Virus record (IMG/VR): IMGVR_UViG_3300032116_014939
Location: 178,065-242,064 of that record
Reading direction: 5' to 3' (one strand)
DNA length: 64,000 nt
Shown here: in pieces, positions 1 through 64,000 of the stretch
Layout of the letters: every line of letters begins with the position of its first letter
Numbering within the stretch: the stretch's first letter is position 1
Made by a program: the position numbers and the translations under genes
Notes under the pieces: model-generated
What the model saw: only the letters and a program-made list of their open reading frames with translations
What the model was told of the DNA's origin: nothing
Databases searched by the model: none

Positions 1-2
1 AC

Positions 3-164
3 CCTGAAATTATTATTAATTACAATAATAAAGTTGTTAAATATAAAACACTTTATAATGAAAAAATAAACTCGTCTAAAACTATTGAAAAGTTAAAGGA
101 ATTAGACGAAATAATCTCAAATATTACAGATGTTAAAAATACTAGGGGAACATTACTATATTGA
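3..164 (+). CDS. 3' end of an upstream gene (partial, runs off window)
   Basis: Open frame from position 3 (PEIIINYNNK...RGTLLY) to TGA at 162-164, overlapping the next start; not in ORF track. Confidence 0.4.
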   Translation, partial: PEIIINYNNKVVKYKTLYNEKINSSKTIEKLKELDEIISNITDVKNTRGTLLY

Positions 165-393
165 TTTGGAGTCTGCTCAATCAATTATTAATATAGACAC
201 ACCAAACTCATCAGGTTCAACTGAACAACAGATAGGTGTGGTTCAATACGAAATAATTAAAATGATGCTAGAGGTAGTCTTGAGTGAAACTGAAGAAGTT
301 GATGAAACTTTAGGAGATAAAGCATCAGCATCAATACCATTTAAATTGGCATTTAACACTTTATTAAATAATAAAATAATTCAAAAATACTAA
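130..393 (+). CDS. hypothetical protein
   Basis: 87-aa ORF tightly packed with neighbours. Confidence 0.7.
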   Translation: MLKILGEHYYIDLESAQSIINIDTPNSSGSTEQQIGVVQYEIIKMMLEVVLSETEEVDETLGDKASASIPFKLAFNTLLNNKIIQKY

Positions 394-396
394 AAC

Positions 397-1455
397 ATGG
401 AAGAAACAATTAAAAAAATTGAAGATTCAATTAAAAATTTGAGTGAAAAAAAATCAAGAATTTATTTTTTCGCTCAAGATACTTTAGGGAACGCTAAAGC
501 GTCAATCAAATACATTTATGATATGGCATTAACACTTAAAAATGCCGGTTATAATGTCATTATTTTACATGAAAAACCTAATTATTTTGGAGTACAAAGT
601 TGGTTAGGAAATAAATATGATTCTATTCCCCACCAATCAGTAGAAGGACAAAATTTACAAATAGCGCCTGAAGATTTTATGATTATTCCTGAAATTTTTG
701 GTTACGTTATGAGTCAATTAACAAACTTACCTTGTACTAAAATCGTATTGTCACAGTCTTATGACTATATATTTGAAACTCTTCAACCAGGACAAACTTG
801 GCAACAATTTAACTTTACAAAGTGTATCACAACTTCAGAAGAGCAAAAAAATTATGTTTCAAAATTAATGAGAATGAGTGCTGTTGACGTTATTGAACCA
901 GTAATCGATGAGAATTTTGTTGTTTCTGAAAAACCTGTTAAACCAATTATTTCGGTTGTGTTTAGAGAACAAAGAGATTCAATTAATTTTATCAAGTCGT
1001 TCTATCAAAAGTATCCACAATTTAGATGGATTACTTTCCGTGATTTAAGAGGTTTATCTCAAGAAGAATTTGCAAGTTCATTAAGAGAATCTATGTTGTC
1101 AGTATGGAACGATAGAATTAGTTCTTTTGGTACCTTCCCATTAGAATCTATGAAGAGTGGTGTAGCAGTTATGGGTGTAGTTCCAAAACTAATTCCAAGT
1201 TGGTTAAGCGAAGAAAACGGAATTTGGATACAAGATGAAATAAAACTTGTAGACTATGTTGCAGATTTTGTTCAAAATTGGTTAGAAGATAATGTTTCTG
1301 AAAATCTTTACAAGAATGGTATTGAAACTTCGGAAAAATATAGTGATGTAGAAAAATTTGAAAAGACAATTTTATCAACGTTTGAAGGTTATCTTCAAGT
1401 TATAAAAGAAAATTTTGAAACTGAATTAAATAAACTACAATTAATTGAAAATTAA
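397..1455 (+). CDS. glycosyltransferase-like protein (probable GT-B fold)
   Basis: N-terminal 'IYDMALTLKNAGYNVIILHE' and C-terminal 'FGTFPLESMKSGVAVMG' resemble GT4-type FGxPxLEAMxxG; adjacent to a GT2. Confidence 0.6.
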   Translation: MEETIKKIEDSIKNLSEKKSRIYFFAQDTLGNAKASIKYIYDMALTLKNAGYNVIILHEKPNYFGVQSWLGNKYDSIPHQSVEGQNLQIAPEDFMIIPEIFGYVMSQLTNLPCTKIVLSQSYDYIFETLQPGQTWQQFNFTKCITTSEEQKNYVSKLMRMSAVDVIEPVIDENFVVSEKPVKPIISVVFREQRDSINFIKSFYQKYPQFRWITFRDLRGLSQEEFASSLRESMLSVWNDRISSFGTFPLESMKSGVAVMGVVPKLIPSWLSEENGIWIQDEIKLVDYVADFVQNWLEDNVSENLYKNGIETSEKYSDVEKFEKTILSTFEGYLQVIKENFETELNKLQLIEN

Positions 1456-1459
1456 TATT

Positions 1460-2266
1460 ATGGAAAATATTTTAGATTTAAGTGTTATATTACCTATTAA
1501 AAGTATGGTAATGAGAGATTTTGAGGATTTCTTTAAAAAATCAATTGAGTCTGTACAATCTCAAGAGTTCTTACCAAAAAACTTAATTATAGTTCATGGT
1601 AAAGATAAAAATTTATCGGATTATTTGAAAAAATATGATTTTCAAAATCTTAAAGTAACAACTTTTGAATTTGATGGAGAACCAAATTTTTCAAATCAGG
1701 TTAATTTTGGAATTACAAAAGCTGAAACTAAATGGGTTAGTATTCTAGAAGTTGACGATGAATACTCAAAAATTTGGTTTAAAAATGTAAAAAAATATTT
1801 AGATTCATATTCTGATGTTGACGCATTTTTACCTATCGTAGTTGAGGTAGATAATAAATTAACCTTCCAAGGATTTACAAACGAAGCTACATTTGCGGCT
1901 AATTTCTCACAAGAAATGGGATATCTAACAAATGAAACTTTATTACAATATCAAAATTTTCAAACATCAGGAATGGTATTCAAAAAATCTCTAATTGAAG
2001 ATTTTGGTGGATTTAAACCAAGCATTAAATTAACATTTGTTTATGAATTGTTACTTCGTTTAACGTACAATTCGGCTAAAATTATGACTATTCCTAAAAT
2101 TGGTTACAAACACACTAATTTAAGAGAAGGTTCTATTTTTTGGGAATACAAAAATGGTGAAACCAAACTTGAAGAAAATGAGGTTAAGTTTTGGGTATCT
2201 TCAGCTAAAAAAGAATATTTTTTTAGTGAAGACAGAAACATAAAATTTGTTCCTGAAAATGCTTAA
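1460..2266 (+). CDS. glycosyltransferase family 2 (GT-A)
   Basis: 'LSVILPI' first strand, 'NFGITKAETKWVSILEVDD' DxD-like motif; ATG at 1460 preferred over TTG at 1445. Confidence 0.8.
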   Translation: MENILDLSVILPIKSMVMRDFEDFFKKSIESVQSQEFLPKNLIIVHGKDKNLSDYLKKYDFQNLKVTTFEFDGEPNFSNQVNFGITKAETKWVSILEVDDEYSKIWFKNVKKYLDSYSDVDAFLPIVVEVDNKLTFQGFTNEATFAANFSQEMGYLTNETLLQYQNFQTSGMVFKKSLIEDFGGFKPSIKLTFVYELLLRLTYNSAKIMTIPKIGYKHTNLREGSIFWEYKNGETKLEENEVKFWVSSAKKEYFFSEDRNIKFVPENA

Positions 2267-3003
2267 TGATATTAAGCGCCAGCTCAATAGAAATTGCCGT
2301 TAAGACGAAAAAAAAATCTAGCGGTGAAAATTACTTTGACATAAGAGAAGAGAATGCGGTCAGAATGTTTCTGACTGCTTCTACTTTTGAAGAAAAAAAT
2401 AAGATTTATAATGAATATTTAAGACATCCTTTAGATAAAATGATTTCTTCAATTATTCGTAGATATAAATTATACAGAAAAGATATGGATTTTATTGAAA
2501 TTCATACTGATACACATTCATTTTTGATGACAAAAATTGACAAATTTAGTCCATCAAAAGAAAAGAAAGCTTATTCATATTTTGGAACTATTTGCAAGAA
2601 TTATCTTATGGGTCAAATATTAAAAGACCAAAAAGAACAAAATAGAAAAATTTCCTATGAAGATATATCAGGTGATTTAGAAAATTCTCCTGAAATGGTT
2701 TATTACTTAGATGTTGAACCATCTGAAGAAGTTAATTTAATACCAATATTAATTGATTATATTAAAGAAACTATTGAAATTGATGATTTAAACGAAAGTG
2801 AAATAAAATTAGGTATTTCATTAGTTGAGATTATGGAAAATTATGAGACAATTTTTCCAGCAACTGATAACAATAAATTTAATAAAAATATTATTTTATT
2901 ATCGCTCAGAGAGATGACAAATATGTCAACAAAAGAAATAAGAGCGTCAATGAAAAAGTTCAAAAAAATATATACTGCTCTACTCCAAGTTAATCCTGAA
3001 TAA
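2266..3003 (+). CDS. phage sigma factor, T4 gp55-like (late transcription)
   Basis: Sigma region-2-like 'KIDKFSPSKEKKAYSYFGTICKNYL' (compare gp55-type FDPEKxxNxFAYFTxI) and a C-terminal helical segment. Confidence 0.72.
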   Translation: MILSASSIEIAVKTKKKSSGENYFDIREENAVRMFLTASTFEEKNKIYNEYLRHPLDKMISSIIRRYKLYRKDMDFIEIHTDTHSFLMTKIDKFSPSKEKKAYSYFGTICKNYLMGQILKDQKEQNRKISYEDISGDLENSPEMVYYLDVEPSEEVNLIPILIDYIKETIEIDDLNESEIKLGISLVEIMENYETIFPATDNNKFNKNIILLSLREMTNMSTKEIRASMKKFKKIYTALLQVNPE

Positions 3004-3030
3004 AAAATGTCATAAAAAATATTTATAAGT

Positions 3031-3393
3031 ATGACAAAACCAAAAAAGAAACAAATAAATTTTACACAGGACTCAATTTTAGCTCTGATGCAGGAAATTT
3101 ATAATGAGTTAGTTGAACAACGCTCCACCGCAATTAGAATTCAAAATAAAATGATTTCTATGATGAAAGAGCCTGAAGACATGACTGTTATAGGCCCGGT
3201 TATTGAAAAACAACAAAAAATCATAAATGATTGTGTTGAGAAAAAACTTACGTTATCTAAGTTACAATCAGGTATATGGGAAAAAAGAAGTAATTCCGAA
3301 GAAACTTTTGATATTTCATCTATGGATGATGATATTCTACAGGGTCTAATTTCAAAGGATATAAATTCAGATATTGAAAAATTTAATCTGTAA
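3031..3393 (+). CDS. hypothetical protein
   Basis: 120-aa ORF; TATTTAT at 3020-3026 just upstream. Confidence 0.75.
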   Translation: MTKPKKKQINFTQDSILALMQEIYNELVEQRSTAIRIQNKMISMMKEPEDMTVIGPVIEKQQKIINDCVEKKLTLSKLQSGIWEKRSNSEETFDISSMDDDILQGLISKDINSDIEKFNL

Positions 3394-5315
3394 TGGCAGA
3401 GGATATCAGACAAGGTTTTAAAGAAAGTAAAGCAAGGGCTAAAGCCGTCAAAACTTTTACGCAAGTACAAAAGGATTATGAAGGGTTTATACAGAACAAT
3501 ACTGATAGATTACAAAAAAAAGCGGAAAACATTCAAATAAATTTAGATTCCGCAACAATTTCAAGAAAAATTAAAGAAAAAACAAGTAATTCGTTTGAAG
3601 AATTAATTGATTTAATTGGTCAAACAAATACTAACCCAAATAATGATTTTTTTATTAATATTTTAAAAAATCAATTACAGAATTTACCAACTTTAATTGA
3701 AGGTATTATCGAAGAGTGTGTTTTTAGCTCATTGAATTGTTCTAATGAACAAACTTATTTAACAAATCAAGAACTATATATTCAAGTAAGTGAAATTGAT
3801 TTATTTAATCAACTTAAATTAAGTCCTGATAGTTCCATTGGTGCTTCAATATATGAAAAAATACCGTATGACCCATTAGCATCAAGAAGAAGTACTAACA
3901 GGTTTTTATACGAATTAATTCAAACACCATCAGTTCCGCAAGTTTACTACGGTTCATCAGGTCAAGAATTATTTAAAATTTCTTTTGAAACTTTTAACGG
4001 AGTTACTCAGGGGAATTATTTTAAAGTAGTTTTATACCAAAGAATAAATGCTCCAAATAGAGTAACAGATTTTATTATTGATTATTATAAAACTCTAAAA
4101 ATGTTAGATTTTAATAATGCGATAAATAAAATAGTTGATTTAATTTTAAACATAACAAAATTTAATTCAAATACCGGACCTTCAAAATATAATGATTGGT
4201 TAAAATTCACTAGAATACTTGAAAGAATTTTAGGAATGTGTTTTGATTCTAACCAAGAGATTGATGTTGGGGGTATTGCAAAATATCCTGAATATGATGA
4301 TGTTACTGACACATTTTTTGAATTTACACCAAATGAAATTTCTCAAATTGAGAACGAAATTTCTATCATAAGACAGGGTTATGTTGAATTTATTGATTGT
4401 AATAATGTTCAATTACCAATTAGTGATGTTGATTATGTTTTTGACACTATAAGTGAAGTCAATGAAGATGGAAGTAATATTAATACAATATTTCAAGATA
4501 TCTATTTTAATTTATCTAATGATGATAGATGGCAATTACAAGGTATTTCTCTTGATTACGCTTGGAATCAAGGAATAATTAAAAACTTTGTTAAAGGTGC
4601 AATGATGTCAATTTTATCACCAAAAGTCCTATTACCTTTTGTGGTTATGTCTAAAGCACTTTCAACCACTGTTTCCAATTTAGATGAAAACATTGTAAAC
4701 GATTTAGAAGCAAGTTCACCAGGAATGATGCAGTTTGCAAAATTGAACAGAAAAATGATAATCTGTGCTACCTCAAAAATAGGTGCGTTATTTATTGAAG
4801 CATTATATGAACAATTCAAACAGGATATTCTTAAATTAGTTAAATCAATATTAAGAGATTTGATTGTGACTAAAACAAAAATGCAAAAAAATGCAATTCA
4901 ATCAATTTTAGATAATACAGAGGCAATTATTAGAGGAGTAGTTAGTTTAGTTAATGACTATCGAAGTTGTAAATCACTACTTAATGCAATTTTTAATCTA
5001 TTAAAATTAACTCCAATACCTAGAAAATATATTTTACCAACACCATTTTTATATTTAACTGAATATCTATCTGGAGTTTTACCTCAAAAAGAAGTTGTTG
5101 AATACATTTTACAAATGCAACAACTTGGGATACCAACAGGCCCGGGTATTAATGGTGAGCCTGACTTAGGAACCCTTGAGAAAATTGCGGTCTTTACAGC
5201 ATCTTTTAATGAAAGGACTAAAAATGGTAAAATTGAAGGTGTTATAGTTACTGAAACAATTTCACCTACAGGTCAACCAACAGGAAATGTAAGAGTAACA
5301 GGAAAATATTTTTAA
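3393..5315 (+). CDS. large hypothetical protein, probably virion/baseplate associated
   Basis: 640-aa ORF translationally coupled to its neighbours, upstream of a gp5-like gene. Confidence 0.6.
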   Translation: MAEDIRQGFKESKARAKAVKTFTQVQKDYEGFIQNNTDRLQKKAENIQINLDSATISRKIKEKTSNSFEELIDLIGQTNTNPNNDFFINILKNQLQNLPTLIEGIIEECVFSSLNCSNEQTYLTNQELYIQVSEIDLFNQLKLSPDSSIGASIYEKIPYDPLASRRSTNRFLYELIQTPSVPQVYYGSSGQELFKISFETFNGVTQGNYFKVVLYQRINAPNRVTDFIIDYYKTLKMLDFNNAINKIVDLILNITKFNSNTGPSKYNDWLKFTRILERILGMCFDSNQEIDVGGIAKYPEYDDVTDTFFEFTPNEISQIENEISIIRQGYVEFIDCNNVQLPISDVDYVFDTISEVNEDGSNINTIFQDIYFNLSNDDRWQLQGISLDYAWNQGIIKNFVKGAMMSILSPKVLLPFVVMSKALSTTVSNLDENIVNDLEASSPGMMQFAKLNRKMIICATSKIGALFIEALYEQFKQDILKLVKSILRDLIVTKTKMQKNAIQSILDNTEAIIRGVVSLVNDYRSCKSLLNAIFNLLKLTPIPRKYILPTPFLYLTEYLSGVLPQKEVVEYILQMQQLGIPTGPGINGEPDLGTLEKIAVFTASFNERTKNGKIEGVIVTETISPTGQPTGNVRVTGKYF

Positions 5316-5316
5316 T

Positions 5317-5511
5317 ATGTCAGAAAAAATAAAAGAAATATTAGTTGAATATAAAACTAAATCAAACAAAGATTTGGTATTAGCAATGGATTTTTTATCA
5401 AAAGAATTTGATAATACCAAACATTTAGTTATTGAATTAACAAAAAAAATTGATAAAATAGAATCAACATATAACAAAATTTTAAAAGAATATGAGTCAA
5501 GGAAGGGATGA
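5317..5511 (+). CDS. small coiled-coil hypothetical protein
   Basis: 64-aa ORF between coupled genes. Confidence 0.65.
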   Translation: MSEKIKEILVEYKTKSNKDLVLAMDFLSKEFDNTKHLVIELTKKIDKIESTYNKILKEYESRKG

Positions 5512-7081
5512 CCAACAAAAACATAGGATATTATTTGGAGGTACTGTTACCCATAATGAAGACAAATATTCATTAGAACGTATTAGAGTTAAACCTGATT
5601 TTGAAATTTACCAACAAGTAATTGATTCACTTAAAGATATTACAAAAAATGGTAAATCAGTTTTAAATGCTCAAGGTAATGATATTTTAGAAGAATTTTT
5701 TTACGAAGATGTCGACCCTTTTGTTTATATTCCTTTAATTCCTGTTCAATTAAATATTGTTCCTGAAAATAATGATTATGTTCATTTAATTTATTATAAT
5801 TGGTCTGAAAATACAGGAAGAAAAAATCAATTTTATATTAAAGGCCCGATATCATCAGCAATGTCTGTTGCTCGTGAAAATTCAAACCAAACAAAAAGTA
5901 TTATGGCGGCAGGGCCTAATGTTAAACCAGGTTTACCATTAAAAAATTCAAATGGATACTTTTTTGAAAACACTAAAGGGGTATTTGCTGAACCAAAAGA
6001 TTATGGAATTTATTCTAAAGGAAGGTCTGATATTATTTTAAAAGATAATGAAGTTTTATTAAGGTCAAAAAAAACACCAATATTAAAAACAAATGAATAC
6101 CCTGTAACGAATCCTAAAAGGTCTTTTTTACAATTATCTAATTTTGATTCTAAAACAACCAAAGGGACACAAAAAACAATTACTCAAAATTCAACAGTAT
6201 CTGAACAAATTGTTAAACTTGTTGAGTATGAAATTTATTATGGATTGGATACTGAAGGCCCATTTTCAGGTAACATTAACATATATAATTTACCCGGAAA
6301 GTCCCCAAATACTTTAACAGATAGATTTACACAACAAACAGTTATTGACGATGTTACATATACGTATTTTTCACATTCTTTTAATAACATTGATACTCTA
6401 CAAGAAGTATCTGATATAATTAATAAAGTGATATCAGGATTAAATGACGGACTAATTAATATTGATTACTTAACGCCAAGAGAAACTGTAAATGTTACAG
6501 ATGTTAGATTTCCATTTTTCTTTAGACCATCATTATCTTTACAAAAAAAATCACTAATTGGTAGTGACCTCGAAAAGAAAAATACAAATACTTTAATTTC
6601 ATTAATAGCATTTCCGAAATCACAGAAATTAACAAACCCTGGTTCAGGATTAATTTCAAGTAAAAATAAATACGGATTAAAAAAGGTTTCAAAGAAAGTA
6701 AAATACACTCCTAATGTAAGTCAAAACGGTGATTTTGGTTACGCAGTAATGGGGTCTGAAAAAATATTTTTAATATCTAACAATTCAAATATTCCAGGAT
6801 TAGAAAAAATCCAATTAAAAAATTCAGATGTTTATGGTATTAATGAACCTACTTTATCAGGAAATTATTATAATTCAACAAACTCTATGGTTAGAGGAGA
6901 ATCGTTAAAAGATTTATTGGCATTAATTGTGAGATTTTTATTAAATCATCAACACCTATATCATAGAGAAACTCCATTTGAATTAACAAGGGAAACTTCT
7001 CCAATATCTAAGACAAAATTAACATCTGAATGGAAATTATTCGATACTAAAGTATTAAATCAAAATATTCGTATAAATTGA
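5492..7081 (+). CDS. baseplate hub / gp5-like protein
   Basis: N-terminal 'GTVTHNEDKYSLERIRVK...IPLIPVQLNIVPENNDYVHLIY' resembles the gp5/VgrG OB fold; 'GRSDIILKDNEVLLRS' and C-terminal 'GESLKDLLALIVRFLLNHQH' fit phage spike proteins. Confidence 0.55.
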   Translation: MSQGRDDQQKHRILFGGTVTHNEDKYSLERIRVKPDFEIYQQVIDSLKDITKNGKSVLNAQGNDILEEFFYEDVDPFVYIPLIPVQLNIVPENNDYVHLIYYNWSENTGRKNQFYIKGPISSAMSVARENSNQTKSIMAAGPNVKPGLPLKNSNGYFFENTKGVFAEPKDYGIYSKGRSDIILKDNEVLLRSKKTPILKTNEYPVTNPKRSFLQLSNFDSKTTKGTQKTITQNSTVSEQIVKLVEYEIYYGLDTEGPFSGNINIYNLPGKSPNTLTDRFTQQTVIDDVTYTYFSHSFNNIDTLQEVSDIINKVISGLNDGLINIDYLTPRETVNVTDVRFPFFFRPSLSLQKKSLIGSDLEKKNTNTLISLIAFPKSQKLTNPGSGLISSKNKYGLKKVSKKVKYTPNVSQNGDFGYAVMGSEKIFLISNNSNIPGLEKIQLKNSDVYGINEPTLSGNYYNSTNSMVRGESLKDLLALIVRFLLNHQHLYHRETPFELTRETSPISKTKLTSEWKLFDTKVLNQNIRIN

Positions 7082-7101
7082 TATTTATCTAAAAAGAGTA
7101 A

Positions 7102-8607
7102 ATGTCAATACATCGTTCATATTTTAGTAGGAACAATACAATAATTTCAAATAGTTTTACCAACACTGGTAAATCACCTTATACGCAATTATATTTTGGT
7201 TCAGCATCTGATGTAATTGCGTCCCCTGGATTTAGTAGATTTATCTTTGATTTAGATTTATCATTACTTGTACAAAAAATCCAAGACGGAATAATATCAA
7301 CAGGATGTACAGGTTTTTCAGGTATCACTCATACATTAAAAATGACCAACACATCTTCTTTTGATAAAGATGGGTTAAGTAATGAATACACATCACAAGG
7401 AAGATTAAGAGCAACATCATTTGACTTAGTTTTATTTAGAATACCTCTTACTTCAGGTAATACAGGAACTGCTCAAACGTGGGATGAAGGTGTTGGATAT
7501 GATTACTATGATGTTCAACGTACTTTAAATTCAACTAATGGTTTATTATCACCAATAGCTTTACCACAAGATAAAGCATATTCTCAAAGACCTTCTAATT
7601 GGTATCAAACAACAACATTAGATAATTGGTCAACACCCGGAATATACAATAATACAAACACAGGAACAGGGTCAACAATTAATTATTCGGCGTTAACAAT
7701 TGTTGATACTCAACATTTTGAATTTGGGAATGAAGATATTGAGTTTGATATGACAAATGAAATCAATCGAATTCTTACCGGTACAACAACTGGGTCAACA
7801 GGATGGGGAGTTGCTTTTTTACCCGAATTAGAAAATTTAACAGGTTTAACTGAAAACTATTCAGTAGGATTTTTTACAAGGCATACCCAAACTTTCTACG
7901 AACCATTTCTTGAAACAAATTATAACGATTTAATACTTGATAATCGAAACGCTTTTTATTCTTACAACAATAATAAATTATACTTGTATTCTTACATAGG
8001 TGGTGTACCAACAAATTTGGATAATTTACCGATTGTTACCTTAGAAAATAATCAAGGTAACACTATTGGTACTTATACGGGGTGTCAAATTACTCAAGGT
8101 GTTTATGAAATAACAACTAATTCTGTTTCAGCAACAACACCTTGTATGTTTACAGATACTTGGTCAAATCTTTATTATAACGGTATACAAATACCTAATG
8201 TAGTTAATGATTTAACTGTTTTACCATACACTGGTTATTTTACTCTTGGGCCTAATAGTCAAGACCCTGAACTTTTTGGTTTTGATTTTTACGGTATTAA
8301 ACAAGATGAAAAAATATTAAATACTGATTTAAGAAAAGTTGGTGTTGTTGTTAAAAAAGCGTACACATCTAATCAAGTATTAACACCTGTAACTGTTTAT
8401 TACCGAGTTTATGTTAAAGAGGGTCAAACAGAAGTACAAGTTCAAGATTGGACACAAGTAAACAGAGCGTCAAATGAATATTATTTCATCTTTGATACAA
8501 GAGATAAAATACCTAATGAATATTCAATAGATATTAAAGTACTTACATCAGGTGAAGTAGATACTTATAAGAAAACACTAACATTCCAAATAGTTGATAA
8601 GAAATGA
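7102..8607 (+). CDS. virion structural protein (Thr/Gly/Asn-rich, beta-rich)
   Basis: 501 aa with structural-protein composition; TATTTAT at 7082-7088. Confidence 0.55.
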   Translation: MSIHRSYFSRNNTIISNSFTNTGKSPYTQLYFGSASDVIASPGFSRFIFDLDLSLLVQKIQDGIISTGCTGFSGITHTLKMTNTSSFDKDGLSNEYTSQGRLRATSFDLVLFRIPLTSGNTGTAQTWDEGVGYDYYDVQRTLNSTNGLLSPIALPQDKAYSQRPSNWYQTTTLDNWSTPGIYNNTNTGTGSTINYSALTIVDTQHFEFGNEDIEFDMTNEINRILTGTTTGSTGWGVAFLPELENLTGLTENYSVGFFTRHTQTFYEPFLETNYNDLILDNRNAFYSYNNNKLYLYSYIGGVPTNLDNLPIVTLENNQGNTIGTYTGCQITQGVYEITTNSVSATTPCMFTDTWSNLYYNGIQIPNVVNDLTVLPYTGYFTLGPNSQDPELFGFDFYGIKQDEKILNTDLRKVGVVVKKAYTSNQVLTPVTVYYRVYVKEGQTEVQVQDWTQVNRASNEYYFIFDTRDKIPNEYSIDIKVLTSGEVDTYKKTLTFQIVDKK

Positions 8608-9122
8608 AAAAAATAAAATTAAAAGAAAACGAATATATTAAATTATTAAAATTTGTTTTATCCGAAGCCTTTACTCCTGGTGAAGATAAAATTGACGCAA
8701 TTTTAGATAAAATTAGTCAATCAGGTATGGAATCAATTACACCTGAAGAAAGAAAAACTCTTGAGAAATTTACTAAAGGTATTTCAATTGAAGACGAACC
8801 GTCATCTAAAGAAGATGCTATAACAAAGGCAGGTGGTTTTTGGTCTTTTGAATTTCCAGGAATGCCATCGTTTAAATTTAGATATGAGTCAACTGAAGAT
8901 AATGAGGATGAAAAAATACATACAGGGTATCTAACTGTTGATGATAGTGACTATTATGGTGAAATTTATTGTGACCCCGAAGGTAATTTTCAAACTTGTA
9001 TGTTTGAAAACACAACTGAAGGAACAAATGTATTTGAAGATTATGAAGGTTTAGAACATGATATTGAAGTGTTTTTAGATGTAGTCTGTAATGACCTAAA
9101 AGAAGATGATATGATAGCTTAA
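8604..9122 (+). CDS. acidic protein with MKKIKLKENE...VLSE leader
   Basis: N-terminus is a variant of the shared leader family. Confidence 0.7.
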   Translation: MKKIKLKENEYIKLLKFVLSEAFTPGEDKIDAILDKISQSGMESITPEERKTLEKFTKGISIEDEPSSKEDAITKAGGFWSFEFPGMPSFKFRYESTEDNEDEKIHTGYLTVDDSDYYGEIYCDPEGNFQTCMFENTTEGTNVFEDYEGLEHDIEVFLDVVCNDLKEDDMIA

Positions 9123-9123
9123 T

Positions 9124-9579
9124 ATGAAAAACTTAGACAATTTAATTAAACAAGTATTAAAAGAACAAAATGAAAGATATATGTTTTTCAGTAATTTAGA
9201 ACAAATGCACCGTCAATGTGAGATACTTTTATCTATACCTAAAGATGACGTTGAAAATATTTTAAACAATGGTCACGATTGGGCTCAAGACCACATTGCC
9301 GAATCTAAAAATAACTTAGACCAAGTATTTGATTTTATGATGAATGAAATCAAAGGTGATAAGTTTAGTTCTGATGATGCAGTTAAACCTCAAGAAGATA
9401 TCATGATGGAAGGTCGTAAAAAAGCAGGTACTAAACTTTGTGCACGTGGTAAATCGGCAGCTAAAGCTAAATTTGATGTTTACCCTTCAGCATATGCTAA
9501 TGGTTATGCGGTACAGGTATGTAAAGGTACAAAACCTGGTTTAGACGGAAAAAAACACTGTTCAGGGGCTTATTGTTAA
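9124..9579 (+). CDS. hypothetical head-associated protein with a basic Cys-containing C-terminal module
   Basis: Leader MKNLDNLIKQVLKEQ; C-terminal 'AKAKFDVYPSAYANGYAVQVCKG' is a module common in T4-like phages. Confidence 0.7.
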   Translation: MKNLDNLIKQVLKEQNERYMFFSNLEQMHRQCEILLSIPKDDVENILNNGHDWAQDHIAESKNNLDQVFDFMMNEIKGDKFSSDDAVKPQEDIMMEGRKKAGTKLCARGKSAAKAKFDVYPSAYANGYAVQVCKGTKPGLDGKKHCSGAYC

Positions 9580-9587
9580 CAAAACAT

Positions 9588-9618
9588 TTTGAATTATTAA
9601 AAAAACATAGTATATTTG
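9588..9618 (+). promoter_or_regulatory. Bacteroidota sigma-A type promoter
   Basis: TTTG (9588-9591), 19 bp, TATATTTG (9611-9618): matches the -33/-7 consensus. Confidence 0.75.
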
Positions 9619-9637
9619 TAGTCAAATCATAAATGAC

Positions 9638-10042
9638 ATGACTATAATAAAAAAACTATGGGTTAAATATCGTCTATATCTACGTCGATTAGACCGAGAA
9701 AGTACCGAATTTGACATTTATATGTCTAACGTGAGGAAATGTTCCACCATATGTAGAAAACTCATTCATTCGGAGGATTCTGAACTCATAATCGCTCCAA
9801 TATCTGACAAAAAATATATCCGTAATGATAAATTAGGTATTTTTGTTACTATGGACGGTGGTCAAATAACTGTAACAAATCATACATACAGTTATTTTAT
9901 TAAATTAAGTAAAAGTCAATGGGATAAATTGGTTAATACATTCCGTAAAGAAATGGAACATAGAGCCATGGAGATTGAAAAAGAATTAGAAACTCAAATT
10001 AATCATTCTCTTGATAATATTTATAGTAAAATAAATCACTAA
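9638..10042 (+). CDS. hypothetical protein
   Basis: 134-aa ORF downstream of a host-type promoter. Confidence 0.75.
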   Translation: MTIIKKLWVKYRLYLRRLDRESTEFDIYMSNVRKCSTICRKLIHSEDSELIIAPISDKKYIRNDKLGIFVTMDGGQITVTNHTYSYFIKLSKSQWDKLVNTFRKEMEHRAMEIEKELETQINHSLDNIYSKINH

Positions 10043-10052
10043 TATTATTATA

Positions 10053-10298
10053 ATGTCAAAGTTAAATAGTCAAATTAAAAAAGCAATAAAAGAAATGTCA
10101 CAAGAACCTGAATACGGAAGATTAGATAGAAGTTTAATCCAAGATGTTATTGATAGGTTATTATCTGATGATTCAGGTGATTATAGGAAAGCGTTAGAAA
10201 ACCTTAATTCAGAATATGGTACAGGACAATACTCAAGACCTGAAAGAACTTACGAACCTCTTAGACCCGGTATTAGAGTTAGTAAAAGTATTTATTAA
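10053..10298 (+). CDS. hypothetical protein
   Basis: 81-aa ORF. Confidence 0.65.
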   Translation: MSKLNSQIKKAIKEMSQEPEYGRLDRSLIQDVIDRLLSDDSGDYRKALENLNSEYGTGQYSRPERTYEPLRPGIRVSKSIY

Positions 10299-11245
10299 TC
10301 TAAAGCCTTTCTAATTAAAGATATTAAGACCGATTCGTTGGTCTTTTTCTTTTTAGGTTTATATGAAGTCATAACAGGTTTTTGACCTTTACCTGTTTGA
10401 GTATCTTTCTTCTCAGCTCTTCTTTTTTGTTGACAAGCGGCTTTTTTTTGAGAATCTGACATTTTACCTGCAACCCCTGCGGCTCTACATTTTGGGTAAG
10501 ATTTAGATGATGCATCAGGTCTCCCACATGGTGGATGTTTACCATCAACCTTTTTACATATATTCACCCAAGGCCCTTTAGGTTGTTTACTACCTTTAGG
10601 TTTTTTCTTAGTCCCAAACCAAACACCCAAATCTTCATTAATTGTATGAACATCGTGAGACGGTATTTCATATCCACTTTCAGGATGTTTTTCCCAAACA
10701 CCAACAGTTTTTTTAATATTATTTTTAATATTTTTTTTCTTAGCTTTACTTGTTGTATGATGATTACTGTCATCACTAAATGGGTCAAGTTCTTGTTTTC
10801 TCCATTTTTTTAAACCTAACTCAATTGGCCCGCTATACTCACCAGCACTTGTAGAACTATGAGTACCTTCTTTTATTTTCTTTTTACCAAAAACTTTTTT
10901 AATTAATTCCGCATTAACAGGGTTATCATTTAAGTCACTACCATCTTCATCATTTTGAACAGGATGTTTTTTGTCTGACTTTGAAATTGCAACCGAAATT
11001 TTTTCTTTTCTTTTAACACCCTTTGTATCAATATTACCATCAAGTGAATCAACATATACTTCCGCATTATCATAACCATTTAACGGTTCTGTAAAAGGTT
11101 TCAAAATATTTTTATCCCATAATTTTAAACCAGGTCTTAATGGGGCTCTATAACTACCCGCATCACCTGTTGAGGTTGACTCATTTACATAATCGTCATA
11201 CTCCTTGAACTTTTTTAATATTTCTAATATAACGTTACTTTTCAT
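10295..11245 (-). CDS. modular basic head-associated protein
   Basis: Two 'E..S..(D/S)AGxYxxP' modules and a Lys/Cys-rich 'WVNICKK...HPPCGR...YPKCR' domain, each starting after an xxE site. Confidence 0.7.
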   Translation of the reverse strand: MKSNVILEILKKFKEYDDYVNESTSTGDAGSYRAPLRPGLKLWDKNILKPFTEPLNGYDNAEVYVDSLDGNIDTKGVKRKEKISVAISKSDKKHPVQNDEDGSDLNDNPVNAELIKKVFGKKKIKEGTHSSTSAGEYSGPIELGLKKWRKQELDPFSDDSNHHTTSKAKKKNIKNNIKKTVGVWEKHPESGYEIPSHDVHTINEDLGVWFGTKKKPKGSKQPKGPWVNICKKVDGKHPPCGRPDASSKSYPKCRAAGVAGKMSDSQKKAACQQKRRAEKKDTQTGKGQKPVMTSYKPKKKKTNESVLISLIRKALD

Positions 11246-11287
11246 ATGGATTTTTTTTTACTATCTTTAATATAAATATATCATGCT

Positions 11288-11542
11288 ATGGAACATTCTA
11301 ATGAAGAACAATTAAAAGACGAATTAAAAAATAAAATAAATAATTTATCACCTGAAACTGTTCTATTCGACGTATTTCAATTTAACACAAATGAAGATTT
11401 AGATTATTTTATTTTAAATTTTACTAAAGAAGACGCAAATAATTGTATTATACAATCATTAGTTTCCGCTTATAAAAGAGGAGCTTTCACTTTAGTTGAA
11501 TCTGAAATAATTTCAAAGTCTTTAAGAATGTTAGACAAATAA
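11288..11542 (+). CDS. hypothetical protein
   Basis: 84-aa ORF convergent with the capsid gene. Confidence 0.65.
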   Translation: MEHSNEEQLKDELKNKINNLSPETVLFDVFQFNTNEDLDYFILNFTKEDANNCIIQSLVSAYKRGAFTLVESEIISKSLRMLDK

Positions 11543-11570
11543 AAAAAGGGACAATTTCTTGTCCCTTTTT
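11543..11570. terminator. bidirectional intrinsic terminator
   Basis: AAAAAGGGACAA-tttc-TTGTCCCTTTTT between convergent genes. Confidence 0.85.
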
Positions 11571-11589
11571 ATTATAGATTAAGATAAGA

Positions 11590-13440
11590 TTATCTTAATT
11601 CATTCAAATCGAATGTACGAACACCATCAACGATGATACGTCCATAGAAACGGTTGTTAACCATCTTCTTAGCGTAACGTGTCATAATACCCTTGATAGG
11701 AGTAAAGTTGAATGGGTTATACATTGTTGGAGTTAATTGTAATGGTACGTATGGAGCGTAGATATATCCAGTATCCAATAACGAAGTACCTTTGTGACCA
11801 ATCAACACAGTGTTTGGTGGGAAGTATGGGTCACGGTATACTTGGTAACGACCACTCAAAGTACCAACTCTTTCAATACCCATGTTGTATTGGTCTTGCT
11901 CAGGAGCCGCGTTTGATACGTGGAAGTATTCCAAGTCATCAAAGATAGCACTGATTTCAGAAGATACAACAATCCAGTTAGCTCCACCTCTTAAAGTAGA
12001 CTTATGGATTTGAGCTGAAATTTGGTTGATTGCAGTAATCAACGTTTGATTCCAGTCCTTTTGAGTGTAAGGAGTTGATTGGTTGTTCAGACGCTTCCAT
12101 CCGTTGTAATCCCAACGTAATGTCCAAGCCGCACCTTTACGTAAGTCACGTAAGATTTCACGGTCAATTTCAGCTGCCACTTGCTCAGATAATAAAGCTG
12201 TTAATTCAGCTTCAGCATCGATGTTGTGGAACGCTGCAACGTCTTGAGCAAGTTCTGGAGACCATTGTGCTCTTAACTTTCTTTCAGTCACAGAAACTGT
12301 TACTGATTGAAGGTCGAAAGAAACTTCACCAATTTTGTCTTCAAATTCTAACTCTTGGTAACGCTTCCAATATGCAGTAACTGCTGTGTTAGTTGTAACA
12401 CCCGTTAAAGTAGTTGTGAAAGTAGTTCCAGTGTAACCATCAGGAGTAGATGCTCCACAAGAGATACATGCTGGTGTTTGTAAATCAACTTCTAAGTAGA
12501 TAACACCATCAGCACTACATACATCATAGAACGAACCTCCATTTCCTGGAGTTGCTCCACCTGGCCATGTTGTAGTTTTGCTAGTACCATATTCAACAAT
12601 ACCTTTACCGTATTTTTGTGTAACAACACGGAATAAAAGTGGTGTAGAAGTAGTAACATTACCACCAGATGCGTTAATTCTTGCAGCTAATGCAGAAGTT
12701 GGTAATAAAGTTAAATCAGAAAGGAATGTTTCAGTATCCATTTCTTGTCCATCAGGGCCAATTAACTTACCGTCACCTACTGATGTGAAACCAGACATTA
12801 CTAAAAGTAATTTTCTGTATTCACCTGAACCATATCCAGATACTACTAATGAACCGTTTGACCAAACTACTTGGTTAGTTGCACCAGTAACCCAATACCA
12901 ACCACCTTTTGAATAATCAAAAAGACCTGATGGGTTTAAACCTGGTTCATTTCCTTCATAGAATAAATCATAAAGGTTCTTTGGATACGCAGTTGAATCA
13001 GTGTAACCAGCATTTGGGTCACCAGGATAGTTTCCAGGAGAACCTACAGGTGCTCTGTGTCCAGCTTCTCCTGAAGCTCCTTGTGTTGGAGTTGCTGCAG
13101 AATAACCTTGAATTTGAGGTACAAAGTAGAACAATTTACCGATTGGTAAGTTCATAGCTTGTACAGATACGATTTCGTTAGCTAATAATTTAGAGAACAC
13201 ACGTCTGATGATAGGGAATACCACAGTTTCGAATGAACCTGAATCAGCAGTTGAAGCCGCTTCGTTAATTAAGAATGATGCTTGGTTTTCATACAACTGA
13301 GCAACGTTTTCTTTTAGGTGGCCTCTAAGACCTTCAAGGAACCCTAATTTGTCCCATTTGTTTATAGTGTCTTCTTTGATAACTTTCAAGTGCTTAAGAC
13401 CGATGTTACCTACTAATCCACTTTCTAATAATGCTCCCAT
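11590..13440 (-). CDS. gp23: major capsid protein, T4 gp23-like, with a large insertion
   Basis: 'VSVQAMNLPIGKLFY', 'RKLRAQWSPELAQD', 'IDAEAELTALLSEQVAAEIDREI', 'YAPYVPL', 'GIMTRYA'. Confidence 0.97.
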   Translation of the reverse strand: MGALLESGLVGNIGLKHLKVIKEDTINKWDKLGFLEGLRGHLKENVAQLYENQASFLINEAASTADSGSFETVVFPIIRRVFSKLLANEIVSVQAMNLPIGKLFYFVPQIQGYSAATPTQGASGEAGHRAPVGSPGNYPGDPNAGYTDSTAYPKNLYDLFYEGNEPGLNPSGLFDYSKGGWYWVTGATNQVVWSNGSLVVSGYGSGEYRKLLLVMSGFTSVGDGKLIGPDGQEMDTETFLSDLTLLPTSALAARINASGGNVTTSTPLLFRVVTQKYGKGIVEYGTSKTTTWPGGATPGNGGSFYDVCSADGVIYLEVDLQTPACISCGASTPDGYTGTTFTTTLTGVTTNTAVTAYWKRYQELEFEDKIGEVSFDLQSVTVSVTERKLRAQWSPELAQDVAAFHNIDAEAELTALLSEQVAAEIDREILRDLRKGAAWTLRWDYNGWKRLNNQSTPYTQKDWNQTLITAINQISAQIHKSTLRGGANWIVVSSEISAIFDDLEYFHVSNAAPEQDQYNMGIERVGTLSGRYQVYRDPYFPPNTVLIGHKGTSLLDTGYIYAPYVPLQLTPTMYNPFNFTPIKGIMTRYAKKMVNNRFYGRIIVDGVRTFDLNELR

Positions 13441-13471
13441 TTTATTTTATAGGTTTTTTATTTTTTTAAGT

Positions 13472-14890
13472 TTATTTTATTATTTTTGACATAATGTCTT
13501 TCATTCTCAAGAATTGAGGATTTTCGTAAGTTTTTGATTCAATCAAATTCACAGCTGAACCTGATTGTGGAACTTTATCCATCACTCTTTCGATTGATTC
13601 TGTCATCGGAGCTTTAGTGGTAGCACCACCTAACTCGTCTTTTATTGTCTTATAAAGAGCTTTAGATTCTTTAAGAGTGTCTGCGGTATCAAATCTTCTT
13701 AAAATGTTAATCTTTTCTTGCTTTGACGTAGAGTGTTCTGTGAACAATCTTGTAGCGTATGCTAAATTTGAATTAAACACTGCAACTTCGTTAAGTTTGT
13801 CTCTAAACATATTTAGAGCCTTTCTGTATTCTTCATTTTTAGCTCTTAACATTTCAACTTCTTCCATAATTTCACGGCTTTCAAACGTTAAGTTTCTGTT
13901 AGGTGTAATACCCTTTCTTAAACCACGTCCTTTTTTAGAACCAAATCCGTAAGTACGAGCAGCTTCTTTAGCTTCTTCTTTTGTTCCGAATTTTTTAGGT
14001 CTATCCGTGTCCATTGAAGCTTCTTCTTTGAACTCAAATTTAGGTTTACCTGTACCTTTTGTAGGATTTGCGTGAGCTTTCTTTTCGTTAAAACCACCTT
14101 GTGTCTTTTTAACAACACCAGCAGTTTTAGCGTTACCCAATTTAACACCTTTACCAACTACAGCTTTAGTAGATTCAGTAAATACTTCTTCTTCAAGTTC
14201 GTATTCATCTTCTTCATAATCTAAACCATCGCCGTCTTCGTGTCCGTGTTCTCTTGAGTACTCACCTTTTTTGCTACCCCACATTTCATCCAACTCTTCT
14301 TCCTCTTCCTCTTCATTCATTTCAATTTCGTAAACGATTTCATCTAATTCTTCTTCCTCTTCTTCAGATTCCCAACCTTCATACTCTTCTTGTTCAGATT
14401 CAGTTTGAATAAGGTATTCATCTTCTTCATCTTTTAAATGAATAAAATCACCTTCTTTTTTAATTTCAAAACTGTCATCTGCACTCATTTGTTTAAAAGC
14501 TTTAAGGACATCTTCCATAGAACTGTCAGTTAAATCAGTAACTTCCATAGAATTAAATTCATCTTCACCACCCATATCAGATAAATCTGTCATGTCAAAT
14601 TCCTCTTCAGAATCTTCGTCTTCTTCAGTTCCAAATTCGTCTTCTTCCTCTTCAGATTCTTCATCTTCAGATTCAAATTCGTTTTCTTCTTCCTCAGAAT
14701 CTTCAAATTCTAATTCGTCTTCAACTTCAAATTCATCTTCTTCAGCCTCATTTTTCATAGACTCTTTTACTAATTCGCTAATTTCTTCTTTCATTGTAGA
14801 ATGAAGTATTTCTTTTGCGTTTTCATTGATAGCTTCTTCCAAATTTTGTATTTGGATTAACGCTTCTTCAACTAAGTTTTTTTCTGCCAT
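13472..14890 (-). CDS. prohead core scaffold protein, gp22-like
   Basis: Extremely acidic protein directly upstream of the capsid gene; C-terminal coiled coil 'LNEVAVFNSNLAYATRLF'. Confidence 0.75.
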   Translation of the reverse strand: MAEKNLVEEALIQIQNLEEAINENAKEILHSTMKEEISELVKESMKNEAEEDEFEVEDELEFEDSEEEENEFESEDEESEEEEDEFGTEEDEDSEEEFDMTDLSDMGGEDEFNSMEVTDLTDSSMEDVLKAFKQMSADDSFEIKKEGDFIHLKDEEDEYLIQTESEQEEYEGWESEEEEEELDEIVYEIEMNEEEEEEELDEMWGSKKGEYSREHGHEDGDGLDYEEDEYELEEEVFTESTKAVVGKGVKLGNAKTAGVVKKTQGGFNEKKAHANPTKGTGKPKFEFKEEASMDTDRPKKFGTKEEAKEAARTYGFGSKKGRGLRKGITPNRNLTFESREIMEEVEMLRAKNEEYRKALNMFRDKLNEVAVFNSNLAYATRLFTEHSTSKQEKINILRRFDTADTLKESKALYKTIKDELGGATTKAPMTESIERVMDKVPQSGSAVNLIESKTYENPQFLRMKDIMSKIIK

Positions 14891-14960
14891 TGCGTAGTTA
14901 TTTTATTAAATAAATATATGAATGTTTATAAAAATTAATTTTTTTTTGTTAGAGCATAAA

Positions 14961-14984
14961 AAAAGAGGACTTTTGTCCTCTTTT
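14961..14984. terminator. intrinsic terminator
   Basis: AAAAGAGGAC-tttt-GTCCTCTTTT. Confidence 0.8.
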
Positions 14985-15005
14985 AAATGTTTTTTTACTT
15001 TGTAA

Positions 15006-15221
15006 TTACTCAAACACTTCGTCAATTTTACTTTCACTAACTGAAGTAATTCTCCAATCATAACTAAATGATTTGTAAGCCTCAGTAACTTTAGCTTCTA
15101 CATCAGTAACTGAATAACCTTTTACAAGTTTTTCTTCTCTTACTTTTTTAATTTTTCCTGTGTTTTCATCTGGCAAATCGTATTGGATTTTTGCCACAAA
15201 GTATTTTTCGTCCATTTCCAT
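15006..15221 (-). CDS. conserved small hypothetical protein in the head module
   Basis: 71-aa ORF between the protease and scaffold genes. Confidence 0.75.
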   Translation of the reverse strand: MEMDEKYFVAKIQYDLPDENTGKIKKVREEKLVKGYSVTDVEAKVTEAYKSFSYDWRITSVSESKIDEVFE

Positions 15222-15227
15222 AATTAT

Positions 15228-15947
15228 TTATTTTTTTAAATAATCGGAAAGTCTTCCCATTAAATCAAGCGATTTGTTAACTGTTCTTGCAGCTTTCATT
15301 TCGTTTTCTTCTTGTAGGTTCTCTTCAAACGCAAATCTTCCATCAGGTTCAGTAAATAAATAAGCTCCTGGTGTTGACGGTGAAGATACTAAGTCAAAAC
15401 AAATTAATTCAAAATCATCTTGTACTTCATTTTGGTCACCTACTTTTTTTAAAGAACCTACCCCTCTTGATGATATACCTAACGTTACACCTAATCTTAA
15501 TAGGTTTGCTGCTTGGTCACCCTTTGTTGACACAATACCTCTTTCATGGAACCCTGGTGAGGTTAGAAGTAATAACTTACCTAATAGAACATTACCATCC
15601 CACCACATCTCTGTAATCATGTGTGATACTCTATCCAAATCTATTAACGAAGATTCAGGATGGTTAAGTTCAGATAAGGCAGTTTTTTTACCTATATAAT
15701 TTTTTATATAATTTTCAGATTCTCTCTTTAAAATTCTTTCAGGATATATTCTACCATTTCTATTTGGTGTGTTATATTTTTGTAGAACGGCATAAAACTC
15801 AAATGGTTTTGAATAATCTTTAAAGTCCCTACTTTCTTGTAAGAATGTTTGATTATGTTTTTCTGTTGGGGAAACATATCCCGCATCCATCTCAATTAAA
15901 ATACCTCTTCCTGTCTCTCTTGGGCCTAATATTTTATAATTTTGCAT
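15228..15947 (-). CDS. gp21: prohead core protease, T4 gp21-like
   Basis: 'NRNGRIYP', 'SELNHPE', 'GISSRGVGSL', 'FDLVSSPSTPGAY'; His/Ser catalytic motifs present. Confidence 0.95.
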   Translation of the reverse strand: MQNYKILGPRETGRGILIEMDAGYVSPTEKHNQTFLQESRDFKDYSKPFEFYAVLQKYNTPNRNGRIYPERILKRESENYIKNYIGKKTALSELNHPESSLIDLDRVSHMITEMWWDGNVLLGKLLLLTSPGFHERGIVSTKGDQAANLLRLGVTLGISSRGVGSLKKVGDQNEVQDDFELICFDLVSSPSTPGAYLFTEPDGRFAFEENLQEENEMKAARTVNKSLDLMGRLSDYLKK

Positions 15948-15970
15948 TTTACCTTTTTATTAGATAAATA

Positions 15971-16435
15971 TTAAATACTTTCTAATTTATCGGTAGTATT
16001 TAATTTATCCTTTTTAGTTAAATAAAATTTAAAATATTTTGAAGGTTTAAAACAGTATTTGTCTATTTGTGATATTATATTTTTTAATTCATTTTTTAAC
16101 TCTGTTGATTTAAACCCCATTTCTGTTTTAACAAAAAGAGTTATTTCTAAATTCATGAAAGACCGTTTTTTAATTGATATTCCACTTGTTCTTAAATCTA
16201 AATCAACAATAAATTTATCATTAAATAAATCTTTGTTAATCATATCACCAAGAGTTGTTTTTATATTTTTGTTGAGTATTGATACAGGTCGTGACCAATC
16301 CATTTCTAAACCTTTTGGTTCAACCCAAGATTGGATGTTTAAGTAAATAGATTTTAAGTTTTTCGAATCCACAGTTCCATACGAACACTTTATTTGTTTG
16401 TAACCTTTGATTACACAACTTTTTCCTTTTTTCAT
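15971..16435 (-). CDS. hypothetical protein
   Basis: 154-aa ORF in the head module. Confidence 0.75.
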   Translation of the reverse strand: MKKGKSCVIKGYKQIKCSYGTVDSKNLKSIYLNIQSWVEPKGLEMDWSRPVSILNKNIKTTLGDMINKDLFNDKFIVDLDLRTSGISIKKRSFMNLEITLFVKTEMGFKSTELKNELKNIISQIDKYCFKPSKYFKFYLTKKDKLNTTDKLESI

Positions 16436-16505
16436 TTACAATTTTTTCATATCTTCGTTTATTTATATATTAATAATAACACACAAAAATATAGTTGTCA
16501 AAAAA

Positions 16506-16691
16506 ATGTTAATTATCCCTGTCAGAAATAACGAGGTGGAAAAAGCTTTAAAAATGTTTAAACAAAAAGTAGTTAAAACTCAACTTGTAAAAAAATTACA
16601 GGAAGGAAAATACTACAAAAAAAAATCTGACACAAAACGTCAGATTTTAAAAAATGCAATTTATAAAAATTCAAAGAATACTGAATTATAA
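16506..16691 (+). CDS. rpsU: 30S ribosomal protein bS21 (phage-encoded)
   Basis: MLIIPVRNNEVEKALKMFKQKVVKTQLVKKLQEGKYYKKKSDTKRQILKNAIY... matches Bacteroidota bS21; true start is ATG 16506, not the track's 16407. Confidence 0.92.
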   Translation: MLIIPVRNNEVEKALKMFKQKVVKTQLVKKLQEGKYYKKKSDTKRQILKNAIYKNSKNTEL

Positions 16692-17396
16692 ATTTTGAGT
16701 TAAACTCAATAACTTAATATATTCTTTTTTAGATGGTTTAGAATTTGTAATTCTTTCTTTTGTCTCAATTAAAACATTTTTAAGTTCTTCATCAGATTCT
16801 GAAATTAATGTATCAATTTTTTGAACAGCATTTTCTTTTAATTCATCAAATTTACTTTTTAAATTTTCTTCTTTTGAAGTTAAAATTTCTTTAATTGAAT
16901 TTCTTTCTGATTCAGTTAAATTTTCTAAATATTTTTCAGCAGTTTTATTAGCAACTTTTAACATTGAACTAATTGGAACTTTGGGTGTTTTACTTTCAAC
17001 AATTGGTTTAGTTTTAGTTAAACTTTCAACAATTTTCTTTTTAGCAATTGATTTTTTTTCAGGTTTAATCAAATCACCATACAATAAATCATCAATAGTT
17101 TCATATTTGTTTTCTAAAACTATATCCTTTGTCCAACTTTTAATAAACTTATTTGTTGATTCTGAAAGTTTCAAATTTCTAAATTCTGAAACCATATCCT
17201 CAACCAAGTAATTGGAAGTTTCTTTATCTAAACCTTTGTTTTCATTTAGGTTGTCATAAATTGACATCATTTTAACAAAATCTTTATTTTTTAATAGTTT
17301 TTTGTTAAAAAGATACATATCAGTTTTAAGAGTTTCATTTTTGAATGACTCTACCAACTTATTTTCTACTAGTGTTTTAATTATTCCGAATCTCAT
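16686..17396 (-). CDS. hypothetical helical head-module protein
   Basis: 236-aa ORF downstream of the portal gene; TATTTAT motif at 17414-17420 (minus strand). Confidence 0.75.
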   Translation of the reverse strand: MRFGIIKTLVENKLVESFKNETLKTDMYLFNKKLLKNKDFVKMMSIYDNLNENKGLDKETSNYLVEDMVSEFRNLKLSESTNKFIKSWTKDIVLENKYETIDDLLYGDLIKPEKKSIAKKKIVESLTKTKPIVESKTPKVPISSMLKVANKTAEKYLENLTESERNSIKEILTSKEENLKSKFDELKENAVQKIDTLISESDEELKNVLIETKERITNSKPSKKEYIKLLSLTQNL

Positions 17397-17420
17397 TTTA
17401 TAATAATTTAATTATAAATA

Positions 17421-19268
17421 TCAATCCTTTAATAGTTTATCCAATTGATTTCCAATTTCACCCAATGATTCTTGAACTCTACCTAAATCAATCAGTTCAT
17501 CTTCATTTAACATTCCACTATTTTCTAATAAAATATTAAGTCCTGAATTACGTTTTTCTATGTTTTCAGGAACTGTACCCGCACCTTCTGCCGGTGGTGG
17601 GGCAGGACTTTCAGATGGTGGTGCAGCACTTTCGGAACCACCTCCAAATCCTTCCATTCCTCCTAATCCTGATTCAGGTGGTGCTCCCCCACCTTCTGAT
17701 GGGGCACCTGCTGGTTCACCCTCTTTTTTACCATATAATTTATCTAAATTATCAAATAAACCTGTATGAGTAATAACTTCAGCAGTTTTCTTAAGTTCTT
17801 CACCAACGGCTCTTTCAATACGTTGTTGTTGTAAGTCAAGTTTAATTTCTTCATCAGAAAACCCAAGAATGTGTTTCTTAGCCCATGACATAGACACTGG
17901 TGCAATTCCACTACCAGGGTCAGCAACTAAATCCTTATATAATAAAATCTTTTCTTTCCATACATCAATTTTCATCAAATCTGCCTGAGTTGACGGATTT
18001 GTTAAACTAAGTTGGAAATTTGATATTTCATCTTCAAAACCTAAAATGAATAAATGTATAATAGCAATTTTATTCAATTCAGAAATCATATTTTTTTGAA
18101 TTCTGTTAATAGTTCTTGCAAAACGAATATCTTGTAGTGATAAATTTTTACCGTCACCAACAGTTTCTTCAAAACCTAAAAACGCTTTAGGTACTCTTAA
18201 AGCTGTTAATAATTTCTTTTGGATATATTCGATATCCGCAATTTCAGATAGGTTCTGTGCCCCCGCTAATGTCTCAATAGGACTTGCCTGTGCGGTATCT
18301 CTAACAGGAACGAAATAATCTTGGTCAACCGCCATCTGATTAAATCTCATATCTACATTACCCGATTTTGGGTCAACAGTTTGACTTCTCTTAAATTTAT
18401 TCGCAAATCTTTGGATATATGGTTCAACATCCGCATCATCCATATTTCCAACAAACACTTTAAATACACGTCTTTCAGGAGCTCTTGATGTTCTGTAAAT
18501 TAACATCGCATCTTCTGATAACAATAATTGTTTCCAAATACGACGAGCTTTTTCTAACATAGATGTACCATAAGGTAATCTTCTATCATCACCTAATAAT
18601 CTGAAGTGAGCAATTTCCCAAGTATTAAATTCTAAATCTTTCTGTTTCCATTTAAACTTTAAATGTTTTTTTTCAGGATTAGTAGTTGAATCAGTTGAAT
18701 GTGAACCCATACCCGCTTCCAATCGTTCAATTTCAATAATTGGTAACTGCATACATCCTACAACACCTTTTTCAGGGTCTAATTTTATATAAACAAAGTT
18801 ATCACCATACTTACATGTGTTTCTTGTCCACATGGGTAAGTTAGTGTTAATATCTAAAGCGTTATTAAACAAATCCCCAAGAATTGATTTAATTCTTGAC
18901 GATTCAGAATAAATTTGTAACATGTAACCATCTTGATTGATGGTGGTAGATTCCTCAGCGTAAATGTCTAAAGCAGCACCAATTTCAGGTGTAAACTCCA
19001 TTGACTCATAGTCATAAAAAGATGCTAAACGGGTTGGTTCGTAATAAACTGCTTGAGTATATAGATTATTTTCAATTCGACCCCATTGGTTCGCCAAATA
19101 ATATGTTTGTTGAGCTTGAAGTTTCTCTCTTTCGTATTCGGCCTTTGAGGTTGTTTTTAATAACTCGCTTTTATCATATTTGTATGTAGGGTAATCCTGA
19201 CCTAATAATGAATTAGGGCCAAAGGTCTGTGATAACCTTTGCCATACCGTTAGTTTATTTTCACTCAT
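17421..19268 (-). CDS. gp20: portal protein, T4 gp20-like
   Basis: 'YGTSMLEKARRIWKQLLLSEDAMLIYRTSRAPERRVFKVFVGNM', 'DYFVPVR', 'IETLAGAQNL', 'ALRVPKAFL'. Confidence 0.96.
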   Translation of the reverse strand: MSENKLTVWQRLSQTFGPNSLLGQDYPTYKYDKSELLKTTSKAEYEREKLQAQQTYYLANQWGRIENNLYTQAVYYEPTRLASFYDYESMEFTPEIGAALDIYAEESTTINQDGYMLQIYSESSRIKSILGDLFNNALDINTNLPMWTRNTCKYGDNFVYIKLDPEKGVVGCMQLPIIEIERLEAGMGSHSTDSTTNPEKKHLKFKWKQKDLEFNTWEIAHFRLLGDDRRLPYGTSMLEKARRIWKQLLLSEDAMLIYRTSRAPERRVFKVFVGNMDDADVEPYIQRFANKFKRSQTVDPKSGNVDMRFNQMAVDQDYFVPVRDTAQASPIETLAGAQNLSEIADIEYIQKKLLTALRVPKAFLGFEETVGDGKNLSLQDIRFARTINRIQKNMISELNKIAIIHLFILGFEDEISNFQLSLTNPSTQADLMKIDVWKEKILLYKDLVADPGSGIAPVSMSWAKKHILGFSDEEIKLDLQQQRIERAVGEELKKTAEVITHTGLFDNLDKLYGKKEGEPAGAPSEGGGAPPESGLGGMEGFGGGSESAAPPSESPAPPPAEGAGTVPENIEKRNSGLNILLENSGMLNEDELIDLGRVQESLGEIGNQLDKLLKD

Positions 19269-19305
19269 ATCTAAAGTATAATTTGTTTAAACAACACTAT
19301 AAATG

Positions 19306-19425
19306 TTATTTACTAGGTTTTTTATCACTTACAGGTAATTTTACAGTTTGTACCCCTTGTCCGGATACTTTACTTCTTGTACCTGCGTTATATGTTCCTG
19401 ATTTTTGTCTTTTTATATATCCCAT
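19306..19425 (-). CDS. 39-aa basic peptide between terminase and portal (not in ORF track)
   Basis: MGYIKRQKSGTYNAGTRSKVSGQGVQTVKLPVSDKKPSK fills the intergenic gap on the operon strand. Confidence 0.6.
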   Translation of the reverse strand: MGYIKRQKSGTYNAGTRSKVSGQGVQTVKLPVSDKKPSK

Positions 19426-19429
19426 AATT

Positions 19430-21175
19430 TTATCTCCTTCCTCCGAATAACCATAAATAGTTTTCATAATCACTTTTTGTGGCTTCTCGTTTAAAGTTTT
19501 CTTGATGTTGAGGGACTACCGGGTCCATGAATTGTTTTCGATTATATTCATTTGTATTAACAGTCCATGAATTAATCATTGCCTTTGTTTGATTTGTTAC
19601 CTTATTAAGTGACGTAAATGATGATTCACCAACATAAAGAGCCATAGCTACTGACATAATTAAATCATCGTGTTGTCCTTTTTGGTGGTCAGGTCTTCCA
19701 TTTATATAAATAAATGTGTTCATTTCATTTAACAATCTACTTGAATTTATTTTAAAACCATGTCTTAAATATTCTTCAAAGGTTGCAATAATTTGAACTC
19801 TCTTAGCATTAAAGTTAATTCCTGGTATTTTTTCAGTAGCCTTTGGGTCATATTTCCATTTATTTGAGATATCTACACCGTCAACGTACATATTCTTATA
19901 CCCTAACTCTCTAAGTCTTAAGGACGTTGTAACACCCATACCACCTGTAATATCTATTACAATAAATGCGTTATACATATTACCCCATTTAAAACATATT
20001 TCCGCTAATGTGTCAGGAGGAAGTTTTCCAACATACTCAGCAACTTGTTCTCTTGTATCAAAATCAATGATTTGGAATGTTGAGAAGTCCTCACTATCCC
20101 CACGAGATACGTCAACACCCATAATGTATTTTTTACCCATTTCAGGTTCTTTCCAAATCCAAAGTCCACCACCCATCATCTTTGTGGATGGTTCTTTAAC
20201 CATATTAATTCTTAAATTTTCCAATAAATCCGAATCAAATACGTTATCCCCCGAACCAAGAAATGCACATTCTAATTCCTGACTAACTTTACGTTTGTCA
20301 TATTTAAGTTTTTTAACCATTGATTCATACCAAGAAGAACTTGGTTTATATCCCTGAGCAATCAATTGTCTTATTTCATCAAAGTTTTTTTCTTTATTGT
20401 TATAGTCAATAATTTCAACAGTTTGATATTCATTACGATTTAAATAATAATGAATAATATCTTTTACATTTATTAATGATAAATCTTTAGCATATCTTGG
20501 GTCTTTCCACCAAACCATTTCGGAAACTTTAAATTCATTCATTCCCTTTAACGCTTGGTCATATATACCATAATAAATTGGGTCATATCCATTTGGTGTT
20601 GATACAACTATAACCTTACCACCTGTGGATAAGGATGCCATACAAGCCGCCCAAAAATCATCATCGGCATCAATATACGCCGCCTCGTCAAATATCAAGA
20701 TTGTTGGTGTATAACCACGAAGAGCATCTTTAGATGTCGCAACTGCTTTAACTTCACATCCATTTGTTAATTTAAAATGTCTTTGTGAGTTTTTTTCAGC
20801 AGAAAAACCAACACCTACCCAACTAGGCCATTGTTCAGTAAATCCTCTAATTTTATTTGCAACCTCAACTGCTGTATCTAATTTGTTAGCAATAACCAAT
20901 ATTTTTTCAGGGCTATTCTTTTTAGCAAAAACAAGTTTTTTTGATGACCAAGCGGCTGTCACAGTTGATACACCTGCCTGTCGATACTTTAATGCAATAT
21001 TTTCGTTATAGTTTTCATAATCTTCAACCAAACTAACTTGGTCAGGAAATAATTCTAATGGGACATACTTTTGAACAGTGTTGTCATATGTCTGTAAATA
21101 AGTTTTAAGGGCGTATGGTGTTGATTTCATACACTTGGCATACTCCATTAAAACTGCTTCTCTTGATAAACTCAT
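19430..21175 (-). CDS. gp17: terminase large subunit, T4 gp17-like
   Basis: Walker A 'KYRQAGVST', Walker B 'LIFDEAA', 'VVSTPNG', nuclease motifs 'GVDVSRG' and 'HDDLIMS'. Confidence 0.96.
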   Translation of the reverse strand: MSLSREAVLMEYAKCMKSTPYALKTYLQTYDNTVQKYVPLELFPDQVSLVEDYENYNENIALKYRQAGVSTVTAAWSSKKLVFAKKNSPEKILVIANKLDTAVEVANKIRGFTEQWPSWVGVGFSAEKNSQRHFKLTNGCEVKAVATSKDALRGYTPTILIFDEAAYIDADDDFWAACMASLSTGGKVIVVSTPNGYDPIYYGIYDQALKGMNEFKVSEMVWWKDPRYAKDLSLINVKDIIHYYLNRNEYQTVEIIDYNNKEKNFDEIRQLIAQGYKPSSSWYESMVKKLKYDKRKVSQELECAFLGSGDNVFDSDLLENLRINMVKEPSTKMMGGGLWIWKEPEMGKKYIMGVDVSRGDSEDFSTFQIIDFDTREQVAEYVGKLPPDTLAEICFKWGNMYNAFIVIDITGGMGVTTSLRLRELGYKNMYVDGVDISNKWKYDPKATEKIPGINFNAKRVQIIATFEEYLRHGFKINSSRLLNEMNTFIYINGRPDHQKGQHDDLIMSVAMALYVGESSFTSLNKVTNQTKAMINSWTVNTNEYNRKQFMDPVVPQHQENFKREATKSDYENYLWLFGGRR

Positions 21176-21207
21176 ATACTATAAATATAAAATTTATCTT
21201 AAAATAG

Positions 21208-21233
21208 AAAACCCTTCATCTCTGAAGGGTTTT
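21208..21233. terminator. intrinsic terminator
   Basis: AAAACCCTTCA-tctc-TGAAGGGTTTT. Confidence 0.8.
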
Positions 21234-21240
21234 AAAGTTT

Positions 21241-22536
21241 TTAGTTGATGCCTAATCCTTTTAAGAAATCATCAAAATCCTCATCATCATCGTCGTCATC
21301 ATCCTCATATTTCTTCATAGTATCTTCATATTCTTCTTCTTTAAGTTCAGCAATGATTTCATCAACCATATCTTTTACCATTTTCTTTCCTTTTGGTGAA
21401 CCTGATAAAATTTCACGAGCCATTGCAAAGAATTCGTTTGGGGTAAGTTCGGCAAACTTAACAAGGAAATATTGTTGTAAGTTTCTCTTATCATCATCAA
21501 ACAATTCATCAGGATAAGCTTCACGAAACTTTTGCCAAATAACCGGCCCTAATCTCATATCCCAAATTTCACCAACAACAGTATCTTGTGATTTAATAAC
21601 CGCTTCTTGTCTTGTCTTATCTTTCGGTAATCCGTATGTTCCTGCAATTTCCATAACACCTTTAGCAAGTTCATGAATAAGGATTGGTAAATTAACACCA
21701 CGAGCCTTTACTGTCGGTGGGTCAGTCTTAGCGTCTAACTCAGACATACCATATGTCGATTCTCCACCACCTGCCATACCTTGAACCATTGAGTCAGGCA
21801 TTAACCAATAAAGTGAATCAGCAAATGACATAAAGACACCATACATATTCAATAATCTTGGGTTAATAGCATTTAACTCTCTATTTAATAATTCAAACAT
21901 ATAAGAAGATTGTTTAGCCGCTCCTTGAATAAGGGAGTTTATAAACCTTCTTTTAGCCTTTTCTAAATCAAATTTTTCAAATGAATCCATGAAATCCTCA
22001 AGTTGTTCTTGTTCTTCTTCAGAACCAAACATGTTTTCAATTTCTTCTTCACTTGGTTCTTCACCTTTAGCAGATAACTTACTTGAATCAATGTCATTTG
22101 GTTTAACCAACTGAACATCATACTGTAATGCTCCTTCAGGAATACCAAATTCCTTTTGAACAACCTCAATTGCTAATTCTTCCAAGTATTCTTTGTTTTC
22201 AGATTCAATCTGAGCGATTTCTTGCATAGCGTTCATCACCATCATTTGAAGTCTCATCATTGAATTCTGCGAAGTCACATCTTCAATACCTGTATATCTT
22301 TTTAATCTGTTAATAACCTCTTTAAATCTTTGAGACGCAATAAGTTGTTCAAAGTTAGATGGTTTATCCGGACTTTCAGGTGTTATTTCAGGAAATGCTT
22401 TACTACCTGAATGAGGTGTTTCACCTTTCTCAAATTTAGATTGAATATCAGGTGCCATTCTTTCAGGGCCTTCATATCCGATAGGTGCCTCATTAAGTCG
22501 ACTAACCAATCTTTTTACTAATTTTTCTTTTTTCAT
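21241..22536 (-). CDS. hypothetical protein, probably an internal head protein
   Basis: About 431 aa; leader ending 'RLNE', acidic tail, 'IHELAKGVME' motif. Confidence 0.75.
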   Translation of the reverse strand: MKKEKLVKRLVSRLNEAPIGYEGPERMAPDIQSKFEKGETPHSGSKAFPEITPESPDKPSNFEQLIASQRFKEVINRLKRYTGIEDVTSQNSMMRLQMMVMNAMQEIAQIESENKEYLEELAIEVVQKEFGIPEGALQYDVQLVKPNDIDSSKLSAKGEEPSEEEIENMFGSEEEQEQLEDFMDSFEKFDLEKAKRRFINSLIQGAAKQSSYMFELLNRELNAINPRLLNMYGVFMSFADSLYWLMPDSMVQGMAGGGESTYGMSELDAKTDPPTVKARGVNLPILIHELAKGVMEIAGTYGLPKDKTRQEAVIKSQDTVVGEIWDMRLGPVIWQKFREAYPDELFDDDKRNLQQYFLVKFAELTPNEFFAMAREILSGSPKGKKMVKDMVDEIIAELKEEEYEDTMKKYEDDDDDDDEDFDDFLKGLGIN

Positions 22537-22537
22537 C

Positions 22538-23437
22538 TTACTCACCTTTTAATTTAATATTCATTTTACCAAAACTCAAATAAGATGGTAATTCACCTTT
22601 TGGTCTTGGTTCAGTGTCTGGTGCTGGTTTGAAAGGATTTTTTCTAGTCGGAGTAGTTGTCTTTTCCTTTTCCTTAGTTCTTTCTTTTTCTTTTGTACCA
22701 GAACCTTTTGGTCTTGGTTCAGTGTCTGGTGCTGGTTTGAAAGGGTTTTTTCTCGTAGGAGTTGTTGTTTTTTCTTTTTCTTTTGTTCTTTCTTTTTCTT
22801 TTGTTTGTGATTCCAAAATACTTCTGATTAAATCTTTTTTTGTCATAGATGGTCTTAAATTTTCTTCAATGATTTCTCTCATTTTTCGTTCCAAAATAAC
22901 TTCATATGGATTTTTACCTTCTTTTAATGACTTTTTGACATCAAGAACACATCTTTCAAATTTCTTATCTTCACCTTTAGTGTAATCGTCTTTCTTTTTA
23001 CCTTCTAAACCCAATGATGATGTACAGATAGCCCAAGGATTTTTTTCAACTTTCTTTTTTGTTTTTTTCTTACCCTCAGTCATTTCACCTTCAGCTGTTG
23101 ATATTTTTAAAACTCCGTTTTCCACTTTAGCGGTTGATGGTTTGTTAGGGTCATTTGATTTTGGAATTACCGCCCCTTTATTTTGAATATCCGATAAAGG
23201 TATATTTGTTGTTGTTGTTATATCTTTAGTTTGGGTAATTGCTTCTTTAGTTTCAGATTTTTTACCACTCGAAAACATATTCCCAATAGGTTTATTCATT
23301 TTACCATAACCAATAAATCCATGGGCATTAACCATAGATTCATATAAGGTATTAATTTGTTTTGGAGATTGTTTACTTAAATTTTCTTTAGTAAAACCTA
23401 TCTCAACTAATTTTTGAATTTGTTTTTTTATTTCCAT
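22538..23437 (-). CDS. basic protein with a duplicated 36-aa repeat
   Basis: ATG at 23437 preferred; C-terminal duplication of TKEKERTKEKEKTTTPTRKNPFKPAPDTEPRPKG. Confidence 0.75.
   Translation of the reverse strand: MEIKKQIQKLVEIGFTKENLSKQSPKQINTLYESMVNAHGFIGYGKMNKPIGNMFSSGKKSETKEAITQTKDITTTTNIPLSDIQNKGAVIPKSNDPNKPSTAKVENGVLKISTAEGEMTEGKKKTKKKVEKNPWAICTSSLGLEGKKKDDYTKGEDKKFERCVLDVKKSLKEGKNPYEVILERKMREIIEENLRPSMTKKDLIRSILESQTKEKERTKEKEKTTTPTRKNPFKPAPDTEPRPKGSGTKEKERTKEKEKTTTPTRKNPFKPAPDTEPRPKGELPSYLSFGKMNIKLKGE
22595..22806 (-). repeat. tandem 108-bp (36-codon) duplication
   Basis: ACCTTTTGGTCTTGGTTCAGTGTCTGGTGCTGGTTTGAAAGG begins at 22595 and at 22703. Confidence 0.9.
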
Positions 23438-23822
23438 CTTCTTCAAACTCTTTATAAAATTCAAGGATTATATCCTTTTCATATAATTTATCTTTAACTT
23501 GTTGTTCAGTCATTCCAAAGTGAAAAACTAATCTTTCATCTTTATCACTATCTTTTTCCCAAGCTAAAGCTACCACATTATCTAACGCATCTTTCATACA
23601 AAAAAAATCGGAGTTTTGAATGAGCTCCATATCTATTCCGTCTCTATTCAATACTCCTACTTTTTTAATTTCTTCAGTATCAGGTGGTGTTGGGTTTCCG
23701 TTAGCTGGAACTGTGTCCCAATCATCACCAAATACTTCAGTTGTTTGTGAGAAAATAAACTCATAAGTTTTATTTCCTCTATAATTTGCCCCTAATCCGT
23801 TAACAAAAACTAAATAACTCAT
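23403..23822 (-). CDS. hypothetical protein
   Basis: 139-aa ORF coupled to its neighbours. Confidence 0.75.
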   Translation of the reverse strand: MSYLVFVNGLGANYRGNKTYEFIFSQTTEVFGDDWDTVPANGNPTPPDTEEIKKVGVLNRDGIDMELIQNSDFFCMKDALDNVVALAWEKDSDKDERLVFHFGMTEQQVKDKLYEKDIILEFYKEFEEDGNKKTNSKIS

Positions 23823-25075
23823 AGGATATTACCTTTTGGAGATACCTTAAGTTGTTTGTTTTTATTTTCAAATACTAAATTACCTTTATTAGTTTTACCT
23901 ACAAAAGTTACAAACGGGAAATTGTTAACAATCTTTTTTGATATTTCAGCTTGAGCTTCAGTTAAAGATAATCTTTCAATTTCTTTATTATACTTAATCT
24001 TTCTTGATTCTGAAATAACTTTTTGTTCTTTTTTCTTTTCTGTAATAAATTTCTTTTCATTTTCATTAATTACAACATAACCTTTAAGAACTTTTTCAAT
24101 TGTAGATTCTTTAAAAATACTTTTAAGAGCGGATTCTACATAACTTTCTTCGTTGAATTCCCCTTCGTCCATCCAACCTTCATCCATTTCACCTTCAGGT
24201 TCTGCAATTGGTTCTTCCTCAGAAGACATTTCAGGTTCTTCACTTGACATTTCATCTTCAGATGAACCCATATCTTCCATTCCGTAGTCAGATTCTTCTT
24301 CACCTTCAAATCTTGTTAAGATTTCTTCTTTATCATCTTCATCTAATGATGATAAATCTAAAGAAGATAATATTGAATTAATAACATATTTTACATCTTT
24401 ACTTGATAACTCTTCCTCACCTGAATAATCTCTAATTTTTTGAGCTAACTTTCCTGTTAACTTTTGGATAGATTTAAATGTAACTGGTTCACCTTCTCCA
24501 CCTTCTGATGGTAATTCATCCATATCTGATGGTTCTTCCATACCCATTTCATCTCCTTCAGGAGCAATTGGTAAATCGTCACCCATATCAGTACCCATAT
24601 CAGAATCCATAGATGGTTCTGCAGGTGCTGGAGTTTCCTCAGGTGCCGGTGGAGGTAAATCTGAAGGTTCTTCAGCTGGAGCTTCCATTTCAGGCTTTGG
24701 TGTTTTTAACATGTATTTCTTATCTTCAGTGAATAAAGAAATTCCTTCACTAATACCGTTAACTCTATTAATTTCACCAGCCATTAAATTTAATTTTCTC
24801 ATAGCCGCCGAGTATGAAGAAAAGTGTTTTCTATTCTTCATGTGGTCAATATAATCTGAAACAGATTCACTGATTTGTTTTTTGATAATATAACCTAATC
24901 TTTCTTTTACAATTTCATAGGTGTTACCATCAGCTAATGTTACTCTGTAATCAACTGAAGATGTTTCATTAATTGAATTTGGAATATTCTCGTTATAACG
25001 AGCGATTTCCATAATTCTTTGGATTTTATCCATACCTTGTAGTTTTTCACTACCAATTGGTTTTAGTTTGCTCAT
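23819..25075 (-). CDS. acidic, Pro/Glu-rich probable internal head protein
   Basis: 418 aa with low-complexity acidic linkers and several I/L-x-E sites. Confidence 0.7.
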   Translation of the reverse strand: MSKLKPIGSEKLQGMDKIQRIMEIARYNENIPNSINETSSVDYRVTLADGNTYEIVKERLGYIIKKQISESVSDYIDHMKNRKHFSSYSAAMRKLNLMAGEINRVNGISEGISLFTEDKKYMLKTPKPEMEAPAEEPSDLPPPAPEETPAPAEPSMDSDMGTDMGDDLPIAPEGDEMGMEEPSDMDELPSEGGEGEPVTFKSIQKLTGKLAQKIRDYSGEEELSSKDVKYVINSILSSLDLSSLDEDDKEEILTRFEGEEESDYGMEDMGSSEDEMSSEEPEMSSEEEPIAEPEGEMDEGWMDEGEFNEESYVESALKSIFKESTIEKVLKGYVVINENEKKFITEKKKEQKVISESRKIKYNKEIERLSLTEAQAEISKKIVNNFPFVTFVGKTNKGNLVFENKNKQLKVSPKGNIL

Positions 25076-25081
25076 AATTTT

Positions 25082-25270
25082 TTAACTATTTAATCCGTTA
25101 AAACCGCCTATTGTTACGGCATTTAATTGTACTACAGTATCTCCTGAAATTGTTCCACCTCCATATGTTGGGTGTGGTTGTAACGTTGATGTACAACTAT
25201 TACATGCGGTTCCACCTGTAGTGTTGTTAATAACTACATATGTATATGTTCCTGAAGAATACTGCGCCAT
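25082..25270 (-). CDS. small Thr/Gly-rich virion-like protein
   Basis: 62 aa; TATTTAT motif upstream. Confidence 0.6.
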   Translation of the reverse strand: MAQYSSGTYTYVVINNTTGGTACNSCTSTLQPHPTYGGGTISGDTVVQLNAVTIGGFNGLNS

Positions 25271-25303
25271 AATATTATTTTTTCTTTATAAATATAAGGA
25301 AAA

Positions 25304-26065
25304 TTAAGATTTTTTTAGATTAAGTAAAAAATCTATCTTTTGTTCCATCAGTGATAATTCTTTATCGACCAATTTATTCTCTAAATTAAATAGTTTTTCC
25401 AAATAATCACTTCTTCTTAAGTACTTAAAGACCAAATTTTCATATGAATATTCACCATCTTTTTTAAGACCTGAACTTCTATATTTTTTAAGTTTTTCTT
25501 TAAATTTTTTAATATATTCTCTTGCTTCATCGATATCTTTCTCCGATGCGTTATCAACCACAGTATCAATCTGTGTTTTCCAGTGATTAATTTTCGACTT
25601 TAATAATTTAGTATCAATACTAACTTCCTCTTTTTCAGGTTTAACCAACCACTCATCATATAACACAGAATAAACACCTGAACTAAAATGTGACTCACTT
25701 TCATTCTGAACATAAAGTTCAACTTCATATCCAAAAATTTTAATATCGTGATTGGTATTAAAAATTGTTTTTTTCACTTTAAACAACTCTTCATATAGTG
25801 GAAGTTCTGTATCTGAAAATTGAATAAAATCAGAAACAACGTGAAGGTCGATATCAGAATACTCTGACCAATTATAATTTGCTAATGAACCTGTAAAAAT
25901 TACATCTTCAACTAAAATAGGTACTCCGATAAAATCAACAAATTCATTTGCTGTGTGAAGTAATTTTTCTCTTACTTCTTTACGCAACTTCATGTTCTCA
26001 TCCCAAATTTTTGAGTTGAGTTTATCTTGAGCAAAAAAACTTTTAATGATATTATTGTCTTTCAC
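25304..26065 (-). CDS. nucleotidyltransferase (Pol-beta superfamily)
   Basis: 'IFTGSLANYNWSEYSDIDLHV' GS-x-DxD motif plus 'VELYVQ' third acidic strand. Confidence 0.8.
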   Translation of the reverse strand: MKDNNIIKSFFAQDKLNSKIWDENMKLRKEVREKLLHTANEFVDFIGVPILVEDVIFTGSLANYNWSEYSDIDLHVVSDFIQFSDTELPLYEELFKVKKTIFNTNHDIKIFGYEVELYVQNESESHFSSGVYSVLYDEWLVKPEKEEVSIDTKLLKSKINHWKTQIDTVVDNASEKDIDEAREYIKKFKEKLKKYRSSGLKKDGEYSYENLVFKYLRRSDYLEKLFNLENKLVDKELSLMEQKIDFLLNLKKS

Positions 26066-26085
26066 AAATAATAAATATCTGTAAA

Positions 26086-26328
26086 TTACAATCTTTTATA
26101 TTTGTAAGCCTTTGCGATGTTTTTACTAAAATAACTTCCTTGTGATTCCGCCATTCTAAAACGAGTATATACTTCGTGTGGTACATCGTCATACTCATAT
26201 TGAATACCTGTCTTAAAATCAACAATTAACTTCTTAGATTCAGTGTTATAATCAGTTTTAGTAATGTTTGATGACTCGATTTCACAAATGATGTTAGTTC
26301 CTTTGATTGTTTCTTTAAGAATTGCCAT
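26086..26328 (-). CDS. KTSC domain protein
   Basis: 'ESSNITKTDYNTESKKLIVDFKTGIQYEYDDVPHEVYTRFRMAESQGSYF'; ATG at 26328 preferred. Confidence 0.9.
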   Translation of the reverse strand: MAILKETIKGTNIICEIESSNITKTDYNTESKKLIVDFKTGIQYEYDDVPHEVYTRFRMAESQGSYFSKNIAKAYKYKRL

Positions 26329-26418
26329 AACTTTTTTTTGTAAGTATAAAAAAAATTGTATTAGTTTTGTAGTTGAATTTAACAAGAAAATAAATTAATC
26401 TTAATCAAAACAATTTTT

Positions 26419-28482
26419 ATGACAGATTCAGTTGATGAAGGTGGAAAACTACCAAAAAAGACAGAGGTAAACTCAAGTACACCTGTTCTAGACAATTTTA
26501 GTCGTGACCTTATTAAACTTGCCGAGGAAGGTAAATTAGACCCAGTTGTAGGTAGGGAAAACGAAATATTACGAATTGCACAAATTCTTTCAAGAAGAAA
26601 GAAAAATAACCCAATTATTATTGGTGAACCTGGTTGTGGTAAGACCGCAATTGTTGAGGGGTTGGCTATGAAGATTTTTGAAGGTGATTGTCCAAGAAAC
26701 CTAATTGATAAACGTATTTTATCATTAGAGATGAATTCGGTAATTGCCGGAACAAAGTATCGTGGTCAATTTGAAGAACGATTAAAGGTTATCTTGGAAG
26801 AAATTCAGGCAAACCCTAATGTTATTCTATTCATTGATGAAATCCATACTATTGTAGGAGCGGGTAACGCATCAGGTTCAATGGATGCATCTAACATTCT
26901 AAAACCTGCATTATCAAGAGGTGAAATACAATGTATTGGAGCAACAACATTGGATGAGTACAAGAAACAAATTGAAAAGGACGGAGCGTTAGATAGACGT
27001 TTCCAAAAAGTAATAGTTAGTTCTTCAACCAAAGAAGAAACATTACAAATCCTTAAGAATGTTAAAGACAGATATGAAAATTATCACAAGGTAAATTACA
27101 CTGATGAAATTTTACAAATCTGTGTTGATTTGGCGGAACGATATATCACAGACAGAGAGTTCCCTGATAAAGCGTTTGACATCTTGGATGAGGTTGGAGC
27201 AAGAGCTCAGGTAGATGTGAAAAATCCTGAAATTATTGATGAATTAAAACGTCAGGCATTAGAAATTAAACAACAAAAATTACTTGTTGTTAAAAAACAG
27301 AATTACGAAGAAGCCGCAAACTTAAGAGATAAAGAAAAGAAAGTTTTATCACAACTCGATATTGAAAAGAAAAAGTTTGAACAAACTCTTTTAGATAATA
27401 GAAAAACAATTTCTGAAGAATTGGTTTATGAGGTAGTGTCAACAATGACAAAAATACCTTTAACTAAACTTAATTTAGATGATAAAGTTGCTCTTATTAA
27501 TTTAGAAGAAGAGTTAAACAAATCAGTAGTTGGACAAAAAGATGCTGTTACTAAAATTGCAAAATCTATTCGTAGAAATAGATTAGGTATCAAAGACCCA
27601 AATAAACCAATTGGTTCATTTATATTCTTAGGTTCAACAGGTGTTGGTAAGACATTGTTGGCTAAAGAATTGGCTAAACAAATTTTTGGAAGTGAGGAAA
27701 ACCTTATCCGAGTTGATATGTCTGAATTCCAAGAAAAACATACCGTATCTCGTTTGATTGGTTCACCTCCTGGTTATGTTGGATATGATGAAGGTGGACA
27801 ACTTACAGAACAAGTAAAAACCAAACCATATTCTGTAGTATTATTTGACGAGGTTGAGAAAGCCCACAAAGATATCTTCTCAGCATTACTTCAACTATTA
27901 GACGAAGGTTACATGACGGATAGTTTTGGAAGAAAAATCAATTTCAAAAACTGTTTAATCATCATGACTTCAAATCTTGGGGTGAAAAAGATGCAAGAGT
28001 TTGGTGCAGGTGTTGGATTTAGTAAGACAGGTAATGTTTACACCAATGAAGAACTTAAGAAAACGATGTTGAATAAAGAATTGAAGAATCACTTCGCACC
28101 TGAGTTCATCAATCGTTTGGATGAAGTAATTGTATTCAACACACTTCAAAATGACGATATCCAAAAGATTGTTTTGGTTGAAATTAACAAACTAAAAACT
28201 CGTCTATTAAACTTGGGTTACAACATTAATTTTGGTCAATCAGTAATTGACTTTGTTTCAAAAGTAGGATTTGATGATGTTTACGGAGCACGTCCTCTAA
28301 AGAGAGCAATCCAAGAAAAGATTGAAGACTACATTTCAGATGAAGTATTACGTGAAAAAATTGTATTAGGTAAGACTTATAATATCGAAATCAATGAAGA
28401 AGAGGTTTCAATAACAGAAGTTGAAGTCCAACCTGATGAAACACCAAAAGTGAAAAGACCAAGAAAGAAAAAGGGGGAATAA
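26419..28482 (+). CDS. clpC: ClpC-type AAA+ unfoldase lacking the N-terminal Clp-N domain
   Basis: Two AAA modules (GEPGCGKT, FIDEIH; GSTGVGKT, LFDEVEKAH), short UVR-type middle coiled coil, ClpP-docking 'VGF' loop; sequence starts just before 'LDNFSRDL'. Confidence 0.92.
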   Translation: MTDSVDEGGKLPKKTEVNSSTPVLDNFSRDLIKLAEEGKLDPVVGRENEILRIAQILSRRKKNNPIIIGEPGCGKTAIVEGLAMKIFEGDCPRNLIDKRILSLEMNSVIAGTKYRGQFEERLKVILEEIQANPNVILFIDEIHTIVGAGNASGSMDASNILKPALSRGEIQCIGATTLDEYKKQIEKDGALDRRFQKVIVSSSTKEETLQILKNVKDRYENYHKVNYTDEILQICVDLAERYITDREFPDKAFDILDEVGARAQVDVKNPEIIDELKRQALEIKQQKLLVVKKQNYEEAANLRDKEKKVLSQLDIEKKKFEQTLLDNRKTISEELVYEVVSTMTKIPLTKLNLDDKVALINLEEELNKSVVGQKDAVTKIAKSIRRNRLGIKDPNKPIGSFIFLGSTGVGKTLLAKELAKQIFGSEENLIRVDMSEFQEKHTVSRLIGSPPGYVGYDEGGQLTEQVKTKPYSVVLFDEVEKAHKDIFSALLQLLDEGYMTDSFGRKINFKNCLIIMTSNLGVKKMQEFGAGVGFSKTGNVYTNEELKKTMLNKELKNHFAPEFINRLDEVIVFNTLQNDDIQKIVLVEINKLKTRLLNLGYNINFGQSVIDFVSKVGFDDVYGARPLKRAIQEKIEDYISDEVLREKIVLGKTYNIEINEEEVSITEVEVQPDETPKVKRPRKKKGE

Positions 28483-28495
28483 ACCCCCTTTTTTT
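28468..28495. terminator. bidirectional intrinsic terminator
   Basis: AAGGGGG-aataaa-CCCCCTTTTTTT between convergent genes. Confidence 0.8.
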
Positions 28496-28499
28496 ATGA

Positions 28500-29318
28500 T
28501 TAAAAATTAAACATTTGTGAATTATGTATGAATTGGTATTTCTGTTTACCAAGTTCTTCGATTAGTTTTTTACCTGTATTCATACCAGCAAAAACTTCAT
28601 GGACAACAACATACTCATTTGGTGTGTGATAGTTATGATATCCGATTGAGAAGTTGATACAAGAGAAGTCAAACTTCTTACGAAGTTGCCAAACATCAGT
28701 GTAAGGGTGTTGCATATATTTTGGTTCAGACAACATACCTTCAGAAAGAACTTTTTTAGCTTTTGTTTCAAATTCAGAATCCGTTTCAAATACTTTAACA
28801 CCATAACAATATTCTGTTACCATGTAGTCGTCAGGAGCGTCAAATTGAATTGCGTAACCTACATTACTAAAGAAATCTCTGTCAGCTTCTTTTGAACCCA
28901 AACAACCAACTTCTTCAGATACAAATAAAGCAACTTTAATTACATCAAAGACTTCCAATAACTGAAGACAAGCAAACACTCCACACTTATCATCACCACC
29001 AATACCTGTTGGGTTACCCAAATCGTTATATGCCTTAAGAGATAAACTTAGATTACCTTTTGAATCTTTAAGTTGTTCTTCATGGATATTGATTGTGTCA
29101 ATGTTATGAACCGTATCGGTATGTGCGACAATACAAGGATAAAATTCACCCTCGTTTATTTCACCCTTTGTGACATAAACATTTCCAAAGTCATCAACTT
29201 TAAAATTGTGTTTTTTTTCGGTTAAATATTCAACCAAAAATTCAATCATTAAATCTTCTTTAAATGATTTTGTAGGTATTGACAATACCTTTTTTAAGAA
29301 ATCAACATTTTCTATCAT
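28500..29318 (-). CDS. zinc metallopeptidase, M20/M28/M42 clan
   Basis: 'AHTDTV', 'GIGGDDKCG', 'SEEVGCLGS', 'GYHNYHT'. Confidence 0.85.
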   Translation of the reverse strand: MIENVDFLKKVLSIPTKSFKEDLMIEFLVEYLTEKKHNFKVDDFGNVYVTKGEINEGEFYPCIVAHTDTVHNIDTINIHEEQLKDSKGNLSLSLKAYNDLGNPTGIGGDDKCGVFACLQLLEVFDVIKVALFVSEEVGCLGSKEADRDFFSNVGYAIQFDAPDDYMVTEYCYGVKVFETDSEFETKAKKVLSEGMLSEPKYMQHPYTDVWQLRKKFDFSCINFSIGYHNYHTPNEYVVVHEVFAGMNTGKKLIEELGKQKYQFIHNSQMFNF

Positions 29319-29345
29319 AGCTCATAAAGATAAGCTATTTTTCTA

Positions 29346-30425
29346 TTAAAACAATTCAGGATGATATAAAAAATTTAAAAAAGTATCATAATCAATTTTA
29401 ACGGTTTGGTTAAATTCATTTTTACTATGATTACTATATGTAACAAGTATCTTTCCGTCATCAACATCTTGAATTATGAATTTGTTTGGTGTCTTTTCAC
29501 CAAATGTTTTTTGTGAAGGAAATTCATACCATTTATTAAATTCACTATACTTTAACTTTGATAATTTTTCAAGTATTTCAGAGTTTTTACGATAAGAATC
29601 GATATTATCACTATTTTCAATTTTTTCCATGATTTTGTCAAGATTCCAAGTTACACTTCTGTTAAAACCTTCATCATCATAATTTTGACTATCAAAATAA
29701 GCATAATAATCTTCATATAAATCTTCATCAAACTGTATTCCCAATTGGTCAATACTTGTTTTTAACATATCTGAAAGTTTAGCGTCTTTGTCTTCACCAG
29801 ATTTATCCCAAGTATTTAAAAGAATTGCTACAGTTGTCATGTAGAGATTAGTACATTTTTTCTCAAAGATATTTAAAGGAAGTAAAGCGTTACATAATTT
29901 AGATGTAACATATTGTCTTAATCCTTTAACCAAGGCTTCATCATATTCACTTGAATAATCGTAAATAATACTATCTATCTCATTTGAAAATTCATTTTTT
30001 AACCACTTACAAATTTCAATAACTTTATCGTTATGATTTCTTAAATCATCAACGGAAAGACTAGGTCTTAATATTTTTACTATTTGTTTAACCCTATCTA
30101 AATTCTCATCATTGAAATAGTGTAGTAAATAACCCTCGTCCCAATCATAATCCATGGAATAATCATCAACAAAAACATTACCTCCATAATACCCCCCTTG
30201 GAAAGCAACTCTAATTAAATAACCGTTATTAGTTTCATCATTATTTCTAGTGAAAAGGTCAACATAATCATTAGTATCAAACGTTAAATAAACCAAAGAC
30301 TTACCAAGATTTTTTTCATTTATTCTTGTAATACGTAAAATATCCTCATCGTCTTCGTACCTAACAAAATTTGCGGTAACTAAATCTTCCGTAAAATCTT
30401 TTAATGCCTGATAAAGTTGACTCAT
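29346..30425 (-). CDS. hypothetical acidic protein
   Basis: 359-aa ORF; TATTTAT motif upstream. Confidence 0.75.
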   Translation of the reverse strand: MSQLYQALKDFTEDLVTANFVRYEDDEDILRITRINEKNLGKSLVYLTFDTNDYVDLFTRNNDETNNGYLIRVAFQGGYYGGNVFVDDYSMDYDWDEGYLLHYFNDENLDRVKQIVKILRPSLSVDDLRNHNDKVIEICKWLKNEFSNEIDSIIYDYSSEYDEALVKGLRQYVTSKLCNALLPLNIFEKKCTNLYMTTVAILLNTWDKSGEDKDAKLSDMLKTSIDQLGIQFDEDLYEDYYAYFDSQNYDDEGFNRSVTWNLDKIMEKIENSDNIDSYRKNSEILEKLSKLKYSEFNKWYEFPSQKTFGEKTPNKFIIQDVDDGKILVTYSNHSKNEFNQTVKIDYDTFLNFLYHPELF

Positions 30426-30446
30426 TAAACTTTTTTTTAATAAATA

Positions 30447-30478
30447 CTTGGTAAAAGAAGAATATATTTATATCTTTG
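30447..30478 (+). promoter_or_regulatory. Bacteroidota-type promoter for tmRNA
   Basis: CTTG, 20 bp, TATCTTTG (30471-30478). Confidence 0.7.
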
Positions 30479-30500
30479 TAACATAGTTCTTTGAGTATAT

Positions 30501-30895
30501 GGGGATGTTTTTGGATTTGACAGGTATGAATCTGTCATAAAACGCACGTCGGGGCTAAACTAACCCTGTAAAACTGGTTTAAAACACAAACGGCAACACA
30601 ATTGCAAAACTTTCTACACTCGGTTTAATCCGTACTGAAGAAGTAACTGTAGCCTAATCTAAGATTAGTATACAACGGGGTCGGTGAGCATATAACCTTG
30701 CAACAGAAGCTTGTACTGTGGTGTGGTTTCTATCCGAAAAGAAACAAAGTGGAGGATTAGTTCTCAGTAAACCGAACCACTATAAAATAAGGGAATTGTG
30801 AAGTTTCGGATTGTTTAGAAAAACAATGACCTAAACGTGTAGTGTTTTATGGTCGACATATTTGGACCGGGGTTCGAACCCCCGCATCTCCACCA
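30501..30895 (+). ncRNA. ssrA: tmRNA
   Basis: 5' GGGGATGTTTTTGGATTTGACAGG and 3' GGTTCGAACCCCCGCATCTCCACCA; acceptor stem GGGGAUG/CAUCUCC with the G3:U alanine determinant, T-loop and encoded CCA; 395 nt. Confidence 0.95.
30592..30657 (+). other. tmRNA tag reading frame (A)GNTIAKLSTLGLIRTEEVTVA*
   Basis: Resume-like context ACAAAC|GGC AAC, then 21 sense codons and TAA. Confidence 0.7.
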
Positions 30896-30898
30896 ATT

Positions 30899-30926
30899 AA
30901 AAAGGGACTTTTCAGTCCCTTTTTTT
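30899..30926. terminator. bidirectional intrinsic terminator after tmRNA
   Basis: AAAAAGGGACT-tttc-AGTCCCTTTTTT. Confidence 0.85.
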
Positions 30927-31794
30927 ATTTTATCATTTTTGATTTAATTCTTTTAACATCTTCTAAAATATTCTTTTTCTTTTGTTCAGATTCAAATTGT
31001 GGTATAATACTTTTAACTTTATCTAAAATATCATCTAATTTATATCCGAATATTTCAAACCCATTATCATCGTCTTTCACATCATCATCAGAAAAAAGTT
31101 CTTTTGCTTTATCCACCAATCCTTTTTGACTTTCTTTATCACCTACCTTTGCATCTGATAAGTCACCTAATCCAACATAATCTAAAAATTTATCAAGTTT
31201 ACTTGGTTCTTGTAATGGTATTTTTGACTCAATTTTATCAAAATCAATATGGTCTAAATCTAAATCTTTAACTGATGAACAAAATTCAGAAGTGCCGTGA
31301 CCTTCATCTTTTCCACTTTCAGACCAAGAAAAATGATAGTGAACACCTGTTGAATGTTTACTTGGATGTCTATATTCATCAATAAAAGTAAACCCAGGAT
31401 ATTTTTTTCTTACAGCACATAACACAGTTGATATTCTATCTAATTCTTCATCATCATTTTTATCAACCCCTTTAAATACAACGTCATTAGCATTACCTTT
31501 ATTATGTCGACTATTTGGGTAACTTTGGTGGAATTTATCTCTACCTGAACCAAATCTAATTTTTAGATGAGGTAACTCTTGTTTTAAGGCGGCGGCGGCT
31601 TTTTTCAAAACATCACCAAATTGAGGGGTTAAGTCTCCGACCTCAGCCATGGTTGATTTTGTTTCATAACCTAATCCCTCCAAATAATTTTTAACACTTG
31701 ATGCCACAGGACGAGCAATTGATTCTTCTTCAAAGATATATTCTAACTTACGTAGTTCTTTTAATGATTGCTCGTGTAATTGTTTTTTATTCAT
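30925..31794 (-). CDS. peptidase M15 (LAS)-like peptidoglycan endopeptidase domain protein
   Basis: 'SRHNKGNAND' (H-x6-D) and 'GVHYHFSW' (HxH) zinc motif. Confidence 0.7.
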   Translation of the reverse strand: MNKKQLHEQSLKELRKLEYIFEEESIARPVASSVKNYLEGLGYETKSTMAEVGDLTPQFGDVLKKAAAALKQELPHLKIRFGSGRDKFHQSYPNSRHNKGNANDVVFKGVDKNDDEELDRISTVLCAVRKKYPGFTFIDEYRHPSKHSTGVHYHFSWSESGKDEGHGTSEFCSSVKDLDLDHIDFDKIESKIPLQEPSKLDKFLDYVGLGDLSDAKVGDKESQKGLVDKAKELFSDDDVKDDDNGFEIFGYKLDDILDKVKSIIPQFESEQKKKNILEDVKRIKSKMIK

Positions 31795-31806
31795 TATGAA
31801 AATGGT

Positions 31807-31820
31807 ATATTTATAAATAT
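31807..31820. promoter_or_regulatory. palindromic double TATTTAT motif between divergent genes
   Basis: ATATTTATAAATAT is a perfect 14-bp palindrome between starts at 31794 (-) and 31822 (+). Confidence 0.65.
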
Positions 31821-31821
31821 T

Positions 31822-32589
31822 ATGGAAAACAATAAATTAATTCAAATCGCCAAAAAGTTATCTTTATCCATTAAAGATAGATATGTTACACAAATATCAA
31901 GAAAATTAAATGACCGTAAAGGCCCGTATCGACAAATGATGTCCGTGTTAGAAGGATGGGATTTTGTTAAATTGGTATTTTTAATCAACGCCATTAATAA
32001 TGGTGAAAAAGAATTTGAATCAATATTATGGAAATTAGACAATGAAAGATTTACCTACGCAATTGCCACTGTATTTGATACTGAAGTTCAGGAAAGCTGT
32101 GATTACTGTGGTGGTGATGGTGAGATTAGTTGCAGTGAATGCGATAGTTCAGGTGAAGTAGATTGTGATGAATGTGGTGGTGAAGGTGAAGACGACGAAG
32201 GTGAAACATGTTCAAATTGTGATGGTCGTGGTAGACTTGATTGTGATACCTGTGGGGGTAGCGGTCATGAAGATTGTTATGACTGTGGTGGTACAGGTGA
32301 ACAACAAAAAAGCGATGCTTACGAATTAAAATTAGACTTTTATTTTAGTATTAATGAAGAATTAAAATCAGAAGTTAGTGAACTTAACAGATATGACAAA
32401 ATTGACTCTGACACAATCACAGATTATGAAGATACAAATGAAACTATATTAGTATACGCATCACCGATGGCAATAGAAGTTGAGACAAATGAAGATTTAG
32501 AATATAATACTGAATATTTCTATGAAATAGATACAGCAGGATGGGTTGGTAATACGGCTAGTAACCCAAACTTTGATTTAGATTATTAA
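31822..32589 (+). CDS. DnaJ-type zinc-finger (CxxCxGxG) repeat protein without a J domain
   Basis: Six repeats: CDYCGGDG, CSECDSSG, CDECGGEG, CSNCDGRG, CDTCGGSG, CYDCGGTG; no HPD motif; ATG at 31822. Confidence 0.75.
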   Translation: MENNKLIQIAKKLSLSIKDRYVTQISRKLNDRKGPYRQMMSVLEGWDFVKLVFLINAINNGEKEFESILWKLDNERFTYAIATVFDTEVQESCDYCGGDGEISCSECDSSGEVDCDECGGEGEDDEGETCSNCDGRGRLDCDTCGGSGHEDCYDCGGTGEQQKSDAYELKLDFYFSINEELKSEVSELNRYDKIDSDTITDYEDTNETILVYASPMAIEVETNEDLEYNTEYFYEIDTAGWVGNTASNPNFDLDY

Positions 32590-33203
32590 ATCAAAAAGTT
32601 TCTAACTGACTGAGTGTCTTTTTTGAAGTCCTCTCTAAAATTCTTTGTAAACTCCTCATTTTCACAATATACTTCAACATGTTCACTGAACACCCAATCC
32701 ATACAAAGAAGAGCTATTAAATGATTTTCTTTGTCCATAATTGGTAATGAAACCATAGATTGTGTTCCAAACTTTTTAATTAAAGCTCTCGTTGCAATAT
32801 CAGGGATAAGTTCACAATCGTGAATAAACAATCCGTCATCCATAGTTTGTTTAATTAACCAATTGTAATGACTTACAAAAACATTTTGTATTTTTTCAGT
32901 TATTCTTTCAAGACCATCTGAACATCTTTCATATGTCACAGACGCTTTTTGCATTGCTGATGATGTATAGAAATTACCACCATTGTGAAATTGAATAACA
33001 TATATTCTATCAGCATTATATTTTCTTCTAATTTCTCTTAAAGTAGAGTGAACAATTTCATCTGTTTCAATTTGCTGAGAAAGTTTGTTTCTTGAACTTT
33101 GCTTTGCTCTCTTTTCCTTCATCATATTGAAAAACCCCGCAGTTATTAATGCTATAACAATTGATGTAACTGAGGTAATAATCGTTGGTACTAGTTCCTT
33201 CAC
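32586..33203 (-). CDS. membrane-anchored GAF-fold protein, T4 holin T-like candidate
   Basis: One N-terminal TM segment, then 'NADRIYVIQFHNGG...SMVSLPIMDKENHLIALLCMDW', typical of GAF strands. Confidence 0.55.
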   Translation of the reverse strand: MKELVPTIITSVTSIVIALITAGFFNMMKEKRAKQSSRNKLSQQIETDEIVHSTLREIRRKYNADRIYVIQFHNGGNFYTSSAMQKASVTYERCSDGLERITEKIQNVFVSHYNWLIKQTMDDGLFIHDCELIPDIATRALIKKFGTQSMVSLPIMDKENHLIALLCMDWVFSEHVEVYCENEEFTKNFREDFKKDTQSVRNFLI

Positions 33204-33254
33204 TTTTTCTTTCTTTAAAATTTATGTAACTGATTTATAAATAGTTTAAAAAAT

Positions 33255-33284
33255 AAAAAAAGGGTCAATATTAACCCTTTTTTT
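33255..33284. terminator. intrinsic terminator downstream of the tRNA
   Basis: AAAAAAAGGGT-caatatta-ACCCTTTTTTT. Confidence 0.75.
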
Positions 33285-33288
33285 AATG

Positions 33289-33365
33289 TGGTACCCCCGA
33301 AGGGATTCGAACCCCTGACCCACAGATTAGAAATCTGTTGCTCTATCCTACTGAGCTACGAAGGC
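33289..33365 (-). tRNA. tRNA-Arg(UCU)
   Basis: GCCTTCG-TA-GCTCAGTAGGATAGAGC-A-ACAGA-TTTCTAA-TCTGT-GGGTC-AGGGGTTCGAATCCCTT-CGGGGGT-ACCA; TATATTTG promoter at 33378-33385 (minus strand). Confidence 0.95.
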
Positions 33366-33404
33366 AATTATTTGTCACAAATATACGTGTTTTTTGTTAC
33401 ACCA

Positions 33405-33578
33405 TCAAATTTTCTTGACAACGTATCTGTAACCTGAGTCAGAATTCATCTGAAGAATAGATTTAAAATCTTCAGCCTTTTCTTCAGCATCAAATTCTAA
33501 AATTTCGTCCTGAGAATTTAAAATAATAACAGGTAATTCTTTCTTGTCGACCTTAATATACTTAACAATACAATACAT
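33405..33578 (-). CDS. 57-aa hypothetical protein (not in ORF track)
   Basis: MYCIVKYIKVDKKELPVIILNSQDEILEFDAEEKAEDFKSILQMNSDSGYRYVVKKI, coupled to the upstream ORF. Confidence 0.7.
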   Translation of the reverse strand: MYCIVKYIKVDKKELPVIILNSQDEILEFDAEEKAEDFKSILQMNSDSGYRYVVKKI

Positions 33579-33580
33579 AA

Positions 33581-33832
33581 TTAATATCCAAAATGTGTTC
33601 CACTATAATTATCCCAAGCGTCATCAAACGAAAATTTAACTCTATCGTATTTTTCAATTATAGAAGATGATTTTTCCTCAATAAAGTTTGGATTTGAAAT
33701 AAATTCTTTCCATGTATAAAAATCATGTAAACTTTCTAATACCTCTAAAGGAACTAGTATAAGTTTATCATGAGTTAACCCTTTAACATCATTTCTATAT
33801 TTTTCAGATATTTGTATTTTGTTTTCCGACAT
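33581..33832 (-). CDS. hypothetical protein
   Basis: 83-aa ORF. Confidence 0.7.
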   Translation of the reverse strand: MSENKIQISEKYRNDVKGLTHDKLILVPLEVLESLHDFYTWKEFISNPNFIEEKSSSIIEKYDRVKFSFDDAWDNYSGTHFGY

Positions 33833-33870
33833 AACAATTTAAGTATAATAATACTTATTGGAAAATTCAA

Positions 33871-33902
33871 TTTGTCTCAATAAATTTTTATTAATATATT
33901 TG
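33871..33902 (+). promoter_or_regulatory. Bacteroidota sigma-A type promoter
   Basis: TTTG (33871-33874), 20 bp, TATATTTG (33895-33902). Confidence 0.75.
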
Positions 33903-33907
33903 TGATT

Positions 33908-34396
33908 ATGAGTGGAATATTGGTTCTTAATTCAGATTATAGTCCCTTAAATGTAACATCGTTTAACCGTGGGTTTAATTTAGTATATAAAGGAAAGGCA
34001 GAGATTGTTAAATCATCTGAAGAACCAGTTGTATGCGGTGTTATGAAATTTGTTAGACCATTGATTATTCGTCTTTTAAATTACGTTTCTTTTAACAGAA
34101 GAAGAATACGTGTTAATCGTCATAGAATCATGAGACGTGACAATAATGCCTGTGTATATTGTGGTAGTAAAAAAGACCTTACAATCGACCATATTATCCC
34201 AAAATCAAAAGGTGGGGGTAATACATGGGATAACCTAGTTACGTGTTGTATAACGTGTAATTCGAAGAAAGGGGACAAGTTATTGAGTGAGACTAATATG
34301 AAGTTAATGAAAAAACCCACAGAACCTACTATATTTTCGGATTCTGTGGGTCAGTCTTTACAAAAAGTTTGGATTGAATTCCAAAAAAGTTTCTAA
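33908..34396 (+). CDS. HNH endonuclease (McrA-like)
   Basis: 'RDNNACVYCG...LTIDHIIPKSKGGGNTWDNLVTCCITCNSKKG'. Confidence 0.93.
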   Translation: MSGILVLNSDYSPLNVTSFNRGFNLVYKGKAEIVKSSEEPVVCGVMKFVRPLIIRLLNYVSFNRRRIRVNRHRIMRRDNNACVYCGSKKDLTIDHIIPKSKGGGNTWDNLVTCCITCNSKKGDKLLSETNMKLMKKPTEPTIFSDSVGQSLQKVWIEFQKSF

Positions 34397-36142
34397 TTAT
34401 TTTTCAATAATTGATTTTTTAATTTTTTCTTCAAGTGACTTGATATCTGTTTTAACACCTTCAATATAATTTTGTAGATGTTGTCTTACACCTTGCTTAA
34501 GTTGTTTATCATCAAACTTAATTGACTGAGATACAATACCTTTTAATCCTTCTTCTTCTTTTGAAGATGATTGTGCAGATTTTGTAACCGCAGTTGCAAT
34601 AGCCTCAGGAACATCATATTCGTTTTTAAACATATCTTTAGCTGAAACTTTTTCTAATTCAGATTTTATGTTCTTTCCCATTTCTGATGTTGGTTGTACT
34701 TGTAGTTTGTTTAAAATATACTCAATTGCTCTATTTTTAAATTCAGTTTCTTTTCCTTGGAAAATAACATCAAATGATTTTTCAAATTCTGCGTTTGTTG
34801 CTTCGTTTAAATTTTTAGTTTTTCTGAAATTATTAAGTCCGTCAAAGAATTTTTTGAAGTTTTGTTTTTGGAAATCTTCAGATAATGAAATTAAAGTTTT
34901 TTCATTTTTCTTTGATTTTAATTTGGTTTGAATATTTTCTTTAATCATTTTACCTTCTTGAAACACTCTTAATTTAGTTTTTACTCTACTTTCCAAATCC
35001 GTCTTTAACCAATTTGAATTTTTTGAATTACACATTTGAATAGCCTTTTGAACTGTTTCACTTCTATCTGAAGATGATTTTAAAGCATTTCTTAAATTAA
35101 CACATAAATTTCTATTAGCACCTGCTGATAAAATTACTTCAGCACTTGAGTCAGCTGGTGTATCTGAAGGTCTAACATTTTTAGTTTTTCCTTCTTCACT
35201 TCTACCACCTGAAATATATGGTGTAACTTCTTCACCACTATCTTTTAAAAACTTAGTAAATAAATCACTTTTTCTATCAACACGAGTAAGTTCGTCTCTC
35301 ATCCAAACTTTATGTAACGACAATAATCTAACAATTGGGTGTTGGTAAATTTGATGTTCTTTACCATCTTCATCCATCCAAACATTTTCATCCCAATTAA
35401 TATCATTAGCATCAAAACCACAAAAATCAGATGGTACTAAATTACCATACCAACCTTGTTCACCTGACCATTCAATAAATTCTCTAGTTTTTTGATTTAA
35501 TGTTTCAACACCTTCTCTTCTATATTTTTTTTCAAATAAATTACCTAAAGTCCAAGACTCACATTTTCTTTTTTCTGACTCAATTGCTTTTTCAAAACTA
35601 ACGTCAACCCCTTCACCTGTCTTTAACCAATTTTCGTTTTCATCTTTAATTTGTTTACCTAACGATTGTAAAGCCGAGTTAGGAGAATTAAGTAAGAATT
35701 GGATAAACTCATTACCATATTCTTCCCAAGCAATTTTGATAGAATCAGCATCATCTTTTATATCTGAAATAATATCTTTAATATTTTTTTTGCTAAAAAA
35801 ACCATAACGAAAACTTTTTAACCATTTTCTGAATTTATTTGACCTATCAATAGTATTAATTGGGAATTCAACTTTTTTAGTTTCAGTATCTTTTTTATCC
35901 TTAGAACCAGAATCTTTTTTATTATCAGAACCGCCTGGTCCTTTACCCTCTTTTTTATTATCAGAACCGCCTGGACCTTTACCTTTATCACCTGAACCGC
36001 CTGGACCTTTACCTTTATCACCTGAACCTCCTGGCCCTTTACCTTTATCACCTGAACCTCCTGGCCCTCCACCTGAACCTCCTGGCCCTCCACCTGAACC
36101 GCCTGGACCTATTTCATTTAATATATCTATATTTTCTTCCAT
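34397..36142 (-). CDS. large probable virion-internal protein with an N-terminal GPGGS repeat tract
   Basis: 581 aa; 'ILNE' followed by seven GPGGS units. Confidence 0.75.
   Translation of the reverse strand: MEENIDILNEIGPGGSGGGPGGSGGGPGGSGDKGKGPGGSGDKGKGPGGSGDKGKGPGGSDNKKEGKGPGGSDNKKDSGSKDKKDTETKKVEFPINTIDRSNKFRKWLKSFRYGFFSKKNIKDIISDIKDDADSIKIAWEEYGNEFIQFLLNSPNSALQSLGKQIKDENENWLKTGEGVDVSFEKAIESEKRKCESWTLGNLFEKKYRREGVETLNQKTREFIEWSGEQGWYGNLVPSDFCGFDANDINWDENVWMDEDGKEHQIYQHPIVRLLSLHKVWMRDELTRVDRKSDLFTKFLKDSGEEVTPYISGGRSEEGKTKNVRPSDTPADSSAEVILSAGANRNLCVNLRNALKSSSDRSETVQKAIQMCNSKNSNWLKTDLESRVKTKLRVFQEGKMIKENIQTKLKSKKNEKTLISLSEDFQKQNFKKFFDGLNNFRKTKNLNEATNAEFEKSFDVIFQGKETEFKNRAIEYILNKLQVQPTSEMGKNIKSELEKVSAKDMFKNEYDVPEAIATAVTKSAQSSSKEEEGLKGIVSQSIKFDDKQLKQGVRQHLQNYIEGVKTDIKSLEEKIKKSIIEK
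35915..36110 (-). repeat. in-frame tandem repeats encoding GPGGSGG / GPGGSGDKGK / GPGGSDNKK
   Basis: 21-, 30- and 36-bp units visible in the DNA. Confidence 0.9.
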
Positions 36143-36155
36143 ATTAATTATTTAA

Positions 36156-37634
36156 TTAATCCCAATTCCAAGTATTGTTACTATATGTCATACCCCATTG
36201 TTTATTACCAACAATAGCAATTGCCTTGTTTGGTGATACTGTTGCGTCATAGAGTATATCACCTAACGTGTTAATATCCCATTTACCGGTATTATGTTCT
36301 CCATTAGCATCTGCGGTTAACCATGTTTTAATTGTCTCTTTAGTTTGGTTGTTTGTTTCTTTTTGGTCACCACCACCTTTTGGTGTTATTGTTGGTGTTA
36401 TTTTATTATTATCATCTTTGAATAACTTATAATTATAAGTATTAGTTGGGGTCTCAACAGTTAATTCCTCAATAGGACCAAGAGCTTCGTTTTCATAAGT
36501 TTTATATGAAACTCCATAACCATCTGCCTTTAAAAATAGTTTTTCTAAATCGTCTGGTTTTGCAACATTAAGATATGCATTTAAAATTGCCTCACTCGCA
36601 TTTTCAGTTGAGGGATATACTTTTTTAATTTTTGTATATGGTTTCTCTCGTAATTCATCAACAGTTTCTGGAATTTTTGATAATCCCTCTACCGCATAAT
36701 AAACCACTACCCCAATTATAATAAGAGAACCTACACTTACCCCCATAGTAACCCCTTTTTTTCTAACGTATTCTAATACTTTATACCATTTCTCACCTTG
36801 GAACGCACTTTTAATTCTACCCCAAATAGATGGTTTTTGAAGTTGTTCAAATAAATACTGTCTAGCTTTGTACTCCCCTTCTGATTTGATTTTACGTTTA
36901 GTTTCATCTTCAAAATATCCAAACCAATCAGCAAATTTCTTTTTAGATAATAAAGGGTCACCTTTAATTTTATTTCTAACGGAACTACGAATATTATCAT
37001 ATTGGTCATCAATAGCTTTTGCCTTTGCAATTGCATCTTCCGCTTCTGTCCTTGCATTTTTTAAAGGTTTGCCATACACATCATCTAAAGCAGCCTTTAA
37101 TTCATTATCGAGGACATCATCCCCAGTTTTAATTTCTTTTACTAATAAATCAAAGTCGTCAGCAGTTTTAAAAACCAATTTAGGAGGTAAATTAGCGCCG
37201 CTTTCTATTTTTGTGATAACATTCTTTACGTTTGTTCCCACATTGTCTTTAAACCAAGTTTTTGCAATAAGTTCAGCACCTTCAGGTGTTCCAATAATTT
37301 GTTTCATTATTGTTTTTGAAACTGTTTCAACGACTGCTTCCGGAATTTCTTTTTTTACAATTGCCGCTGATAGTTCTTCTAAAGTATTATATGTTTTCGG
37401 TATAGTGTTACGATAAGATAAATTTCTTGTTTCACGACTAACAACGTCATCAATTACACTCATCGCGTTGTCATCAAAACTTTTTCCAACATCCGCAATT
37501 GCTTGTACTAAATCACCCACTTGTTCAGATATTAAATCATTTTGTTCGAATTGAAAATCTTCAATTATGTCTGTCTTTTTAATACCCATTATTTCTTGGA
37601 TTCTAAAAAGCTCCTCATTTAAAACTTGTTTCAT
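36156..37634 (-). CDS. large probable virion-internal protein with one TM segment
   Basis: Leader MKQVLNEELFRIQEIMGI...LISEQ; hydrophobic 'GVSVGSLIIIGVVVYYAV'. Confidence 0.75.
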   Translation of the reverse strand: MKQVLNEELFRIQEIMGIKKTDIIEDFQFEQNDLISEQVGDLVQAIADVGKSFDDNAMSVIDDVVSRETRNLSYRNTIPKTYNTLEELSAAIVKKEIPEAVVETVSKTIMKQIIGTPEGAELIAKTWFKDNVGTNVKNVITKIESGANLPPKLVFKTADDFDLLVKEIKTGDDVLDNELKAALDDVYGKPLKNARTEAEDAIAKAKAIDDQYDNIRSSVRNKIKGDPLLSKKKFADWFGYFEDETKRKIKSEGEYKARQYLFEQLQKPSIWGRIKSAFQGEKWYKVLEYVRKKGVTMGVSVGSLIIIGVVVYYAVEGLSKIPETVDELREKPYTKIKKVYPSTENASEAILNAYLNVAKPDDLEKLFLKADGYGVSYKTYENEALGPIEELTVETPTNTYNYKLFKDDNNKITPTITPKGGGDQKETNNQTKETIKTWLTADANGEHNTGKWDINTLGDILYDATVSPNKAIAIVGNKQWGMTYSNNTWNWD

Positions 37635-37679
37635 AATCTTTTTATTTATAAATATACTTTTATTTAAAAAAACAATATA

Positions 37680-39701
37680 TTATTCATCAGAACCTAAATA
37701 TTGTTCATAATCATCATAGGTTTTCTCTAAAGAATCTCTTGTCGCTATAATTTTAGGATTTGTTAAAGATGACATCATTGGTTTAATTGTCTTTACATCA
37801 ATTGGCTCCATCTTTTCAGAGTTATCAAGTCCAAGAGTTTTAGATAACTCTTGAGCCAATTTTTCTATTTCATTTTTTTTATTTTGTTTATATGTTTCAG
37901 TTTGATATTCCTCAGGTACCTCAAGTCCTGGTCTCCATCTAAAACCCCATGCTTCTGATAACTTTTTATTATCTTCAGCACTACCGTTTGAACCAAACAA
38001 TTGTTTAACAGTTTCCCATTTATACCCTTCAGCTTCAACTTGTGTTTTAATGTTTCCTCTAATTAAAGGTTTAAAAGTTTCATAACCTCCTTTCGCAGTA
38101 AGAGGTAATCCTGCTCCAATAGTACCTGCGGCAAATACTTTACCCGCTAATTGACCTTTAGCCGCTTGATTTAATGCACTTTTAGAATTAGGAGATAAAT
38201 TACTAACAATTTGTTTATTACCTAATATTTCTTTTGATTTCTCTTTAACCACTTGTTCATATTGTTGACGAACTGCTGGATTTTTCCCCATTTCAGTTTC
38301 GAGCTCTTTAAGGATTACATCTAAATTTTCAGGTAAATTTTTAGTGTTATTTTCTAAAAGAGCTTTTGACATTTGAACTATTTCCTCGTCAGTCAAATTA
38401 CTTATTGCTTGTTTTCCAATATTTCCAAATCCGGCCTTTAGAATTGGTAAATCAAATAAAATACTTAAACCTAAAGTTAATGCCGCCATATTCTTTTCTC
38501 CTTGAGCGTAATATACTCCACTATCAACAATCCCTAAACCTAAAGAAACAAACGGGCCAACAACAGGTATCATTAAACTTACAATTTGTAATAATGAAAG
38601 TACGTCGTGGATATCACCTGCATTGGCTGTACTCACTGAACCAACCACCTTACCATCTTTCACATTTGTTGCACCAATAAAAAAGTCGTCTTTTTTAGCA
38701 GAATCTAGAGCAGTTATAATTTTTTTAACATTACCCCCAAAACCATACGCTTTAATTACTTCAGCGTAAGACGGAATATAACCGGTATATCTATTAATTG
38801 ATGTTCTAGACAATCTACCAGCACTTGATGTCAATTTTCCATAATTTATTTTATAAAACGGTTTATATACCGCTAAATCTTGATTATAACACAAAAATTT
38901 ATATATATGTTTTTGAGGAGCATTCCCTGTGTTAGTTTTTATATCACCAGTCTTAGGACATTCCCATCCAGACTTTTCATATCCGTAAGTGTCCGCAATA
39001 ACTCCATTAACAGTTGATTTTTTCCATCCGCAAGCTATTGCTCTTTTTTGTAGTTCAGTCCCATCAAATCTTGGTTCAGTACTTTGTTCATTAATTGCTT
39101 TTGTAAGTTTACCAGATTTAATATCAGGTAAATAACGTGATATTAAATCTTGAAGAGACATTTCTTTCCCATTATAATTTACCGATAATTTGTTTTTTTC
39201 ACAACCACCTTCATATCCCGATTTATTCAAATATAAGTTAGTGAATTTCCATACTTCAACCATTTCAGCCAACCACACTGCAAAAACTGCATACCATTCA
39301 TCTTGTGTTTTAACTATAAAGGTTGGTATATTCCATTCACCACCGTAACCTGTTCCTAATGATTGTGCTAAATTTCTTTGTTTAGAATCTGAAAGACGAC
39401 AATATCCTTTTTTTCCTTTGTAAGTTTCATTACCATCTAAATTGTTAGGTTCCCATTGGAAATCTTTAACCGTACCTCTATTACAGTAATCGTTCCCTGT
39501 TTTATAATCATCCGCCGCAAGTCCTTTTCTTATTATTCCCTGGCTAGCTTCAAGTGCTTTCTCATTTTCTATTTCTGCAGGACTTTTGGGTTTGAAGGTT
39601 TGTTCTGAAACAATTTCAGTATTTTCAGTGAGCGTCATTTCGTTGTTATATTTCATTAACAACAATACTCTTTCTAATAATTCTTTTTTCTTATTTTCCA
39701 T
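37680..39701 (-). CDS. large probable ejected protein with a hydrophobic pre-toxin-TG-like hairpin
   Basis: ATG at 39701; 'SLMIPVVGPFVSLGLGIVDSGVYYAQGEKNMAALTLGLSIL'. Confidence 0.7.
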   Translation of the reverse strand: MENKKKELLERVLLLMKYNNEMTLTENTEIVSEQTFKPKSPAEIENEKALEASQGIIRKGLAADDYKTGNDYCNRGTVKDFQWEPNNLDGNETYKGKKGYCRLSDSKQRNLAQSLGTGYGGEWNIPTFIVKTQDEWYAVFAVWLAEMVEVWKFTNLYLNKSGYEGGCEKNKLSVNYNGKEMSLQDLISRYLPDIKSGKLTKAINEQSTEPRFDGTELQKRAIACGWKKSTVNGVIADTYGYEKSGWECPKTGDIKTNTGNAPQKHIYKFLCYNQDLAVYKPFYKINYGKLTSSAGRLSRTSINRYTGYIPSYAEVIKAYGFGGNVKKIITALDSAKKDDFFIGATNVKDGKVVGSVSTANAGDIHDVLSLLQIVSLMIPVVGPFVSLGLGIVDSGVYYAQGEKNMAALTLGLSILFDLPILKAGFGNIGKQAISNLTDEEIVQMSKALLENNTKNLPENLDVILKELETEMGKNPAVRQQYEQVVKEKSKEILGNKQIVSNLSPNSKSALNQAAKGQLAGKVFAAGTIGAGLPLTAKGGYETFKPLIRGNIKTQVEAEGYKWETVKQLFGSNGSAEDNKKLSEAWGFRWRPGLEVPEEYQTETYKQNKKNEIEKLAQELSKTLGLDNSEKMEPIDVKTIKPMMSSLTNPKIIATRDSLEKTYDDYEQYLGSDE

Positions 39702-39702
39702 A

Positions 39703-39963
39703 TTACCAAACTTGATTTCCAACACCACGTTTAACACCTGATTGCCATTTTTCACCTTTCTTACCTAACATGTTGGCTTTACCACGAGTTAAAACATATA
39801 ACTCATCCCAATTACTACCTCTTTTATTTGTGTTAGATGTTGCACCTCCACCACCGCCAGCCGCAGCGTCTTGTTCCCCAAGTTCATTTTTATCACCTCT
39901 GTTTTTGTCAGATGTTGTTAATTTTTGAAATAGGGAAATTATGTAATCAACGTCGTGTATCAT
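39703..39963 (-). CDS. small Gly-rich basic protein
   Basis: 86 aa; 'LGEQ' site followed by RG(K/V)(A/G)N repeats. Confidence 0.7.
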   Translation of the reverse strand: MIHDVDYIISLFQKLTTSDKNRGDKNELGEQDAAAGGGGGATSNTNKRGSNWDELYVLTRGKANMLGKKGEKWQSGVKRGVGNQVW

Positions 39964-40004
39964 TATTACATAAATATAACTCTACCAATAAAAAAGTGGA
40001 TAAT

Positions 40005-40340
40005 TTAGAACAAGAAGGACGGTGGAATTTTTTTTGGATTGTTTGAATAATATTCTTCCATAAATGATGTCAGTTCATCTGTATCAACCTCATATTCTTT
40101 TTCATCTGACGCTTCCTCGTCAATTATAAGTTCATCAGTATCTTCTTCATATATAATTGGGAAATCACTTGATTCATAATCATAGTTTTCCAAAATGAAA
40201 AAACCGGACTTTTCAATAAAGTCCAGTTCAAATTCATGTTCTCTAATTTCATCATCACCATCTTCCTCTAATCTGAAACTAACCTGTAGTATTTCAGATT
40301 TTGGATTATAGTAATAATCAACTATTTCTTTGATGTTCAT
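40005..40340 (-). CDS. acidic hypothetical protein
   Basis: 111-aa ORF. Confidence 0.7.
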   Translation of the reverse strand: MNIKEIVDYYYNPKSEILQVSFRLEEDGDDEIREHEFELDFIEKSGFFILENYDYESSDFPIIYEEDTDELIIDEEASDEKEYEVDTDELTSFMEEYYSNNPKKIPPSFLF

Positions 40341-40341
40341 T

Positions 40342-40803
40342 TTACAAAATTCTCTTAAACCAATTTAATGATTCGCTGATATTTTCTTGTACTAATGGAG
40401 CCTTTGATTTTAATTTAATACTTTCCTCAAGTTCTTCCATAGTATATCCTTTTCCACACTCACATGTTTCACCCTCTTTCATTTCAGTTCCACATTGCTC
40501 ACATTGTTCTCCCTCTTTCATAGATGAACACTGTTCACACATTTCACCTTCATATAAACCATTACACTCATCACAAACTTTTTTAAGTTTTCGGTTAACT
40601 TCTTTGTTTGTATATTCTTTAACTTCACCCATATTAGATACAGTAATTCCTTTTTCATCTAACGCCAAATTTTCCACGTTAAGGATTTGTTCTTTTGGTG
40701 TGTTAAACCCACGACTAACATATCCATCATACTGACTTCTATGTCTATCTTGTATTGATTGTTTTTCTTCTTCAGTAATATTTAAAAAAAATGCGTTTCT
40801 CAT
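40342..40803 (-). CDS. hypothetical protein with CxxC/MKEG repeats
   Basis: 'CDECNGLYEGEMCEQCSSMKEGEQCEQCGTEMKEGETCECG'. Confidence 0.7.
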   Translation of the reverse strand: MRNAFFLNITEEEKQSIQDRHRSQYDGYVSRGFNTPKEQILNVENLALDEKGITVSNMGEVKEYTNKEVNRKLKKVCDECNGLYEGEMCEQCSSMKEGEQCEQCGTEMKEGETCECGKGYTMEELEESIKLKSKAPLVQENISESLNWFKRIL

Positions 40804-40867
40804 ATATAATTGTTTTCTAAATAAATATACGGTTGATTGAATAATATTAATTTATTATATTTTACAC

Positions 40868-41377
40868 ATGGAAAAACCTTATCAACTATTACAACCAGTT
40901 TTTAAAGACCATCGTGGGTCTTTTACCCCAATTAAACTTTCTGACAAGTGGGTTCAATCAAACATTAGTATAAACGACGATATATTTGTCTTTCGTGGGC
41001 TACACTATCAAGATGAACCAATGGCTCAAACAAAACTTTTATCGGTTATCCAAGGAAAAATAATTGATTTTGTTGTTAACTTGGATAAAGAAAGTGAGGA
41101 CTTTGGTAAACTTGAAACATTTGTTTTAACCTCAGGTGAATCGGTATATATTCCAAAAGGTTACGCTCACGGATTTTTGACACTTCAAAGTGGAACAGTT
41201 GTTAACTACTTAGTAGATAATGATTATTCTAAAGAACACGAAGGATGTATTCAATGGGACACCGTAGAAGAAGTAAAAGATATTATTACCAAATACATGA
41301 GAGGTTTTAACTTTAAAGTTAGAATTAGTGATAAAGACACCGAAGGAATCACATTAGAACAATATAAAAACAAATGA
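40868..41377 (+). CDS. rmlC: dTDP-4-dehydrorhamnose 3,5-epimerase
   Basis: 'FKDHRGSF', 'FRGLHYQ', 'QTKLLSVIQGKIIDFVV', 'IPKGYAHGFLTL'. Confidence 0.93.
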   Translation: MEKPYQLLQPVFKDHRGSFTPIKLSDKWVQSNISINDDIFVFRGLHYQDEPMAQTKLLSVIQGKIIDFVVNLDKESEDFGKLETFVLTSGESVYIPKGYAHGFLTLQSGTVVNYLVDNDYSKEHEGCIQWDTVEEVKDIITKYMRGFNFKVRISDKDTEGITLEQYKNK

Positions 41378-41610
41378 CAAAAGAAGAAGTAGAAGAATTA
41401 GCCGAAGGAGCAATTCTATTAGACGGATTTGATGATTGTATTACAGGAATTGTTGAAGAGTTTGGTAATGGAGTAAGAATACTTTATTCACGTGATAAAA
41501 TACTTGAGTCATTACAAAAAGATATGTCTTATGAAGATGCTTTAGAATATTATTACTACAATATTGTTGGTGGACATTTCGGTGAAAGAAATCCTTTGTT
41601 TTTACTTTAG
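41374..41610 (+). CDS. conserved small phage protein
   Basis: 78 aa, coupled to rmlC; 'ALEYYYYNIVGGHFGERNP'. Confidence 0.75.
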   Translation: MTKEEVEELAEGAILLDGFDDCITGIVEEFGNGVRILYSRDKILESLQKDMSYEDALEYYYYNIVGGHFGERNPLFLL

Positions 41611-42209
41611 AAATAATTTGCGTAAAACGAAATAATTTTTGGAGCGTATCTTCTTAAAGCAGAATTAATATTTTCCACTGTTACTTCTTTATTTTCATCT
41701 TCAAGTATACTGATTACTCCGTTTACCATTTCACCTTGAGCCTTATCCGCCATATCAACTAATTCATCAAATGCTTCGTTAGTGTCATTATACTTGTGTT
41801 CATGAGCTAATCTTTCTTTACCCATATAAAGATATGGTGCCGCCGCAAACATATTAACAACACTAGCTTCTCTTAATTTATTTAGATATCTTTTTATAAA
41901 CAACATGTTAAAATGTTTTACTAACATCGCATGTTGTGTTAAATCAGTCGATTTATTTTCTTGTATATTTTTTTTCATTTTTCTTTCTCTCATTTCATCA
42001 AACTCAGACTCATACATCCATTTATCCTCATCCAATAAATAAAGACTTGACCCATTGTCCCATTTAACAACATACTGAGTGAATCCAGGGCCACTTTGAA
42101 TTTTAGTAACGGTTCCTCTATCACCAAAAGATAATTGAGGTTCACCCAAAAGTTCAATGATTACAATTCTATCACCAGGTTTAAGTTCAGGATTTAATTT
42201 CTTACTCAT
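41607..42209 (-). CDS. two-domain protein with a DUF4314-like N-terminal domain
   Basis: 'PGDRIVIIEL...GDRGTV...VVKWDNGSSLYL' resembles DUF4314; C-terminal 'LNKLREASVVNMFAAAPYL'. Confidence 0.6.
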   Translation of the reverse strand: MSKKLNPELKPGDRIVIIELLGEPQLSFGDRGTVTKIQSGPGFTQYVVKWDNGSSLYLLDEDKWMYESEFDEMRERKMKKNIQENKSTDLTQHAMLVKHFNMLFIKRYLNKLREASVVNMFAAAPYLYMGKERLAHEHKYNDTNEAFDELVDMADKAQGEMVNGVISILEDENKEVTVENINSALRRYAPKIISFYANYF

Positions 42210-42224
42210 ATATTTATAAATATA
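42209..42224. promoter_or_regulatory. palindromic double TATTTAT motif filling a 15-bp divergent intergenic gap
   Basis: TATATTTATAAATATA is a perfect 16-bp palindrome between starts at 42209 (-) and 42225 (+). Confidence 0.65.
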
Positions 42225-42845
42225 ATGAAATATCTAATTAAAGAATCTCAAAAACAAATTATCCTTGAAGCAATAAATGACAGGATTAAAGAAGTTCAAG
42301 AGGATGGTGTTGAACTAACAAAAAAGATTATTGAAGACACCAAATCTCACGCTTCGATAAACTTAAAGATGATGCTCACATGGGGAGCGGCAATCGGAGG
42401 GTTCATGGGGCCAATTATGCAATGGTTAAATGGACAGGTACCTGAATTAACTGAAAAAGATTTATCATTAATTGCCGCAGGTATTGCTTCAGTAATATTC
42501 TTTCAAGAAAGAAGTTTTACCAAATCAATTATTAAAAAGATTAAAGAAGATGGACTTGAAGAACCATTTAAATTGGGTGCAATCAAAGCCAATCAACTTA
42601 AAACTGTTTTAGCAGGTTTTTTAAAGAGTTTGAATTTATCAGCATTTACTGTAACAAATATGTTAAGTTACGCATTCTTGGTTCCGATTATACCAATGAT
42701 ATATGATGCTGTTTCTGAGGGTATTTGGGATATGAAAGATACTGAAATGTTAGTTAAATCATTATCAGCATTTGGATTAATAACAATTTCAGGTAATTTC
42801 TTAAAACGACTTATGGAATTGATTATCGATAGAATCACTAAATAA
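42225..42845 (+). CDS. multi-pass membrane-like protein with an MKYLIKESQ leader
   Basis: Several hydrophobic stretches. Confidence 0.7.
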   Translation: MKYLIKESQKQIILEAINDRIKEVQEDGVELTKKIIEDTKSHASINLKMMLTWGAAIGGFMGPIMQWLNGQVPELTEKDLSLIAAGIASVIFFQERSFTKSIIKKIKEDGLEEPFKLGAIKANQLKTVLAGFLKSLNLSAFTVTNMLSYAFLVPIIPMIYDAVSEGIWDMKDTEMLVKSLSAFGLITISGNFLKRLMELIIDRITK

Positions 42846-43104
42846 AATCAATCTTTAATTCTAAATCAGTTTTTCCTTTAAAAATTCTATGATAAGTTCC
42901 TTCAGGGATTAATAATACTTGTCCTTCAGTTAATTCTATTGGTAATTGATTATCCATTTGGAATTTCCACCCTTCACCCTGAACCACTTCAATCAATCTA
43001 TCTTCTCTATCACGATGCCATTGTAGTTCACCACTATCAACATTGGATTTAAAAACTCTAATCTTTGAAGTTTCTGTTAATTTTCTATCTTTATACGGTT
43101 TCAT
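42838..43104 (-). CDS. cupin-fold protein
   Basis: 'LQWHRDRED' and 'LIPEGTYHRI' cupin motifs; ATG at 43104. Confidence 0.75.
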   Translation of the reverse strand: MKPYKDRKLTETSKIRVFKSNVDSGELQWHRDREDRLIEVVQGEGWKFQMDNQLPIELTEGQVLLIPEGTYHRIFKGKTDLELKIDFI

Positions 43105-43105
43105 A

Positions 43106-43705
43106 TTACCAAAATCCTGGATAAGTTTTACCACCCCACAAATAACCAAAACGGTTTAAACGACATGCCCAATAACCAGCCGTTAATCTATCTTTTTTCT
43201 TAGCACACTGATGTCTTGCAGCAAATGATTTACGTGCTTTAGGATTGGATACCTTAGCTGTTAATCCACCATGAACATCACCAAATGAAATTTTCTTAAC
43301 TCTACCTGTTGATGGGTTTTTAACATAAACAACATATTTCTTACCACCACCAGTATTTCTTCTTGGTTTACCAAGTTCAACTTTCTTTCCGTTATATTCA
43401 GCTTCAGAAATAAATGATTCTTCCATCGGAGTATCCAAGTAAACAACTCTACCACTTGATAATTTAACCTGTGTTCCAAAATCAGATTCAACAAGTTCAA
43501 CATCATCTTCACTTAATTCAACCATTCCCTCGTAATATAACTCACGAGCTTCTTGAATAACATTAAAGAATTCCTCAGAACCAAATCTAAAGATATTATC
43601 ATTTAATGGAACTTCATTTGTTATATGATAATTAAGGTGTTCTGAGATAAGTGGTTTTTCCACCGATTCTGTAAGAACTTTTTTGATAAGTTTTTTGATA
43701 TTCAT
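43106..43705 (-). CDS. head-associated protein with a basic C-terminal module
   Basis: Leader MNIKKLIKKVLTES; 'KKYVVYVKNPSTGRVKKISFGD...RKSFAARHQC...AGYWACR' is common in T4-like phages. Confidence 0.75.
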   Translation of the reverse strand: MNIKKLIKKVLTESVEKPLISEHLNYHITNEVPLNDNIFRFGSEEFFNVIQEARELYYEGMVELSEDDVELVESDFGTQVKLSSGRVVYLDTPMEESFISEAEYNGKKVELGKPRRNTGGGKKYVVYVKNPSTGRVKKISFGDVHGGLTAKVSNPKARKSFAARHQCAKKKDRLTAGYWACRLNRFGYLWGGKTYPGFW

Positions 43706-43905
43706 TTTTTACTTCGTAATAAGAAATACAACCCAAAGAACAATGCTGAAATACAGTAAAAAATTCCTGTGGTAATCCAATAAGAATTTGTGTAATCCAA
43801 AATTGCTTTGAACATTATGTCGAACCCTATTGGATTGAAAAACATTGCGAGCATAAGGCAATAAGTGGCAACATTTTCCTTTAGAATTCGTTTCATTTTC
43901 GTCAT
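43702..43905 (-). CDS. small two-TM membrane protein
   Basis: 67 aa with two hydrophobic helices. Confidence 0.65.
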   Translation of the reverse strand: MTKMKRILKENVATYCLMLAMFFNPIGFDIMFKAILDYTNSYWITTGIFYCISALFFGLYFLLRSKK

Positions 43906-43962
43906 TATCCATTAACGTGGGTTTAAAGTTTATGAACAGAGTTCGTTTTATTTATAAATATA

Positions 43963-43993
43963 TTTGTGTGGAAGAATATTTTGTATATATTTG
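43963..43993 (+). promoter_or_regulatory. Bacteroidota sigma-A type promoter
   Basis: TTTG (43963-43966), 19 bp, TATATTTG (43986-43993). Confidence 0.75.
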
Positions 43994-44019
43994 TATTAAT
44001 AATTAAATAATCAAGTCCT

Positions 44020-44553
44020 ATGAAAAACTTATTTCTTTCTCTTGTTTTAGTGATGATTAGTTTAGTTGCAAACTCACAATTACCAAGTCATCTCAATTTG
44101 CAAGAAATACAAAAGGAATTTATGATTCTTTATTACAAAAGATGTGATAGTTTGGGTCACAAAATAGTTGAAGATAAATCTTTAGTTTGCTTGACTGAAT
44201 GCCAAGTAAATTACCTTTCAAAACTTGAAGACATTTCACACGAACAAGAGGTAGGTTCTAAGTTTTACTCTTTAGTTGATAGATATGCCTTTTTTTACCC
44301 TCAAATGTCAAAAACATCAGGTGTAAATTTAGAAATGAGTGAAGTAATTTCTTTGGCAGGTGTAGGTAAAACTTTAAATAAACAAACCAATAAAGGATTA
44401 GCAAAAAGGTTATTCAATAATTTTTTAAAATCAGATTCTCATAGAGAAATTATGGATGATAAAAAATTAATAAAAGTTAACTTCCAAGTTGGATTAAATA
44501 AATGTAATTCAATCTACATTGTTGGTGTTCTTTCTAATCAAACATTAAAATAA
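44020..44553 (+). CDS. secreted CAP/SCP-like domain protein
   Basis: Signal peptide; 'FNNFLKSDSHREIM' resembles the CAP motif 'WMxSxGHRxNI'. Confidence 0.65.
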   Translation: MKNLFLSLVLVMISLVANSQLPSHLNLQEIQKEFMILYYKRCDSLGHKIVEDKSLVCLTECQVNYLSKLEDISHEQEVGSKFYSLVDRYAFFYPQMSKTSGVNLEMSEVISLAGVGKTLNKQTNKGLAKRLFNNFLKSDSHREIMDDKKLIKVNFQVGLNKCNSIYIVGVLSNQTLK

Positions 44554-44563
44554 GTTACCATAA

Positions 44564-45901
44564 TTAATGGTAACTTATTTGGTCTTTTTTCTTTTTTTCA
44601 AAGTGACGTTTTGCGTCACTTTGTGTTTTTCTAACACACATTGAAACTGCGTCGTCACATGATTGAGTTTTTATTGAACCGTGTTTATTACCTCTTCTTT
44701 TTTTACGTCTACCTGAACCTCCGCCAGTTAAACTAAATTTCCATTTGTATAGCATTGCCCAATATTTTTGACTTGGGTTTGTTATTTTTTCAGGAGGAGT
44801 ACTATCTGGTAAAGTTACATCTCTATCACCTGGAGCGTCAACATCGTAAAATATTTGTATTTTTACTGTTGGTCTAACATATCTGTATTTTTCATATGCT
44901 TTAGCACCACCTTTATCCGCGGGTTCAGGAGTCCCAAATTCATTTCTTTTCTTTTCTAAAGTTGTTGCTTGTGGTGTATTGGGTGTGACAAAATTATTAA
45001 AATTGTAATCAACACCTTTAGGTAAAAAACTATATCCCTTAGGTGGATTTGGGCCAGATGTACCATCACCATTTTGACCTTTAGCATTTATAGTCGTATT
45101 ACGTTTACCTGTACACCACCCACCTTTTAAATTTTCATAATTTTTCATTAAAAAGTTTTCAACAGTTGCTGCTCTTGCTTCTGATAATTTTTCAAAACTT
45201 AAATCTTTGGCCTCACCTTGATTTCTAAATCGGCTAGCACTTGATTCTAAAGAAATACTTTGTATACATATTCCCGCATTAGGGTAAGTTTGTCTAAGAT
45301 TGTCTAACGCAGTCTTGTATGGTTCAACAAAAGTTTGATAAAATTCATTTTCGCCTGCCGGTTTTAATCTCCAACTATTATTATCAAAAAAATCTTGTTG
45401 TACAACTTCGGATGGAATTATAACCGTATCAAGTTCTGGTGGTGTCTCAGACTTATTTGGTAGTTTCTGTTTTGGTAATTTCTCAAGTTCAGAAAATGAT
45501 TGTCTTGTTCCTAATCTACAGTATTTATATCTATCTCGACCTTCAGAATTTTTTACTTTTTTAATAATATCCGCAGCGAAATACATGTCGTCAGTTTTTA
45601 TTTTTCCCCATAGGTCGATTTGGTCTTGACCCGTAAGAATATTTTTTACGTACCCATTTTGATTTTCTTGGTAAACTAATGATTGAGCTTCACGGTATAA
45701 ATCCATAAACTTTTCATTATCTTCAGTATTTTCACCTTTAGATTTAAATAACTCATACTTTTCTGAATAACCACCTTCACCTTGAGTTAATTTACTTGAT
45801 GACTGAGATATAAATCTTTTTCTATCAGGAGTTTGTTCGCTAATAACTTTCTGTATAATTGCAACTAAATCATTTTCAGTTAACCTAACTATTTTTTTCA
45901 T
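44564..45901 (-). CDS. leader-bearing protein with an OmpA-C-like domain
   Basis: Leader MKKIVRLTENDL...VISEQ; 'ISLESSAS...EKLSEARAATVENFL...RYV' pattern. Confidence 0.55.
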   Translation of the reverse strand: MKKIVRLTENDLVAIIQKVISEQTPDRKRFISQSSSKLTQGEGGYSEKYELFKSKGENTEDNEKFMDLYREAQSLVYQENQNGYVKNILTGQDQIDLWGKIKTDDMYFAADIIKKVKNSEGRDRYKYCRLGTRQSFSELEKLPKQKLPNKSETPPELDTVIIPSEVVQQDFFDNNSWRLKPAGENEFYQTFVEPYKTALDNLRQTYPNAGICIQSISLESSASRFRNQGEAKDLSFEKLSEARAATVENFLMKNYENLKGGWCTGKRNTTINAKGQNGDGTSGPNPPKGYSFLPKGVDYNFNNFVTPNTPQATTLEKKRNEFGTPEPADKGGAKAYEKYRYVRPTVKIQIFYDVDAPGDRDVTLPDSTPPEKITNPSQKYWAMLYKWKFSLTGGGSGRRKKRRGNKHGSIKTQSCDDAVSMCVRKTQSDAKRHFEKKKKDQISYH

Positions 45902-45970
45902 AAAAAAACTTTTTATATAAATAGATGAAATTTTAAAAAAAAGTATACTTATTGCTAAATAAATGAAATA

Positions 45971-46111
45971 ATGGCAGCTAAAACAACTAAATCATCTAAC
46001 TCAACGAAGGTTTCATTCGGAGTTAAGAAATCAGGTAAATCAACAAAGAAATTTACCGCAAATAAAAGAAGTAAGAATTACAAAAAACCTTACAGAGGTC
46101 AAGGGAGATAA
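45971..46111 (+). CDS. 46-aa highly basic peptide ending KKPYRGQGR (not in ORF track)
   Basis: MAAKTTKSSNSTKVSFGVKKSGKSTKKFTANKRSKNYKKPYRGQGR; no acidic residues; stop 2 nt before the next ATG. Confidence 0.8.
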   Translation: MAAKTTKSSNSTKVSFGVKKSGKSTKKFTANKRSKNYKKPYRGQGR

Positions 46112-46113
46112 AC

Positions 46114-46431
46114 ATGAAAGAATACATTAAAAAACAAATCGGAAACATTAAACAGTTTTCATTTGCCGAGATGACTTCCAATAGTTCAGGAAAGACATCA
46201 GGAAGTGGAACTGCGGGTCTTTACATCGTGTTTATCGGAGGTTTAACATTCTTTATGGGTTGTATCGATAAAATGTTTTTAAACAAAGATATTGACGTTA
46301 TAACACAATCAATAATCCTTGTTGGTATTGGAGCAACTCTTTTAGGTTATAGAAAATCAAAAGATAAAACAGAAGAACCTACGGTAGAAGAAGTACAAGA
46401 AACTACTGAAGAAAGTGAAACTATAAACTAG
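46114..46431 (+). CDS. two-TM membrane protein (holin-like topology)
   Basis: Two hydrophobic helices and a charged C-terminal tail. Confidence 0.6.
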   Translation: MKEYIKKQIGNIKQFSFAEMTSNSSGKTSGSGTAGLYIVFIGGLTFFMGCIDKMFLNKDIDVITQSIILVGIGATLLGYRKSKDKTEEPTVEEVQETTEESETIN

Positions 46432-47024
46432 TTCCACCATCTTTCAATATTTTCACTCAATACTTTGAAAAGTAATTTCCTTGCCCTTTCGTGATTGTAT
46501 CTTCCAATATTCAAGGCAATTCTTGATTTAACATCGTATGAAGTTAAATCCTCGTTGTCAATTTTAAAAATTTGATGTTTTTTGTTGGTAACAATTTTTT
46601 TGTAAACTAATGGGTATTTTTTGAAAAAATCATTTAAGTTTTCTTTTTTCAAACGGGTCTCCATATAATAACCACCTAAATCATCTTCGATATCATCACC
46701 TGTTGGAACAAAGAAAAAATCTTTATCTTCATAGTCCATATATTCCATAACATAAAATTCTTCCTGAACTTTTTCCATCAGTTTGACACATAACATCATT
46801 CTTTTAGCATCAAGGTCTGAATTAGTGTGAAATCCTTTTTCTTTAATGTACTTAGCTTGTTTTTCTAACTTAAACTTAAAAACCTCAAAAATATAATGGT
46901 CATCCCAATCCCTGTCTTTCCAAATGATAGGGAACCATTTAATTAAATTACCAACTGAGGTAAAAAAACCTCTTACCTTATAACCGATTTTAGACCAATA
47001 AAGTTCTTTTATTTTTTCAATCAT
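46428..47024 (-). CDS. hypothetical protein
   Basis: 198 aa; 'IKWFPIIWKDRDWD' motif. Confidence 0.75.
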   Translation of the reverse strand: MIEKIKELYWSKIGYKVRGFFTSVGNLIKWFPIIWKDRDWDDHYIFEVFKFKLEKQAKYIKEKGFHTNSDLDAKRMMLCVKLMEKVQEEFYVMEYMDYEDKDFFFVPTGDDIEDDLGGYYMETRLKKENLNDFFKKYPLVYKKIVTNKKHQIFKIDNEDLTSYDVKSRIALNIGRYNHERARKLLFKVLSENIERWWN

Positions 47025-47227
47025 AATTCAAGAATTGCCTTTTTACTAATTAAACTTTTCTTTAAGGAAACAATACTACATTCAAAGTCCAAAGAATATT
47101 GTGTTAATTCTTCAGAATTTTCATATTTTTTAACATAAAAATCAATCAGATTTTCGGCAGATTGAATTTGTCCAAAGTGGGTAATCGAACCAATTACCTT
47201 ACGTATCCATTGAAAGTCCCTATCCAT
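47021..47227 (-). CDS. hypothetical protein
   Basis: ATG at 47227, immediately downstream of a TATATTTG promoter element. Confidence 0.65.
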   Translation of the reverse strand: MDRDFQWIRKVIGSITHFGQIQSAENLIDFYVKKYENSEELTQYSLDFECSIVSLKKSLISKKAILEL

Positions 47228-47250
47228 AGGACAAATATACATAATCTTTC

Positions 47251-47634
47251 TTAATTATACAACAACGCAGTTAGTTGTGGATTACTTTTTTCGTACATAC
47301 GAATCATAATACCTGCTTCAGTATTAGCATAATTCTCTTGAGATTGGGTGTTAAACCCTTGTAACTTGATATTTCTTTGACGAGCAAACTCATGAACCCA
47401 CTCGTGAGCAACAGTTCTTAAAATGTCAATTAACATTCTTCCACCCGCAAGTACTTTAATTCTACCAGTGATTTCACTACCTGTGGTCATTTTACCAAAA
47501 CGTTCACCAAGAAGATGGATATCAACGTCTTTCTTAAGTGGAGAGTTTTTTTGACAAAATCTCAAAAAGTCCTGAATAACGTTTATTTCTTCAGAACCAA
47601 GCCCACTAGATTTATCATATAAATTTACTTTCAT
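47251..47634 (-). CDS. zincin-like (HExxH) protein
   Basis: 'LRTVAHEWVHE...ENYANTEAG'. Confidence 0.7.
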   Translation of the reverse strand: MKVNLYDKSSGLGSEEINVIQDFLRFCQKNSPLKKDVDIHLLGERFGKMTTGSEITGRIKVLAGGRMLIDILRTVAHEWVHEFARQRNIKLQGFNTQSQENYANTEAGIMIRMYEKSNPQLTALLYN

Positions 47635-47675
47635 CTTAACAATAAATATCTTATATTTCTTTTGTATATATAATT

Positions 47676-47945
47676 ATGAAAAAGAGTTTTTTTGAAAAAG
47701 TCCTAAACAAAACAAACAAAAAAGACATCGACCAATGGTTCGGTGAAAATTCTGAAATCAAAGTTACGGAATTTTCTCATTCAATTAGTCAGAAAAAAAA
47801 CATTTTATCAGTAAAATTATACCCATCAAATTATGAATACGCTATCGAACTTTTTCCGGAAGGCTTGGAAATTCTTGTCTTACATACTATCAAAAGTCTT
47901 TCACTTCCTGAGGATTATATATTAACAACATCTATAGAACACTAA
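47676..47945 (+). CDS. hypothetical protein
   Basis: 89-aa ORF. Confidence 0.7.
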   Translation: MKKSFFEKVLNKTNKKDIDQWFGENSEIKVTEFSHSISQKKNILSVKLYPSNYEYAIELFPEGLEILVLHTIKSLSLPEDYILTTSIEH

Positions 47946-47948
47946 ATT

Positions 47949-48302
47949 ATGGCACATCCAATAATCCATGCAAAATCATCCGTGAAAAAATTCGGAGGAA
48001 AATGGGAAGATTATATCCATTTACATGAATGGTTAGATGAAACAAAAGGTTGGTACGGACATTCATCTCACAGAATGTTTCGTCATCACTCTGAAGGTAT
48101 ATTTGAAATGGAACAACGTTTTGGTGCTGAATTTAAAAACAGTGATGGGAAAACTGTATACACCCGTTATGTCGGTGAACAACATGTTATGGAGGATTGT
48201 AACGGATATATCCCATCAGCAAAAGAATGGGTGTTAGCATTAGAAAATAAACAAAGACCTTTATGGATGATTAAAACCATGAAGTTAGAAATTGATGATT
48301 GA
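47949..48302 (+). CDS. DUF6915-like His-rich protein
   Basis: 'MAHPIIHAKSSVKKFGGKWEDYIHLHEWLDETK...RHHSEGIF...VGEQHVMED', recognised from memory of the family. Confidence 0.7.
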   Translation: MAHPIIHAKSSVKKFGGKWEDYIHLHEWLDETKGWYGHSSHRMFRHHSEGIFEMEQRFGAEFKNSDGKTVYTRYVGEQHVMEDCNGYIPSAKEWVLALENKQRPLWMIKTMKLEIDD

Positions 48303-48313
48303 TATTTATTATT

Positions 48314-49012
48314 ATGAAAGAATTATTAAATAACCCTGAAACTATAAAAAATTTTAAACTTTTACATTATATCCTATTAAGTAATGGTCTTACTCGTGTC
48401 AGTAATGACTTTTATGTTGATTACGACGGGAATGTTGATTATCACTTCTCACCTTGGACTAATAAAGGTGGAGCTTATGATATTATACCTAATAAATTAT
48501 TTGATTTTTTAGATAATTTTTTTGATTCTATTAAAGATGAAGTTTTAGATTCACTAGAAGGTGATGGTGACTCTAGAGCGACGGTATCATGTGAGTATTC
48601 AACAAGAGATAAAACTTTTACAATTGATGAAAGTATTCAAACTATGGGTTATGAATCATATTACCAAGAGTTTGAAATTGACGAAAAGGAATTACTTGAG
48701 GATATGGTTCAGTGGAAAGAAGATGGTAAACTTAAAATTAGAGTTGATTTTAGTGGTTCAGGTGATTCAGGTTATATTGATGACGTTGGTCTAATCAATG
48801 ATACTGATGACAAACATTATGAATTTACAGCGGTTTGGGAAAATAAGTTATACAACATTTTGGAGCAAAATCATGGTGGATGGGAAATAAATGAAGGTTC
48901 TGAGGGAACATTTATAATTAACAATGAAAACCAAACAATAGAATTAGATTTTCGTATGAATGTTGAACAATCTTCAACAGGTTACGAATTTAAACACCAA
49001 TTTGAGTTTTAA
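48314..49012 (+). CDS. DUF6878-like acidic protein
   Basis: 'VDFSGSGDSGYID...GGWEINEGSEGTF'; TATTTAT at 48303-48309. Confidence 0.65.
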   Translation: MKELLNNPETIKNFKLLHYILLSNGLTRVSNDFYVDYDGNVDYHFSPWTNKGGAYDIIPNKLFDFLDNFFDSIKDEVLDSLEGDGDSRATVSCEYSTRDKTFTIDESIQTMGYESYYQEFEIDEKELLEDMVQWKEDGKLKIRVDFSGSGDSGYIDDVGLINDTDDKHYEFTAVWENKLYNILEQNHGGWEINEGSEGTFIINNENQTIELDFRMNVEQSSTGYEFKHQFEF

Positions 49013-49326
49013 TAAACCTGAATAGTTCTTTGCGGTCTGTCATCACCAAAGTCAGGACAGAAATAAACATTGTTACCATCGTGGTAAATTGTTCCACCAA
49101 CTCCATTAGGAATTTTGTGTTTTTCATGGAATTTATCATCCAAATCTATTTGGTGATTTCCATCATGAATAACAAAACATAAGTTTTCAAAACCACACTT
49201 ATATTGTTGGTCTTTGTTTTTATGTTTCATAAACTCGTCAAAAGACATTACGTATCTTGCATCTTCGTTAAGGTATCTTTTAACTATAAATTCTAATTGA
49301 CTTTCTGTAATAATAAACTTTTTCAT
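49009..49326 (-). CDS. leader-bearing small protein
   Basis: MKKFIITESQLEFIVKRYLNE leader. Confidence 0.75.
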   Translation of the reverse strand: MKKFIITESQLEFIVKRYLNEDARYVMSFDEFMKHKNKDQQYKCGFENLCFVIHDGNHQIDLDDKFHEKHKIPNGVGGTIYHDGNNVYFCPDFGDDRPQRTIQVY

Positions 49327-49344
49327 ATACTATAAATATAAGGG

Positions 49345-51132
49345 TTAAGAATAAATTCCTTGACTATAAATTTTCCATTCTTTTTCTCTTCGGTCTCTAT
49401 GACTAAAATCTAAAAAGTTAATTTTAACTGAATTAGAATTTGGATTCATTTTTAAAGAAGTACTTAATTTTGGGGCCTTTGTTGTACAACCCGCAAATCC
49501 AACTTGATAACATAATGATGATAATGCATCAACTTGTTTTTGATTTAAATTAGGATATATTGCTAATAACTTACCTGCCAATTTATTTAAAGCAGTTTTT
49601 AAATACGTTTTAGCAATATCTTTTGTTATTGATGGGTCTTTAGGTGATACTTTTCTACCATCAGGGTAATAAACCGTACCATAACCAATTGTCGGGGTTC
49701 CAGATGGAACTCTACCTTTTAAACAACAATCAGATTCTCCTCTAATACATTTACCACCTTTAGCATCATCATAAACACAAGGAACAAAAAACTCAATATT
49801 ACCAACAAAATTTACAAGATTATCTGAAACACCTGTAGGTTTTTGATTGGTTTTCTCATTTTTTTTAGATATTTCACTTGAGGCTTTTTGAAGACCGGAT
49901 TTAATTGTTTTATTTATATCACTAACAACACCTCCCGAATCTGGTTTCATTTGGTCTTTTGGTTGACCCATAGAAGACCATTTATCCATAAAATTTGGTT
50001 CTTTATTTGATTGGTTAAAACCCATAGTTTTATTAATGTCATCAAAAACTGATTGCTCATTAATATTTGGTTTTAACACAGTCATTGCTTCAGGAAAATC
50101 CTTATTTAAAACATCCTCATCTTTATTTGTATAAGGAATATTCTGTAAAACATATCTAATTGAATTTAAACCTGAAATCTTTTTATCGTTAGAATCCAAA
50201 ACAACCCAAGGATGGTTTACAGTGGATGTTTTATCAAAAAGTTTTTGTTTATACTCTGTAAACTTTTCCCACACATCTTGCATTTTTTCATCATTCTCAG
50301 AATACTTCCAATATTTCAATGGTGACTTTTGTCTAAAATCAAATCTTTTAGCCTGAGTTTCTTTATCTATTGAGAACCAAAGTTTGAATAGATAATCACC
50401 GTCAATAACTAATGACTCCTCAAAGTCCTGAACATTATCCATAAAGTCTTCATATTCATCTGAAGAACCATAACCCATAACAGGTTCCACTAAACCTCTA
50501 TTATACCAACTTCTATCAAAGAAGTTTATCTTACCTTTCTCAATTTGATTTCTGTATCTATCCCACCAGTTCTTTCTTTCATCGGGTGTAGGAATACCAA
50601 GAGCAATAACTTTATAATATCTTGGATTTAAGTTTTCAGTAAACTTTTTAATTGTTGAACCTTTACCTGCAGAATCTCTTCCTTCAAAAACAATAATAAC
50701 AGTTTTACCTGTTTGTTTTAACCATTCCTGTAGTTTTAATAATTCAACCTGAAGGAAAAATAATTCTTTCTTATAAATGTCCTTATCTAATATTGATGGC
50801 TCTTCTTCAGGACTAACAACTTCTTTTTTAGTTTTTCTTTTTTCTAATGATTTAGTTAGTTGTTTGAAAAATTCAAAAATATTAATGTCTTTACTACCTT
50901 TTAATTTTAAAGTTTTTAAAATACCTCTTGTAACTAATCCAAAATCAACTAAGCCATCTTTTGAATATTCTTCAATCTTATTAATGAATTTTTGAATTTG
51001 AGCACTATATACTTTGTTATCTTTTAAAACCGCAACAAGAGATTTAACCTCAGGGCTATACTTTGGTTTGTCAGCTTCTGTCAAACCCATTATGTTTTTC
51101 ATCTTACTAACTTCAGTTAATAAATTCCTCAT
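49345..51132 (-). CDS. ppk2: polyphosphate kinase 2 fused to a C-terminal GH24 (phage-type) lysozyme
   Basis: PPK2 Walker A 'FEGRDSAGKGSTIK', Walker B 'FDRSWYNR', lid 'RQKSPLKYWK'; lysozyme 'IEFFVPCVYDD...TPTIGYG', 'LNQKQVDALSSLCYQVG', 'RREKE'. Confidence 0.88.
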   Translation of the reverse strand: MRNLLTEVSKMKNIMGLTEADKPKYSPEVKSLVAVLKDNKVYSAQIQKFINKIEEYSKDGLVDFGLVTRGILKTLKLKGSKDINIFEFFKQLTKSLEKRKTKKEVVSPEEEPSILDKDIYKKELFFLQVELLKLQEWLKQTGKTVIIVFEGRDSAGKGSTIKKFTENLNPRYYKVIALGIPTPDERKNWWDRYRNQIEKGKINFFDRSWYNRGLVEPVMGYGSSDEYEDFMDNVQDFEESLVIDGDYLFKLWFSIDKETQAKRFDFRQKSPLKYWKYSENDEKMQDVWEKFTEYKQKLFDKTSTVNHPWVVLDSNDKKISGLNSIRYVLQNIPYTNKDEDVLNKDFPEAMTVLKPNINEQSVFDDINKTMGFNQSNKEPNFMDKWSSMGQPKDQMKPDSGGVVSDINKTIKSGLQKASSEISKKNEKTNQKPTGVSDNLVNFVGNIEFFVPCVYDDAKGGKCIRGESDCCLKGRVPSGTPTIGYGTVYYPDGRKVSPKDPSITKDIAKTYLKTALNKLAGKLLAIYPNLNQKQVDALSSLCYQVGFAGCTTKAPKLSTSLKMNPNSNSVKINFLDFSHRDRREKEWKIYSQGIYS

Positions 51133-51168
51133 ACTGATAAATACTTTTTAATAAATATTTTGTTAATG

Positions 51169-51199
51169 TTGATTATTTTTAATAAAACGCATATATTTA
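51169..51199 (+). promoter_or_regulatory. host-type promoter for the leader-peptide/AsnRS-like unit
   Basis: TTG (51169-51171), 20 bp, TATATTTA (51192-51199); one mismatch to TAnnTTTG. Confidence 0.55.
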
Positions 51200-51205
51200 A
51201 TTTTA

Positions 51206-51274
51206 ATGGTAACAAAAAAAGTTAAAAGAAAACTACGAAATTTAAACAACAATAATATTTTTAAGAAATCCTGA
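51206..51274 (+). CDS. Asn-rich attenuator leader peptide (not in ORF track)
   Basis: MVTKKVKRKLRNLNNNNIFKKS*; AAT TTA AAC AAC AAT AAT at 51239-51256. Confidence 0.72.
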   Translation: MVTKKVKRKLRNLNNNNIFKKS

Positions 51275-51294
51275 CATTTGTCAGGATTTTTTTT
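51266..51294 (+). terminator. attenuator-type intrinsic terminator overlapping the leader stop codon
   Basis: AAATCCTGAC-attt-GTCAGGATTT followed by TTTTT, 35 nt upstream of the AsnRS-like ATG and on the same strand. Confidence 0.85.
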
Positions 51295-51329
51295 GCCCTT
51301 TTAATAAATAAAATAAAAAAAAACAAAAA

Positions 51330-52154
51330 ATGAAAAACACAGAAACTTACAACGAGTTAGTTCAAAAGATGAGAACATTCTTCCAAAACAAAGGTTTTAA
51401 AGAAGTTCCAACTCAATCAAGATTATCAATCTTGGCGGCGTGTGAAAATCCACACTCAATAACAACATTCAATTATCAAGGAGAAGTATGGCCACTACCA
51501 CAGACGGGTCAAATGTGGTTAGAATACGAACTTCTTAAGAATCCTGAATGGAACGGTGTCTATTGTATTTCAACGTCTTATAGACAAGAAAAAGACCCAA
51601 TTCCAGGTCGTCACGAAATGATTTTTCCAATGTTTGAATTCGAATCAAAAGGTGGAATGAAAGAAATGTTAAAACTTGAATCTGAACTTTTAGATTATTT
51701 AGGTTTTGATTCACCTGTAGAAGTTAACTACGATGATGTATGTGAAGAGTACGGTGGAGTTTCAATTTTAGAAAACGAACACGAAACAAGAATGTGGGAA
51801 GAAAAAGGTTCAGTCGTCTCACTTCAAAATTTCCCATACAGAACAAACCCATTTTGGAACATGAGAGAAAGTGAAAACAAAATATTCAACAAAGTTGATG
51901 TAATTCTTTACGGACAAGAAACAATTGGTTCCGCAGAAAGAAGTTCTAACGTAGAAGAAATGAAAAATAACTTCTACACAATAGAAAATGGAAAATATTC
52001 TGAAAAACTTTTTGAACTATTCGGAAAAGAAAGAGTTGAGAAGGAATTAGAAGAATTCTTATCTCATGATTTCTTCCCAAGATTTGGTGGTGGGATTGGG
52101 ATGACCCGTTTAGCAAGAGCTTACGAACTACTACAACAAGAAGTAACAGTATAA
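51330..52154 (+). CDS. class IIb aaRS catalytic-core paralog (AsnRS-like, probable asparagine synthetase)
   Basis: Motif 2 'STSYRQE...RHEMIFPMFEFE' and motif 3 'RFGGGIGMTRL'; 274 aa with no anticodon-binding OB domain. Confidence 0.8.
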   Translation: MKNTETYNELVQKMRTFFQNKGFKEVPTQSRLSILAACENPHSITTFNYQGEVWPLPQTGQMWLEYELLKNPEWNGVYCISTSYRQEKDPIPGRHEMIFPMFEFESKGGMKEMLKLESELLDYLGFDSPVEVNYDDVCEEYGGVSILENEHETRMWEEKGSVVSLQNFPYRTNPFWNMRESENKIFNKVDVILYGQETIGSAERSSNVEEMKNNFYTIENGKYSEKLFELFGKERVEKELEEFLSHDFFPRFGGGIGMTRLARAYELLQQEVTV

Positions 52155-52159
52155 ACCAT

Positions 52160-52187
52160 AAATCCCCTCATTAGAGGGGATTTTTTT
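52160..52187. terminator. bidirectional intrinsic terminator
   Basis: AAATCCCCTC-atta-GAGGGGATTTTTTT. Confidence 0.85.
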
Positions 52188-52350
52188 ATTCTTTAATCTC
52201 TTTCATCAACTTACCCCACAAAGCTGTCTGTAATAGGATAAGACCAACACTTAAAACAAATACAGGTAATGATGGTGAGCTAACCATTAATACAACTGAT
52301 AATACAAGAGCGAACATTGCTGAAGTCAATTTTAGTTTTAAGTTTTTCAT
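52186..52350 (-). CDS. 54-aa two-TM membrane peptide (not in ORF track)
   Basis: MKNLKLKLTSAMFALVLSVVLMVSSPSLPVFVLSVGLILLQTALWGKLMKEIKE; TATATTTG upstream. Confidence 0.7.
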   Translation of the reverse strand: MKNLKLKLTSAMFALVLSVVLMVSSPSLPVFVLSVGLILLQTALWGKLMKEIKE

Positions 52351-52430
52351 AGTGGTGTCGGTGTTAATTGTTCTACAAATATAAACAAAAAAACTCCCAA
52401 TCGGGAGTTTTTCATTATTTTTTTTTTAAA

Positions 52431-52847
52431 TTAATATCTTCTTGTTTTTCTTCTGATATTTTCAGCCATTGGCTTCATTGGTTCTTCATCTTCAATATCC
52501 ATATTATCAACTTCAACTTCAGAATCCATTTCTTCACCTGAATTCATTTTATTACTTTCATAATCTTGGATGATAGACTTAAGTTCCATCGCCTCTTGTT
52601 CTTTTCCTTCAGTTTTTCTTAAATGACGATAAAAATCCTTAAGATAATCCCATCCTGCTATACCTAAAAGTGCAATAGTTGTACCAACCATTGTAGCAAT
52701 CGCCCCACCTGTACTCATAGCCTCAGGATTAAAGAAGTTTTCAACCGCTTCATTAACTCCATTTTTTTTATTTCTTTTTGTTTCTTTAACTACTGTTTTA
52801 ATTAAGTTAGTTAATTCTGATTCTGACAATCTTACTACTTTTTTCAT
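52431..52847 (-). CDS. leader-bearing protein with one TM segment
   Basis: MKKVVRLSESELTNLIKTVVKE leader; 'AIATMVGTTIALLGIAGW'. Confidence 0.75.
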   Translation of the reverse strand: MKKVVRLSESELTNLIKTVVKETKRNKKNGVNEAVENFFNPEAMSTGGAIATMVGTTIALLGIAGWDYLKDFYRHLRKTEGKEQEAMELKSIIQDYESNKMNSGEEMDSEVEVDNMDIEDEEPMKPMAENIRRKTRRY

Positions 52848-52865
52848 TTTTTTGTTTTTTTTATT

Positions 52866-53441
52866 TTATCTTGGAGCACCTCTATATGATGCATTTGGTT
52901 TAATTGGTACTACATAATCAGGGGTTCCTTTATAAGTACAAAACGGTCTTGATGTAATTACTTTTGCTAAATCGTTATTTAGATAATCTTCTTTAATTCC
53001 ACCTTTTCTTTTGAAAGGTTCACCAATAGCACCTAATCCTTTTTCAAATGCCGAGTTACAATTCCATCTGAATTTAATAGGTTCACTATATCTTTTTTTA
53101 TCTCTATTTAAAAAAGTACCTGTATAACCCTCAACGTCCGAACCTGTAATATCTTGGACTGTAAATTCAACTGTTGGTAAATTATTAATCGTTGTTATTC
53201 CAACTTGTTTTATTTTATAGTTTTCAGAAGTTCTTTTACCTTTAAACATCCCACTTTCACCTGTATATTTGTTTAAACCATAAGCATTAAACATAAGAAC
53301 TTCAGAACCTGTAAGACCTGATACTTCCTTACGAAATTGTTCAGGTGTTTTTGCAGTTAAATCATCGTTTTCTTTTATAACTTTTTTAATTAAATTAATA
53401 AGTTCATTTTCTGTTAATCTAATAACTTTTTCTTTTTTCAT
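52866..53441 (-). CDS. leader-bearing hypothetical protein
   Basis: MKKEKVIRLTENELINLIKKVIKEN leader. Confidence 0.75.
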   Translation of the reverse strand: MKKEKVIRLTENELINLIKKVIKENDDLTAKTPEQFRKEVSGLTGSEVLMFNAYGLNKYTGESGMFKGKRTSENYKIKQVGITTINNLPTVEFTVQDITGSDVEGYTGTFLNRDKKRYSEPIKFRWNCNSAFEKGLGAIGEPFKRKGGIKEDYLNNDLAKVITSRPFCTYKGTPDYVVPIKPNASYRGAPR

Positions 53442-53525
53442 AAAAAATTCTTTTTTATCTATATAAATACAAAGAAAATTAACTTTTACACTTTTTTATA
53501 TCAAAAAAAAATAATATAATTGTAC

Positions 53526-53951
53526 ATGAGTAAAATTAAAAACGGTGATAATGTATCTGTTCATTATACAGGTAAATTAGAAGATGGTACAGTATTCGAC
53601 ACATCTTTAGCTGAGGGTAGAGAACCTCTGACAGTAACTTTAGGTCAAGGACAGTTAATTCCAGGTTTTGAAAATGGATTAATTGATATGACTATTGGCG
53701 AAATGAAAACAATTGAAATTGAGCCAGAAAATGCTTACGGAGATATTAATCCTCAACTTGTTAGTGAAGTGTTACTAACCCAAGTCCCTGAAGGTGTTAA
53801 AGCTGGGGATATGTTACAAGGACAAAACCAATTTGGCCCTGTTAACGTTGTAGTTAAAGAAATTAAAGAAGAAACAGTCGTTTTGGATATGAACCATCCA
53901 TTAGCGGGTAAGAAACTTATCTTTGATTTAGAAGTTGTGTCAGTAAATTAA
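53526..53951 (+). CDS. FKBP-type peptidyl-prolyl isomerase (SlyD/FkpB-like)
   Basis: 'VSVHYTGKLEDGTVFDTS', 'LIPGFENGL', 'LDMNHPLAGKKLIFDLEVV'. Confidence 0.93.
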   Translation: MSKIKNGDNVSVHYTGKLEDGTVFDTSLAEGREPLTVTLGQGQLIPGFENGLIDMTIGEMKTIEIEPENAYGDINPQLVSEVLLTQVPEGVKAGDMLQGQNQFGPVNVVVKEIKEETVVLDMNHPLAGKKLIFDLEVVSVN

Positions 53952-54015
53952 TACAATTTCATTTATTTTTCAAAACATCCCACTCATTGTGGGATTTTTT
54001 GTTTATATTAGCATT

Positions 54016-54552
54016 ATGAATATCTTCTTTTTGGATTGGGATACTAAAAAATGTGCAGAATATCATTGTGATAAACATGTAGTTAAGATGATATTGGAAA
54101 CTGCCCAACTTTTGTGTGGTGCCCACCAAGTACCCACCAAGTACCGACCAAGTACCGACCAAGTACCGTACAAGTTATCACACAAAAATCATCCTTGTGC
54201 TATTTGGACTCGTGAATCACTTTCCAACTATCTTTATCTTTGTGACTTAGGACTTGAGTTGTGTAAAGAATACACTTATAGATATGGGAAACGTCATAAA
54301 TCTCAAGATGTAATTGAATGGTGTGTTACAAATAAGTTAAATATTTGTGACAAAGGTTTTACAGAACCACCAAAAGCAATGCCTGATGAATATAAAGTCA
54401 CAGACGTTATAGAATCATATAGAAACTACTATAATGGAGCTAAAAAAGATTTTGCTAAATGGAAAAATAGAAATACACCTGAATGGTTTATCCATTCATC
54501 AATTGTTGCATCTGAGCAACCAATTGTCCCTGTTGCATCTGAAGTACTCTAA
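54016..54552 (+). CDS. pyrimidine-dimer DNA glycosylase family (DenV-like) protein
   Basis: 'MNIFFLDWDTKKCAEYHCDKHVVKMILETAQLL', 'HKNHPCAIW', 'PPKAMPDEYK', 'YRNYY'. Confidence 0.8.
   Translation: MNIFFLDWDTKKCAEYHCDKHVVKMILETAQLLCGAHQVPTKYRPSTDQVPYKLSHKNHPCAIWTRESLSNYLYLCDLGLELCKEYTYRYGKRHKSQDVIEWCVTNKLNICDKGFTEPPKAMPDEYKVTDVIESYRNYYNGAKKDFAKWKNRNTPEWFIHSSIVASEQPIVPVASEVL
54125..54168 (+). repeat. four tandem 11-bp units ACCAAGTACC(C/G) inside the glycosylase gene
   Basis: Units start at 54125, 54136, 54147 and 54158. Confidence 0.95.
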
Positions 54553-54676
54553 TTCTACCCATTTGTTCATTATTTAATTCAAAATCCTCAGATTTAATTT
54601 CATTAATTTTATTATCCAAACGAGTGTGTTGTGATAATAAATTACTATACAATTGTGATTTTTGTTCTTGTGTCAT
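54488..54676 (-). CDS. small coiled-coil protein
   Basis: 62 aa; overlaps the 3' end of the convergent glycosylase gene by 65 bp. Confidence 0.65.
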   Translation of the reverse strand: MTQEQKSQLYSNLLSQHTRLDNKINEIKSEDFELNNEQMGRIRVLQMQQGQLVAQMQQLMNG

Positions 54677-54714
54677 AAAATAAAAATAAAAATAAATTTA
54701 AAAAAATAAATGGA

Positions 54715-55062
54715 TTACCAATCAATTCCAGGCCCAAATTCCCTTTCATCAATAATATCGTTTATATATAATTCAATATTGGGTAACAAATCTTCTATCC
54801 TATATTGAATTTCCGCCCTGATATTATCAAAATCACTTCTATTTTGTGACTTGTAGATATCAACGTAAACTTTTATTTTATCTGATAGTGTGATATAATT
54901 AATTTTAATCTTATCAATAGATTGAACTTCGTGTAATTCATCCATCTCACCCATTCCCCATTCTTCAGATTCTTCCCTTAAACTATCTAATTTAGAATTT
55001 ATCAATCCCTGAATTAAATTTTTTGTTTTTTCTAATTGTTTTTGGTCTATGATATATTTCAT
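54715..55062 (-). CDS. MKYII-leader protein
   Basis: 115 aa; TATTTAT upstream. Confidence 0.7.
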   Translation of the reverse strand: MKYIIDQKQLEKTKNLIQGLINSKLDSLREESEEWGMGEMDELHEVQSIDKIKINYITLSDKIKVYVDIYKSQNRSDFDNIRAEIQYRIEDLLPNIELYINDIIDEREFGPGIDW

Positions 55063-55114
55063 ATATTATAAATACAAATGAAAATAAAAAACCCCACTTG
55101 TGGTGGGGTTTTGA

Positions 55115-55573
55115 TTACTTCAAGTTAGTATTGTCTTCGACAAAATTATCCACTTTATCTTTAAAAATCATATATGCCAAAGTTTGAACTCCAATAGCAG
55201 TTAAAAACTTTGGTATGTCTTTTTTAAATTCATTAGCTTGTTGTTTTAAACTTCTTTTTACTTTTTTAAGTAATTTTTTTAACCATTTAGGATTGGTTTG
55301 TTTCAATTCCAAAAAGTAAGCTTTAACTTCATCTTTATCTTTACCAACTAAAGAATTAATTGCGTTATCAATATTATCTTCAGGAGCGGTTTCCATCTTA
55401 GCTTCAAAACTTTTTTTATCAAGAGTTGATTCTGTAATATATGGTTTAACATCACCTGATTTTGTTTCAATCAATTTTTTAAAATTTTCAATAACAATTT
55501 TTTTACCACCTTCGTGTTGTTCACGAATTGAGTTTTTTACTTCTTCCGATAAATCGTTTAATAAATGTTTCAT
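55115..55573 (-). CDS. leader-bearing hypothetical protein
   Basis: 'MKHLLNDLSEEVKNSIREQH...YITES' resembles the N-terminus of the 40342-40803 protein. Confidence 0.7.
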   Translation of the reverse strand: MKHLLNDLSEEVKNSIREQHEGGKKIVIENFKKLIETKSGDVKPYITESTLDKKSFEAKMETAPEDNIDNAINSLVGKDKDEVKAYFLELKQTNPKWLKKLLKKVKRSLKQQANEFKKDIPKFLTAIGVQTLAYMIFKDKVDNFVEDNTNLK

Positions 55574-55594
55574 AGTTTTTTATTTATAAATATA

Positions 55595-56299
55595 TTAAGA
55601 TACAATAATATTCACATCAACATATTGCCAGTTTCTGTCTATCATTGTTTTATATTGACTCAAATTTTCTATAATACAATCCCATACAGGGTTTTCAAAC
55701 AATTCATCATTATCATACTTTATGTCATAAACCAAATGAACCATATCATCATAATTTTCCATAAAATGATGAACCTTTCTAACAAGGTCATCAACAAATA
55801 TTTTTTCAATTTTAAAAGTGATGTCTATTCTAAAAGATTCACTACTTTCCCAATACATTTCAAAGTTATCATCAATAATATATTTTCCATATATTGTATA
55901 TATTATGCTGTTATTATCTCTGTATTTTATCTCAACGGTATCTGTATTTAAACATTTCCTTAATTTTTTTTCATTTTCTTTAGGAATATAAAACTCTCCT
56001 TTATTGAAATCATTTAATACTATAAGTGATGGACGTTGATATGATTTAATTGATACATTGGCAAAATTTCCAACAGTATCTAATTCATCATCAAGTAAAG
56101 AGCTGAGTGCATTGTATGAAAACGGAATGTTATTTGGATTTTTTATCTTTAAGATTGGAACCTTAACTAGTTCATTATCCAAATAAACTCCAGTATATTC
56201 ATCATCATGATAAATTATTAATCCGTGAATCTCTTTCGATTTAAAATAAACGGACATTACTTTAGAAAACGCCTTGTATTTGGGACGTAAATTACTCAT
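55595..56299 (-). CDS. hypothetical protein
   Basis: 234-aa ORF. Confidence 0.7.
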   Translation of the reverse strand: MSNLRPKYKAFSKVMSVYFKSKEIHGLIIYHDDEYTGVYLDNELVKVPILKIKNPNNIPFSYNALSSLLDDELDTVGNFANVSIKSYQRPSLIVLNDFNKGEFYIPKENEKKLRKCLNTDTVEIKYRDNNSIIYTIYGKYIIDDNFEMYWESSESFRIDITFKIEKIFVDDLVRKVHHFMENYDDMVHLVYDIKYDNDELFENPVWDCIIENLSQYKTMIDRNWQYVDVNIIVS

Positions 56300-56302
56300 G
56301 TA

Positions 56303-56812
56303 TTATATTTCGTATTCGTCAGGAATTATTCTATCAACGTCTTCTTCTGTTGTATTAATCAATTGGTTCATATCTCTCCAATTAATACCATTGATTGATA
56401 ATATATGCACCATCGTCATACCTGAATTAAGTTTTTTATCACTCAATAATGCCCATTCATCCGCAGTATCATCTTCATACATTTTTAAATAATTGTACAA
56501 TATTGATATATCATTTTCATCGGTGACTTCTGGTATTATCACATCAACATAAACGTCATACATTTCTCCAAAGTAGTCGTCCGCCTCTTCAACATCTGTA
56601 ATTTGAACAGGAAGTCGGTACCTTTTAGACAAATCGTCAAGATAGAACTCAATACTACCCCCTAACTTTGAATCAACCAATGCTTTTAGATATGGATATT
56701 GGGAAACTTTTTGAATGAATTGTTCTAACCCACCAAAAAACTTGGAGATTTCCATAACAGAAACCCCTTTATCAATTAAACCAATTACTTTTTGTGAAAA
56801 ATTATCAGACAT
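56303..56812 (-). CDS. hypothetical acidic protein
   Basis: ATG at 56812; TATTTAT upstream. Confidence 0.7.
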   Translation of the reverse strand: MSDNFSQKVIGLIDKGVSVMEISKFFGGLEQFIQKVSQYPYLKALVDSKLGGSIEFYLDDLSKRYRLPVQITDVEEADDYFGEMYDVYVDVIIPEVTDENDISILYNYLKMYEDDTADEWALLSDKKLNSGMTMVHILSINGINWRDMNQLINTTEEDVDRIIPDEYEI

Positions 56813-56876
56813 ATAAGATAAATACATTATAAAACAAAAAACCCCACTCAGATGAATGGGGGTTTAAAAATTACTC

Positions 56877-57377
56877 CTATTCCTCGTCAAGATATCTACC
56901 AAGATTAACAGGTTCCACAAATGTCCCCTCAAGTTCGGACATTTCTTTCTTATACTCCTCAATAGTTTCAACAGAATAGATGGGAGCAAATAATGGACGA
57001 CGACTAAATGGAACGTTATCTCGGTTTTCCCATTCCTCCAATTCTTTTTCTATATTAGGGATTTGTCGTTTTACATATGAATATTTGTACCACTTCTCGT
57101 AGTCCTCACGTGTAGGAAAGAATTTAACGTCACCGTAGTTATAAATATTCAAATCAGGGTTGTTTGTATAAACATTAAGAATACCCTCATCACCATCATA
57201 CTGATTACATAACTCTTGAAGAGTATATGGGTTTGTTATACCTTTTTCTTCCCAACTTCTTCCATAGGAATTAATTTTACAGATATAAAAATATCCATCT
57301 TCAAAAGAATAAATTTGACTATTAATCTTGTCTTTTAATTCAACAAGTTGTTCTATTGTGTAATTAGATAAATCCAT
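56877..57377 (-). CDS. hypothetical protein
   Basis: ATG at 57377 downstream of TATATTTG. Confidence 0.7.
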   Translation of the reverse strand: MDLSNYTIEQLVELKDKINSQIYSFEDGYFYICKINSYGRSWEEKGITNPYTLQELCNQYDGDEGILNVYTNNPDLNIYNYGDVKFFPTREDYEKWYKYSYVKRQIPNIEKELEEWENRDNVPFSRRPLFAPIYSVETIEEYKKEMSELEGTFVEPVNLGRYLDEE

Positions 57378-57410
57378 AGAACAAATATACAAAAAGTTTT
57401 TGATAAAACA

Positions 57411-57719
57411 CTAAAACTGCATGTTAATTCTCTTAATCTCTATTCCAAACTTATCCGTATAATATTTCTCAATACCTTCACCTACCGAATTTCCAAATAA
57501 AACACGCATCTTTTCAAAAAAAGAATAATCAATCCATAATGTTCCATTAAGATTTCTGTGGGCAATTCTTACAGGGTGACCATCACTATCAATATCTTTC
57601 CTACTAAAGAAATGAATATACCCATCCTCATCAACAGCCATTTCAACATCACCATAGGTGGCGTCCATGTACTTCTTAATAACCTCATTTAACTTACTCT
57701 CGGTGATAATATATTTCAT
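57411..57719 (-). CDS. MKYIITES-leader protein
   Basis: 102-aa ORF. Confidence 0.75.
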   Translation of the reverse strand: MKYIITESKLNEVIKKYMDATYGDVEMAVDEDGYIHFFSRKDIDSDGHPVRIAHRNLNGTLWIDYSFFEKMRVLFGNSVGEGIEKYYTDKFGIEIKRINMQF

Positions 57720-57735
57720 ATTACAATAAATACCT
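57699..57735 (-). repeat. 37-bp promoter+leader repeat, copy 1
   Basis: CTCGGTGATAATATATTTCATATTACAATAAATACCT, identical at 60291-60327. Confidence 0.92.
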
Positions 57736-58271
57736 CAAAGTAAAAAACGGTGGAAGTTGGATACCCGTAAAGGAAATATATTATTTCCCTTTGTTCGATT
57801 ATCATCTTTCCATAAAGGTCTCAAGTTTTTATAATAACATGATTTTTTAACCCATTCTTCAGATTTATACAAAGATACTGGAATAATATGGTCATATTCC
57901 CATTCACCACGATTACCCCAAGTCATACCTTCTAAAAATCTTGATTCAATATAAGGTATAAACAATTCAACGGAAATACCAAGATATTCGGACAAAAAAC
58001 TATTTTTTTTATAACCTCTTTTACTGTTAATACTTCTAACTAAAGACCTTAAACTCTGAGTTGTACCATGAATAGGATTTTCTTTTTCTCGTCTACGTTT
58101 TCTCTTAACATCATACGCATTCAACTCCTTATGATATTCAGGGTCATTCTTTCTACGTTCCATCTTTTGAATATACCTACGTTTGTTATCACATAGTTTA
58201 CACTTCTTTCGGTTATCTCTAAAATCGGAAACGGGCTTACTAATATTACAACAATTACAAATACGTTCCAT
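57735..58271 (-). CDS. HNH homing endonuclease-like protein
   Basis: N-terminal CxxC pair; 'GMTWGNRGEWEYDHIIPVS...NLRPLWKDDNRTKGN'. Confidence 0.85.
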   Translation of the reverse strand: MERICNCCNISKPVSDFRDNRKKCKLCDNKRRYIQKMERRKNDPEYHKELNAYDVKRKRRREKENPIHGTTQSLRSLVRSINSKRGYKKNSFLSEYLGISVELFIPYIESRFLEGMTWGNRGEWEYDHIIPVSLYKSEEWVKKSCYYKNLRPLWKDDNRTKGNNIFPLRVSNFHRFLL

Positions 58272-58276
58272 ATTTT

Positions 58277-59116
58277 TTATACTCCTCTCATTTCTTTTAA
58301 AAATTTATTATATCTATCAATATTTGATTCGTTAATTTTATTTGATTTACTAGCATTTTCATCTTTCCACAAAGGTTGCAGATTAGTGTGATGATTTAAA
58401 TATATTTTTTCTTCAAATGTATTTCCACAACTAATGGGAACAATATGGTCAAAACACCATTCACTACGATTGTCCCATGACATACCCTCCTTGAATAAAC
58501 TTTCAAAATACTTTAATCCGCTACTATAATCAATTCCAAGAATTTCTTCAGGAGAAAATTTACTTCTATATTCAGGGAATCCTGATAAAGAATATGAAAG
58601 TATTGAACCAATACTTTGTTTATATTTAAACAGTGGCGCTTTATCGTAATCCAATTTATCACTTTTACACCTGTTAGCAATAGTAAAAAGAGGTCGGATA
58701 TTAGTATAATGAGAGTTTTTTTCATAACTCTCTTGATTTTCAGATTTACTTAAAGGAAATATATGGTCAACTTCCCAATCACCATAATTATCCCACGACA
58801 TACCATCAACAAATTGTTTCTCCAAATGTTCTTTTAACATAATGGCATCACATCCAATAATATCTTCGTAAGTTTTTCCTTCAGGTTTAGAATAACCACG
58901 TCTTTTAAATTCATTTTTTAGTCGAGATTTTAATGACAATAAAATTTTATAATGTATTTCAAGTGACTTTCGGTTCTTTCTAATCTCAACCCTAGATTTT
59001 TTAGCACATTCTTTACATTTAGAAGACACTTTATTTTTAGCAAAATAATATTCTGACCTAGGTTTGCTTTCCTTACATACATAACAAACTTTTAATTCAT
59101 CCAATCTATGACCCAT
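58277..59116 (-). CDS. HNH homing endonuclease-like protein with two HNH domains
   Basis: 'GMSWDNYGDWEVDHIFPLS...NIRPLFTIANRCKSD' and 'GMSWDNRSEWCFDHIVPIS...NLQPLWKDENASKSN'. Confidence 0.85.
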   Translation of the reverse strand: MGHRLDELKVCYVCKESKPRSEYYFAKNKVSSKCKECAKKSRVEIRKNRKSLEIHYKILLSLKSRLKNEFKRRGYSKPEGKTYEDIIGCDAIMLKEHLEKQFVDGMSWDNYGDWEVDHIFPLSKSENQESYEKNSHYTNIRPLFTIANRCKSDKLDYDKAPLFKYKQSIGSILSYSLSGFPEYRSKFSPEEILGIDYSSGLKYFESLFKEGMSWDNRSEWCFDHIVPISCGNTFEEKIYLNHHTNLQPLWKDENASKSNKINESNIDRYNKFLKEMRGV

Positions 59117-59168
59117 AAACCAAATATAACGAAAAATGGGGTATTGGAAATGTGAGAAATAAAAAAAA

Positions 59169-59552
59169 TTATATTTCTTTTATAAATTGACCAACACCTA
59201 CACTACGAAAACCTTTACTTCTTAATTTGTTTTTAACTCTAACCGCATCTTCTCTTTCAAAACCAGCATCGGCAAAATCTAAAGGTGCCCCCACATCAAC
59301 TATAACGTATCTACTAGTAATACCAAATTTAACACAATCAGTATCAATATATTGTCTTAAATAATTACGGATTTCGTCATAAAAATTATTAGATATGGTT
59401 TTATTATTAGAATCAACGTCATCATTAGGTGTTGGGTTATTTTTGGGGACAATACGTTTGGCTGGACGTTTTTTTTCAGCTTCTGATAATTTAACAACCC
59501 TTTTAATCAATCTTGTTAAATCAGATTCAGTTAATCTTACAATTTTTTTCAT
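59169..59552 (-). CDS. leader-bearing protein (paralog of 59558-59929)
   Basis: MKKIVRLTESDL leader; shared 'DVGAPLDF.D.GF...K.KLR..GF.S.GVGQ' domain. Confidence 0.8.
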   Translation of the reverse strand: MKKIVRLTESDLTRLIKRVVKLSEAEKKRPAKRIVPKNNPTPNDDVDSNNKTISNNFYDEIRNYLRQYIDTDCVKFGITSRYVIVDVGAPLDFADAGFEREDAVRVKNKLRSKGFRSVGVGQFIKEI

Positions 59553-59557
59553 ATTAA

Positions 59558-59929
59558 TTAAAATTCGCTTGTTCTAACTTTTTTCGCATATTGACCTACA
59601 CCCCAACTATTAAAACCATGTTTTCTTAATTTATCTTTAGCTTTGTTTGCCTCACTTCTTGAAAATCCACAATCTTCAAAATCTAATGGAGCCCCAACAT
59701 CAAATACCAAATAATCTGCTAAATACTTATATGTAATACAACCCGCTTTAAGATACGGTTCCATAGCGTTAAACACCGGTTGTGTTTCAATATCTTTATC
59801 TGATGGTTTAGAATTAAATCCACTATAAAATGTGTCTTTTATCTTATCTTCCCAACTATCATTTTCTTTGATGACTTTCTTAACTATTTTAACCAAATCA
59901 GACTCGGTTAATCTTATAACTTTTTTCAT
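59558..59929 (-). CDS. leader-bearing protein (paralog of 59169-59552)
   Basis: MKKVIRLTESDLVKIVKKVIKEN leader; same C-terminal domain. Confidence 0.8.
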   Translation of the reverse strand: MKKVIRLTESDLVKIVKKVIKENDSWEDKIKDTFYSGFNSKPSDKDIETQPVFNAMEPYLKAGCITYKYLADYLVFDVGAPLDFEDCGFSRSEANKAKDKLRKHGFNSWGVGQYAKKVRTSEF

Positions 59930-59960
59930 AATAATATTTTATTATAAATACCACAAAATT

Positions 59961-59997
59961 AAAAAGGGGGTAGGGGGATTGGAACAACGGGAAAAAA
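59961..59997. repeat. G-rich intergenic repeat, copy 1
   Basis: AAAAAGGGGGTAGGGGGATTGGAACAACGGGAAAAAA. Confidence 0.9.
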
Positions 59998-59999
59998 TT

Positions 60000-60311
60000 T
60001 TATACAAAAATAACATCCCACACCGCAGTAGAATCTCCGTTTTTGTCTTTAGGAAATAATAATGTAAACATGGTTCCAATCTTTTCTTCAATATCTGAAC
60101 CCTCGTCATAAGCATGATAACTACGACCACCTGTATTTAGTATAATTTGATATACAGGATATGTCTCATTTCTAAATTTCCAATTTTTTGTTTTTATCTC
60201 AACATCACCATTAAACCATTCGTATTCAGATAATAAGTTCTCAACATAATCCTTTAAGAAATTAACTTTCCTCATTTGTAAATTCTGAGACTCGGTGATA
60301 ATATATTTCAT
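60000..60311 (-). CDS. MKYIITES-leader protein
   Basis: 103-aa ORF. Confidence 0.75.
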   Translation of the reverse strand: MKYIITESQNLQMRKVNFLKDYVENLLSEYEWFNGDVEIKTKNWKFRNETYPVYQIILNTGGRSYHAYDEGSDIEEKIGTMFTLLFPKDKNGDSTAVWDVIFV

Positions 60312-60327
60312 ATTACAATAAATACCT
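60291..60327 (-). repeat. 37-bp promoter+leader repeat, copy 2
   Basis: Identical to 57699-57735. Confidence 0.92.
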
Positions 60328-60383
60328 TAAAAATAAAAAACCCCTCACATCGGAGGGGTTGTATAATTTAATATTGTTTTACA

Positions 60384-60764
60384 TCACCAACGTTTGGGAT
60401 TAAACCATCCAAGATGTCTGCCGGTTTCCTTAAAGCTTTGACGATTATCATCATCTTCCTCATCTTCTTTACCAAGAAGAACATAATTCAAATCGTCAAG
60501 AACTGTATACTTATCAACCTCCTCATCATTAACATTCAAAAAAATATCACGTCCAAGATATTTCACCAACGGGGTACCTCCTTCAACATACTCATTGTAT
60601 AACTCAATAATACTCTGTGGTGAAGATGTTTCACCAACTTTATTTCTAACACCCTTAAATCCAGCAGATATGAAAATATCCTTTTCTTCATGTCTATTTT
60701 CCTTAACAACTCTTTTAACTATTTTAACCAAATCTGATTCAGTTAATGTTATAACTTTTTTCAT
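60384..60764 (-). CDS. leader-bearing protein
   Basis: MKKVITLTESDLVKIVKRVVKEN leader. Confidence 0.78.
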   Translation of the reverse strand: MKKVITLTESDLVKIVKRVVKENRHEEKDIFISAGFKGVRNKVGETSSPQSIIELYNEYVEGGTPLVKYLGRDIFLNVNDEEVDKYTVLDDLNYVLLGKEDEEDDDNRQSFKETGRHLGWFNPKRW

Positions 60765-60796
60765 ATTAATATTTTATAATAAATACACCCCAAAAC

Positions 60797-60837
60797 AAAA
60801 AAGGGGGTAGGGGGGAATTGGGACAACGGAAAAAAAA
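60797..60837. repeat. G-rich intergenic repeat, copy 2
   Basis: AAAAAAGGGGGTAGGGGGGAATTGGGACAACGGAAAAAAAA. Confidence 0.9.
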
Positions 60838-61140
60838 TTATTTTTTCTTGTCTGTACGTTTAACTTCAACGTTATTAATAAAAACCTTTGTCGGGGGATT
60901 ATTTCTTGTCGATTCAAAATATTCATCAAAGGCGGTCCAGAACATATTTGGTTCTAAATTATATGTATTTAACATTTCGTTACCATGTATTGACAATCGA
61001 CTAACATCTTCAGAGTTGTAATATCTTTTTATTCTTTCTTTAAGAGCATCCATCTTCTGTTTCGGATATGTTTGCTCCGCAATAACTCGTTTAATTATAC
61101 GAGTCAAATCTGATTCTGTAAGTCTAATTATCTTTTTCAT
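60838..61140 (-). CDS. leader-bearing protein
   Basis: MKKIIRLTESDLTRIIKRVIAEQ leader. Confidence 0.78.
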   Translation of the reverse strand: MKKIIRLTESDLTRIIKRVIAEQTYPKQKMDALKERIKRYYNSEDVSRLSIHGNEMLNTYNLEPNMFWTAFDEYFESTRNNPPTKVFINNVEVKRTDKKK

Positions 61141-61175
61141 ATGTAATAAATATAACAGAAATAAAAAAGGGGAAA

Positions 61176-61751
61176 TTAAGGTTTAACCAAATAGATTTTA
61201 TTTTCATCGTAATTCTTAACCAAGACAGTCTCTTGTTTAAATTCTTGAGCAAGTTCTTCAGCAACCTTATTTAATACGTCAGAAGTAATTCCAACGATTT
61301 CAACAGATAATGAACTCTCATCATACAACGAACCATCTTTGGCTTTATATCGACCCTTAACAAAATTTCCAATGGTCACACCAAATATTTCAGGGTTGTT
61401 TTTAATCACCTTATTTATTTTACTTGATTTAAACAAAATATTTGTTGCGGTTTCAAGTTTGTTTTTAATAAAACGAACCAACTTGTTTTTAGATAATTCA
61501 ACAGCATTAACATTAACAGAAAAAACAATTACCCCACCTTTATCTTCAAACTCAAAATCAATTTCTTCAGTAAGTTCAGATTCAACATTTGGTTGTATAT
61601 AAAATGTTTGAGCATCAGGGTCGTTGTCTATATTAATAGAAAACCCATTTAATTTTAATCCTTCCATTAAACTACTCGCACCAATCTGCTCGTAAGTCTT
61701 TTTTGACGAATCAAAGTTCTTAACTTTATCAATAAATTTTCTAATATCCAT
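61176..61751 (-). CDS. putative SAM lyase (T3 SAMase-like fold)
   Basis: 'KGRYK...DESSLSVEIV...VAEELAQEFKQETVLV' parallels T3 SAMase 'TGCYRE...EEKTVRV...VARLACNEWEQDCVLV' (alignment from memory). Confidence 0.5.
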   Translation of the reverse strand: MDIRKFIDKVKNFDSSKKTYEQIGASSLMEGLKLNGFSINIDNDPDAQTFYIQPNVESELTEEIDFEFEDKGGVIVFSVNVNAVELSKNKLVRFIKNKLETATNILFKSSKINKVIKNNPEIFGVTIGNFVKGRYKAKDGSLYDESSLSVEIVGITSDVLNKVAEELAQEFKQETVLVKNYDENKIYLVKP

Positions 61752-61792
61752 ATACTTGATTTTTAAATAAATATAAACTAAAGATACAAAAT

Positions 61793-61833
61793 AAAAAAGG
61801 GGGGTAGGGGGGATTGGAACAACGGAAAAAAAA
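61793..61833. repeat. G-rich intergenic repeat, copy 3
   Basis: AAAAAAGGGGGGTAGGGGGGATTGGAACAACGGAAAAAAAA. Confidence 0.9.
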
Positions 61834-61838
61834 TATTT

Positions 61839-62300
61839 TTATAATTTACCAACAAGTTCATCCAATCCCTCAATGATAATCCCACACTCAGAATAAAACT
61901 CGTAGTTACACTTACCCGTGTTCTTAGCTCTAAGAGTAACCAATGAATGTTCCTTGTCAGTCAAAGAAATGGTGGACGCATATTTCTTACATAATAAAAC
62001 AAAATCATCAACACCAATAGTAGGATTCTTACTTAACTCATCCATGATATATCCCATGGCAATCTTTCTCGGAACATAGTGGTCATGAACAATCTTACCA
62101 CCACCCTTAACTCCATTAGATGATAAACCCGTATGCCAAAACTTAGTGTTAGTTAAATCAAACAAAGGGTTGCGGTTCCTAGATAAAAACATATCATATA
62201 ATACATCATTATCCTTAACTTCCAAATACCTCGGAACAAGACAAAGAAAATCCTTCAATGTCTCCTCAACCTTAACCAATTGTTTATTTGTAAGTTTCAT
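61839..62300 (-). CDS. hypothetical protein
   Basis: 153 aa; 'VHDHYVPRK' may be a degenerate HNH-like motif; TATATTTG upstream. Confidence 0.7.
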   Translation of the reverse strand: MKLTNKQLVKVEETLKDFLCLVPRYLEVKDNDVLYDMFLSRNRNPLFDLTNTKFWHTGLSSNGVKGGGKIVHDHYVPRKIAMGYIMDELSKNPTIGVDDFVLLCKKYASTISLTDKEHSLVTLRAKNTGKCNYEFYSECGIIIEGLDELVGKL

Positions 62301-62321
62301 AATACAAATATAAGAAAAAAA

Positions 62322-62825
62322 TTATTTTTTCCCAAAGATATTCATAAACTCTTTCTCGTAATCACGTCTCTCAACCTTAACGGTGTTTACATGAAACTTA
62401 ACAAACTTAACGTCAGTATATATCATAGGAAATGACATGTTGATTTTATCACCCAACTTCTCAGGAGATAATACATCACTTGTATCCCAATTGTATCTAA
62501 CATCAACATATACCAAATACGTTGGGGTGGATTCTAAACTATCAACAAAAGCATATGAATATTTAGTTTCAATCTTATTAACAGTAATTGAATGAATACC
62601 AGGTAAACTCTTCTTAAGAACCTTGAATAACATCTCAGGAAAAACAAATTCACCATCCTTATTATACATTCTGTTGCACGTTGAAGGGATACCATAATCA
62701 TTATCAACATACGGGTTAACAGTTATTCCTCCATTAGTTACACGATATTCACCGTAATCTCTTGTTAACAAAAAATTATCTCCTAAAATATTCATCATAC
62801 CAATATTTTCTTCTTCAGGTTCCAT
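62322..62825 (-). CDS. hypothetical protein
   Basis: 167 aa; TATCTTTG upstream. Confidence 0.7.
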   Translation of the reverse strand: MEPEEENIGMMNILGDNFLLTRDYGEYRVTNGGITVNPYVDNDYGIPSTCNRMYNKDGEFVFPEMLFKVLKKSLPGIHSITVNKIETKYSYAFVDSLESTPTYLVYVDVRYNWDTSDVLSPEKLGDKINMSFPMIYTDVKFVKFHVNTVKVERRDYEKEFMNIFGKK

Positions 62826-62874
62826 ATATATTTTTTTTACAAAGATAAAACAATAATACTAATTTACCAAAAAA

Positions 62875-63123
62875 TTATTTAACATCAGAAAATGAATCCA
62901 CATTAATAAACTCAGATTCCAAATGACCAATGATATCCCTAAGAGTCTGACCCTGTAACTCAGGGGTTTCCCTACTACGAATAGATAATGAAATAGCCCC
63001 ACACAATACAGATATAATATCATTAATATTCATACCCTTCTTGGCCATTATGTCATAAAAAAATTTATTGTCCCTTAATGTTACATCCACAGTAACTGAT
63101 AATTTTTCTTCTTCCATTTCCAT
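62875..63123 (-). CDS. hypothetical protein
   Basis: 82-aa ORF. Confidence 0.65.
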   Translation of the reverse strand: MEMEEEKLSVTVDVTLRDNKFFYDIMAKKGMNINDIISVLCGAISLSIRSRETPELQGQTLRDIIGHLESEFINVDSFSDVK

Positions 63124-63206
63124 ATATCAATAATAAGAAAAAAAATGAAATAAAAAACCCCTCCGTTAAAGGAAGGGTCAGTCCAACAATACTATCATTG
63201 GAGAGG

Positions 63207-63449
63207 TTAATAATCTTCAGTACCCATAAATGCTTCGTCCCCAATATCACCTATAGTATCAATAATATCAGTTAAAACTCTTACGACACCTTCCGTTCCG
63301 TATGTTTTATAAACAGGTTGTAAAATATCCATAATTTGGACATGTACTGACTCAGTATCATCATGAAATGAATCTTCATCTCTTTCTTCATTAATAACCC
63401 TTTTAATTATATTGGTTAATTCTTTTTCTGTTAATCTAATCTTTTTCAT
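63207..63449 (-). CDS. leader-bearing small acidic protein
   Basis: MKKIRLTEKELTNIIKRVINEE leader; ATG at 63449. Confidence 0.78.
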   Translation of the reverse strand: MKKIRLTEKELTNIIKRVINEERDEDSFHDDTESVHVQIMDILQPVYKTYGTEGVVRVLTDIIDTIGDIGDEAFMGTEDY

Positions 63450-63476
63450 AGTATATATTTTATATATAAATACCAA

Positions 63477-63806
63477 TTTTCCAAAAAATTTCCCAAAATT
63501 TATTTTTTACATATAGGGAACATTTTAAAACAAAGGGTCGCTTTTCTAAAAAATTTTTCCAGGATTTTTTCGAGGGGATTATCCCCCCTTCTGACCCAAA
63601 AAACCCCCTATATAAGGGGGGATACGGGAGGGGGTACCCCATAGGTAGGGGTATAGGAGGGGGTAGTAGGGGGTGTTGATAACTTTTAATAAGTATCCCC
63701 TCCCCTTTACATTAGGTCACATCCTTTTACCACTGCTACTATGGTAACCATTAGTAGGCAGTATAGGATGATTGCTTGATTGGGTGTGATGGTAAATCGT
63801 TTCATA
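63477..63806. other. non-coding region of G/C runs and palindromes
   Basis: About 330 bp without a credible gene; CCCCCTATATAAGGGGG, GGGGTACCCC and many G4-G6 tracts on the + strand. Confidence 0.75.
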
Positions 63807-63995
63807 TTATCTTCTGTGTTTCTTAGGAGTACATTGGTGTTGTAGTTGGTTCTTCCCTTTGTTCACACGTTTAGTTTGTTTGTACATCTTCTGTTGTGTG
63901 TTAGAATGTTTCTTGTAGTTGTACCCATGTTGTGGGGTAGAACAAGATGTTAGTATAACGACTAACATGATTAGGGGTAGTATGTATTTCTTCAT
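63807..63995 (-). CDS. small basic lipoprotein
   Basis: Signal peptide with lipobox 'ILTS|C'; Lys/Arg/His-rich mature part. Confidence 0.75.
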   Translation of the reverse strand: MKKYILPLIMLVVILTSCSTPQHGYNYKKHSNTQQKMYKQTKRVNKGKNQLQHQCTPKKHRR

Positions 63996-64000
63996 AATGT

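What the first reader, a model, noticed from the sequence alone, without database searches (positions are those of the whole stretch)
49345..51132. Polyphosphate kinase 2 fused to a phage lysozyme in one virion-style ORF
Seen: one uninterrupted 595-aa ORF made of a leader (MRNLLTEVSKMKNIMGLTEA), an intact PPK2 domain (about 50780-50070), a linker starting 'NINEQ', and a GH24 lysozyme (about 49835-49345). The lysozyme has E and D nine residues apart plus TIGYG, with a Cys-rich loop insertion. TATTTAT sits 4 nt from the ATG. Established: PPK2 makes NTPs from polyphosphate; GH24 cuts peptidoglycan; gp21 proteases cut after I/L-x-E. Inference: a packaged polyprotein that gp21 may split, delivering a wall hydrolase for entry and an enzyme that taps host polyP at the start of infection. 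I have not seen this architecture described.
Basis: partly seen in the sequence, partly recalled or inferred. Interest (0 to 1): 0.82.

Follow-up and report, generated by a model that had tools for sequence, protein, structure and literature searches.

The report
Leader-tagged polyphosphate kinase–lysozyme phage protein
A large freshwater T4-like phage really does encode one 595-residue protein joining an intact polyphosphate kinase 2 to an intact lysozyme, and its conserved leader and junction motifs suggest, but do not prove, that the phage's head protease cuts it into two enzymes carried in the virion.

Summary
ORF 49345-51132 (-) encodes leader + helical N-domain + class-I PPK2 + disordered linker + complete GH24 lysozyme. 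The identical protein lies on 22 independent contigs, and unitigs from three runs bridge the junction, so it is not a chimera.

The locus is modular. Syntenic relatives carry PPK2 and lysozyme as two abutting genes, or leader + lysozyme without PPK2 (a clean ~1 kb in-frame cassette), or the same PPK2 fused to other wall hydrolases.

The window encodes a T4-type head module, including a gp21-family prohead protease. An (L/I)-x-E motif follows the leader in 20/23 non-redundant relatives (shuffle mean 8; 0/5000 reach 20). An (L/I/V)-x-E motif is in 30/30 distinct fusion junctions and at the start of 15/16 stand-alone lysozymes. Both sites in this protein fall in predicted disordered segments.

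A second, related leader (MKKxxRLTESDL..IIKRVIxE) heads 8 unrelated ORFs here (a ninth weakly) and more than 25 with relatives, resembling T4 capsid-targeting sequences.

Packaging and cleavage remain inferred; no proteomics exists. I rate it a new variant of a known kind (T4-type targeted internal proteins with novel enzyme cargo) and moderately interesting.

The parts
49345..51132 (-). 595-aa ORF: leader B + N-domain + PPK2 + linker + GH24 lysozyme (stop codon 49345-49347)
51137..51157 (-). Two TATTTAT upstream elements (51137-51143 and 51151-51157), 4 and 18 nt before the ATG. A likely promoter-type element shared with head genes.
   Evidence: 33 sense vs 11 antisense in the 40-nt upstream windows; 32 of 88 genes
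51085..51132 (-). Leader B, residues 1-16 (MRNLLTEVSKMKNIMG); predicted helix 2-14
   Evidence: E7 and G16 are nearly invariant in A1. The HMM also finds it on lysozyme-only proteins and on an unrelated 128-aa ORF in L005. Model.
51076..51084 (-). Candidate protease site 1: L17-T18-E19, followed by A20
   Evidence: [LI]xE within 14 aa after the conserved Gly in 20/23 non-redundant relatives; shuffle mean 8.0; 0/5000 reach 20. Disordered 16-22 in the model.
50839..51054 (-). Helical N-domain, residues 27-98, specific to this phage PPK2 family
50074..50790 (-). Class-I-type PPK2 domain, residues 115-353
   Evidence: Pfam E=1.7e-70; TIGR03707 267.8 bits; PDB 4yeg/5ll0/3czq; Walker A, DRS and lid residues invariant
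50086..51082 (-). In-frame cassette of about 1 kb (N-domain + PPK2), present here and absent at the same locus in L008
   Evidence: blastn breakpoints at 51083 and 50085 with an 11-nt overlap. A strain branch point lies at 50087 in run X1.
50056..50064 (-). Candidate protease site 2: I357-N358-E359, followed by Q360, at the PPK2/linker junction
   Evidence: 30/30 distinct fusion junctions have [LIV]xE within 8 aa of the PPK2 end, whatever the C-terminal domain. It corresponds to the end of the leader of stand-alone lysozymes. It opens the disordered segment 355-429.
49825..50055 (-). Low-complexity disordered linker, residues 360-436
   Evidence: pLDDT about 30; variable in length among relatives
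49348..49824 (-). GH24 lysozyme domain, residues 437-595 (E447, D456, T481)
49693..49764 (-). Cys-bearing loop inserted between the catalytic Asp and Thr, residues 457-480
   Evidence: gap of about 18 residues relative to 6et6; Cys conserved in the clade
15228..15947 (-). gp21-family prohead protease (candidate processing enzyme); its own N-terminus has LIE at 17-19
   Evidence: PF03420 E=9.7e-27; phrog_207 E=3.1e-44
11590..13440 (-). gp23-type major capsid protein. Five [LI]xE sites in the first 60 residues, the last being FLINE followed by AAS.
   Evidence: PF07068 E=6.9e-73
49009..49326 (-). Conserved downstream 105-aa ORF with a weak leader-A-like N-terminus (MKKFIITESQLEFIVKRYLNE)
   Evidence: syntenic in L001-L008

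Best explanation
Shown: this is a genuine, conserved, modular gene of a freshwater jumbo phage (contigs up to 298 kb) that has a T4-type head. It encodes a short N-terminal leader helix, a helical N-domain, an apparently active class-I polyphosphate kinase 2, a disordered linker and an apparently active GH24 muramidase.

Inferred mechanism: the leader works like a T4 capsid-targeting sequence. The protein would be made together with head genes and recruited into the prohead core. The phage's gp21-type protease would then cut it after E19 (LTE|A) and after E359 (INE|Q). That would release a PPK2 of about 40 kDa and a linker-lysozyme of about 26 kDa, both of which stay in the head and leave it at infection. 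The lysozyme could then help open the wall, and PPK2 could make GTP/ATP from host polyphosphate before any phage gene is expressed.

The PPK2 unit is one exchangeable cargo cassette placed between a leader and a cleavage site.
For: 1. The fusion is real and widespread: 22 contigs carry the identical protein, about 50 clusters share the architecture, and unitigs bridge the junction.
2. Both enzymes look intact. PPK2 Walker A, DRS and lid residues are invariant, and the fold matches class-I PPK2. In the lysozyme, E447 and T481 are invariant, D456 is conserved in the clade, and the fold is GH24.
3. The same window encodes a gp21-family protease, a gp23-type capsid protein, a portal and TerL.
4. 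[LI]xE follows leader B in 20/23 non-redundant relatives at shifting positions (0/5000 shuffles reach this). All 30 distinct fusion junctions have [LIV]xE. 15 of 16 stand-alone lysozymes start with a leader ending in [LIV]xE.
5. Both sites lie in predicted disordered boundary segments.
6. The module boundaries coincide with the sites. L008 has leader + INEQ + lysozyme without PPK2, with clean DNA breakpoints. L005 has two abutting genes, each with its own leader.
7. The related leader A heads 8 unrelated ORFs in the window (a ninth weakly) and more than 25 with relatives, partly in tandem arrays. It is conserved as a peptide: 88 codon pairs differ synonymously, and nucleotide identity is 0.69 in the leader against 0.34 just after it.
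8. The capsid protein has FLINE|AAS at residue 60. A 236-aa ORF between the portal and protease genes has the highest [LI]xE density in the window. The protease has LIE at 17-19, compared with LIE-9 in T4 gp21 (PMC9026906).
9. TATTTAT precedes the target, most leader-A genes, TerL, the protease and the scaffold candidate, but not the aaRS-like, Clp-like or peptidase genes.
10. The literature shows that T4 targeting sequences are N-terminal propeptides of 10-20 residues, removed by gp21 after Glu, that they carry unrelated cargo into heads, and that packaged cargo is delivered into the infected cell (PMC9026906, PMC5694885, PMC9958956).
Against: - There is no direct evidence of virion location, cleavage or expression timing.
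- Leader B does not match the leader A HMM (E=1.2), and neither leader was compared with the T4 targeting sequence.
- The gene lies about 30 kb from the head module, among auxiliary genes (FKBP, aaRS-like, sugar isomerase).
- To my knowledge, a muramidase packaged inside a T4-type head is unprecedented.
- A 54-aa two-TM ORF about 1 kb upstream (52186-52350) could be a holin, which would make the lysozyme an ordinary endolysin.
- Hydrophobic-x-Glu could be conserved for helix or solubility reasons rather than for cleavage.
- The shuffle null ignores shared ancestry.
- TATTTAT precedes a third of all genes and its temporal class is unknown.
- The nearest cultured relative checked (Flavobacterium phage immuto) has no such leaders.
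Confidence: 0.5

Rival explanations
1. Cytoplasmic bifunctional late protein, that is, the phage's endolysin with a metabolic enzyme attached. PPK2 would boost the NTP supply during infection. The lysozyme would wait in the cytoplasm for a holin. The fusion would simply reflect the merging of two adjacent, translationally coupled genes. The leader would be a conserved N-terminal helix with some other role, such as oligomerisation, membrane association or regulation of stability.
For: - In L005 the two genes abut, with the stop overlapping the ATG, so a trivial fusion of neighbours is enough to explain the architecture.
- The closest solved structures to the C-terminal domain are phage endolysins.
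- A small two-TM ORF (52186-52350) is conserved nearby in all loci.
- Virus-encoded ppk2 is already reported as an auxiliary metabolic gene (PMC13188868).
- The neighbourhood is non-structural.
Against: - It does not explain why an endolysin, a PPK2 and more than 25 unrelated small ORFs share interchangeable, non-hydrophobic N-terminal leaders that end in [LIV]xE.
- It does not explain why the motif is retained at every fusion junction whatever the hydrolase type.
- It does not explain why the module breakpoints coincide with these motifs.
- The leader is not a Sec or SAR signal.
Confidence: 0.3
2. Tail- or baseplate-associated wall hydrolase (a virion-associated lysin on the tail, like T4 gp5), with PPK2 carried as a passenger domain.
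For: - Sister fusions carry PF18013 'phage tail lysozyme' or SleB-type hydrolase domains.
- Swapping of the hydrolase domain is typical of virion-associated lysins.
Against: - No OB-fold, beta-helix or other tail-attachment module is present. The model contains only the N-helices, PPK2, a disordered linker and GH24.
- The gene is not next to tail genes.
- The leader is shared with many small proteins that are unlikely to be tail parts.
Confidence: 0.08
3. Assembly chimera, or a pseudo-fusion created by a sequencing error at the junction.
For: None found, apart from a unitig branch at 50087 in one run.
Against: - The identical protein is on 22 contigs from JGI, ENA, NCBI and Logan assemblies.
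- Unitigs from three runs bridge the junction without indels.
- The architecture is conserved down to about 50% identity.
- The branch at 50087 is explained by co-occurring cassette variants.
Confidence: 0.01

Closest known systems
T4 internal proteins IPI/IPII/IPIII and Alt, with their capsid-targeting sequences cleaved by gp21
   Same: - Short N-terminal propeptide ending hydrophobic-x-Glu.
- The same tag on unrelated, fast-evolving cargo genes, some in tandem.
- A gp21-family protease and gp23-type capsid protein in the genome.
- T4 cargo includes an enzyme (Alt) delivered at infection (PMC9026906, PMC9958956).
   Different: - The leaders here are about twice as long (about 19-22 aa against 10) and fall into two classes (A and B).
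- No sequence similarity to the T4 tag was established.
- The cargo here would be a two-enzyme polyprotein with an internal site. T4 Alt is reported to have propeptides cleaved at both ends, but not an internal split into two enzymes.
- Packaging is not demonstrated here.
Ejection or internal head proteins of giant phages (phiKZ, 201phi2-1, SPN3US), processed by gp21-like proteases
   Same: - Many head proteins are cleaved after Glu at a short motif.
- Diverged paralogs keep identical N-termini.
- Propeptides carry redundant sites (PMC5694885, PMC9026906).
   Different: - Those phages use S/A/G-x-E motifs and mostly long propeptides (over 100 aa).
- They are not reported to carry PPK2 or a GH24 lysozyme in the head.
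Class-I PPK2 enzymes (Francisella tularensis PPK2 4yeg/5ll0; Sinorhizobium SMc02148 3czq/6dzg) and virus-encoded ppk2 auxiliary genes
   Same: - 40-44% identity and the same fold (TM 0.76-0.82).
- Walker A, the DRS Asp (equivalent to Francisella D117) and the lid residues are conserved.
- Viral ppk2 genes have been reported from metagenomes (PMC13188868).
   Different: - This protein has an extra leader and an N-domain of about 100 aa.
- It is fused to a wall hydrolase.
- It scores below the TIGR03707 equivalog cut-off (267.8 against 301.8 bits).
GH24 phage endolysins (AbLys1 8app, PHAb10/11 9kbq/9kbs, 6et6, P22 lysozyme 2anv, T4 lysozyme)
   Same: - Complete GH24 fold.
- Glu-(8 residues)-Asp and a Thr in TIGYG.
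- C-terminal RRxxE motif.
   Different: - An insertion of about 18-24 residues with conserved cysteines between Asp and Thr.
- Six conserved Cys in total.
- It is preceded by a leader or linker rather than by a wall-binding domain or signal sequence.
T7 gp16-type internal core proteins (an ejected virion protein with a wall-cleaving domain; recalled from my own knowledge)
   Same: The concept of a head-internal, ejected protein that carries a peptidoglycan-cleaving domain used at entry.
   Different: - Different fold (lytic transglycosylase) and a different phage type.
- No propeptide processing and no metabolic enzyme.
- This is an analogy only and was not tested here.

Membership tests
PPK2 (PF03976), class I | Domain model match above the curated threshold | tested here: met
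   Pfam 237.6 bits against a cut-off of 22.3, covering profile positions 2-227 of 229
PPK2 (PF03976), class I | Equivalog-level match to single-domain NDP-phosphorylating PPK2 (TIGR03707) | tested here: inconclusive
   It is the best NCBIfam hit, but 267.8 bits is below the 301.8 cut-off. The top structural and sequence neighbours are class-I enzymes.
PPK2 (PF03976), class I | Walker A, Walker B-type DRS Asp and lid basic residues conserved | tested here: met
   G151-G158, D206-Y210, R263, R267, K273 and K276 are invariant in 32 sequences. D206 aligns with the FDRSWY Asp of Francisella PPK2.
PPK2 (PF03976), class I | Polyphosphate-dependent nucleotide phosphorylation activity | not testable with these tools
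   Needs an enzyme assay
GH24 lysozyme (PF00959) | Domain model or profile match over the whole catalytic domain | tested here: met
   Pfam 39.8 bits against a cut-off of 22.3, but only profile positions 14-83 of 125. The family profile against PDB 6et6 gives E=7e-31 over the full domain.
GH24 lysozyme (PF00959) | Catalytic Glu, Asp and Thr in T4-lysozyme spacing | tested here: met
   E447 and T481 are invariant in 29 sequences. D456 lies nine residues after E447 and is conserved in the clade. The Asp-Thr spacing is lengthened by the loop insertion.
GH24 lysozyme (PF00959) | T4-lysozyme-like fold | tested here: met
   Model pLDDT 94; TM 0.7-0.79 to 8app, 9kbq, 6et6 and 2anv
GH24 lysozyme (PF00959) | Muramidase activity | not testable with these tools
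   Needs a zymogram or turbidity assay
T4-type capsid-targeted, gp21-processed internal proteins | Genome encodes a gp21-family (S77) prohead protease and a gp23-type capsid protein | tested here: met
   PF03420 E=9.7e-27 and PF07068 E=6.9e-73
T4-type capsid-targeted, gp21-processed internal proteins | Short N-terminal propeptide ending in hydrophobic-x-Glu | tested here: met
   LTE at 17-19; the motif is present in 20/23 non-redundant relatives, with 0/5000 shuffles reaching that count; the segment is disordered in the model
T4-type capsid-targeted, gp21-processed internal proteins | The same tag on unrelated cargo proteins | tested here: met
   Leader B is found on PPK2, on lysozyme-only proteins, on a 128-aa ORF in L005 and on P0151. 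Leader A is found on more than 25 unrelated ORFs.
T4-type capsid-targeted, gp21-processed internal proteins | Sequence similarity to the T4 IPIII targeting sequence | not tested
   No tool-derived T4 sequence was compared. The leaders here are longer (about 19-22 aa against 10).
T4-type capsid-targeted, gp21-processed internal proteins | Presence in virions with the leader removed | not testable with these tools
   Needs virion mass spectrometry. No cultured host or phage was found; the immuto phage lacks the leaders.
Canonical endolysin of a lysis cassette | Adjacent holin or spanin genes | tested here: inconclusive
   A 54-aa two-TM ORF at 52186-52350 is conserved about 1 kb upstream, but an opposite-strand gene separates it from the target. 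No holin family match was sought.
Canonical endolysin of a lysis cassette | Either no N-terminal extension, or a Sec/SAR hydrophobic signal | tested here: not met
   The N-terminus is a charged amphipathic leader, followed here by 355 residues of N-domain and PPK2. Stand-alone versions also carry a non-hydrophobic leader.
Tail-associated lysozyme (T4 gp5-like) | OB-fold or beta-helix attachment modules around the lysozyme | tested here: not met
   The model shows only the helical N-domain, PPK2, a disordered linker and GH24. No other Pfam domain is present.

The most novel reading that the evidence does not exclude
Freshwater T4-like jumbo phages would use two related families of cleavable N-terminal address tags to load dozens of interchangeable cargo proteins into the head. 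The cargo includes metabolic enzymes (PPK2), several classes of wall hydrolase and peptidoglycan-binding proteins. This ORF would be a two-cargo polyprotein cut by the prohead protease. A polyphosphate-driven NTP-regenerating enzyme and a muramidase would then be injected with the DNA, giving the phage an energy supply from host polyphosphate before any phage gene is expressed.
Probability: 0.4. Interest if true: 0.78.

Novelty: new variant of a known kind. Interest (0 to 1): 0.62.

Why it matters
If the inference holds, it would extend the T4 capsid-targeting principle, known mainly from a few small internal proteins and Alt, to a large and rapidly shuffling repertoire in environmental jumbo phages. 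It would also give the first case of a metabolic, energy-supplying enzyme pre-packaged in a virion.

That would change how viral 'auxiliary metabolic genes' such as ppk2 are read. Some may act at the moment of entry in energy-poor freshwater hosts, rather than during replication.

The leaders and their (L/I)-x-E sites also give a simple sequence rule for predicting virion cargo in uncultured phages, and possibly a natural tag for loading proteins into capsids.

Even if packaging is wrong, one result stands. PPK2 is repeatedly and interchangeably coupled to at least three recognised classes of cell-wall hydrolase, plus C-termini with no family match. That linkage is undescribed and needs an explanation.

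Tried and rejected
- **Assembly chimera:** rejected.
- **Target leader belongs to the abundant leader A family:** not supported by the HMM (E=1.2). I treat it as a separate class B of similar design.
- **GLTE is a fixed conserved site:** rejected. The alignment column is not conserved. What is conserved is the motif, at shifting positions.
- **TATTTAT is enriched overall:** only weakly (59 against 47.5±7; 4 of 100 shuffles reach it). The real signal is positional and strand-specific, and the motif is not specific to this gene.
- **N-domain (1-112) is a general targeting domain on other cargo:** the exhaustive search found only PPK2 family members and fragments, plus one 99-aa protein that shares only the first ~40 residues.
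- **Leader A in cultured phages:** tblastn with a 25-aa query gave nothing, which is uninformative at that length. The HMM scan of 150 kb of Flavobacterium phage immuto gave no significant hit. Microcystis phage Mel-JY01 was not scanned.
- **Near-identical DNA in the phage collection:** none.
- **Literature:** searches for PPK2 with phage lysozyme or jumbo phage returned nothing relevant.
- **Explicit (L/I)-x-E wording for T4 gp21:** not found in the open texts I read. Only the LIE-9 example is given (PMC9026906), so the consensus is cited from textbook knowledge.
- **Leader A is merely a DNA repeat:** rejected, because synonymous codon differences are frequent.
Full report
**1. Observation**

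Window 49345-51132 (-) is one uninterrupted 595-codon ATG ORF. Pfam finds PPK2 at residues 115-338 (E=1.7e-70) and Phage_lysozyme at 476-549 (E=7e-10, a partial match). NCBIfam's best model is the single-domain PPK2 TIGR03707, at 267.8 bits, below its equivalog cut-off of 301.8.

The residue numbering was verified:
- leader 1-16, then LTE at 17-19
- Walker A at 151-158 and FDRSWY at 205-210
- PPK2 end VLKP at 352-355, then INEQ at 357-360
- catalytic E447, D455/D456, and TIGYG at 481-485
- Cys at 452, 462, 469, 470, 541 and 549

**2. Not an artefact**

The identical protein is encoded on 22 contigs from independent JGI, NCBI and other assemblies, the longest shown being 132.7 kb. About 50 clusters at 90% identity share the PPK2 + PF00959 architecture, down to about 50% identity.

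In Logan unitigs of four freshwater runs there are no indels or joints. Records from three runs span the PPK2/lysozyme junction at about 50067: X9 49111-50518, X16 48800-50182 and X3 49898-50445. In X1 the graph branches at 50087, which is the 3' end of PPK2.

**3. What genome this is**

The window has 30.6% GC. It carries the following:
- a gp23-type major capsid protein (11590-13440; PF07068)
- a gp21-family prohead protease (15228-15947; PF03420)
- a portal (17421-19268)
- TerL (19430-21175)
- a tmRNA (30501-30895; Rfam 133.5 bits) and a tRNA-Arg

Related contigs reach 298.6 kb, and the runs that hold the sequence are lake or freshwater metagenomes. The closest capsid proteins are from an uncultured 484-kb phage, Microcystis phage Mel-JY01 and Flavobacterium phage immuto, at 41-46% identity. 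So this is an uncultured freshwater jumbo phage with a T4-type head.

**4. Both enzymes look functional**

*PPK2.* Identity to Francisella PPK2 is 40-44%, and the fold matches at TM 0.76-0.82. Sinorhizobium class-I PPK2 comes next. The Walker A residues, the DRS Asp and the lid Arg/Lys residues are invariant across 32 family members.

*Lysozyme.* A family profile matches solved GH24 endolysins over the whole domain (6et6, E=7e-31). The domain model has pLDDT 94 and superposes on 8app, 9kbq, 6et6, P22 lysozyme and T4 lysozyme. E447, T481 and the C-terminal RR..E are invariant in 29 sequences, and D456 is kept in the clade. Relative to 6et6 there is an insertion of about 18 residues between Asp and Thr. 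It carries three of six clade-conserved cysteines.

**5. The locus is modular**

The same syntenic slot is flanked by an aaRS-like gene upstream on the opposite strand, and by a 105-aa ORF, DUF6878 and DUF6915 downstream. Relatives show these states:
- **(i) Fused form.** The window and L001-L004.
- **(ii) Two abutting genes.** L005 has PPK2 (366 aa) whose stop overlaps the ATG of a 298-aa GH24 lysozyme. That lysozyme begins with its own short leader, MNLVKILRNIILEQ.
- **(iii) Lysozyme without PPK2.** L008 (a 294.7-kb contig) has a 249-aa protein made of the same leader B joined directly to NINEQ, the linker and the Cys-loop lysozyme. At the DNA level, the window and L008 align up to 51083 (95% identity) and again from 50085 (86%), with an 11-nt overlap. 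The N-domain + PPK2 is therefore a clean in-frame cassette of about 1 kb. Its 3' breakpoint matches the strain branch in run X1.
- **(iv) Other hydrolases.** PPK2 parts that are 85-94% identical are fused instead to SleB-type Hydrolase_2, to Phage_lysozyme2, or to C-termini with no Pfam match. One of these, P0052 in L007, sits in the same syntenic slot.

Outside this slot, PPK2 also occurs alone in a different context, in L006.

**6. Leaders and sites**

*Leader B.* The N-terminus, M(R/K)x(L/I)L(T/S)E(V/I)......(M/L)G, is conserved in the PPK2 family, with E7 and G16 nearly invariant. It also occurs on the lysozyme-only proteins and on an unrelated 128-aa ORF in L005.

*Site after the leader.* The GLTE column itself is not conserved. 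However, an (L/I)-x-E lies within 14 residues after the Gly in 20 of 23 N-termini dereplicated at under 60% identity. Shuffled controls average 8.0, and none of 5000 reach 20. Two exceptions have V-x-E, and the third was mis-anchored by the script and has INE.

*Site at the junction.* All 30 distinct strings that follow the PPK2 end in fused proteins contain (L/I/V)-x-E within 8 residues, whatever hydrolase follows. Unfused proteins stop within 0-6 residues. Of the 16 stand-alone lysozymes, 15 start with a leader containing the motif.

*Structure.* In the AlphaFold model the leader is a helix (2-14). Segments 16-22 and 355-429 are disordered, so both candidate sites sit exposed at module boundaries.

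**7. A second, abundant leader**

Eight ORFs in the window start with MKK(I/V)(I/V)RLTE(S/N)(D/E)L..(I/L)(I/V)K(K/R)V(I/V).E, and a ninth (49009-49326) resembles it weakly. Several form a tandem array at 59-63 kb. An HMM finds more than 25 carriers in the window plus L004, L005 and L007. One carries MORN + PG_binding_1 domains and another has a transmembrane segment.

Conservation is at the peptide level. Among leader codon pairs, 88 differ synonymously and 129 are identical. Nucleotide identity is 0.69 in the leader, against 0.34 just downstream and 0.38 upstream. The target's own leader does not match this HMM (E=1.2). Its design is similar, though: MKK-like start, LTE, an amphipathic stretch, then hydrophobic-x-Glu.

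**8. Fit with a T4-type protease**

The literature establishes the following (PMC9026906, PMC5694885, PMC9958956):
- T4 capsid-targeting sequences are N-terminal propeptides of 10-20 residues.
- They direct even foreign proteins into the prohead.
- gp21 removes them by cutting after Glu.
- gp21 also trims 65 residues from gp23 and shreds the core proteins.

The (L/I)-x-E consensus itself is textbook knowledge. The open texts I read give only the example LIE-9 in gp21.

In this window:
- The capsid protein has five (L/I)-x-E sites in its first 60 residues, ending FLINE|AAS.
- A 236-aa ORF between the portal and protease genes has the highest site density (5.1 per 100 aa against a median of 1.4).
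- The protease has LIE at 17-19.

Equating FLINE|AAS with the T4 gp23 maturation site is my inference.

**9. Upstream element**

TATTTAT is the most frequent heptamer in the 40 nt upstream of genes, with 33 sense and 11 antisense occurrences, and it precedes 32 of 88 genes. It lies before the target, most leader-A genes, TerL, the protease, the scaffold candidate and the core-like ORF. It is absent before the aaRS-like, Clp-like and peptidase genes. Its count over the whole window is only mildly raised. This is compatible with co-expression with head genes, but its temporal class is unknown.

**10. Interpretation**

*Shown:* the protein is real, conserved and modular, with two apparently intact enzymes. 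It carries conserved leaders and hydrophobic-x-Glu motifs exactly at the module boundaries, in a genome that encodes a gp21-family protease.

*Inferred:* the leader is a capsid-targeting propeptide. The protease would cut after E19 and E359, and PPK2 (about 40 kDa) and linker-lysozyme (about 26 kDa) would be carried in the head and released at infection. I give this 0.5.

*Main rival (0.3):* a cytoplasmic late protein that is the endolysin fused to its neighbouring metabolic gene, possibly working with the nearby 54-aa two-TM ORF. This rival does not account for the shared leaders or the junction motif.

*Other rivals:* a tail-associated lysin (0.08) lacks any attachment module. An artefact (0.01) is excluded.

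**11. Novelty**

I found no paper describing PPK2 fused to a wall hydrolase, or these leaders. Viral ppk2 genes have been reported only as auxiliary metabolic genes (PMC13188868).

The principle of a cleavable targeting tag is known from T4. The new elements are the tag families, the enzyme cargo, the polyprotein arrangement and the cassette exchange. I therefore rate it a new variant of a known kind, with interest 0.62.

No cultured relative with the leaders was found. Flavobacterium phage immuto was negative over 150 of its 160 kb, so the decisive tests need environmental proteomics or recombinant protease assays.

Noticed in passing
window 44564-45901, 52431-52847, 52866-53441, 59169-59552, 59558-59929, 60384-60764, 60838-61140, 63207-63449 (all on the - strand); weaker at 49009-49326, 8604-9122, 9124-9579: A family of near-identical N-terminal leaders of about 22 aa (MKKxxRLTESDL..IIKRVIxE) sits on otherwise unrelated ORFs of 80-445 aa, partly in a tandem array. 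More than 25 carriers are found once the related loci are included. Conservation is at the peptide level and stops abruptly after the leader.
   Followed up: yes
window 30501-30895 (+) and 33289-33365 (-): A phage-encoded tmRNA (Rfam RF00023, 133.5 bits; ARAGORN tag peptide AKLSTLGLIRTEEVTVA) and a tRNA-Arg (TCT).
   Followed up: partly
window 51330-52154 (+): A 274-aa protein consisting only of a class-II aminoacyl-tRNA-synthetase catalytic core (PF00152; phrog_29758, E=7.5e-96), with no anticodon-binding domain. It is a conserved divergent neighbour of the PPK2/lysozyme slot in all syntenic loci (L001-L005, L007, L008).
   Followed up: no
window 52186-52350 (-): A 54-aa ORF with two hydrophobic segments (holin-like), conserved in the syntenic loci, about 1 kb upstream of the target. 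It is relevant to the endolysin rival.
   Followed up: no
window 16686-17396 (-): A 236-aa ORF between the portal and protease genes has the highest (L/I)-x-E density in the window (12 sites; 5.1 per 100 aa against a median of 1.4). It looks like a prohead core protein that would be cut into small pieces.
   Followed up: partly
window-wide, e.g. 21181-21187, 15964-15970, 14910-14916, 49332-49338, 51137-51143 (- strand): TATTTAT lies 4-28 nt upstream of 32 of 88 genes and is strongly strand-biased (33 sense, 11 antisense). Where it sits only 4-6 nt from the ATG, the mRNAs may be leaderless or nearly so.
   Followed up: partly
window 26419-28482 (+) and 28500-29318 (-): A 687-aa two-AAA+ Clp-type 'ATP-dependent protease' (phrog_4871, E=6e-237) lies next to a 272-aa peptidase (phrog_4191; weak sub-threshold Pfam hits to metallopeptidase families M20/M28/M42). 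Together with the tmRNA and an FKBP gene, this suggests the phage brings its own protein quality-control kit.
   Followed up: no
L005 7101-7997; P0137, P0141, P0142, P0144, P0145; also P0105 and P0110: A conserved module of about 100 aa (DPKNPDSYP...W.TFY...KKWG...AKKQFLRYWEP...MWN) sits between the leader site and the hydrolase domain. It occurs in many stand-alone lysozymes and in some PPK2 fusions, but not in the window protein. It has no Pfam match.
   Followed up: no
L004 1925-2764: A leader-A protein with MORN repeats and a PG_binding_1 domain, so the leader also tags a peptidoglycan-binding protein. In the window, the corresponding 279-aa slot (58277-59116) instead holds an HNH/endonuclease VII-like protein without the leader.
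   Followed up: no
window 50087 (run X1) and other loose ends: Co-occurring strain variants within single lake samples diverge exactly at the 3' end of PPK2. This is consistent with cassette variants circulating together in one population.
   Followed up: partly

Follow-up and report, generated by a model that had tools for sequence, protein, structure and literature searches.

A putative asparagine-codon leader attenuator upstream of an AsnRS-like gene in phages

Introduction

Can a phage carry a leader-peptide switch that senses the supply of an amino acid, as bacteria do in front of many amino acid biosynthesis genes? This question is raised by a locus in a 64,000-nt stretch of the IMG/VR virus record IMGVR_UViG_3300032116_014939 (positions 178,065 to 242,064 of the record; hereafter the window, with all coordinates counted from its first nucleotide), in which a short asparagine-rich open reading frame (ORF) and a transcription terminator precede a gene related to asparaginyl-tRNA synthetase (AsnRS). 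A sequence-only reading of this locus had proposed a ribosomal attenuator in which a ribosome stalled on the Asn codons during Asn-tRNA scarcity covers the start of the terminator hairpin and allows read-through, so that the phage switches on its own Asn supply on demand. Each of the sequence features described in that reading was found to be correct to the base, whereas the interpretation built on them is only partly supported: a leader-peptide and terminator element with specific Asn enrichment and no antiterminator is present, but the proposed occlusion of the hairpin by a stalled ribosome fits the geometry poorly and the direction of regulation is not proven. Literature searches identified no description of such an element in phages, or for Asn in any organism.

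Sequence anatomy of the leader region

The leader ORF comprises 22 codons and a TGA stop codon (51206-51274, plus strand; ATG at 51206, TGA at 51272-51274) and encodes the predicted peptide MVTKKVKRKLRNLNNNNIFKKS. Its Asn codons are situated at 51239-41, 51245-47, 51248-50, 51251-53 and 51254-56 and form the run N-L-N-N-N-N (51239-51256; AAT TTA AAC AAC AAT AAT), i.e., five Asn in six codons. The stop codon lies within the 5' arm of a predicted intrinsic terminator (51266-51294), which consists of the 5' arm AAATCCTGAC (51266-75), the loop ATTT (51276-79) and the 3' arm GTCAGGATTT (51280-89), giving a 10-bp stem with a G+C core at 51269-75 / 51280-86, and a run of eight T at 51287-94. The leader folds at -18.4 kcal/mol (z = -3.2 against shuffled sequences). 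A standard terminator scan missed this hairpin only because it extends the stem greedily into the T run, while a second scan recovered it. Among about 14 hairpin and T-run sites in the window, it is the only one that does not follow a gene of at least 80 aa or an RNA gene. The upstream gene, a PPK2-lysozyme fusion (49345-51132), is located on the minus strand, so this terminator ends no plus-strand gene.

The ORF had also been reported to follow a host-type promoter. The respective sequence, TTGATT-17-TATATT (51169-51197, plus strand), is a 9/12 match of a kind that is no commoner than in shuffled sequences, and its upstream element TTGATT (51169-51174) is weak evidence on its own, although a TTG at similar spacing is visible in relatives. 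The second box, however, belongs to the motif TATATTTA (51192-51199; form TAnnTTT[A/G]; the TTG lies 20 nt before it), which ends no more than 14 nt before the ATG of 27 of 69 window genes, against a background of 4.6%, and also precedes the leader ATG in relatives. Based on the position of the Flavobacterium sigma-A -7 box (-12 to -5; PMC9723704), the transcript start is inferred at about 51204, which would leave a 5' UTR of 0-2 nt. Shine-Dalgarno-like motifs occur before only 3 of 69 genes. The best TerL hits are Flavobacterium phages at only 28% identity, and the host remains inferred from the promoter form and this lack of Shine-Dalgarno sequences.

The T run is immediately followed by GCCC (51295-51298). 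Either GCCC or ACCC follows the T run in 41 of 49 distinct relatives, while none of the other window terminators has it. A conserved G was found after the U run in 42 of 49 cases, with GGA 9-10 nt before it, a sequence resemblance to the E. coli RNA polymerase pause consensus (G at -10, U at -1, G at +1) that could reflect a pause context of the kind that synchronises ribosome and polymerase in coupling-type (pyrBI/pyrE) attenuators, and small extra hairpins occur in some long leaders; a role for either in pausing is conjectural. The 35 nt between the T run and the ATG at 51330 (51295-51329) form an A-rich spacer without a promoter box or a Shine-Dalgarno sequence, which is taken to serve as the translation initiation region of the main gene. 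Across relatives, the spacer has a median length of 35 nt and an A content of 60%, and the internal cistron for the major head protein exhibits the same kind of A-rich region before its ATG.

The downstream gene

The gene following the spacer (51330-52154, plus strand) encodes a 274-aa class II aaRS catalytic core that is AsnRS-like and lacks an anticodon-binding domain. A bidirectional terminator (52160-52183) closes the cassette. Pfam PF00152 matches the protein with E = 3e-13 over residues 6-262, in agreement with a class II core containing motifs 2 and 3, and a profile of the family hits AsnRS cores best. The AlphaFold model (pLDDT 96) retrieved AsnRS at E = 1e-17 and archaeal asparagine synthetase A, which has the same core-only length, at E = 1e-15 in Foldseek searches; the archaeal structures 3REU, 3RL6 and 3P8T matched at E = 1e-15 to 1e-14 with TM-scores of 0.66-0.69 normalised to the target. 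Membership in either family is not supported at the sequence level. The N-terminal OB-fold domain of AsnRS, which has a full length of about 430-470 aa, is missing, the protein aligns only to roughly residues 140-430 of AsnRS chains, and NCBIfam asnS models score 29-32 bits against cut-offs of 343-414. Similarly, the NCBIfam model for asparagine synthetase A (NF005053) scores 22.8 bits against a cut-off of 322. Synthesis of Asn from Asp and NH3 and the proposed "own Asn supply" are unproven, and any enzymatic activity is at most inferred from the fold. An independent link of the gene family to Asn is provided by cyanophage P-SSM7, in which the homologue is followed directly by tRNA-Asn.

Conservation among related phages

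Conservation of the Asn-rich ORF and terminator in homologous loci with drifting flanks had been put forward beforehand as a test of the proposal. Of roughly 600 viral loci, 160 were retrievable for comparison. In 67 of 104 distinct upstream regions from related contigs of uncultured big phages, the same layout was identified: a promoter box, an ATG 6-12 nt later, a short ORF, a terminator and an A-rich spacer. These leaders encode 47 distinct peptides. The neighboring genes and their strand differ between contigs, indicating that the leader travels with the gene. The terminator keeps its position although at least 12 different, perfectly paired inner stems occur. The promoter-proximal ATG frame stays open up to the stem in 18 of 19 lineages, with the first stop codon at -15 to +12 nt from the stem core, against 0 of 19 in frame +2, which indicates selection on the leader frame. 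In three relatives (upstream regions L029, L030 and L033), an ordinary 93-aa gene takes the place of the leader ORF in front of the same terminator; only there does the terminator belong to an upstream gene, a reading that was rejected for the window and most relatives, where the upstream gene is divergent or variable.

The leader does not appear to be inherited from a cellular homologue. Bacteroidota homologues have no such leader, and CPR homologues often have a 5' terminator but no Asn-rich ORF, as short ORFs at terminators upstream of cellular homologues contain only 5.5% Asn. Cyanophage (P-SSM2, P-SSM7) and marine P0122-clade homologues are operonic or sit in a tRNA cluster and have no leader. 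A search with the tail motif GGATTTTTTTTGCCC did not generalize the element, since only 18 of 119 viral hits lie at AsnRS-like genes and the rest represent unrelated contexts.

Asparagine enrichment of the leader

Once relatives are considered, the Asn run exceeds chance. Asn accounts for 19-20% of leader codons, against 6.4% in the window proteome, and AAY triplets number 62/312 in frame, against 24/293 and 15/293 out of frame. Markov-1 and Markov-2 simulations conditioned on an open frame yielded 11.7% Asn (z = 4.4; 0 of 3000 simulations), and Asn is the only residue enriched beyond what base composition predicts, while Lys is fully explained by A-richness. Asn-Asn doublets occur in 10 of 19 lineages, against a simulated mean of 3.0, and Asn positions are more conserved than other positions in 6 of 6 leader families. 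As the lineages are related, these statistics overstate independence. No preference between the two Asn codons was detected, with AAC making up 31% in leaders and 29% in genes. Asn richness is not universal: about a third of lineages have one or two Asn codons or none (for example MRKKTQK and MSHGHPNITKIKPKKSFPLY), and one lineage has an Asn-poor ORF that runs through the hairpin.

These exceptions leave room for a translation-coupled or merely leaky attenuator without Asn sensing, in which the short ORF and terminator set a fixed, low or growth rate-dependent level of read-through and the Asn richness is a by-product of an A-rich, unstructured, open frame or of slow codons used as a timer. 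The leaders are indeed 50% A and unstructured, one lineage reads through the hairpin with no Asn codons, and L029, L030 and L033 keep the terminator behind an ordinary gene. However, Lys, which is equally favored by A-richness, does not exceed the simulations, the Asn positions are the best conserved within leader families, and the regulated gene being an AsnRS relative would remain an unexplained coincidence. This reading is considered unlikely.

Search for antiterminator, internal promoter and known RNA families

Folding of the window leader and of 15 other lineages without the 3' arm revealed no conserved structure that competes with the 5' arm. The leader upstream of the 3' arm folds at -0.2 to -0.3 kcal/mol, weaker than shuffled sequences (z = +1.3 and +1.9), and no pairing with the 5' arm is conserved across 15 lineages. 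A permissive Rfam search over 50000-53000 returned no hit in 51133-51329 even at E <= 1, and at gathering score the whole window gives only tmRNA and one tRNA. Sub-threshold Phe/Trp/Leu_leader hits fall on other terminators and are generic hairpin and U-run matches.

An independent promoter for the AsnRS-like gene was rejected, as only 1 of 49 distinct spacers contains a promoter-like motif. This also bears on the possibility that promoter, short ORF and terminator form a separate small transcription unit, either a small RNA or an A-A-N repeat site for an RNA-binding protein such as an Hfq-like factor together with the U tail, with the gene transcribed from an unrecognised promoter in the spacer. 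A-A-N triplet repeats followed by a terminator U tail resemble Hfq-binding small RNAs, and ATAAATA-like strings occur in many spacers. However, some spacers are only 10-20 nt long, the enrichment is for AAY and not for AAN in general, the ATG frame is kept open to the stem, the unit is found only in front of this gene and no Rfam match exists. This scenario is very unlikely.

Proposed mode of action

Taken together, the element is best explained as a ribosome-dependent transcription attenuator without an antiterminator. In this model, transcription starts at the TATATTTA promoter essentially at the leader ATG, so that the mRNA is leaderless or nearly so, like many genes of this phage, and a ribosome translates the short Asn-rich ORF, which ends at or inside the 5' arm of the terminator. 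The AsnRS-like gene would be made only by read-through. Because no alternative RNA structure was found, the ribosome itself would be the antiterminator: if it follows RNA polymerase closely enough to cover the 5' arm while the T run is being transcribed, the hairpin cannot form and the polymerase reads on, and the Asn codons would make the arrival of the ribosome depend on the supply of charged tRNA-Asn. The analysis itself establishes the architecture, its conservation, the Asn-specific enrichment and the lack of an antiterminator and of an internal promoter, whereas the transcript start, translation of the leader, termination, the competition between ribosome and terminator and, above all, the sign of the response are inferred from sequence alone.

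The sign considered most likely from the anatomy is that fast Asn decoding results in read-through, while stalling on Asn codons leaves the hairpin free and results in termination. With an Asn codon in the A site, the leading edge of a ribosome reaches about 12 nt downstream, as known from footprinting and toeprinting, which in the window corresponds to at most 51266-51268 and covers only the A-U base of the stem and not the G+C core. Across lineages, the Asn runs end mostly 13-31 nt before the core, 4-8 sense codons are kept open between the last Asn and the stem, and it is the stop codon that is positionally fixed. In addition, two lineages translate straight through the hairpin. These observations point to a ribosome that has passed the Asn codons as the species that blocks the terminator. 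This model is held with no more than even confidence. Its sign is the opposite of every characterised amino acid leader peptide and would make an Asn-related enzyme less abundant when Asn-tRNA is scarce, which has no obvious benefit unless it acts as a positive-feedback ramp or the enzyme consumes Asn. Furthermore, for the shortest leaders (9 codons), a ribosome must load and translate within roughly half a second unless the polymerase pauses.

The opposite sign, as originally proposed, would have a ribosome stalled on the last Asn codons sterically prevent completion of the hairpin, either at its A-U base or through a clash with RNA polymerase, while under Asn sufficiency the ribosome finishes and leaves and the hairpin forms. 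This is the regulatory logic of characterised amino acid leader peptides and of pheST-type control of a synthetase gene, and it most naturally explains the Asn-specific enrichment. In about 7 of 19 lineages the last Asn codon of the run lies 13-17 nt from the G+C core, so that a stalled ribosome would abut the stem and cover its A-tract; in 4-5 lineages an in-frame AAT forms the base of the stem itself, where a stalled ribosome would cover the arm; and in the 9-codon family the two Asn codons nearest the stem are invariant while earlier positions vary. Occupancy of positions -13 to -17 by the last Asn codon is, by a hand estimate, about what the overall Asn frequency predicts and does not discriminate between the two signs. 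Against this model, the Asn codons of most lineages are too distant for a stalled ribosome to cover the core, and severe starvation would stall the ribosome at the first Asn codon, which is farther away still. In the replete state, a ribosome cannot reach a stop codon inside the arm before the polymerase has passed the decision point, and a closely following ribosome would block the hairpin even better, so that the model has no clear OFF state. It also gives no reason to keep 4-8 codons open before the stem. It is thus regarded as possible but doubtful.

Implications

It is about as likely as not that a clade of big freshwater-type phages carries a self-contained, mobile sensor of charged tRNA-Asn, consisting of a leaderless Asn-codon leader peptide that works directly against a terminator with no antiterminator RNA and controls a previously uncharacterised AsnRS-core enzyme, possibly with an inverted (feed-forward) sign. 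This would be the first amino acid-responsive leader-peptide attenuator known from a virus and the first one for asparagine. If confirmed, it would show that phages do not only import metabolic and translation genes, but also carry sensors that read the tRNA-charging state of the host during infection. The minimal design (promoter, 7-26 codons, one hairpin) would be attractive for dissecting ribosome-polymerase coupling in hosts that lack Shine-Dalgarno sequences and useful as a compact synthetic part. Finally, it would flag an uncharacterised, widespread family of AsnRS-core proteins, found in phages, CPR bacteria, DPANN archaea and Bacteroidota and carrying at least three different 5' control architectures, as Asn-linked and tightly regulated.

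Comparison with known systems

The regulated protein shares the class II core fold with archaeal asparagine synthetase A (AsnRS-like, core only; PDB 3P8T/3REU) and with AsnRS catalytic cores, which are its best matches, and has the same core-only length as the archaeal enzyme (TM-score 0.69-0.72). However, identity is only about 20%, and cellular members are named only "amino acid--tRNA ligase-related protein."

Classical amino acid leader-peptide attenuators (trp, his, leu, thr, pheA; pheST for a synthetase gene) exhibit the same order of promoter, short ORF enriched in codons for the amino acid related to the downstream gene, intrinsic terminator and structural gene. In contrast to these, no antiterminator or 1:2 pause hairpin was found here, no Rfam leader family matches, no leader for Asn has been described as far as is known, and the likely sign is reversed. 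In actinobacteria, ilvB leader ORFs overlap terminator hairpins, with a mode of action that is described as unclear (PMC1262725). There, the Ile/Val/Leu codon runs themselves overlap the hairpin, while in the phage leaders the Asn codons mostly lie upstream of it, and host group, amino acid and gene all differ.

The closest resemblance in mechanism would be to the E. coli pyrBI and rph-pyrE attenuators, in which a translated ORF ends next to, or runs through, a terminator hairpin, no antiterminator is present, a ribosome close behind RNA polymerase prevents hairpin formation and the distance of the stop codon to the hairpin is critical (PMC2784333). Here, the stop codon is likewise anchored within ribosome reach of the 5' arm, and one lineage group (L047/L052) reads through the hairpin. 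In pyrBI and pyrE, the sensed variable is UTP-dependent polymerase speed and the ORF has no cognate-codon run, whereas the phage ORF is enriched in Asn codons, is probably leaderless, is very short and precedes an AsnRS-like gene, and ribosome speed rather than polymerase speed would be the variable.

Sequence features of the Asn leader

The sequence-only reading had described a short Asn-rich open reading frame (ORF) whose stop codon lies within a terminator-like hairpin upstream of an AsnRS-like gene, and every statement that it made about the sequence was found to be correct. The ORF runs from the ATG at 51206 to the TGA at 51272-74 and encodes MVTKKVKRKLRNLNNNNIFKKS, with Asn codons at 51239-41 and 51245-56. 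The stop codon is located inside the 5' arm of a hairpin with arms at 51266-75 and 51280-89, the loop ATTT, and a G+C core at 51269-75 / 51280-86. Eight T follow (51287-94), then GCCC, and 35 nt separate the T run from the ATG of the AsnRS-like gene at 51330. The leader folds at -18.4 kcal/mol (z = -3.2). A first terminator scan missed this hairpin because it extends the stem into the T run, whereas a second scan identified it among about 14 hairpin+T-run sites in the window, all others of which sit at the 3' end of a gene or RNA.

The upstream gene (49345-51132, minus strand) codes for a 595-aa fusion of a polyphosphate kinase 2 (PPK2) domain (PF03976, E = 2e-70) with a C-terminal phage lysozyme domain (PF00959), and its own promoter box GTATTTAT is located 4 nt before its ATG, at 51137-51144 on the minus strand. 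The terminator therefore stands in a divergent intergenic region and ends no plus-strand gene.

Promoter motif and gene expression signals of the phage

The box TATATTTA (51192-99) is one instance of a motif, TAnnTTT[A/G] or GTATTTAT, which ends no more than 14 nt before the ATG of 27 of 69 window genes, against a 4.6% background. A TATATTTA/GTATTTAT box was found 3-14 nt before the ATG of 39% of genes, often directly after a terminator, for example at 61154(-), 60325(-), 57733(-), 55075(-), 49340(-), 42209(+), 42224(-), 31806(+) and 21189(-). Shine-Dalgarno-like motifs are absent, as they precede 3 of 69 genes against a 5.8% background. Most transcription units of this phage therefore appear to be leaderless or nearly so, whereas only about 5% of Flavobacterium host mRNAs are leaderless (PMC9723704). 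The motif resembles the Flavobacterium sigma-A -7 box TAnnTTTG, which occupies positions -12 to -5 (PMC9723704), and this placement would put the transcript start at about 51204, two bases before the leader ATG. The leader ATG thus sits exactly where real genes of this phage have their start codons. The AsnRS-like gene instead exhibits the A-rich pre-ATG region typical of internal cistrons, such as the major head gene.

The phage is a jumbo phage with T4-like packaging that carries major head, portal and TerL genes, and a contig identical over this gene locus is 242 kb long. Its nearest cultured TerL relatives are Flavobacterium phages at 28% identity and the host is therefore only inferred. 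The genome also encodes a bona fide tmRNA at 30501-30895 on the plus strand (Rfam RF00023, 133.5 bits; ARAGORN tag peptide AKLSTLGLIRTEEVTVA), followed by its own terminator at 30899-30924, and a tRNA-Arg(TCT) at 33289-33365 on the minus strand, so that a ribosome-rescue RNA is present in the same genome as a putative ribosome-stalling leader. Several small minus-strand genes (52431-52847, 52866-53441, and others with starts near 59929, 60764, 61140 and 63476) begin with the same N-terminal peptide, MKK(x)(V/I)IRL(T/S)E(S/N)EL(T/I)NLIK. Each has its own promoter box and is often separated from its neighbor by a terminator, which suggests a paralogous family of small proteins.

Conservation of the leader among related phages

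For comparison, 80 + 28 + 80 viral loci encoding relatives of the protein were collected. Of 104 distinct upstream regions, 67 exhibit the order promoter box, ATG, short ORF, terminator, A-rich spacer and gene, nine have the terminator without a recognized box, and 28 show other architectures. The neighboring gene differs in identity and strand between contigs, indicating that the leader travels with the gene as a cassette. The terminator keeps its position 20-75 nt before the ATG, and its outer frame AATCC...GGAT-T8 is constant while the inner stem takes at least 12 different, perfectly paired forms. The leader peptides comprise 47 distinct sequences of 7-26 codons. Starting from the promoter-proximal ATG, the first stop codon falls -15 to +12 nt from the first G/C of the stem in 18 of 19 lineages, compared with 0 of 19 in frame +2. 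Only 1 of 49 distinct spacers between the T run and the gene carries a promoter-like box, and the alternative that the leader constitutes a separate small RNA unit is regarded as very unlikely.

GCCC or ACCC immediately follows the T run (51295-51298 in the window, and the same position in the compared loci L001-L270) in 41 of 49 distinct relatives, but follows no other terminator in the window. Several homologues from CPR bacteria also show T-run+GCC(C) at their 5' terminators (loci L132, L173, L156, L160 and L161). A polymerase pause context is only a guess at the role of this motif.

Two further 5' architectures were found in front of the same gene family. In eleven phage loci (L025, L027, L028, L078, L096, L098, L100, L101, L105, L226 and L241), the last ~60 nt before the gene contain a GATATATA-like box, a variable hairpin and then an invariant CAAAAAAAAAATTTCT directly before the ATG, without a terminator or leader ORF. 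Homologues from Saccharibacteria (L121, L146, L148, L151, L169, L170, L175, L176, L177, L184 and L189) carry a conserved structured leader of about 90 nt, located about 40-130 nt upstream of the gene. It consists of ATGCATAAA, a long hairpin whose stem differs in sequence between genomes yet stays complementary (as judged by eye, since RNAalifold did not predict it), the terminator AACAGCCC-TTCG-GGGCTGTT with a T7 run, and then TTTATGCAT, which is complementary to the 5' end. This leader has no Asn-rich ORF and no Rfam match, and can be considered a candidate RNA- or protein-mediated attenuator, or a riboswitch.

Enrichment of asparagine codons

Taking one leader per lineage, Asn makes up 19-20% of codons, against 6.4% in the window proteome, and AAY triplets number 62/312 in frame, against 24/293 and 15/293 out of frame. 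In first- and second-order Markov simulations built from the leaders themselves and conditioned on an open frame, Asn is expected at 11.7% (z = 4.4, 0 of 3000). Asn is the only residue that stands out, as the equally striking Lys content is fully explained by A-richness. Asn-Asn doublets occur in 10 of 19 lineages, against a simulated mean of 3.0 and a maximum of 9 in 2000 simulations, and in 7.5% of A-rich spurious short ORFs in the window. These values should be read with the caveat that the lineages are related and that about a third of them are Asn-poor. Within six leader families, Asn positions were better conserved than other positions in all six (0.82 against 0.69), while AAT/AAC usage matches that of genes. 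As a negative control, short ORFs that end at terminators upstream of cellular homologues contain 5.5% Asn. An attenuator without any Asn sensing is considered unlikely.

The AsnRS-like gene family

The 274-aa protein is a class II aaRS catalytic core (PF00152) with no anticodon-binding domain. A family profile hits AsnRS cores best (E = 1e-12), followed by AspRS and EpmA. A confident structural model (pLDDT 96) matches AsnRS at E = 1e-17, and the archaeal core-only asparagine synthetase A over its whole length at E = 1e-15. However, the protein fails the curated cut-offs of both asnS and asparagine synthetase A. The family is large and uncharacterized, with 690 representative clusters. In cellular genomes (loci L111-L190 among those compared), 254 relatives at 55-64% identity to the phage protein were found in CPR bacteria, DPANN archaea, Dependentiae and Bacteroidota. 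These are named “amino acid--tRNA ligase-related protein” at NCBI and are sometimes mis-annotated as “transposase,” and in Weeksellaceae the gene lies directly after PEP carboxykinase. An independent link to Asn is provided by the homologue of Prochlorococcus phage P-SSM7 (locus L081, record positions 117319-118209), which is annotated as “tRNA ligase” and sits inside a tRNA cluster (Ile, Arg and Leu upstream), with tRNA-Asn following directly, 8 nt downstream.

Proposed mechanism and direction of regulation

No antiterminator exists, as the leader upstream of the 3' arm is less structured than shuffles in the window and no competing structure is conserved in 15 lineages. In this view, the ribosome would be the only agent that can prevent formation of the hairpin. 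It was proposed in the sequence-only reading that a ribosome stalled on the Asn codons blocks the hairpin, the alternative being a ribosome that has already passed them. The leading edge of a ribosome lies about 12 nt downstream of the first base of the A-site codon. With N12-N17 in the A site, this edge would be at 51251-51266, which is at most the A-U foot of the stem and never the G+C core. Across lineages, the Asn runs end mostly 13-31 nt before the core, whereas the stop codon is anchored at the stem, and 4-8 sense codons are kept open between the last Asn and the stem. One lineage group (loci L047/L052) has a leader ORF that runs straight through the hairpin. When polymerase is at the end of the T run, a tightly coupled ribosome would have its A site about 5 nt before the core and would cover the whole 5' arm, assuming roughly 34 nt between the P site and the polymerase active site, as reported for expressome structures, while a ribosome only three or four codons behind would leave the arm free.

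This geometry is that of the pyrBI/pyrE attenuators, in which a stop codon close to the attenuator is needed for read-through (PMC2784333). We therefore favor a reading in which rapid decoding of the Asn codons gives read-through and stalling gives termination, although this direction is held to be only about as likely as not. The architecture, its conservation, the Asn-specific enrichment and the lack of an antiterminator are established by the sequence comparisons, whereas the transcript start, translation of the leader, termination, the competition between ribosome and hairpin and, above all, the direction of regulation are inferred. A conserved G follows the U run in 42 of 49 cases, with GGA 9-10 nt before it, which fits the pause consensus G(-10) Y(-1) G(+1) of E. 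coli; that such a pause could lengthen the decision window is conjecture. Longer leaders whose Asn codons lie far from the terminator (L032, L034, L057 and L077) carry an extra small hairpin of 4-8 bp within the leader ORF, between the Asn codons and the terminator, which does not overlap the terminator arm and might be a pause hairpin.

The favored direction runs against the logic of all known amino-acid leaders, and of pheST-type synthetase control, and has no obvious benefit unless the loop works as a positive-feedback ramp during the lytic cycle or the enzyme consumes Asn. The opposite direction, in which stalling on Asn codons gives read-through, appears less likely but is physically plausible in the 4-5 lineages where an in-frame AAT forms the foot of the stem. 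It is marginally plausible where the last Asn lies 13-16 nt from the core, because a ribosome abutting polymerase might hinder closure of the lowest base pairs. Thus, the observation itself is confirmed, while its interpretation is supported in part: strong comparative evidence supports an Asn-linked ribosomal attenuator, but neither occlusion of the hairpin by a stalled ribosome nor the direction proposed in the sequence-only reading is supported by the geometry.

Comparison with known attenuators

No Rfam family matches the element, and full-text searches identified neither an Asn leader peptide nor a phage leader-peptide attenuator in the literature covered, which does not prove that none has been described. 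The nearest published anatomy is found in actinobacterial ilvB leaders, whose ORFs overlap terminators and whose mode of action is called unclear (PMC1262725). With classical leader-peptide attenuators, the element shares three of the defining features, namely a short ORF, enrichment of the cognate codon and a terminator, but it lacks the fourth, the antiterminator. What appears to be new is the combination of being phage-borne, Asn-specific, leaderless as inferred from the promoter position, and without an antiterminator, while in its anatomy the element fits the coupling type exemplified by pyrBI/pyrE.

What the first reader, a model, noticed from the sequence alone, without database searches (positions are those of the whole stretch)
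59961..61833. Non-palindromic G-rich repeat marking gene boundaries
Seen: three copies of A5-6 G5-6 TA G5-6 A(A)TT GG(A/G)ACAAC GG(G) A6-8 at 59961, 60797 and 61793, each directly after a minus-strand stop codon and just before the next gene's upstream motif; a truncated AAAAAAGGGG occurs near 61163. They cannot form a hairpin, unlike the many normal terminators here, and are striking in such AT-rich DNA. Inference: a protein-binding or recombination site, a G-quadruplex element (four G tracts), or a factor-dependent terminator (C-rich on the transcript).
Basis: partly seen in the sequence, partly recalled or inferred. Interest (0 to 1): 0.62.

Follow-up and report, generated by a model that had tools for sequence, protein, structure and literature searches.

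The report
Hairpin-less C-rich gene-boundary box in phage
A 40-base pyrimidine-rich box, conserved in many uncultured freshwater giant phages, sits between small accessory genes exactly where these phages otherwise place a hairpin terminator, so it is probably an unusual transcription-boundary and gene-shuffling signal.

Summary
Three copies lie at 59961-59999, 60797-60837 and 61793-61833, where chance predicts 0.02. They are the only full copies in the 242-kb phage record; two decayed copies lie at 59125-59178 and 61163-61176.

Genes run on the minus strand. On the transcript the unit reads: stop, T7-9, CCGTTGTTCCAAT, C5-6, TA, C5-6, T5-9, then 15-20 nt to the genome-wide motif TATTTAT, then ATG.

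It is not a recent duplication remnant. At least 170 distinct copies occur in related AT-rich freshwater phage contigs, always in one hypervariable locus and always co-oriented with the genes. Only the core AATC5-6(T/A)AC5T5-9 is constant.

The box occupies the slot used elsewhere by canonical hairpin terminators, with the same spacer length. A census found 28 box junctions, 18 hairpin junctions and none with both. It nearly always follows a gene end, and in some relatives it lies between convergent gene ends with no promoter after it. Insertions and gene replacements between relatives end at it. Its RNA is unstructured.

Best reading: a variant of T4-type promoter/stem-loop cassettes (PeSLs) whose stem-loop is replaced by a C-rich box acting as a factor-dependent transcription boundary and recombination patch. 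The biochemical mechanism is unproven; no RNA data exist.

The parts
59961..59999 (-). C-box copy 1. On the - strand: T6 CCCGTTGTTCCAAT C5 TA C5 T5. It lies between the stop of ORF 60000-60311 and the promoter-like motif of ORF 59558-59929.
60797..60837 (-). C-box copy 2 (T8 CCGTTGTCCCAATT C6 TA C5 T6), between the stop of ORF 60838-61140 and ORF 60384-60764.
61793..61833 (-). C-box copy 3 (T8 CCGTTGTTCCAAT C6 TA C6 T6), between the stop of ORF 61839-62300 and ORF 61176-61751. That downstream ORF is not a paralogue of the genes after copies 1 and 2.
61163..61176 (-). Truncated copy (TTTCCCC T6) in the same slot, before ORF 60838-61140.
59125..59178 (-). Decayed copy (T8 ... TTCCAAT ACCCCA T5) before TATATTTG and the endonuclease VII-like gene 58277-59116.
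   Evidence: family D2
59944..59950 (-). TATTTAT motif after copy 1. The matching motifs are at 60779-60785 after copy 2 and 61767-61773 after copy 3. It is a genome-wide -10-only promoter-like motif, present before 70 of 266 ORFs including the large terminase and the prohead protease.
60341..60358 (-). Canonical hairpin terminator (CCCCTC-CGATGT-GAGGGG followed by T6) in the equivalent slot of the neighbouring junction. It serves as an internal comparison.
62305..62321 (-). Junction without a box: T7CT then TATATTTG (a Bacteroidota-type -7 box), then 4 nt, then ATG of ORF 61839-62300. In relative L010 a full C-box lies between the T-run and this same -7 box.
59558..59929 (-). Cassette gene with the shared 22-aa N-terminal leader MKKvvRLTESDLiriVKRVIkE. 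The same leader is found on ORFs 59169-59552, 60384-60764, 60838-61140 and 63207-63449.
61176..61751 (-). Cassette gene without the leader. It has a weak, sub-threshold match to the S-AdoMet lyase family.
63480..63800 (-). Conserved non-coding stretch at the head of the locus, with G5/C5 hairpins and a box-like CCCCCTACTACCCCCT.

Best explanation
The repeat is the upstream half of a conserved intergenic regulatory cassette: box, T-run, promoter-like motif, ATG. It separates small accessory-gene cassettes in one hypervariable locus of a lineage of T4-related jumbo phages that probably infect freshwater Bacteroidota.

The box stands where these genomes otherwise put a G+C hairpin terminator. The most likely working model has four steps:
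1. The ribosome leaves at the stop codon embedded in the A-run/T-run.
2. RNA polymerase makes a G-poor, C-rich stretch of about 40 nt that cannot fold.
3. A factor that recognises C-rich single-stranded RNA (host Rho, or a sequence-specific host or phage protein) acts while polymerase pauses on the following U5-9 tract and ends or insulates the upstream transcript.
4. The TATTTAT or TAnnTTTG element 8-20 nt further on starts the next transcript.

Because the same roughly 55 nt recur at many cassette borders, they also serve as homology patches at which cassettes are gained, lost and swapped.

Shown: conservation, position, orientation, equivalence to the hairpin slot, lack of structure, and coincidence with insertion, deletion and replacement borders. 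Inferred: termination itself and the factor involved.
For: - **Conservation.** 29 non-redundant full copies occur in 10 related loci, with conservation dropping to background outside about 55 nt. At least 170 distinct copies carry the core in viral and metagenome contigs.
- **One locus per genome.** The copies are always co-oriented with the genes and lie downstream of the same anchor genes.
- **Slot equivalence.** In 135 junctions of 10 loci there are 28 boxes, 18 hairpin terminators and 0 with both. Spacers are the same length (about 55-85 nt). Distances from the C-run or the stem to the next motif also match: 15-20 versus 16-17 nt to TATTTAT, and 8-9 versus 10 nt to TAnnTTTG.
- **Asymmetric context.** A co-oriented ORF ends within 45 nt upstream in 103 of the 140 copies for which both flanks could be scored. 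What follows varies: usually promoter plus ATG, but convergent gene ends in L149 and L153/L157 (L175 and L276 show the same pattern by sequence inspection only, without an ORF call), and no gene in L014 and L150.
- **Not a general promoter part.** TATTTAT promoters elsewhere have no upstream element. The orthologous gene 61839-62300 has a complete TTTG-N20-TATATTTG promoter without a box here and with an inserted box in L010.
- **RNA properties.** The RNA is unstructured, and the junction after 61839 has the highest C-minus-G count in the first 50 nt among those listed after the 266 stops.
- **Borders of rearrangements.** Homology between the window and L021 stops at the end of the box. L006 carries an extra cassette flanked by 40-nt repeats made of the box half plus promoter. 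L004 lacks a box-plus-gene unit that L006 has. One upstream gene is joined to up to 6 different downstream sequences at the box. Contigs from four lake runs break and join at these modules.
- **Precedent.** PeSL cassettes of T4-type phages (PMC4122927).
Against: - There are no RNA data, so no transcript end has been seen.
- A bacterial polymerase is not known to stop at a U-tract without a hairpin.
- The C-rich tract is only about 40 nt. In a 78-nt C-over-G measure only the junction after 61839 reaches the top ten (rank 6); the other two do not. A classical Rho loading site is therefore not demonstrated.
- The near-invariant core, including CAAT and the T/A-A linker, is more than Rho would need and points to a sequence-specific partner that was not identified.
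- Restriction to one locus per genome is odd for a general terminator type.
- The zero overlap between boxes and hairpins is only mildly significant: about 3.7 co-occurrences would be expected by chance.
- Conservation could partly reflect gene conversion between copies rather than function.
Confidence: 0.45

Rival explanations
1. The box is a double-stranded DNA operator or upstream promoter element. A phage or host protein, for example the phage's own sigma-70-type factor or an activator or repressor, binds it to time the downstream promoter of the cassette genes.
For: - The core of about 20 bp is almost invariant while both flanks vary, as expected for a specific binding site.
- 80 of 97 typical copies are followed by TATTTAT at 15-20 nt.
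- The phage encodes a full-length sigma factor with a region-4-like helix-turn-helix.
Against: - The distance to the promoter motif is loose (15-20 nt) and differs between TATTTAT and TAnnTTTG (8-12 nt).
- Copies lie between convergent gene ends or before gene-free DNA, with no promoter.
- 70 TATTTAT promoters work without any upstream element.
- The same gene has a promoter with or without the box.
- C-run and T-run lengths vary by 1-4 nt, which would shift a rigid site.
Confidence: 0.2
2. The box is mainly a DNA-level recombination or mobility site, either the target of an endonuclease or nickase, or simply a homology patch kept uniform by gene conversion. It has no role in transcription.
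For: - Cassette insertions, deletions and replacements end at the box.
- The locus is hypervariable in lake populations.
- Endonuclease VII/HNH-like genes lie in the same locus, directly beside boxes in L010 and L019.
- Copy number is low and all copies are on one strand.
Against: - Breakpoints are also found in the promoter and in the shared N-terminal coding part, so homology in general, not the box alone, is used.
- Endonuclease genes are absent from the locus as sampled in L004, L006, L016 and L017.
- Strict placement right after stop codons, and the retained T-run, are not needed for a recombination site.
- The control anchor 230 nt downstream also shows many combinations: 17 of 108 upstream groups have more than one partner, against 28 of 89 at the box.
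Confidence: 0.15
3. The box acts at the RNA level but not in termination. It could be a processing site, a 3'-end stabiliser, or a pyrimidine-rich enhancer for ribosome loading on read-through transcripts in a host without Shine-Dalgarno use.
For: - Orientation with the genes is strict.
- The RNA is unstructured and pyrimidine-rich, 25-40 nt before the ATG.
- Bacteroidota translation does not use Shine-Dalgarno pairing (PMC6847099 abstract, listed).
Against: - Copies before convergent genes or gene-free DNA have no start codon to serve.
- If TATTTAT is the promoter, the box is not in the downstream gene's own transcript.
Confidence: 0.1
4. The G-rich template strand folds into a G-quadruplex, or the C-strand into an i-motif. 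This blocks polymerases or stalls replication forks, and that structure is the functional principle.
For: - The copies are among the highest G4Hunter windows in a 32% G+C genome (1.9-2.3).
- Run length varies (5-6) while the runs themselves are kept, and the linker may be TA, AA or ATA.
Against: - Only two long runs are conserved.
- Two runs allow only a weak two-layer or an intermolecular structure.
- The flanking CAAT and the T-run are conserved as well, which a quadruplex does not explain.
Confidence: 0.07

Closest known systems
PeSL / PmSL cassettes (promoter-early or promoter-middle stem-loops) of T4-type phages (Arbiol et al. 2010, PMC2839356; Comeau et al. 2014, PMC4122927)
   Same: - A short composite element lies between small non-essential ORFs of hyperplastic regions.
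- A terminator module sits directly upstream of a promoter and the start codon.
- Many near-identical copies exist.
- Copies, including half copies, are found at insertions, deletions and swaps between close relatives.
- The host phage belongs to the T4 superfamily (head module, gp21-type protease).
   Different: - The terminator module is not a stem-loop but a non-palindromic C-rich box.
- The promoter is not sigma-70 -35/-10 but a -10-only TATTTAT or the Bacteroidota TAnnTTTG.
- Only 1-5 copies occur per genome, all in one locus.
- The core is conserved across phage lineages whose 5' halves differ.
- Mini-circles were not tested.
Rho-dependent terminators (rut site plus pause)
   Same: C-rich, G-poor, unstructured, untranslated RNA immediately after a stop codon, followed by a U-rich pause-prone tract.
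   Different: It is much shorter than classical rut regions, it is a fixed sequence instead of a loose composition, and Rho dependence was not tested.
Intrinsic (hairpin plus U-tract) terminators of the same genome
   Same: Same slot, same A-run before and T-run after, same distance to the next promoter motif, and mutually exclusive use.
   Different: There is no stem, because the G-rich 3' arm is missing.
T4 internal-protein (IP) locus with shared capsid-targeting sequences (Repoila 1994 as cited in PMC4122927; PMC9026906)
   Same: A hypervariable locus of small genes that share a short N-terminal leader ending in L/I-X-E, with conserved regulatory sequences between them.
   Different: The leader is 22 aa with a different sequence. 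Packaging and cleavage are not shown. The intergenic element is different.

Membership tests
PeSL cassettes of T4-type phages | Stem-loop (terminator) immediately upstream of the promoter | tested here: not met
   The box RNA does not fold (z -0.45, -0.95, +1.2). Sibling junctions in the same locus do carry such stem-loops.
PeSL cassettes of T4-type phages | Sigma-70-like early promoter with -35 and -10 boxes | tested here: not met
   The box is followed by TATTTAT, a -10-only motif with no upstream element, or by TAnnTTTG.
PeSL cassettes of T4-type phages | Clustered in hyperplastic regions between small ORFs, at insertions, deletions and swaps between relatives | tested here: met
PeSL cassettes of T4-type phages | Recombination between copies gives mini-circles | not testable with these tools
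   Only contigs were available, and no raw long reads.
Intrinsic terminator | G+C-rich hairpin directly followed by a U-tract | tested here: not met
   A U-tract (T5-9) is present in all 29 copies found without requiring it. No hairpin forms.
Rho-dependent terminator | C-rich, G-poor, unstructured RNA of about 60-80 nt free of ribosomes | tested here: inconclusive
   The tract is C-rich, unstructured and right after the stop, but only about 40 nt long. Only the junction after 61839 is in the top ten of a 78-nt C-minus-G ranking, at rank 6 of 266.
Rho-dependent terminator | Termination depends on Rho | not testable with these tools
   No RNA runs hold the locus.
Intramolecular G-quadruplex | Four G tracts, kept in relatives | tested here: not met
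   G4Hunter scores are 1.9-2.3 in the window, but the two short tracts lie in the 5' half that is replaced in lineages B-E.
T4 middle promoter (Mot box) | Activator box at a fixed 11-13 bp from the -10 box, at dozens of promoters | tested here: not met
   Only 3 copies per genome, spacing of 8-20 nt, and copies without a promoter.
Integron attC / REP-type palindromic elements | Imperfect inverted repeats | tested here: not met
   No inverted partner. Bacterial look-alikes do have a G5 partner (103 of 119), but match the phage element only over the 20-mer that the search required (17.7 bits or less).
Rfam RNA families | Match to a curated covariance model | tested here: not met
   No match at the gathering score or at E <= 1.

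The most novel reading that the evidence does not exclude
The constant core AAUC5-6(U/A)AC5U5-9 is a sequence-specific termination or insulation signal that works without a hairpin. It would be read by a dedicated host or phage protein, or completed in trans by a G-rich RNA that supplies the missing stem arm. It would be shared by several lineages of freshwater Bacteroidota phages and would double as the crossover point of an accessory-gene cassette system for injected head proteins.
Probability: 0.2. Interest if true: 0.75.

Novelty: new variant of a known kind. Interest (0 to 1): 0.5.

Why it matters
If the box ends transcripts, it would be a compact, hairpin-free and probably factor-dependent terminator for Bacteroidota, a phylum whose transcription signals differ from the textbook ones and for which few genetic parts exist. 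It also marks the borders of a fast-evolving cassette locus that probably encodes injected anti-defence proteins in abundant, uncultured lake phages. The 20-nt core is therefore a practical handle for finding such loci and their cassettes in metagenomes. Finally, it extends the idea of mobile regulatory cassettes from coliphage and vibriophage T4 relatives to a distant branch with different promoters.

Tried and rejected
- **Similar DNA in cultured phages:** none. The closest large terminase is Flavobacterium phage immuto at 28% identity.
- **Rfam:** nothing apart from a tmRNA and a tRNA.
- **RNA sequencing runs:** none hold the locus. The single read-laying run returned contigs only, so no transcript ends or nick sites could be seen.
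- **Bacterial genomes:** the 20-mer finds more than 120 places in many phyla. These are hairpin elements of the form AAATCCCCC-TAA-CCCCC-loop-GGGGG and match the phage profile only over the required letters. They are rejected as homologues but kept as an oddity.
- **Box as the -35 box of the phage sigma factor, or as a Mot-like box:** rejected because of loose spacing, promoter-less copies and low copy number.
- **Box as coding sequence or a frameshift signal:** rejected because T-run and C-run lengths vary and frames differ.
- **Antisense promoter on the G strand:** no conserved -10 box, and the relevant half is variable.
- **Rut-like ranking over 78 nt:** not distinctive.
- **Pfam and PHROG scans of the cassette proteins:** no informative match apart from the endonuclease VII-like genes and a sub-threshold S-AdoMet lyase match. 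One Pfam call failed on a wrong coordinate and was not repeated.
- **Upstream/downstream partner analysis:** gave only a modest excess over an imperfect control.
- **Not used:** structure prediction, complex prediction and the large protein searches, because no candidate binding protein emerged.
Full report
**1. The observation**

The window is the last 64 kb of a 242,064-bp IMG/VR virus record with 32% G+C, estimated 82% complete.

GGGGGTAGGGGG occurs three times on the + strand, at 59966, 60803 and 61800. Shuffles predict 0.02 matches. Each occurrence is followed by ATTGGRACAACGG. A profile built from all copies finds no fourth full copy anywhere in the record. Two decayed copies exist at 61163-61176 and 59125-59178.

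All genes here are on the minus strand. In the sense of the transcripts the unit reads: stop codon, often embedded in A5-6 TAA; T7-9; CCGTTGTTCCAAT; C5-6; TA; C5-6; T5-6; (A/G)TTTT; a few bases; TATTTAT; 4-20 nt; ATG.

**2. The genome**

The major head protein, portal, large terminase and a T4 gp21-type prohead protease identify a tailed jumbo phage of the T4 superfamily. Its closest cultured terminase is that of Flavobacterium phage immuto, at 28% identity.

Two promoter-like classes exist.

- TATTTAT(A)nnnA precedes 70 of 266 ORFs, a 16-fold enrichment. These include the terminase and the protease. The motif has no upstream partner, so it behaves as a -10-only motif like a T4 late promoter.
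- TTTG-N19-21-TAnnTTTG is the sigma-A pattern of Bacteroidota (PMC9723704). It precedes a smaller set of mostly small genes: 8 full matches against 1 in the antisense control. It often lies 4 nt before the ATG, which implies leaderless mRNAs.

The host is therefore probably a freshwater member of the Bacteroidota. DNA of the locus is present in runs from about 15 lake and freshwater studies, but in no RNA run.

**3. Conservation**

A pattern scan of IMG/VR found 16 related AT-rich contigs with 1-3 exact copies each. The profile then showed up to 5 copies per contig within 3-5 kb.

Across 29 non-redundant copies, conservation is high over about 55 nt (A-run, T-run, box, T-run, TTTT) and drops to background on both sides.

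Scans with the core alone found 35 viral and more than 120 metagenome stretches, giving 176 distinct copies. In these the 5' half differs by lineage:

| Lineage | 5' half | Copies |
|---|---|---|
| A | CCGTTGTTC-like | 77 |
| B | CCC-TTCG-GGG | 23 |
| C | GTGTGGCTGGC | 8 |
| D | CGG-AAA-CCG | 7 |

Only AATC5-6(T/A)AC5T5-9 is constant. The copies are thus not leftovers of one recent duplication.

**4. Position**

In every relative the copies lie in one locus, in gene orientation. They lie downstream of the same anchor genes: a lipoprotein gene, a conserved 300-nt non-coding stretch, and the MEMEEE and MEPEEE genes, which are driven by TAnnTTTG motifs.

A census of 135 junctions in ten loci gave 28 with a box, 18 with a canonical hairpin terminator, 0 with both and 89 with neither. 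Box and hairpin junctions have the same length of about 55-85 nt.

Hairpins here read AAA-CCCCNN-loop-NNGGGG-T6-ATTTT-N5-TATTTAT. The stem lies 16-17 nt from TATTTAT and 10 nt from TAnnTTTG. The box lies 15-20 nt and 8-9 nt away, respectively. The box therefore occupies the terminator slot.

Of the 140 copies for which both flanks could be scored, 103 have a co-oriented ORF ending within 45 nt upstream, typically 15-30 nt before the core. Downstream, most have a promoter motif and an ATG. In L149 and L153/L157 the next gene is convergent and ends at the T-run; L175 and L276 look the same by inspection of the sequence, but no ORF was called there. In L014 and L150 no gene follows.

Gene 61839-62300 has a complete host-type promoter and no box in this window. 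In L010 a box lies between the T-run and the same -7 box. These facts argue against a promoter element and for a function tied to the end of the upstream gene.

**5. Structure**

The RNA of the three junctions is no more stable than shuffled sequence (z -0.45, -0.95, +1.2), whereas the hairpin junction folds. No Rfam family matches.

The G strand scores 1.9-2.3 in G4Hunter, among the highest in the genome. However, only the two long runs are conserved across lineages, so the four-tract quadruplex idea loses support.

The RNA is C-rich and G-poor for about 40 nt. In a 78-nt measure only one of the three junctions reaches the top ten (rank 6), so a classical Rho site is possible but not shown.

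**6. Shuffling**

- Homology between the window and L021 runs through gene 61839-62300 and stops at the end of the box, after which different genes follow.
- L006 has an extra cassette flanked by 40-nt direct repeats made of the 3' half of the box plus the promoter.
- L004 lacks a box-plus-gene unit that is present in L006.
- L010 has an endonuclease VII-like gene plus a box inserted where the window has neither.
- One upstream gene is joined to as many as six different downstream sequences at the box. The excess over an imperfect control is modest: 28 of 89 against 17 of 108.
- Contigs from four lake runs break and rejoin at these modules. These are metagenome contigs laid at 88% likeness and must be read with care.

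Breakpoints also fall in the promoter and in the shared N-terminal coding part, so it is the whole conserved module, not the box alone, that offers homology.

**7. Interpretation**

The closest known system is the PeSL cassette of T4-type phages. A PeSL is a stem-loop terminator directly upstream of an early promoter, repeated in hyperplastic regions, and it mediates modular shuffling (PMC4122927; PMC2839356).

The present genome has the same layout with its own promoters and ordinary hairpins. The finding is a sub-family in which the stem-loop is replaced by a non-palindromic C-rich box.

I take the box to be a transcription boundary that needs a factor. That factor would be Rho or a sequence-specific binder of C-rich single strands. 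The box would double as a recombination patch. My confidence in this is 0.45.

The rivals are a duplex-DNA operator (0.2), a pure recombination or endonuclease site (0.15), another RNA-level role (0.1) and a quadruplex-based mechanism (0.07).

The strict core sequence and the restriction to one locus are not explained by Rho alone. They keep open a more novel reading: a dedicated hairpin-less terminator system.

**8. Side observations**

The cassette genes include 33 proteins with an invariant 22-residue leader, MKKvvRLTESDLiriVKRVIkE, followed by unrelated sequence. The leader contains two L/I-X-E motifs, which is the cleavage motif of the T4 prohead protease (PMC9026906). The phage has such a protease, and these genes carry the late-type TATTTAT motif. 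The locus therefore resembles the T4 internal-protein locus.

Other items are listed separately: a phage tmRNA, the conserved non-coding stretch at 63480-63800, bacterial look-alike hairpin elements, and contig ends clustering at this locus.

Noticed in passing
window 59169-61140 and 63207-63449; loci L004-L021: 33 small proteins share an invariant 22-aa N-terminus, MKKvvRLTESDLiriVKRVIkE, followed at once by unrelated sequence (65-235 aa). The leader has two L/I-X-E motifs, the T4 gp21 cleavage motif. It looks like a capsid-targeting leader, so the locus may encode injected internal proteins. A second family starts MKYiITEsQ (25 members).
   Followed up: partly
window 63480-63800: A roughly 300-nt non-coding stretch is conserved in L004, L006, L010 and L021. 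It has G5/C5 hairpins, a box-like CCCCCTACTACCCCCT and a strong terminator (C6-TTATATA-G5-T6). Its fold gives z -2.0 and it has no Rfam match. A spurious ORF (MGYPLPYPP...) is called across it. It could be a small RNA or a control region at the head of the locus.
   Followed up: partly
window 30501-30895 and 33289-33365: The phage carries a tmRNA gene (133 bits, tag AKLSTLGLIRTEEVTVA) and a tRNA-Arg(TCT).
   Followed up: no
whole record, e.g. window 62305-62312 and 62826-62850: Host-type TAnnTTTG boxes often lie exactly 4 nt before the ATG, which by the Bacteroidota -12 to -5 rule puts the transcript start on the A of the ATG (leaderless mRNA). TATTTAT shows two preferred distances to the ATG: 4-7 nt and 12-18 nt.
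   Followed up: partly
loci L023-L142 (bacterial genomes): Bacteria and archaea of many phyla carry AAATCCCCC-TAA-CCCCC-TTTTcAAA-GGGGG(A) elements, sometimes several per genome and in both orientations. 103 of 119 have the G5 partner that the phage box lacks. Their nature is unknown to me; they may be REP-like or terminator plus ribosome-site modules.
   Followed up: partly
contig ends of G000, L148, L150, L158, L160, L205, L225: About half of the contigs of 200 kb or more that carry the element end within about 4 kb of the cluster, and one 133-kb contig has copies at both ends. The likely cause is assembly breaks in a hypervariable, repeat-bearing locus, but a real genome end is not excluded.
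   Followed up: no
window 57735-58271 and 58277-59116: Two adjacent endonuclease VII/HNH-like paralogues (phrog_1035) lie inside the cassette locus. The longer one has a second HNH/GmrSD_C-like part. Relatives carry such genes at other positions in the locus, in L010 and L019 directly beside a box.
   Followed up: partly
G000 51244-52044 (outside the window) and window 2266-3003: The phage encodes a full-length sigma-70-family factor (phrog_351, 177 bits), and a second ORF has a weak region-2 match. Their promoters were not identified.
   Followed up: no
window 61176-61751: The gene after copy 3 has a weak, sub-threshold match to the S-adenosylmethionine lyase family (E 0.0018). If real, that would be an anti-restriction function.
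   Followed up: no
locus L255: One metagenome match (21% G+C) is a run of CCCCAA-type repeats, apparently a ciliate telomere. It is a chance match of the core pattern.
   Followed up: no
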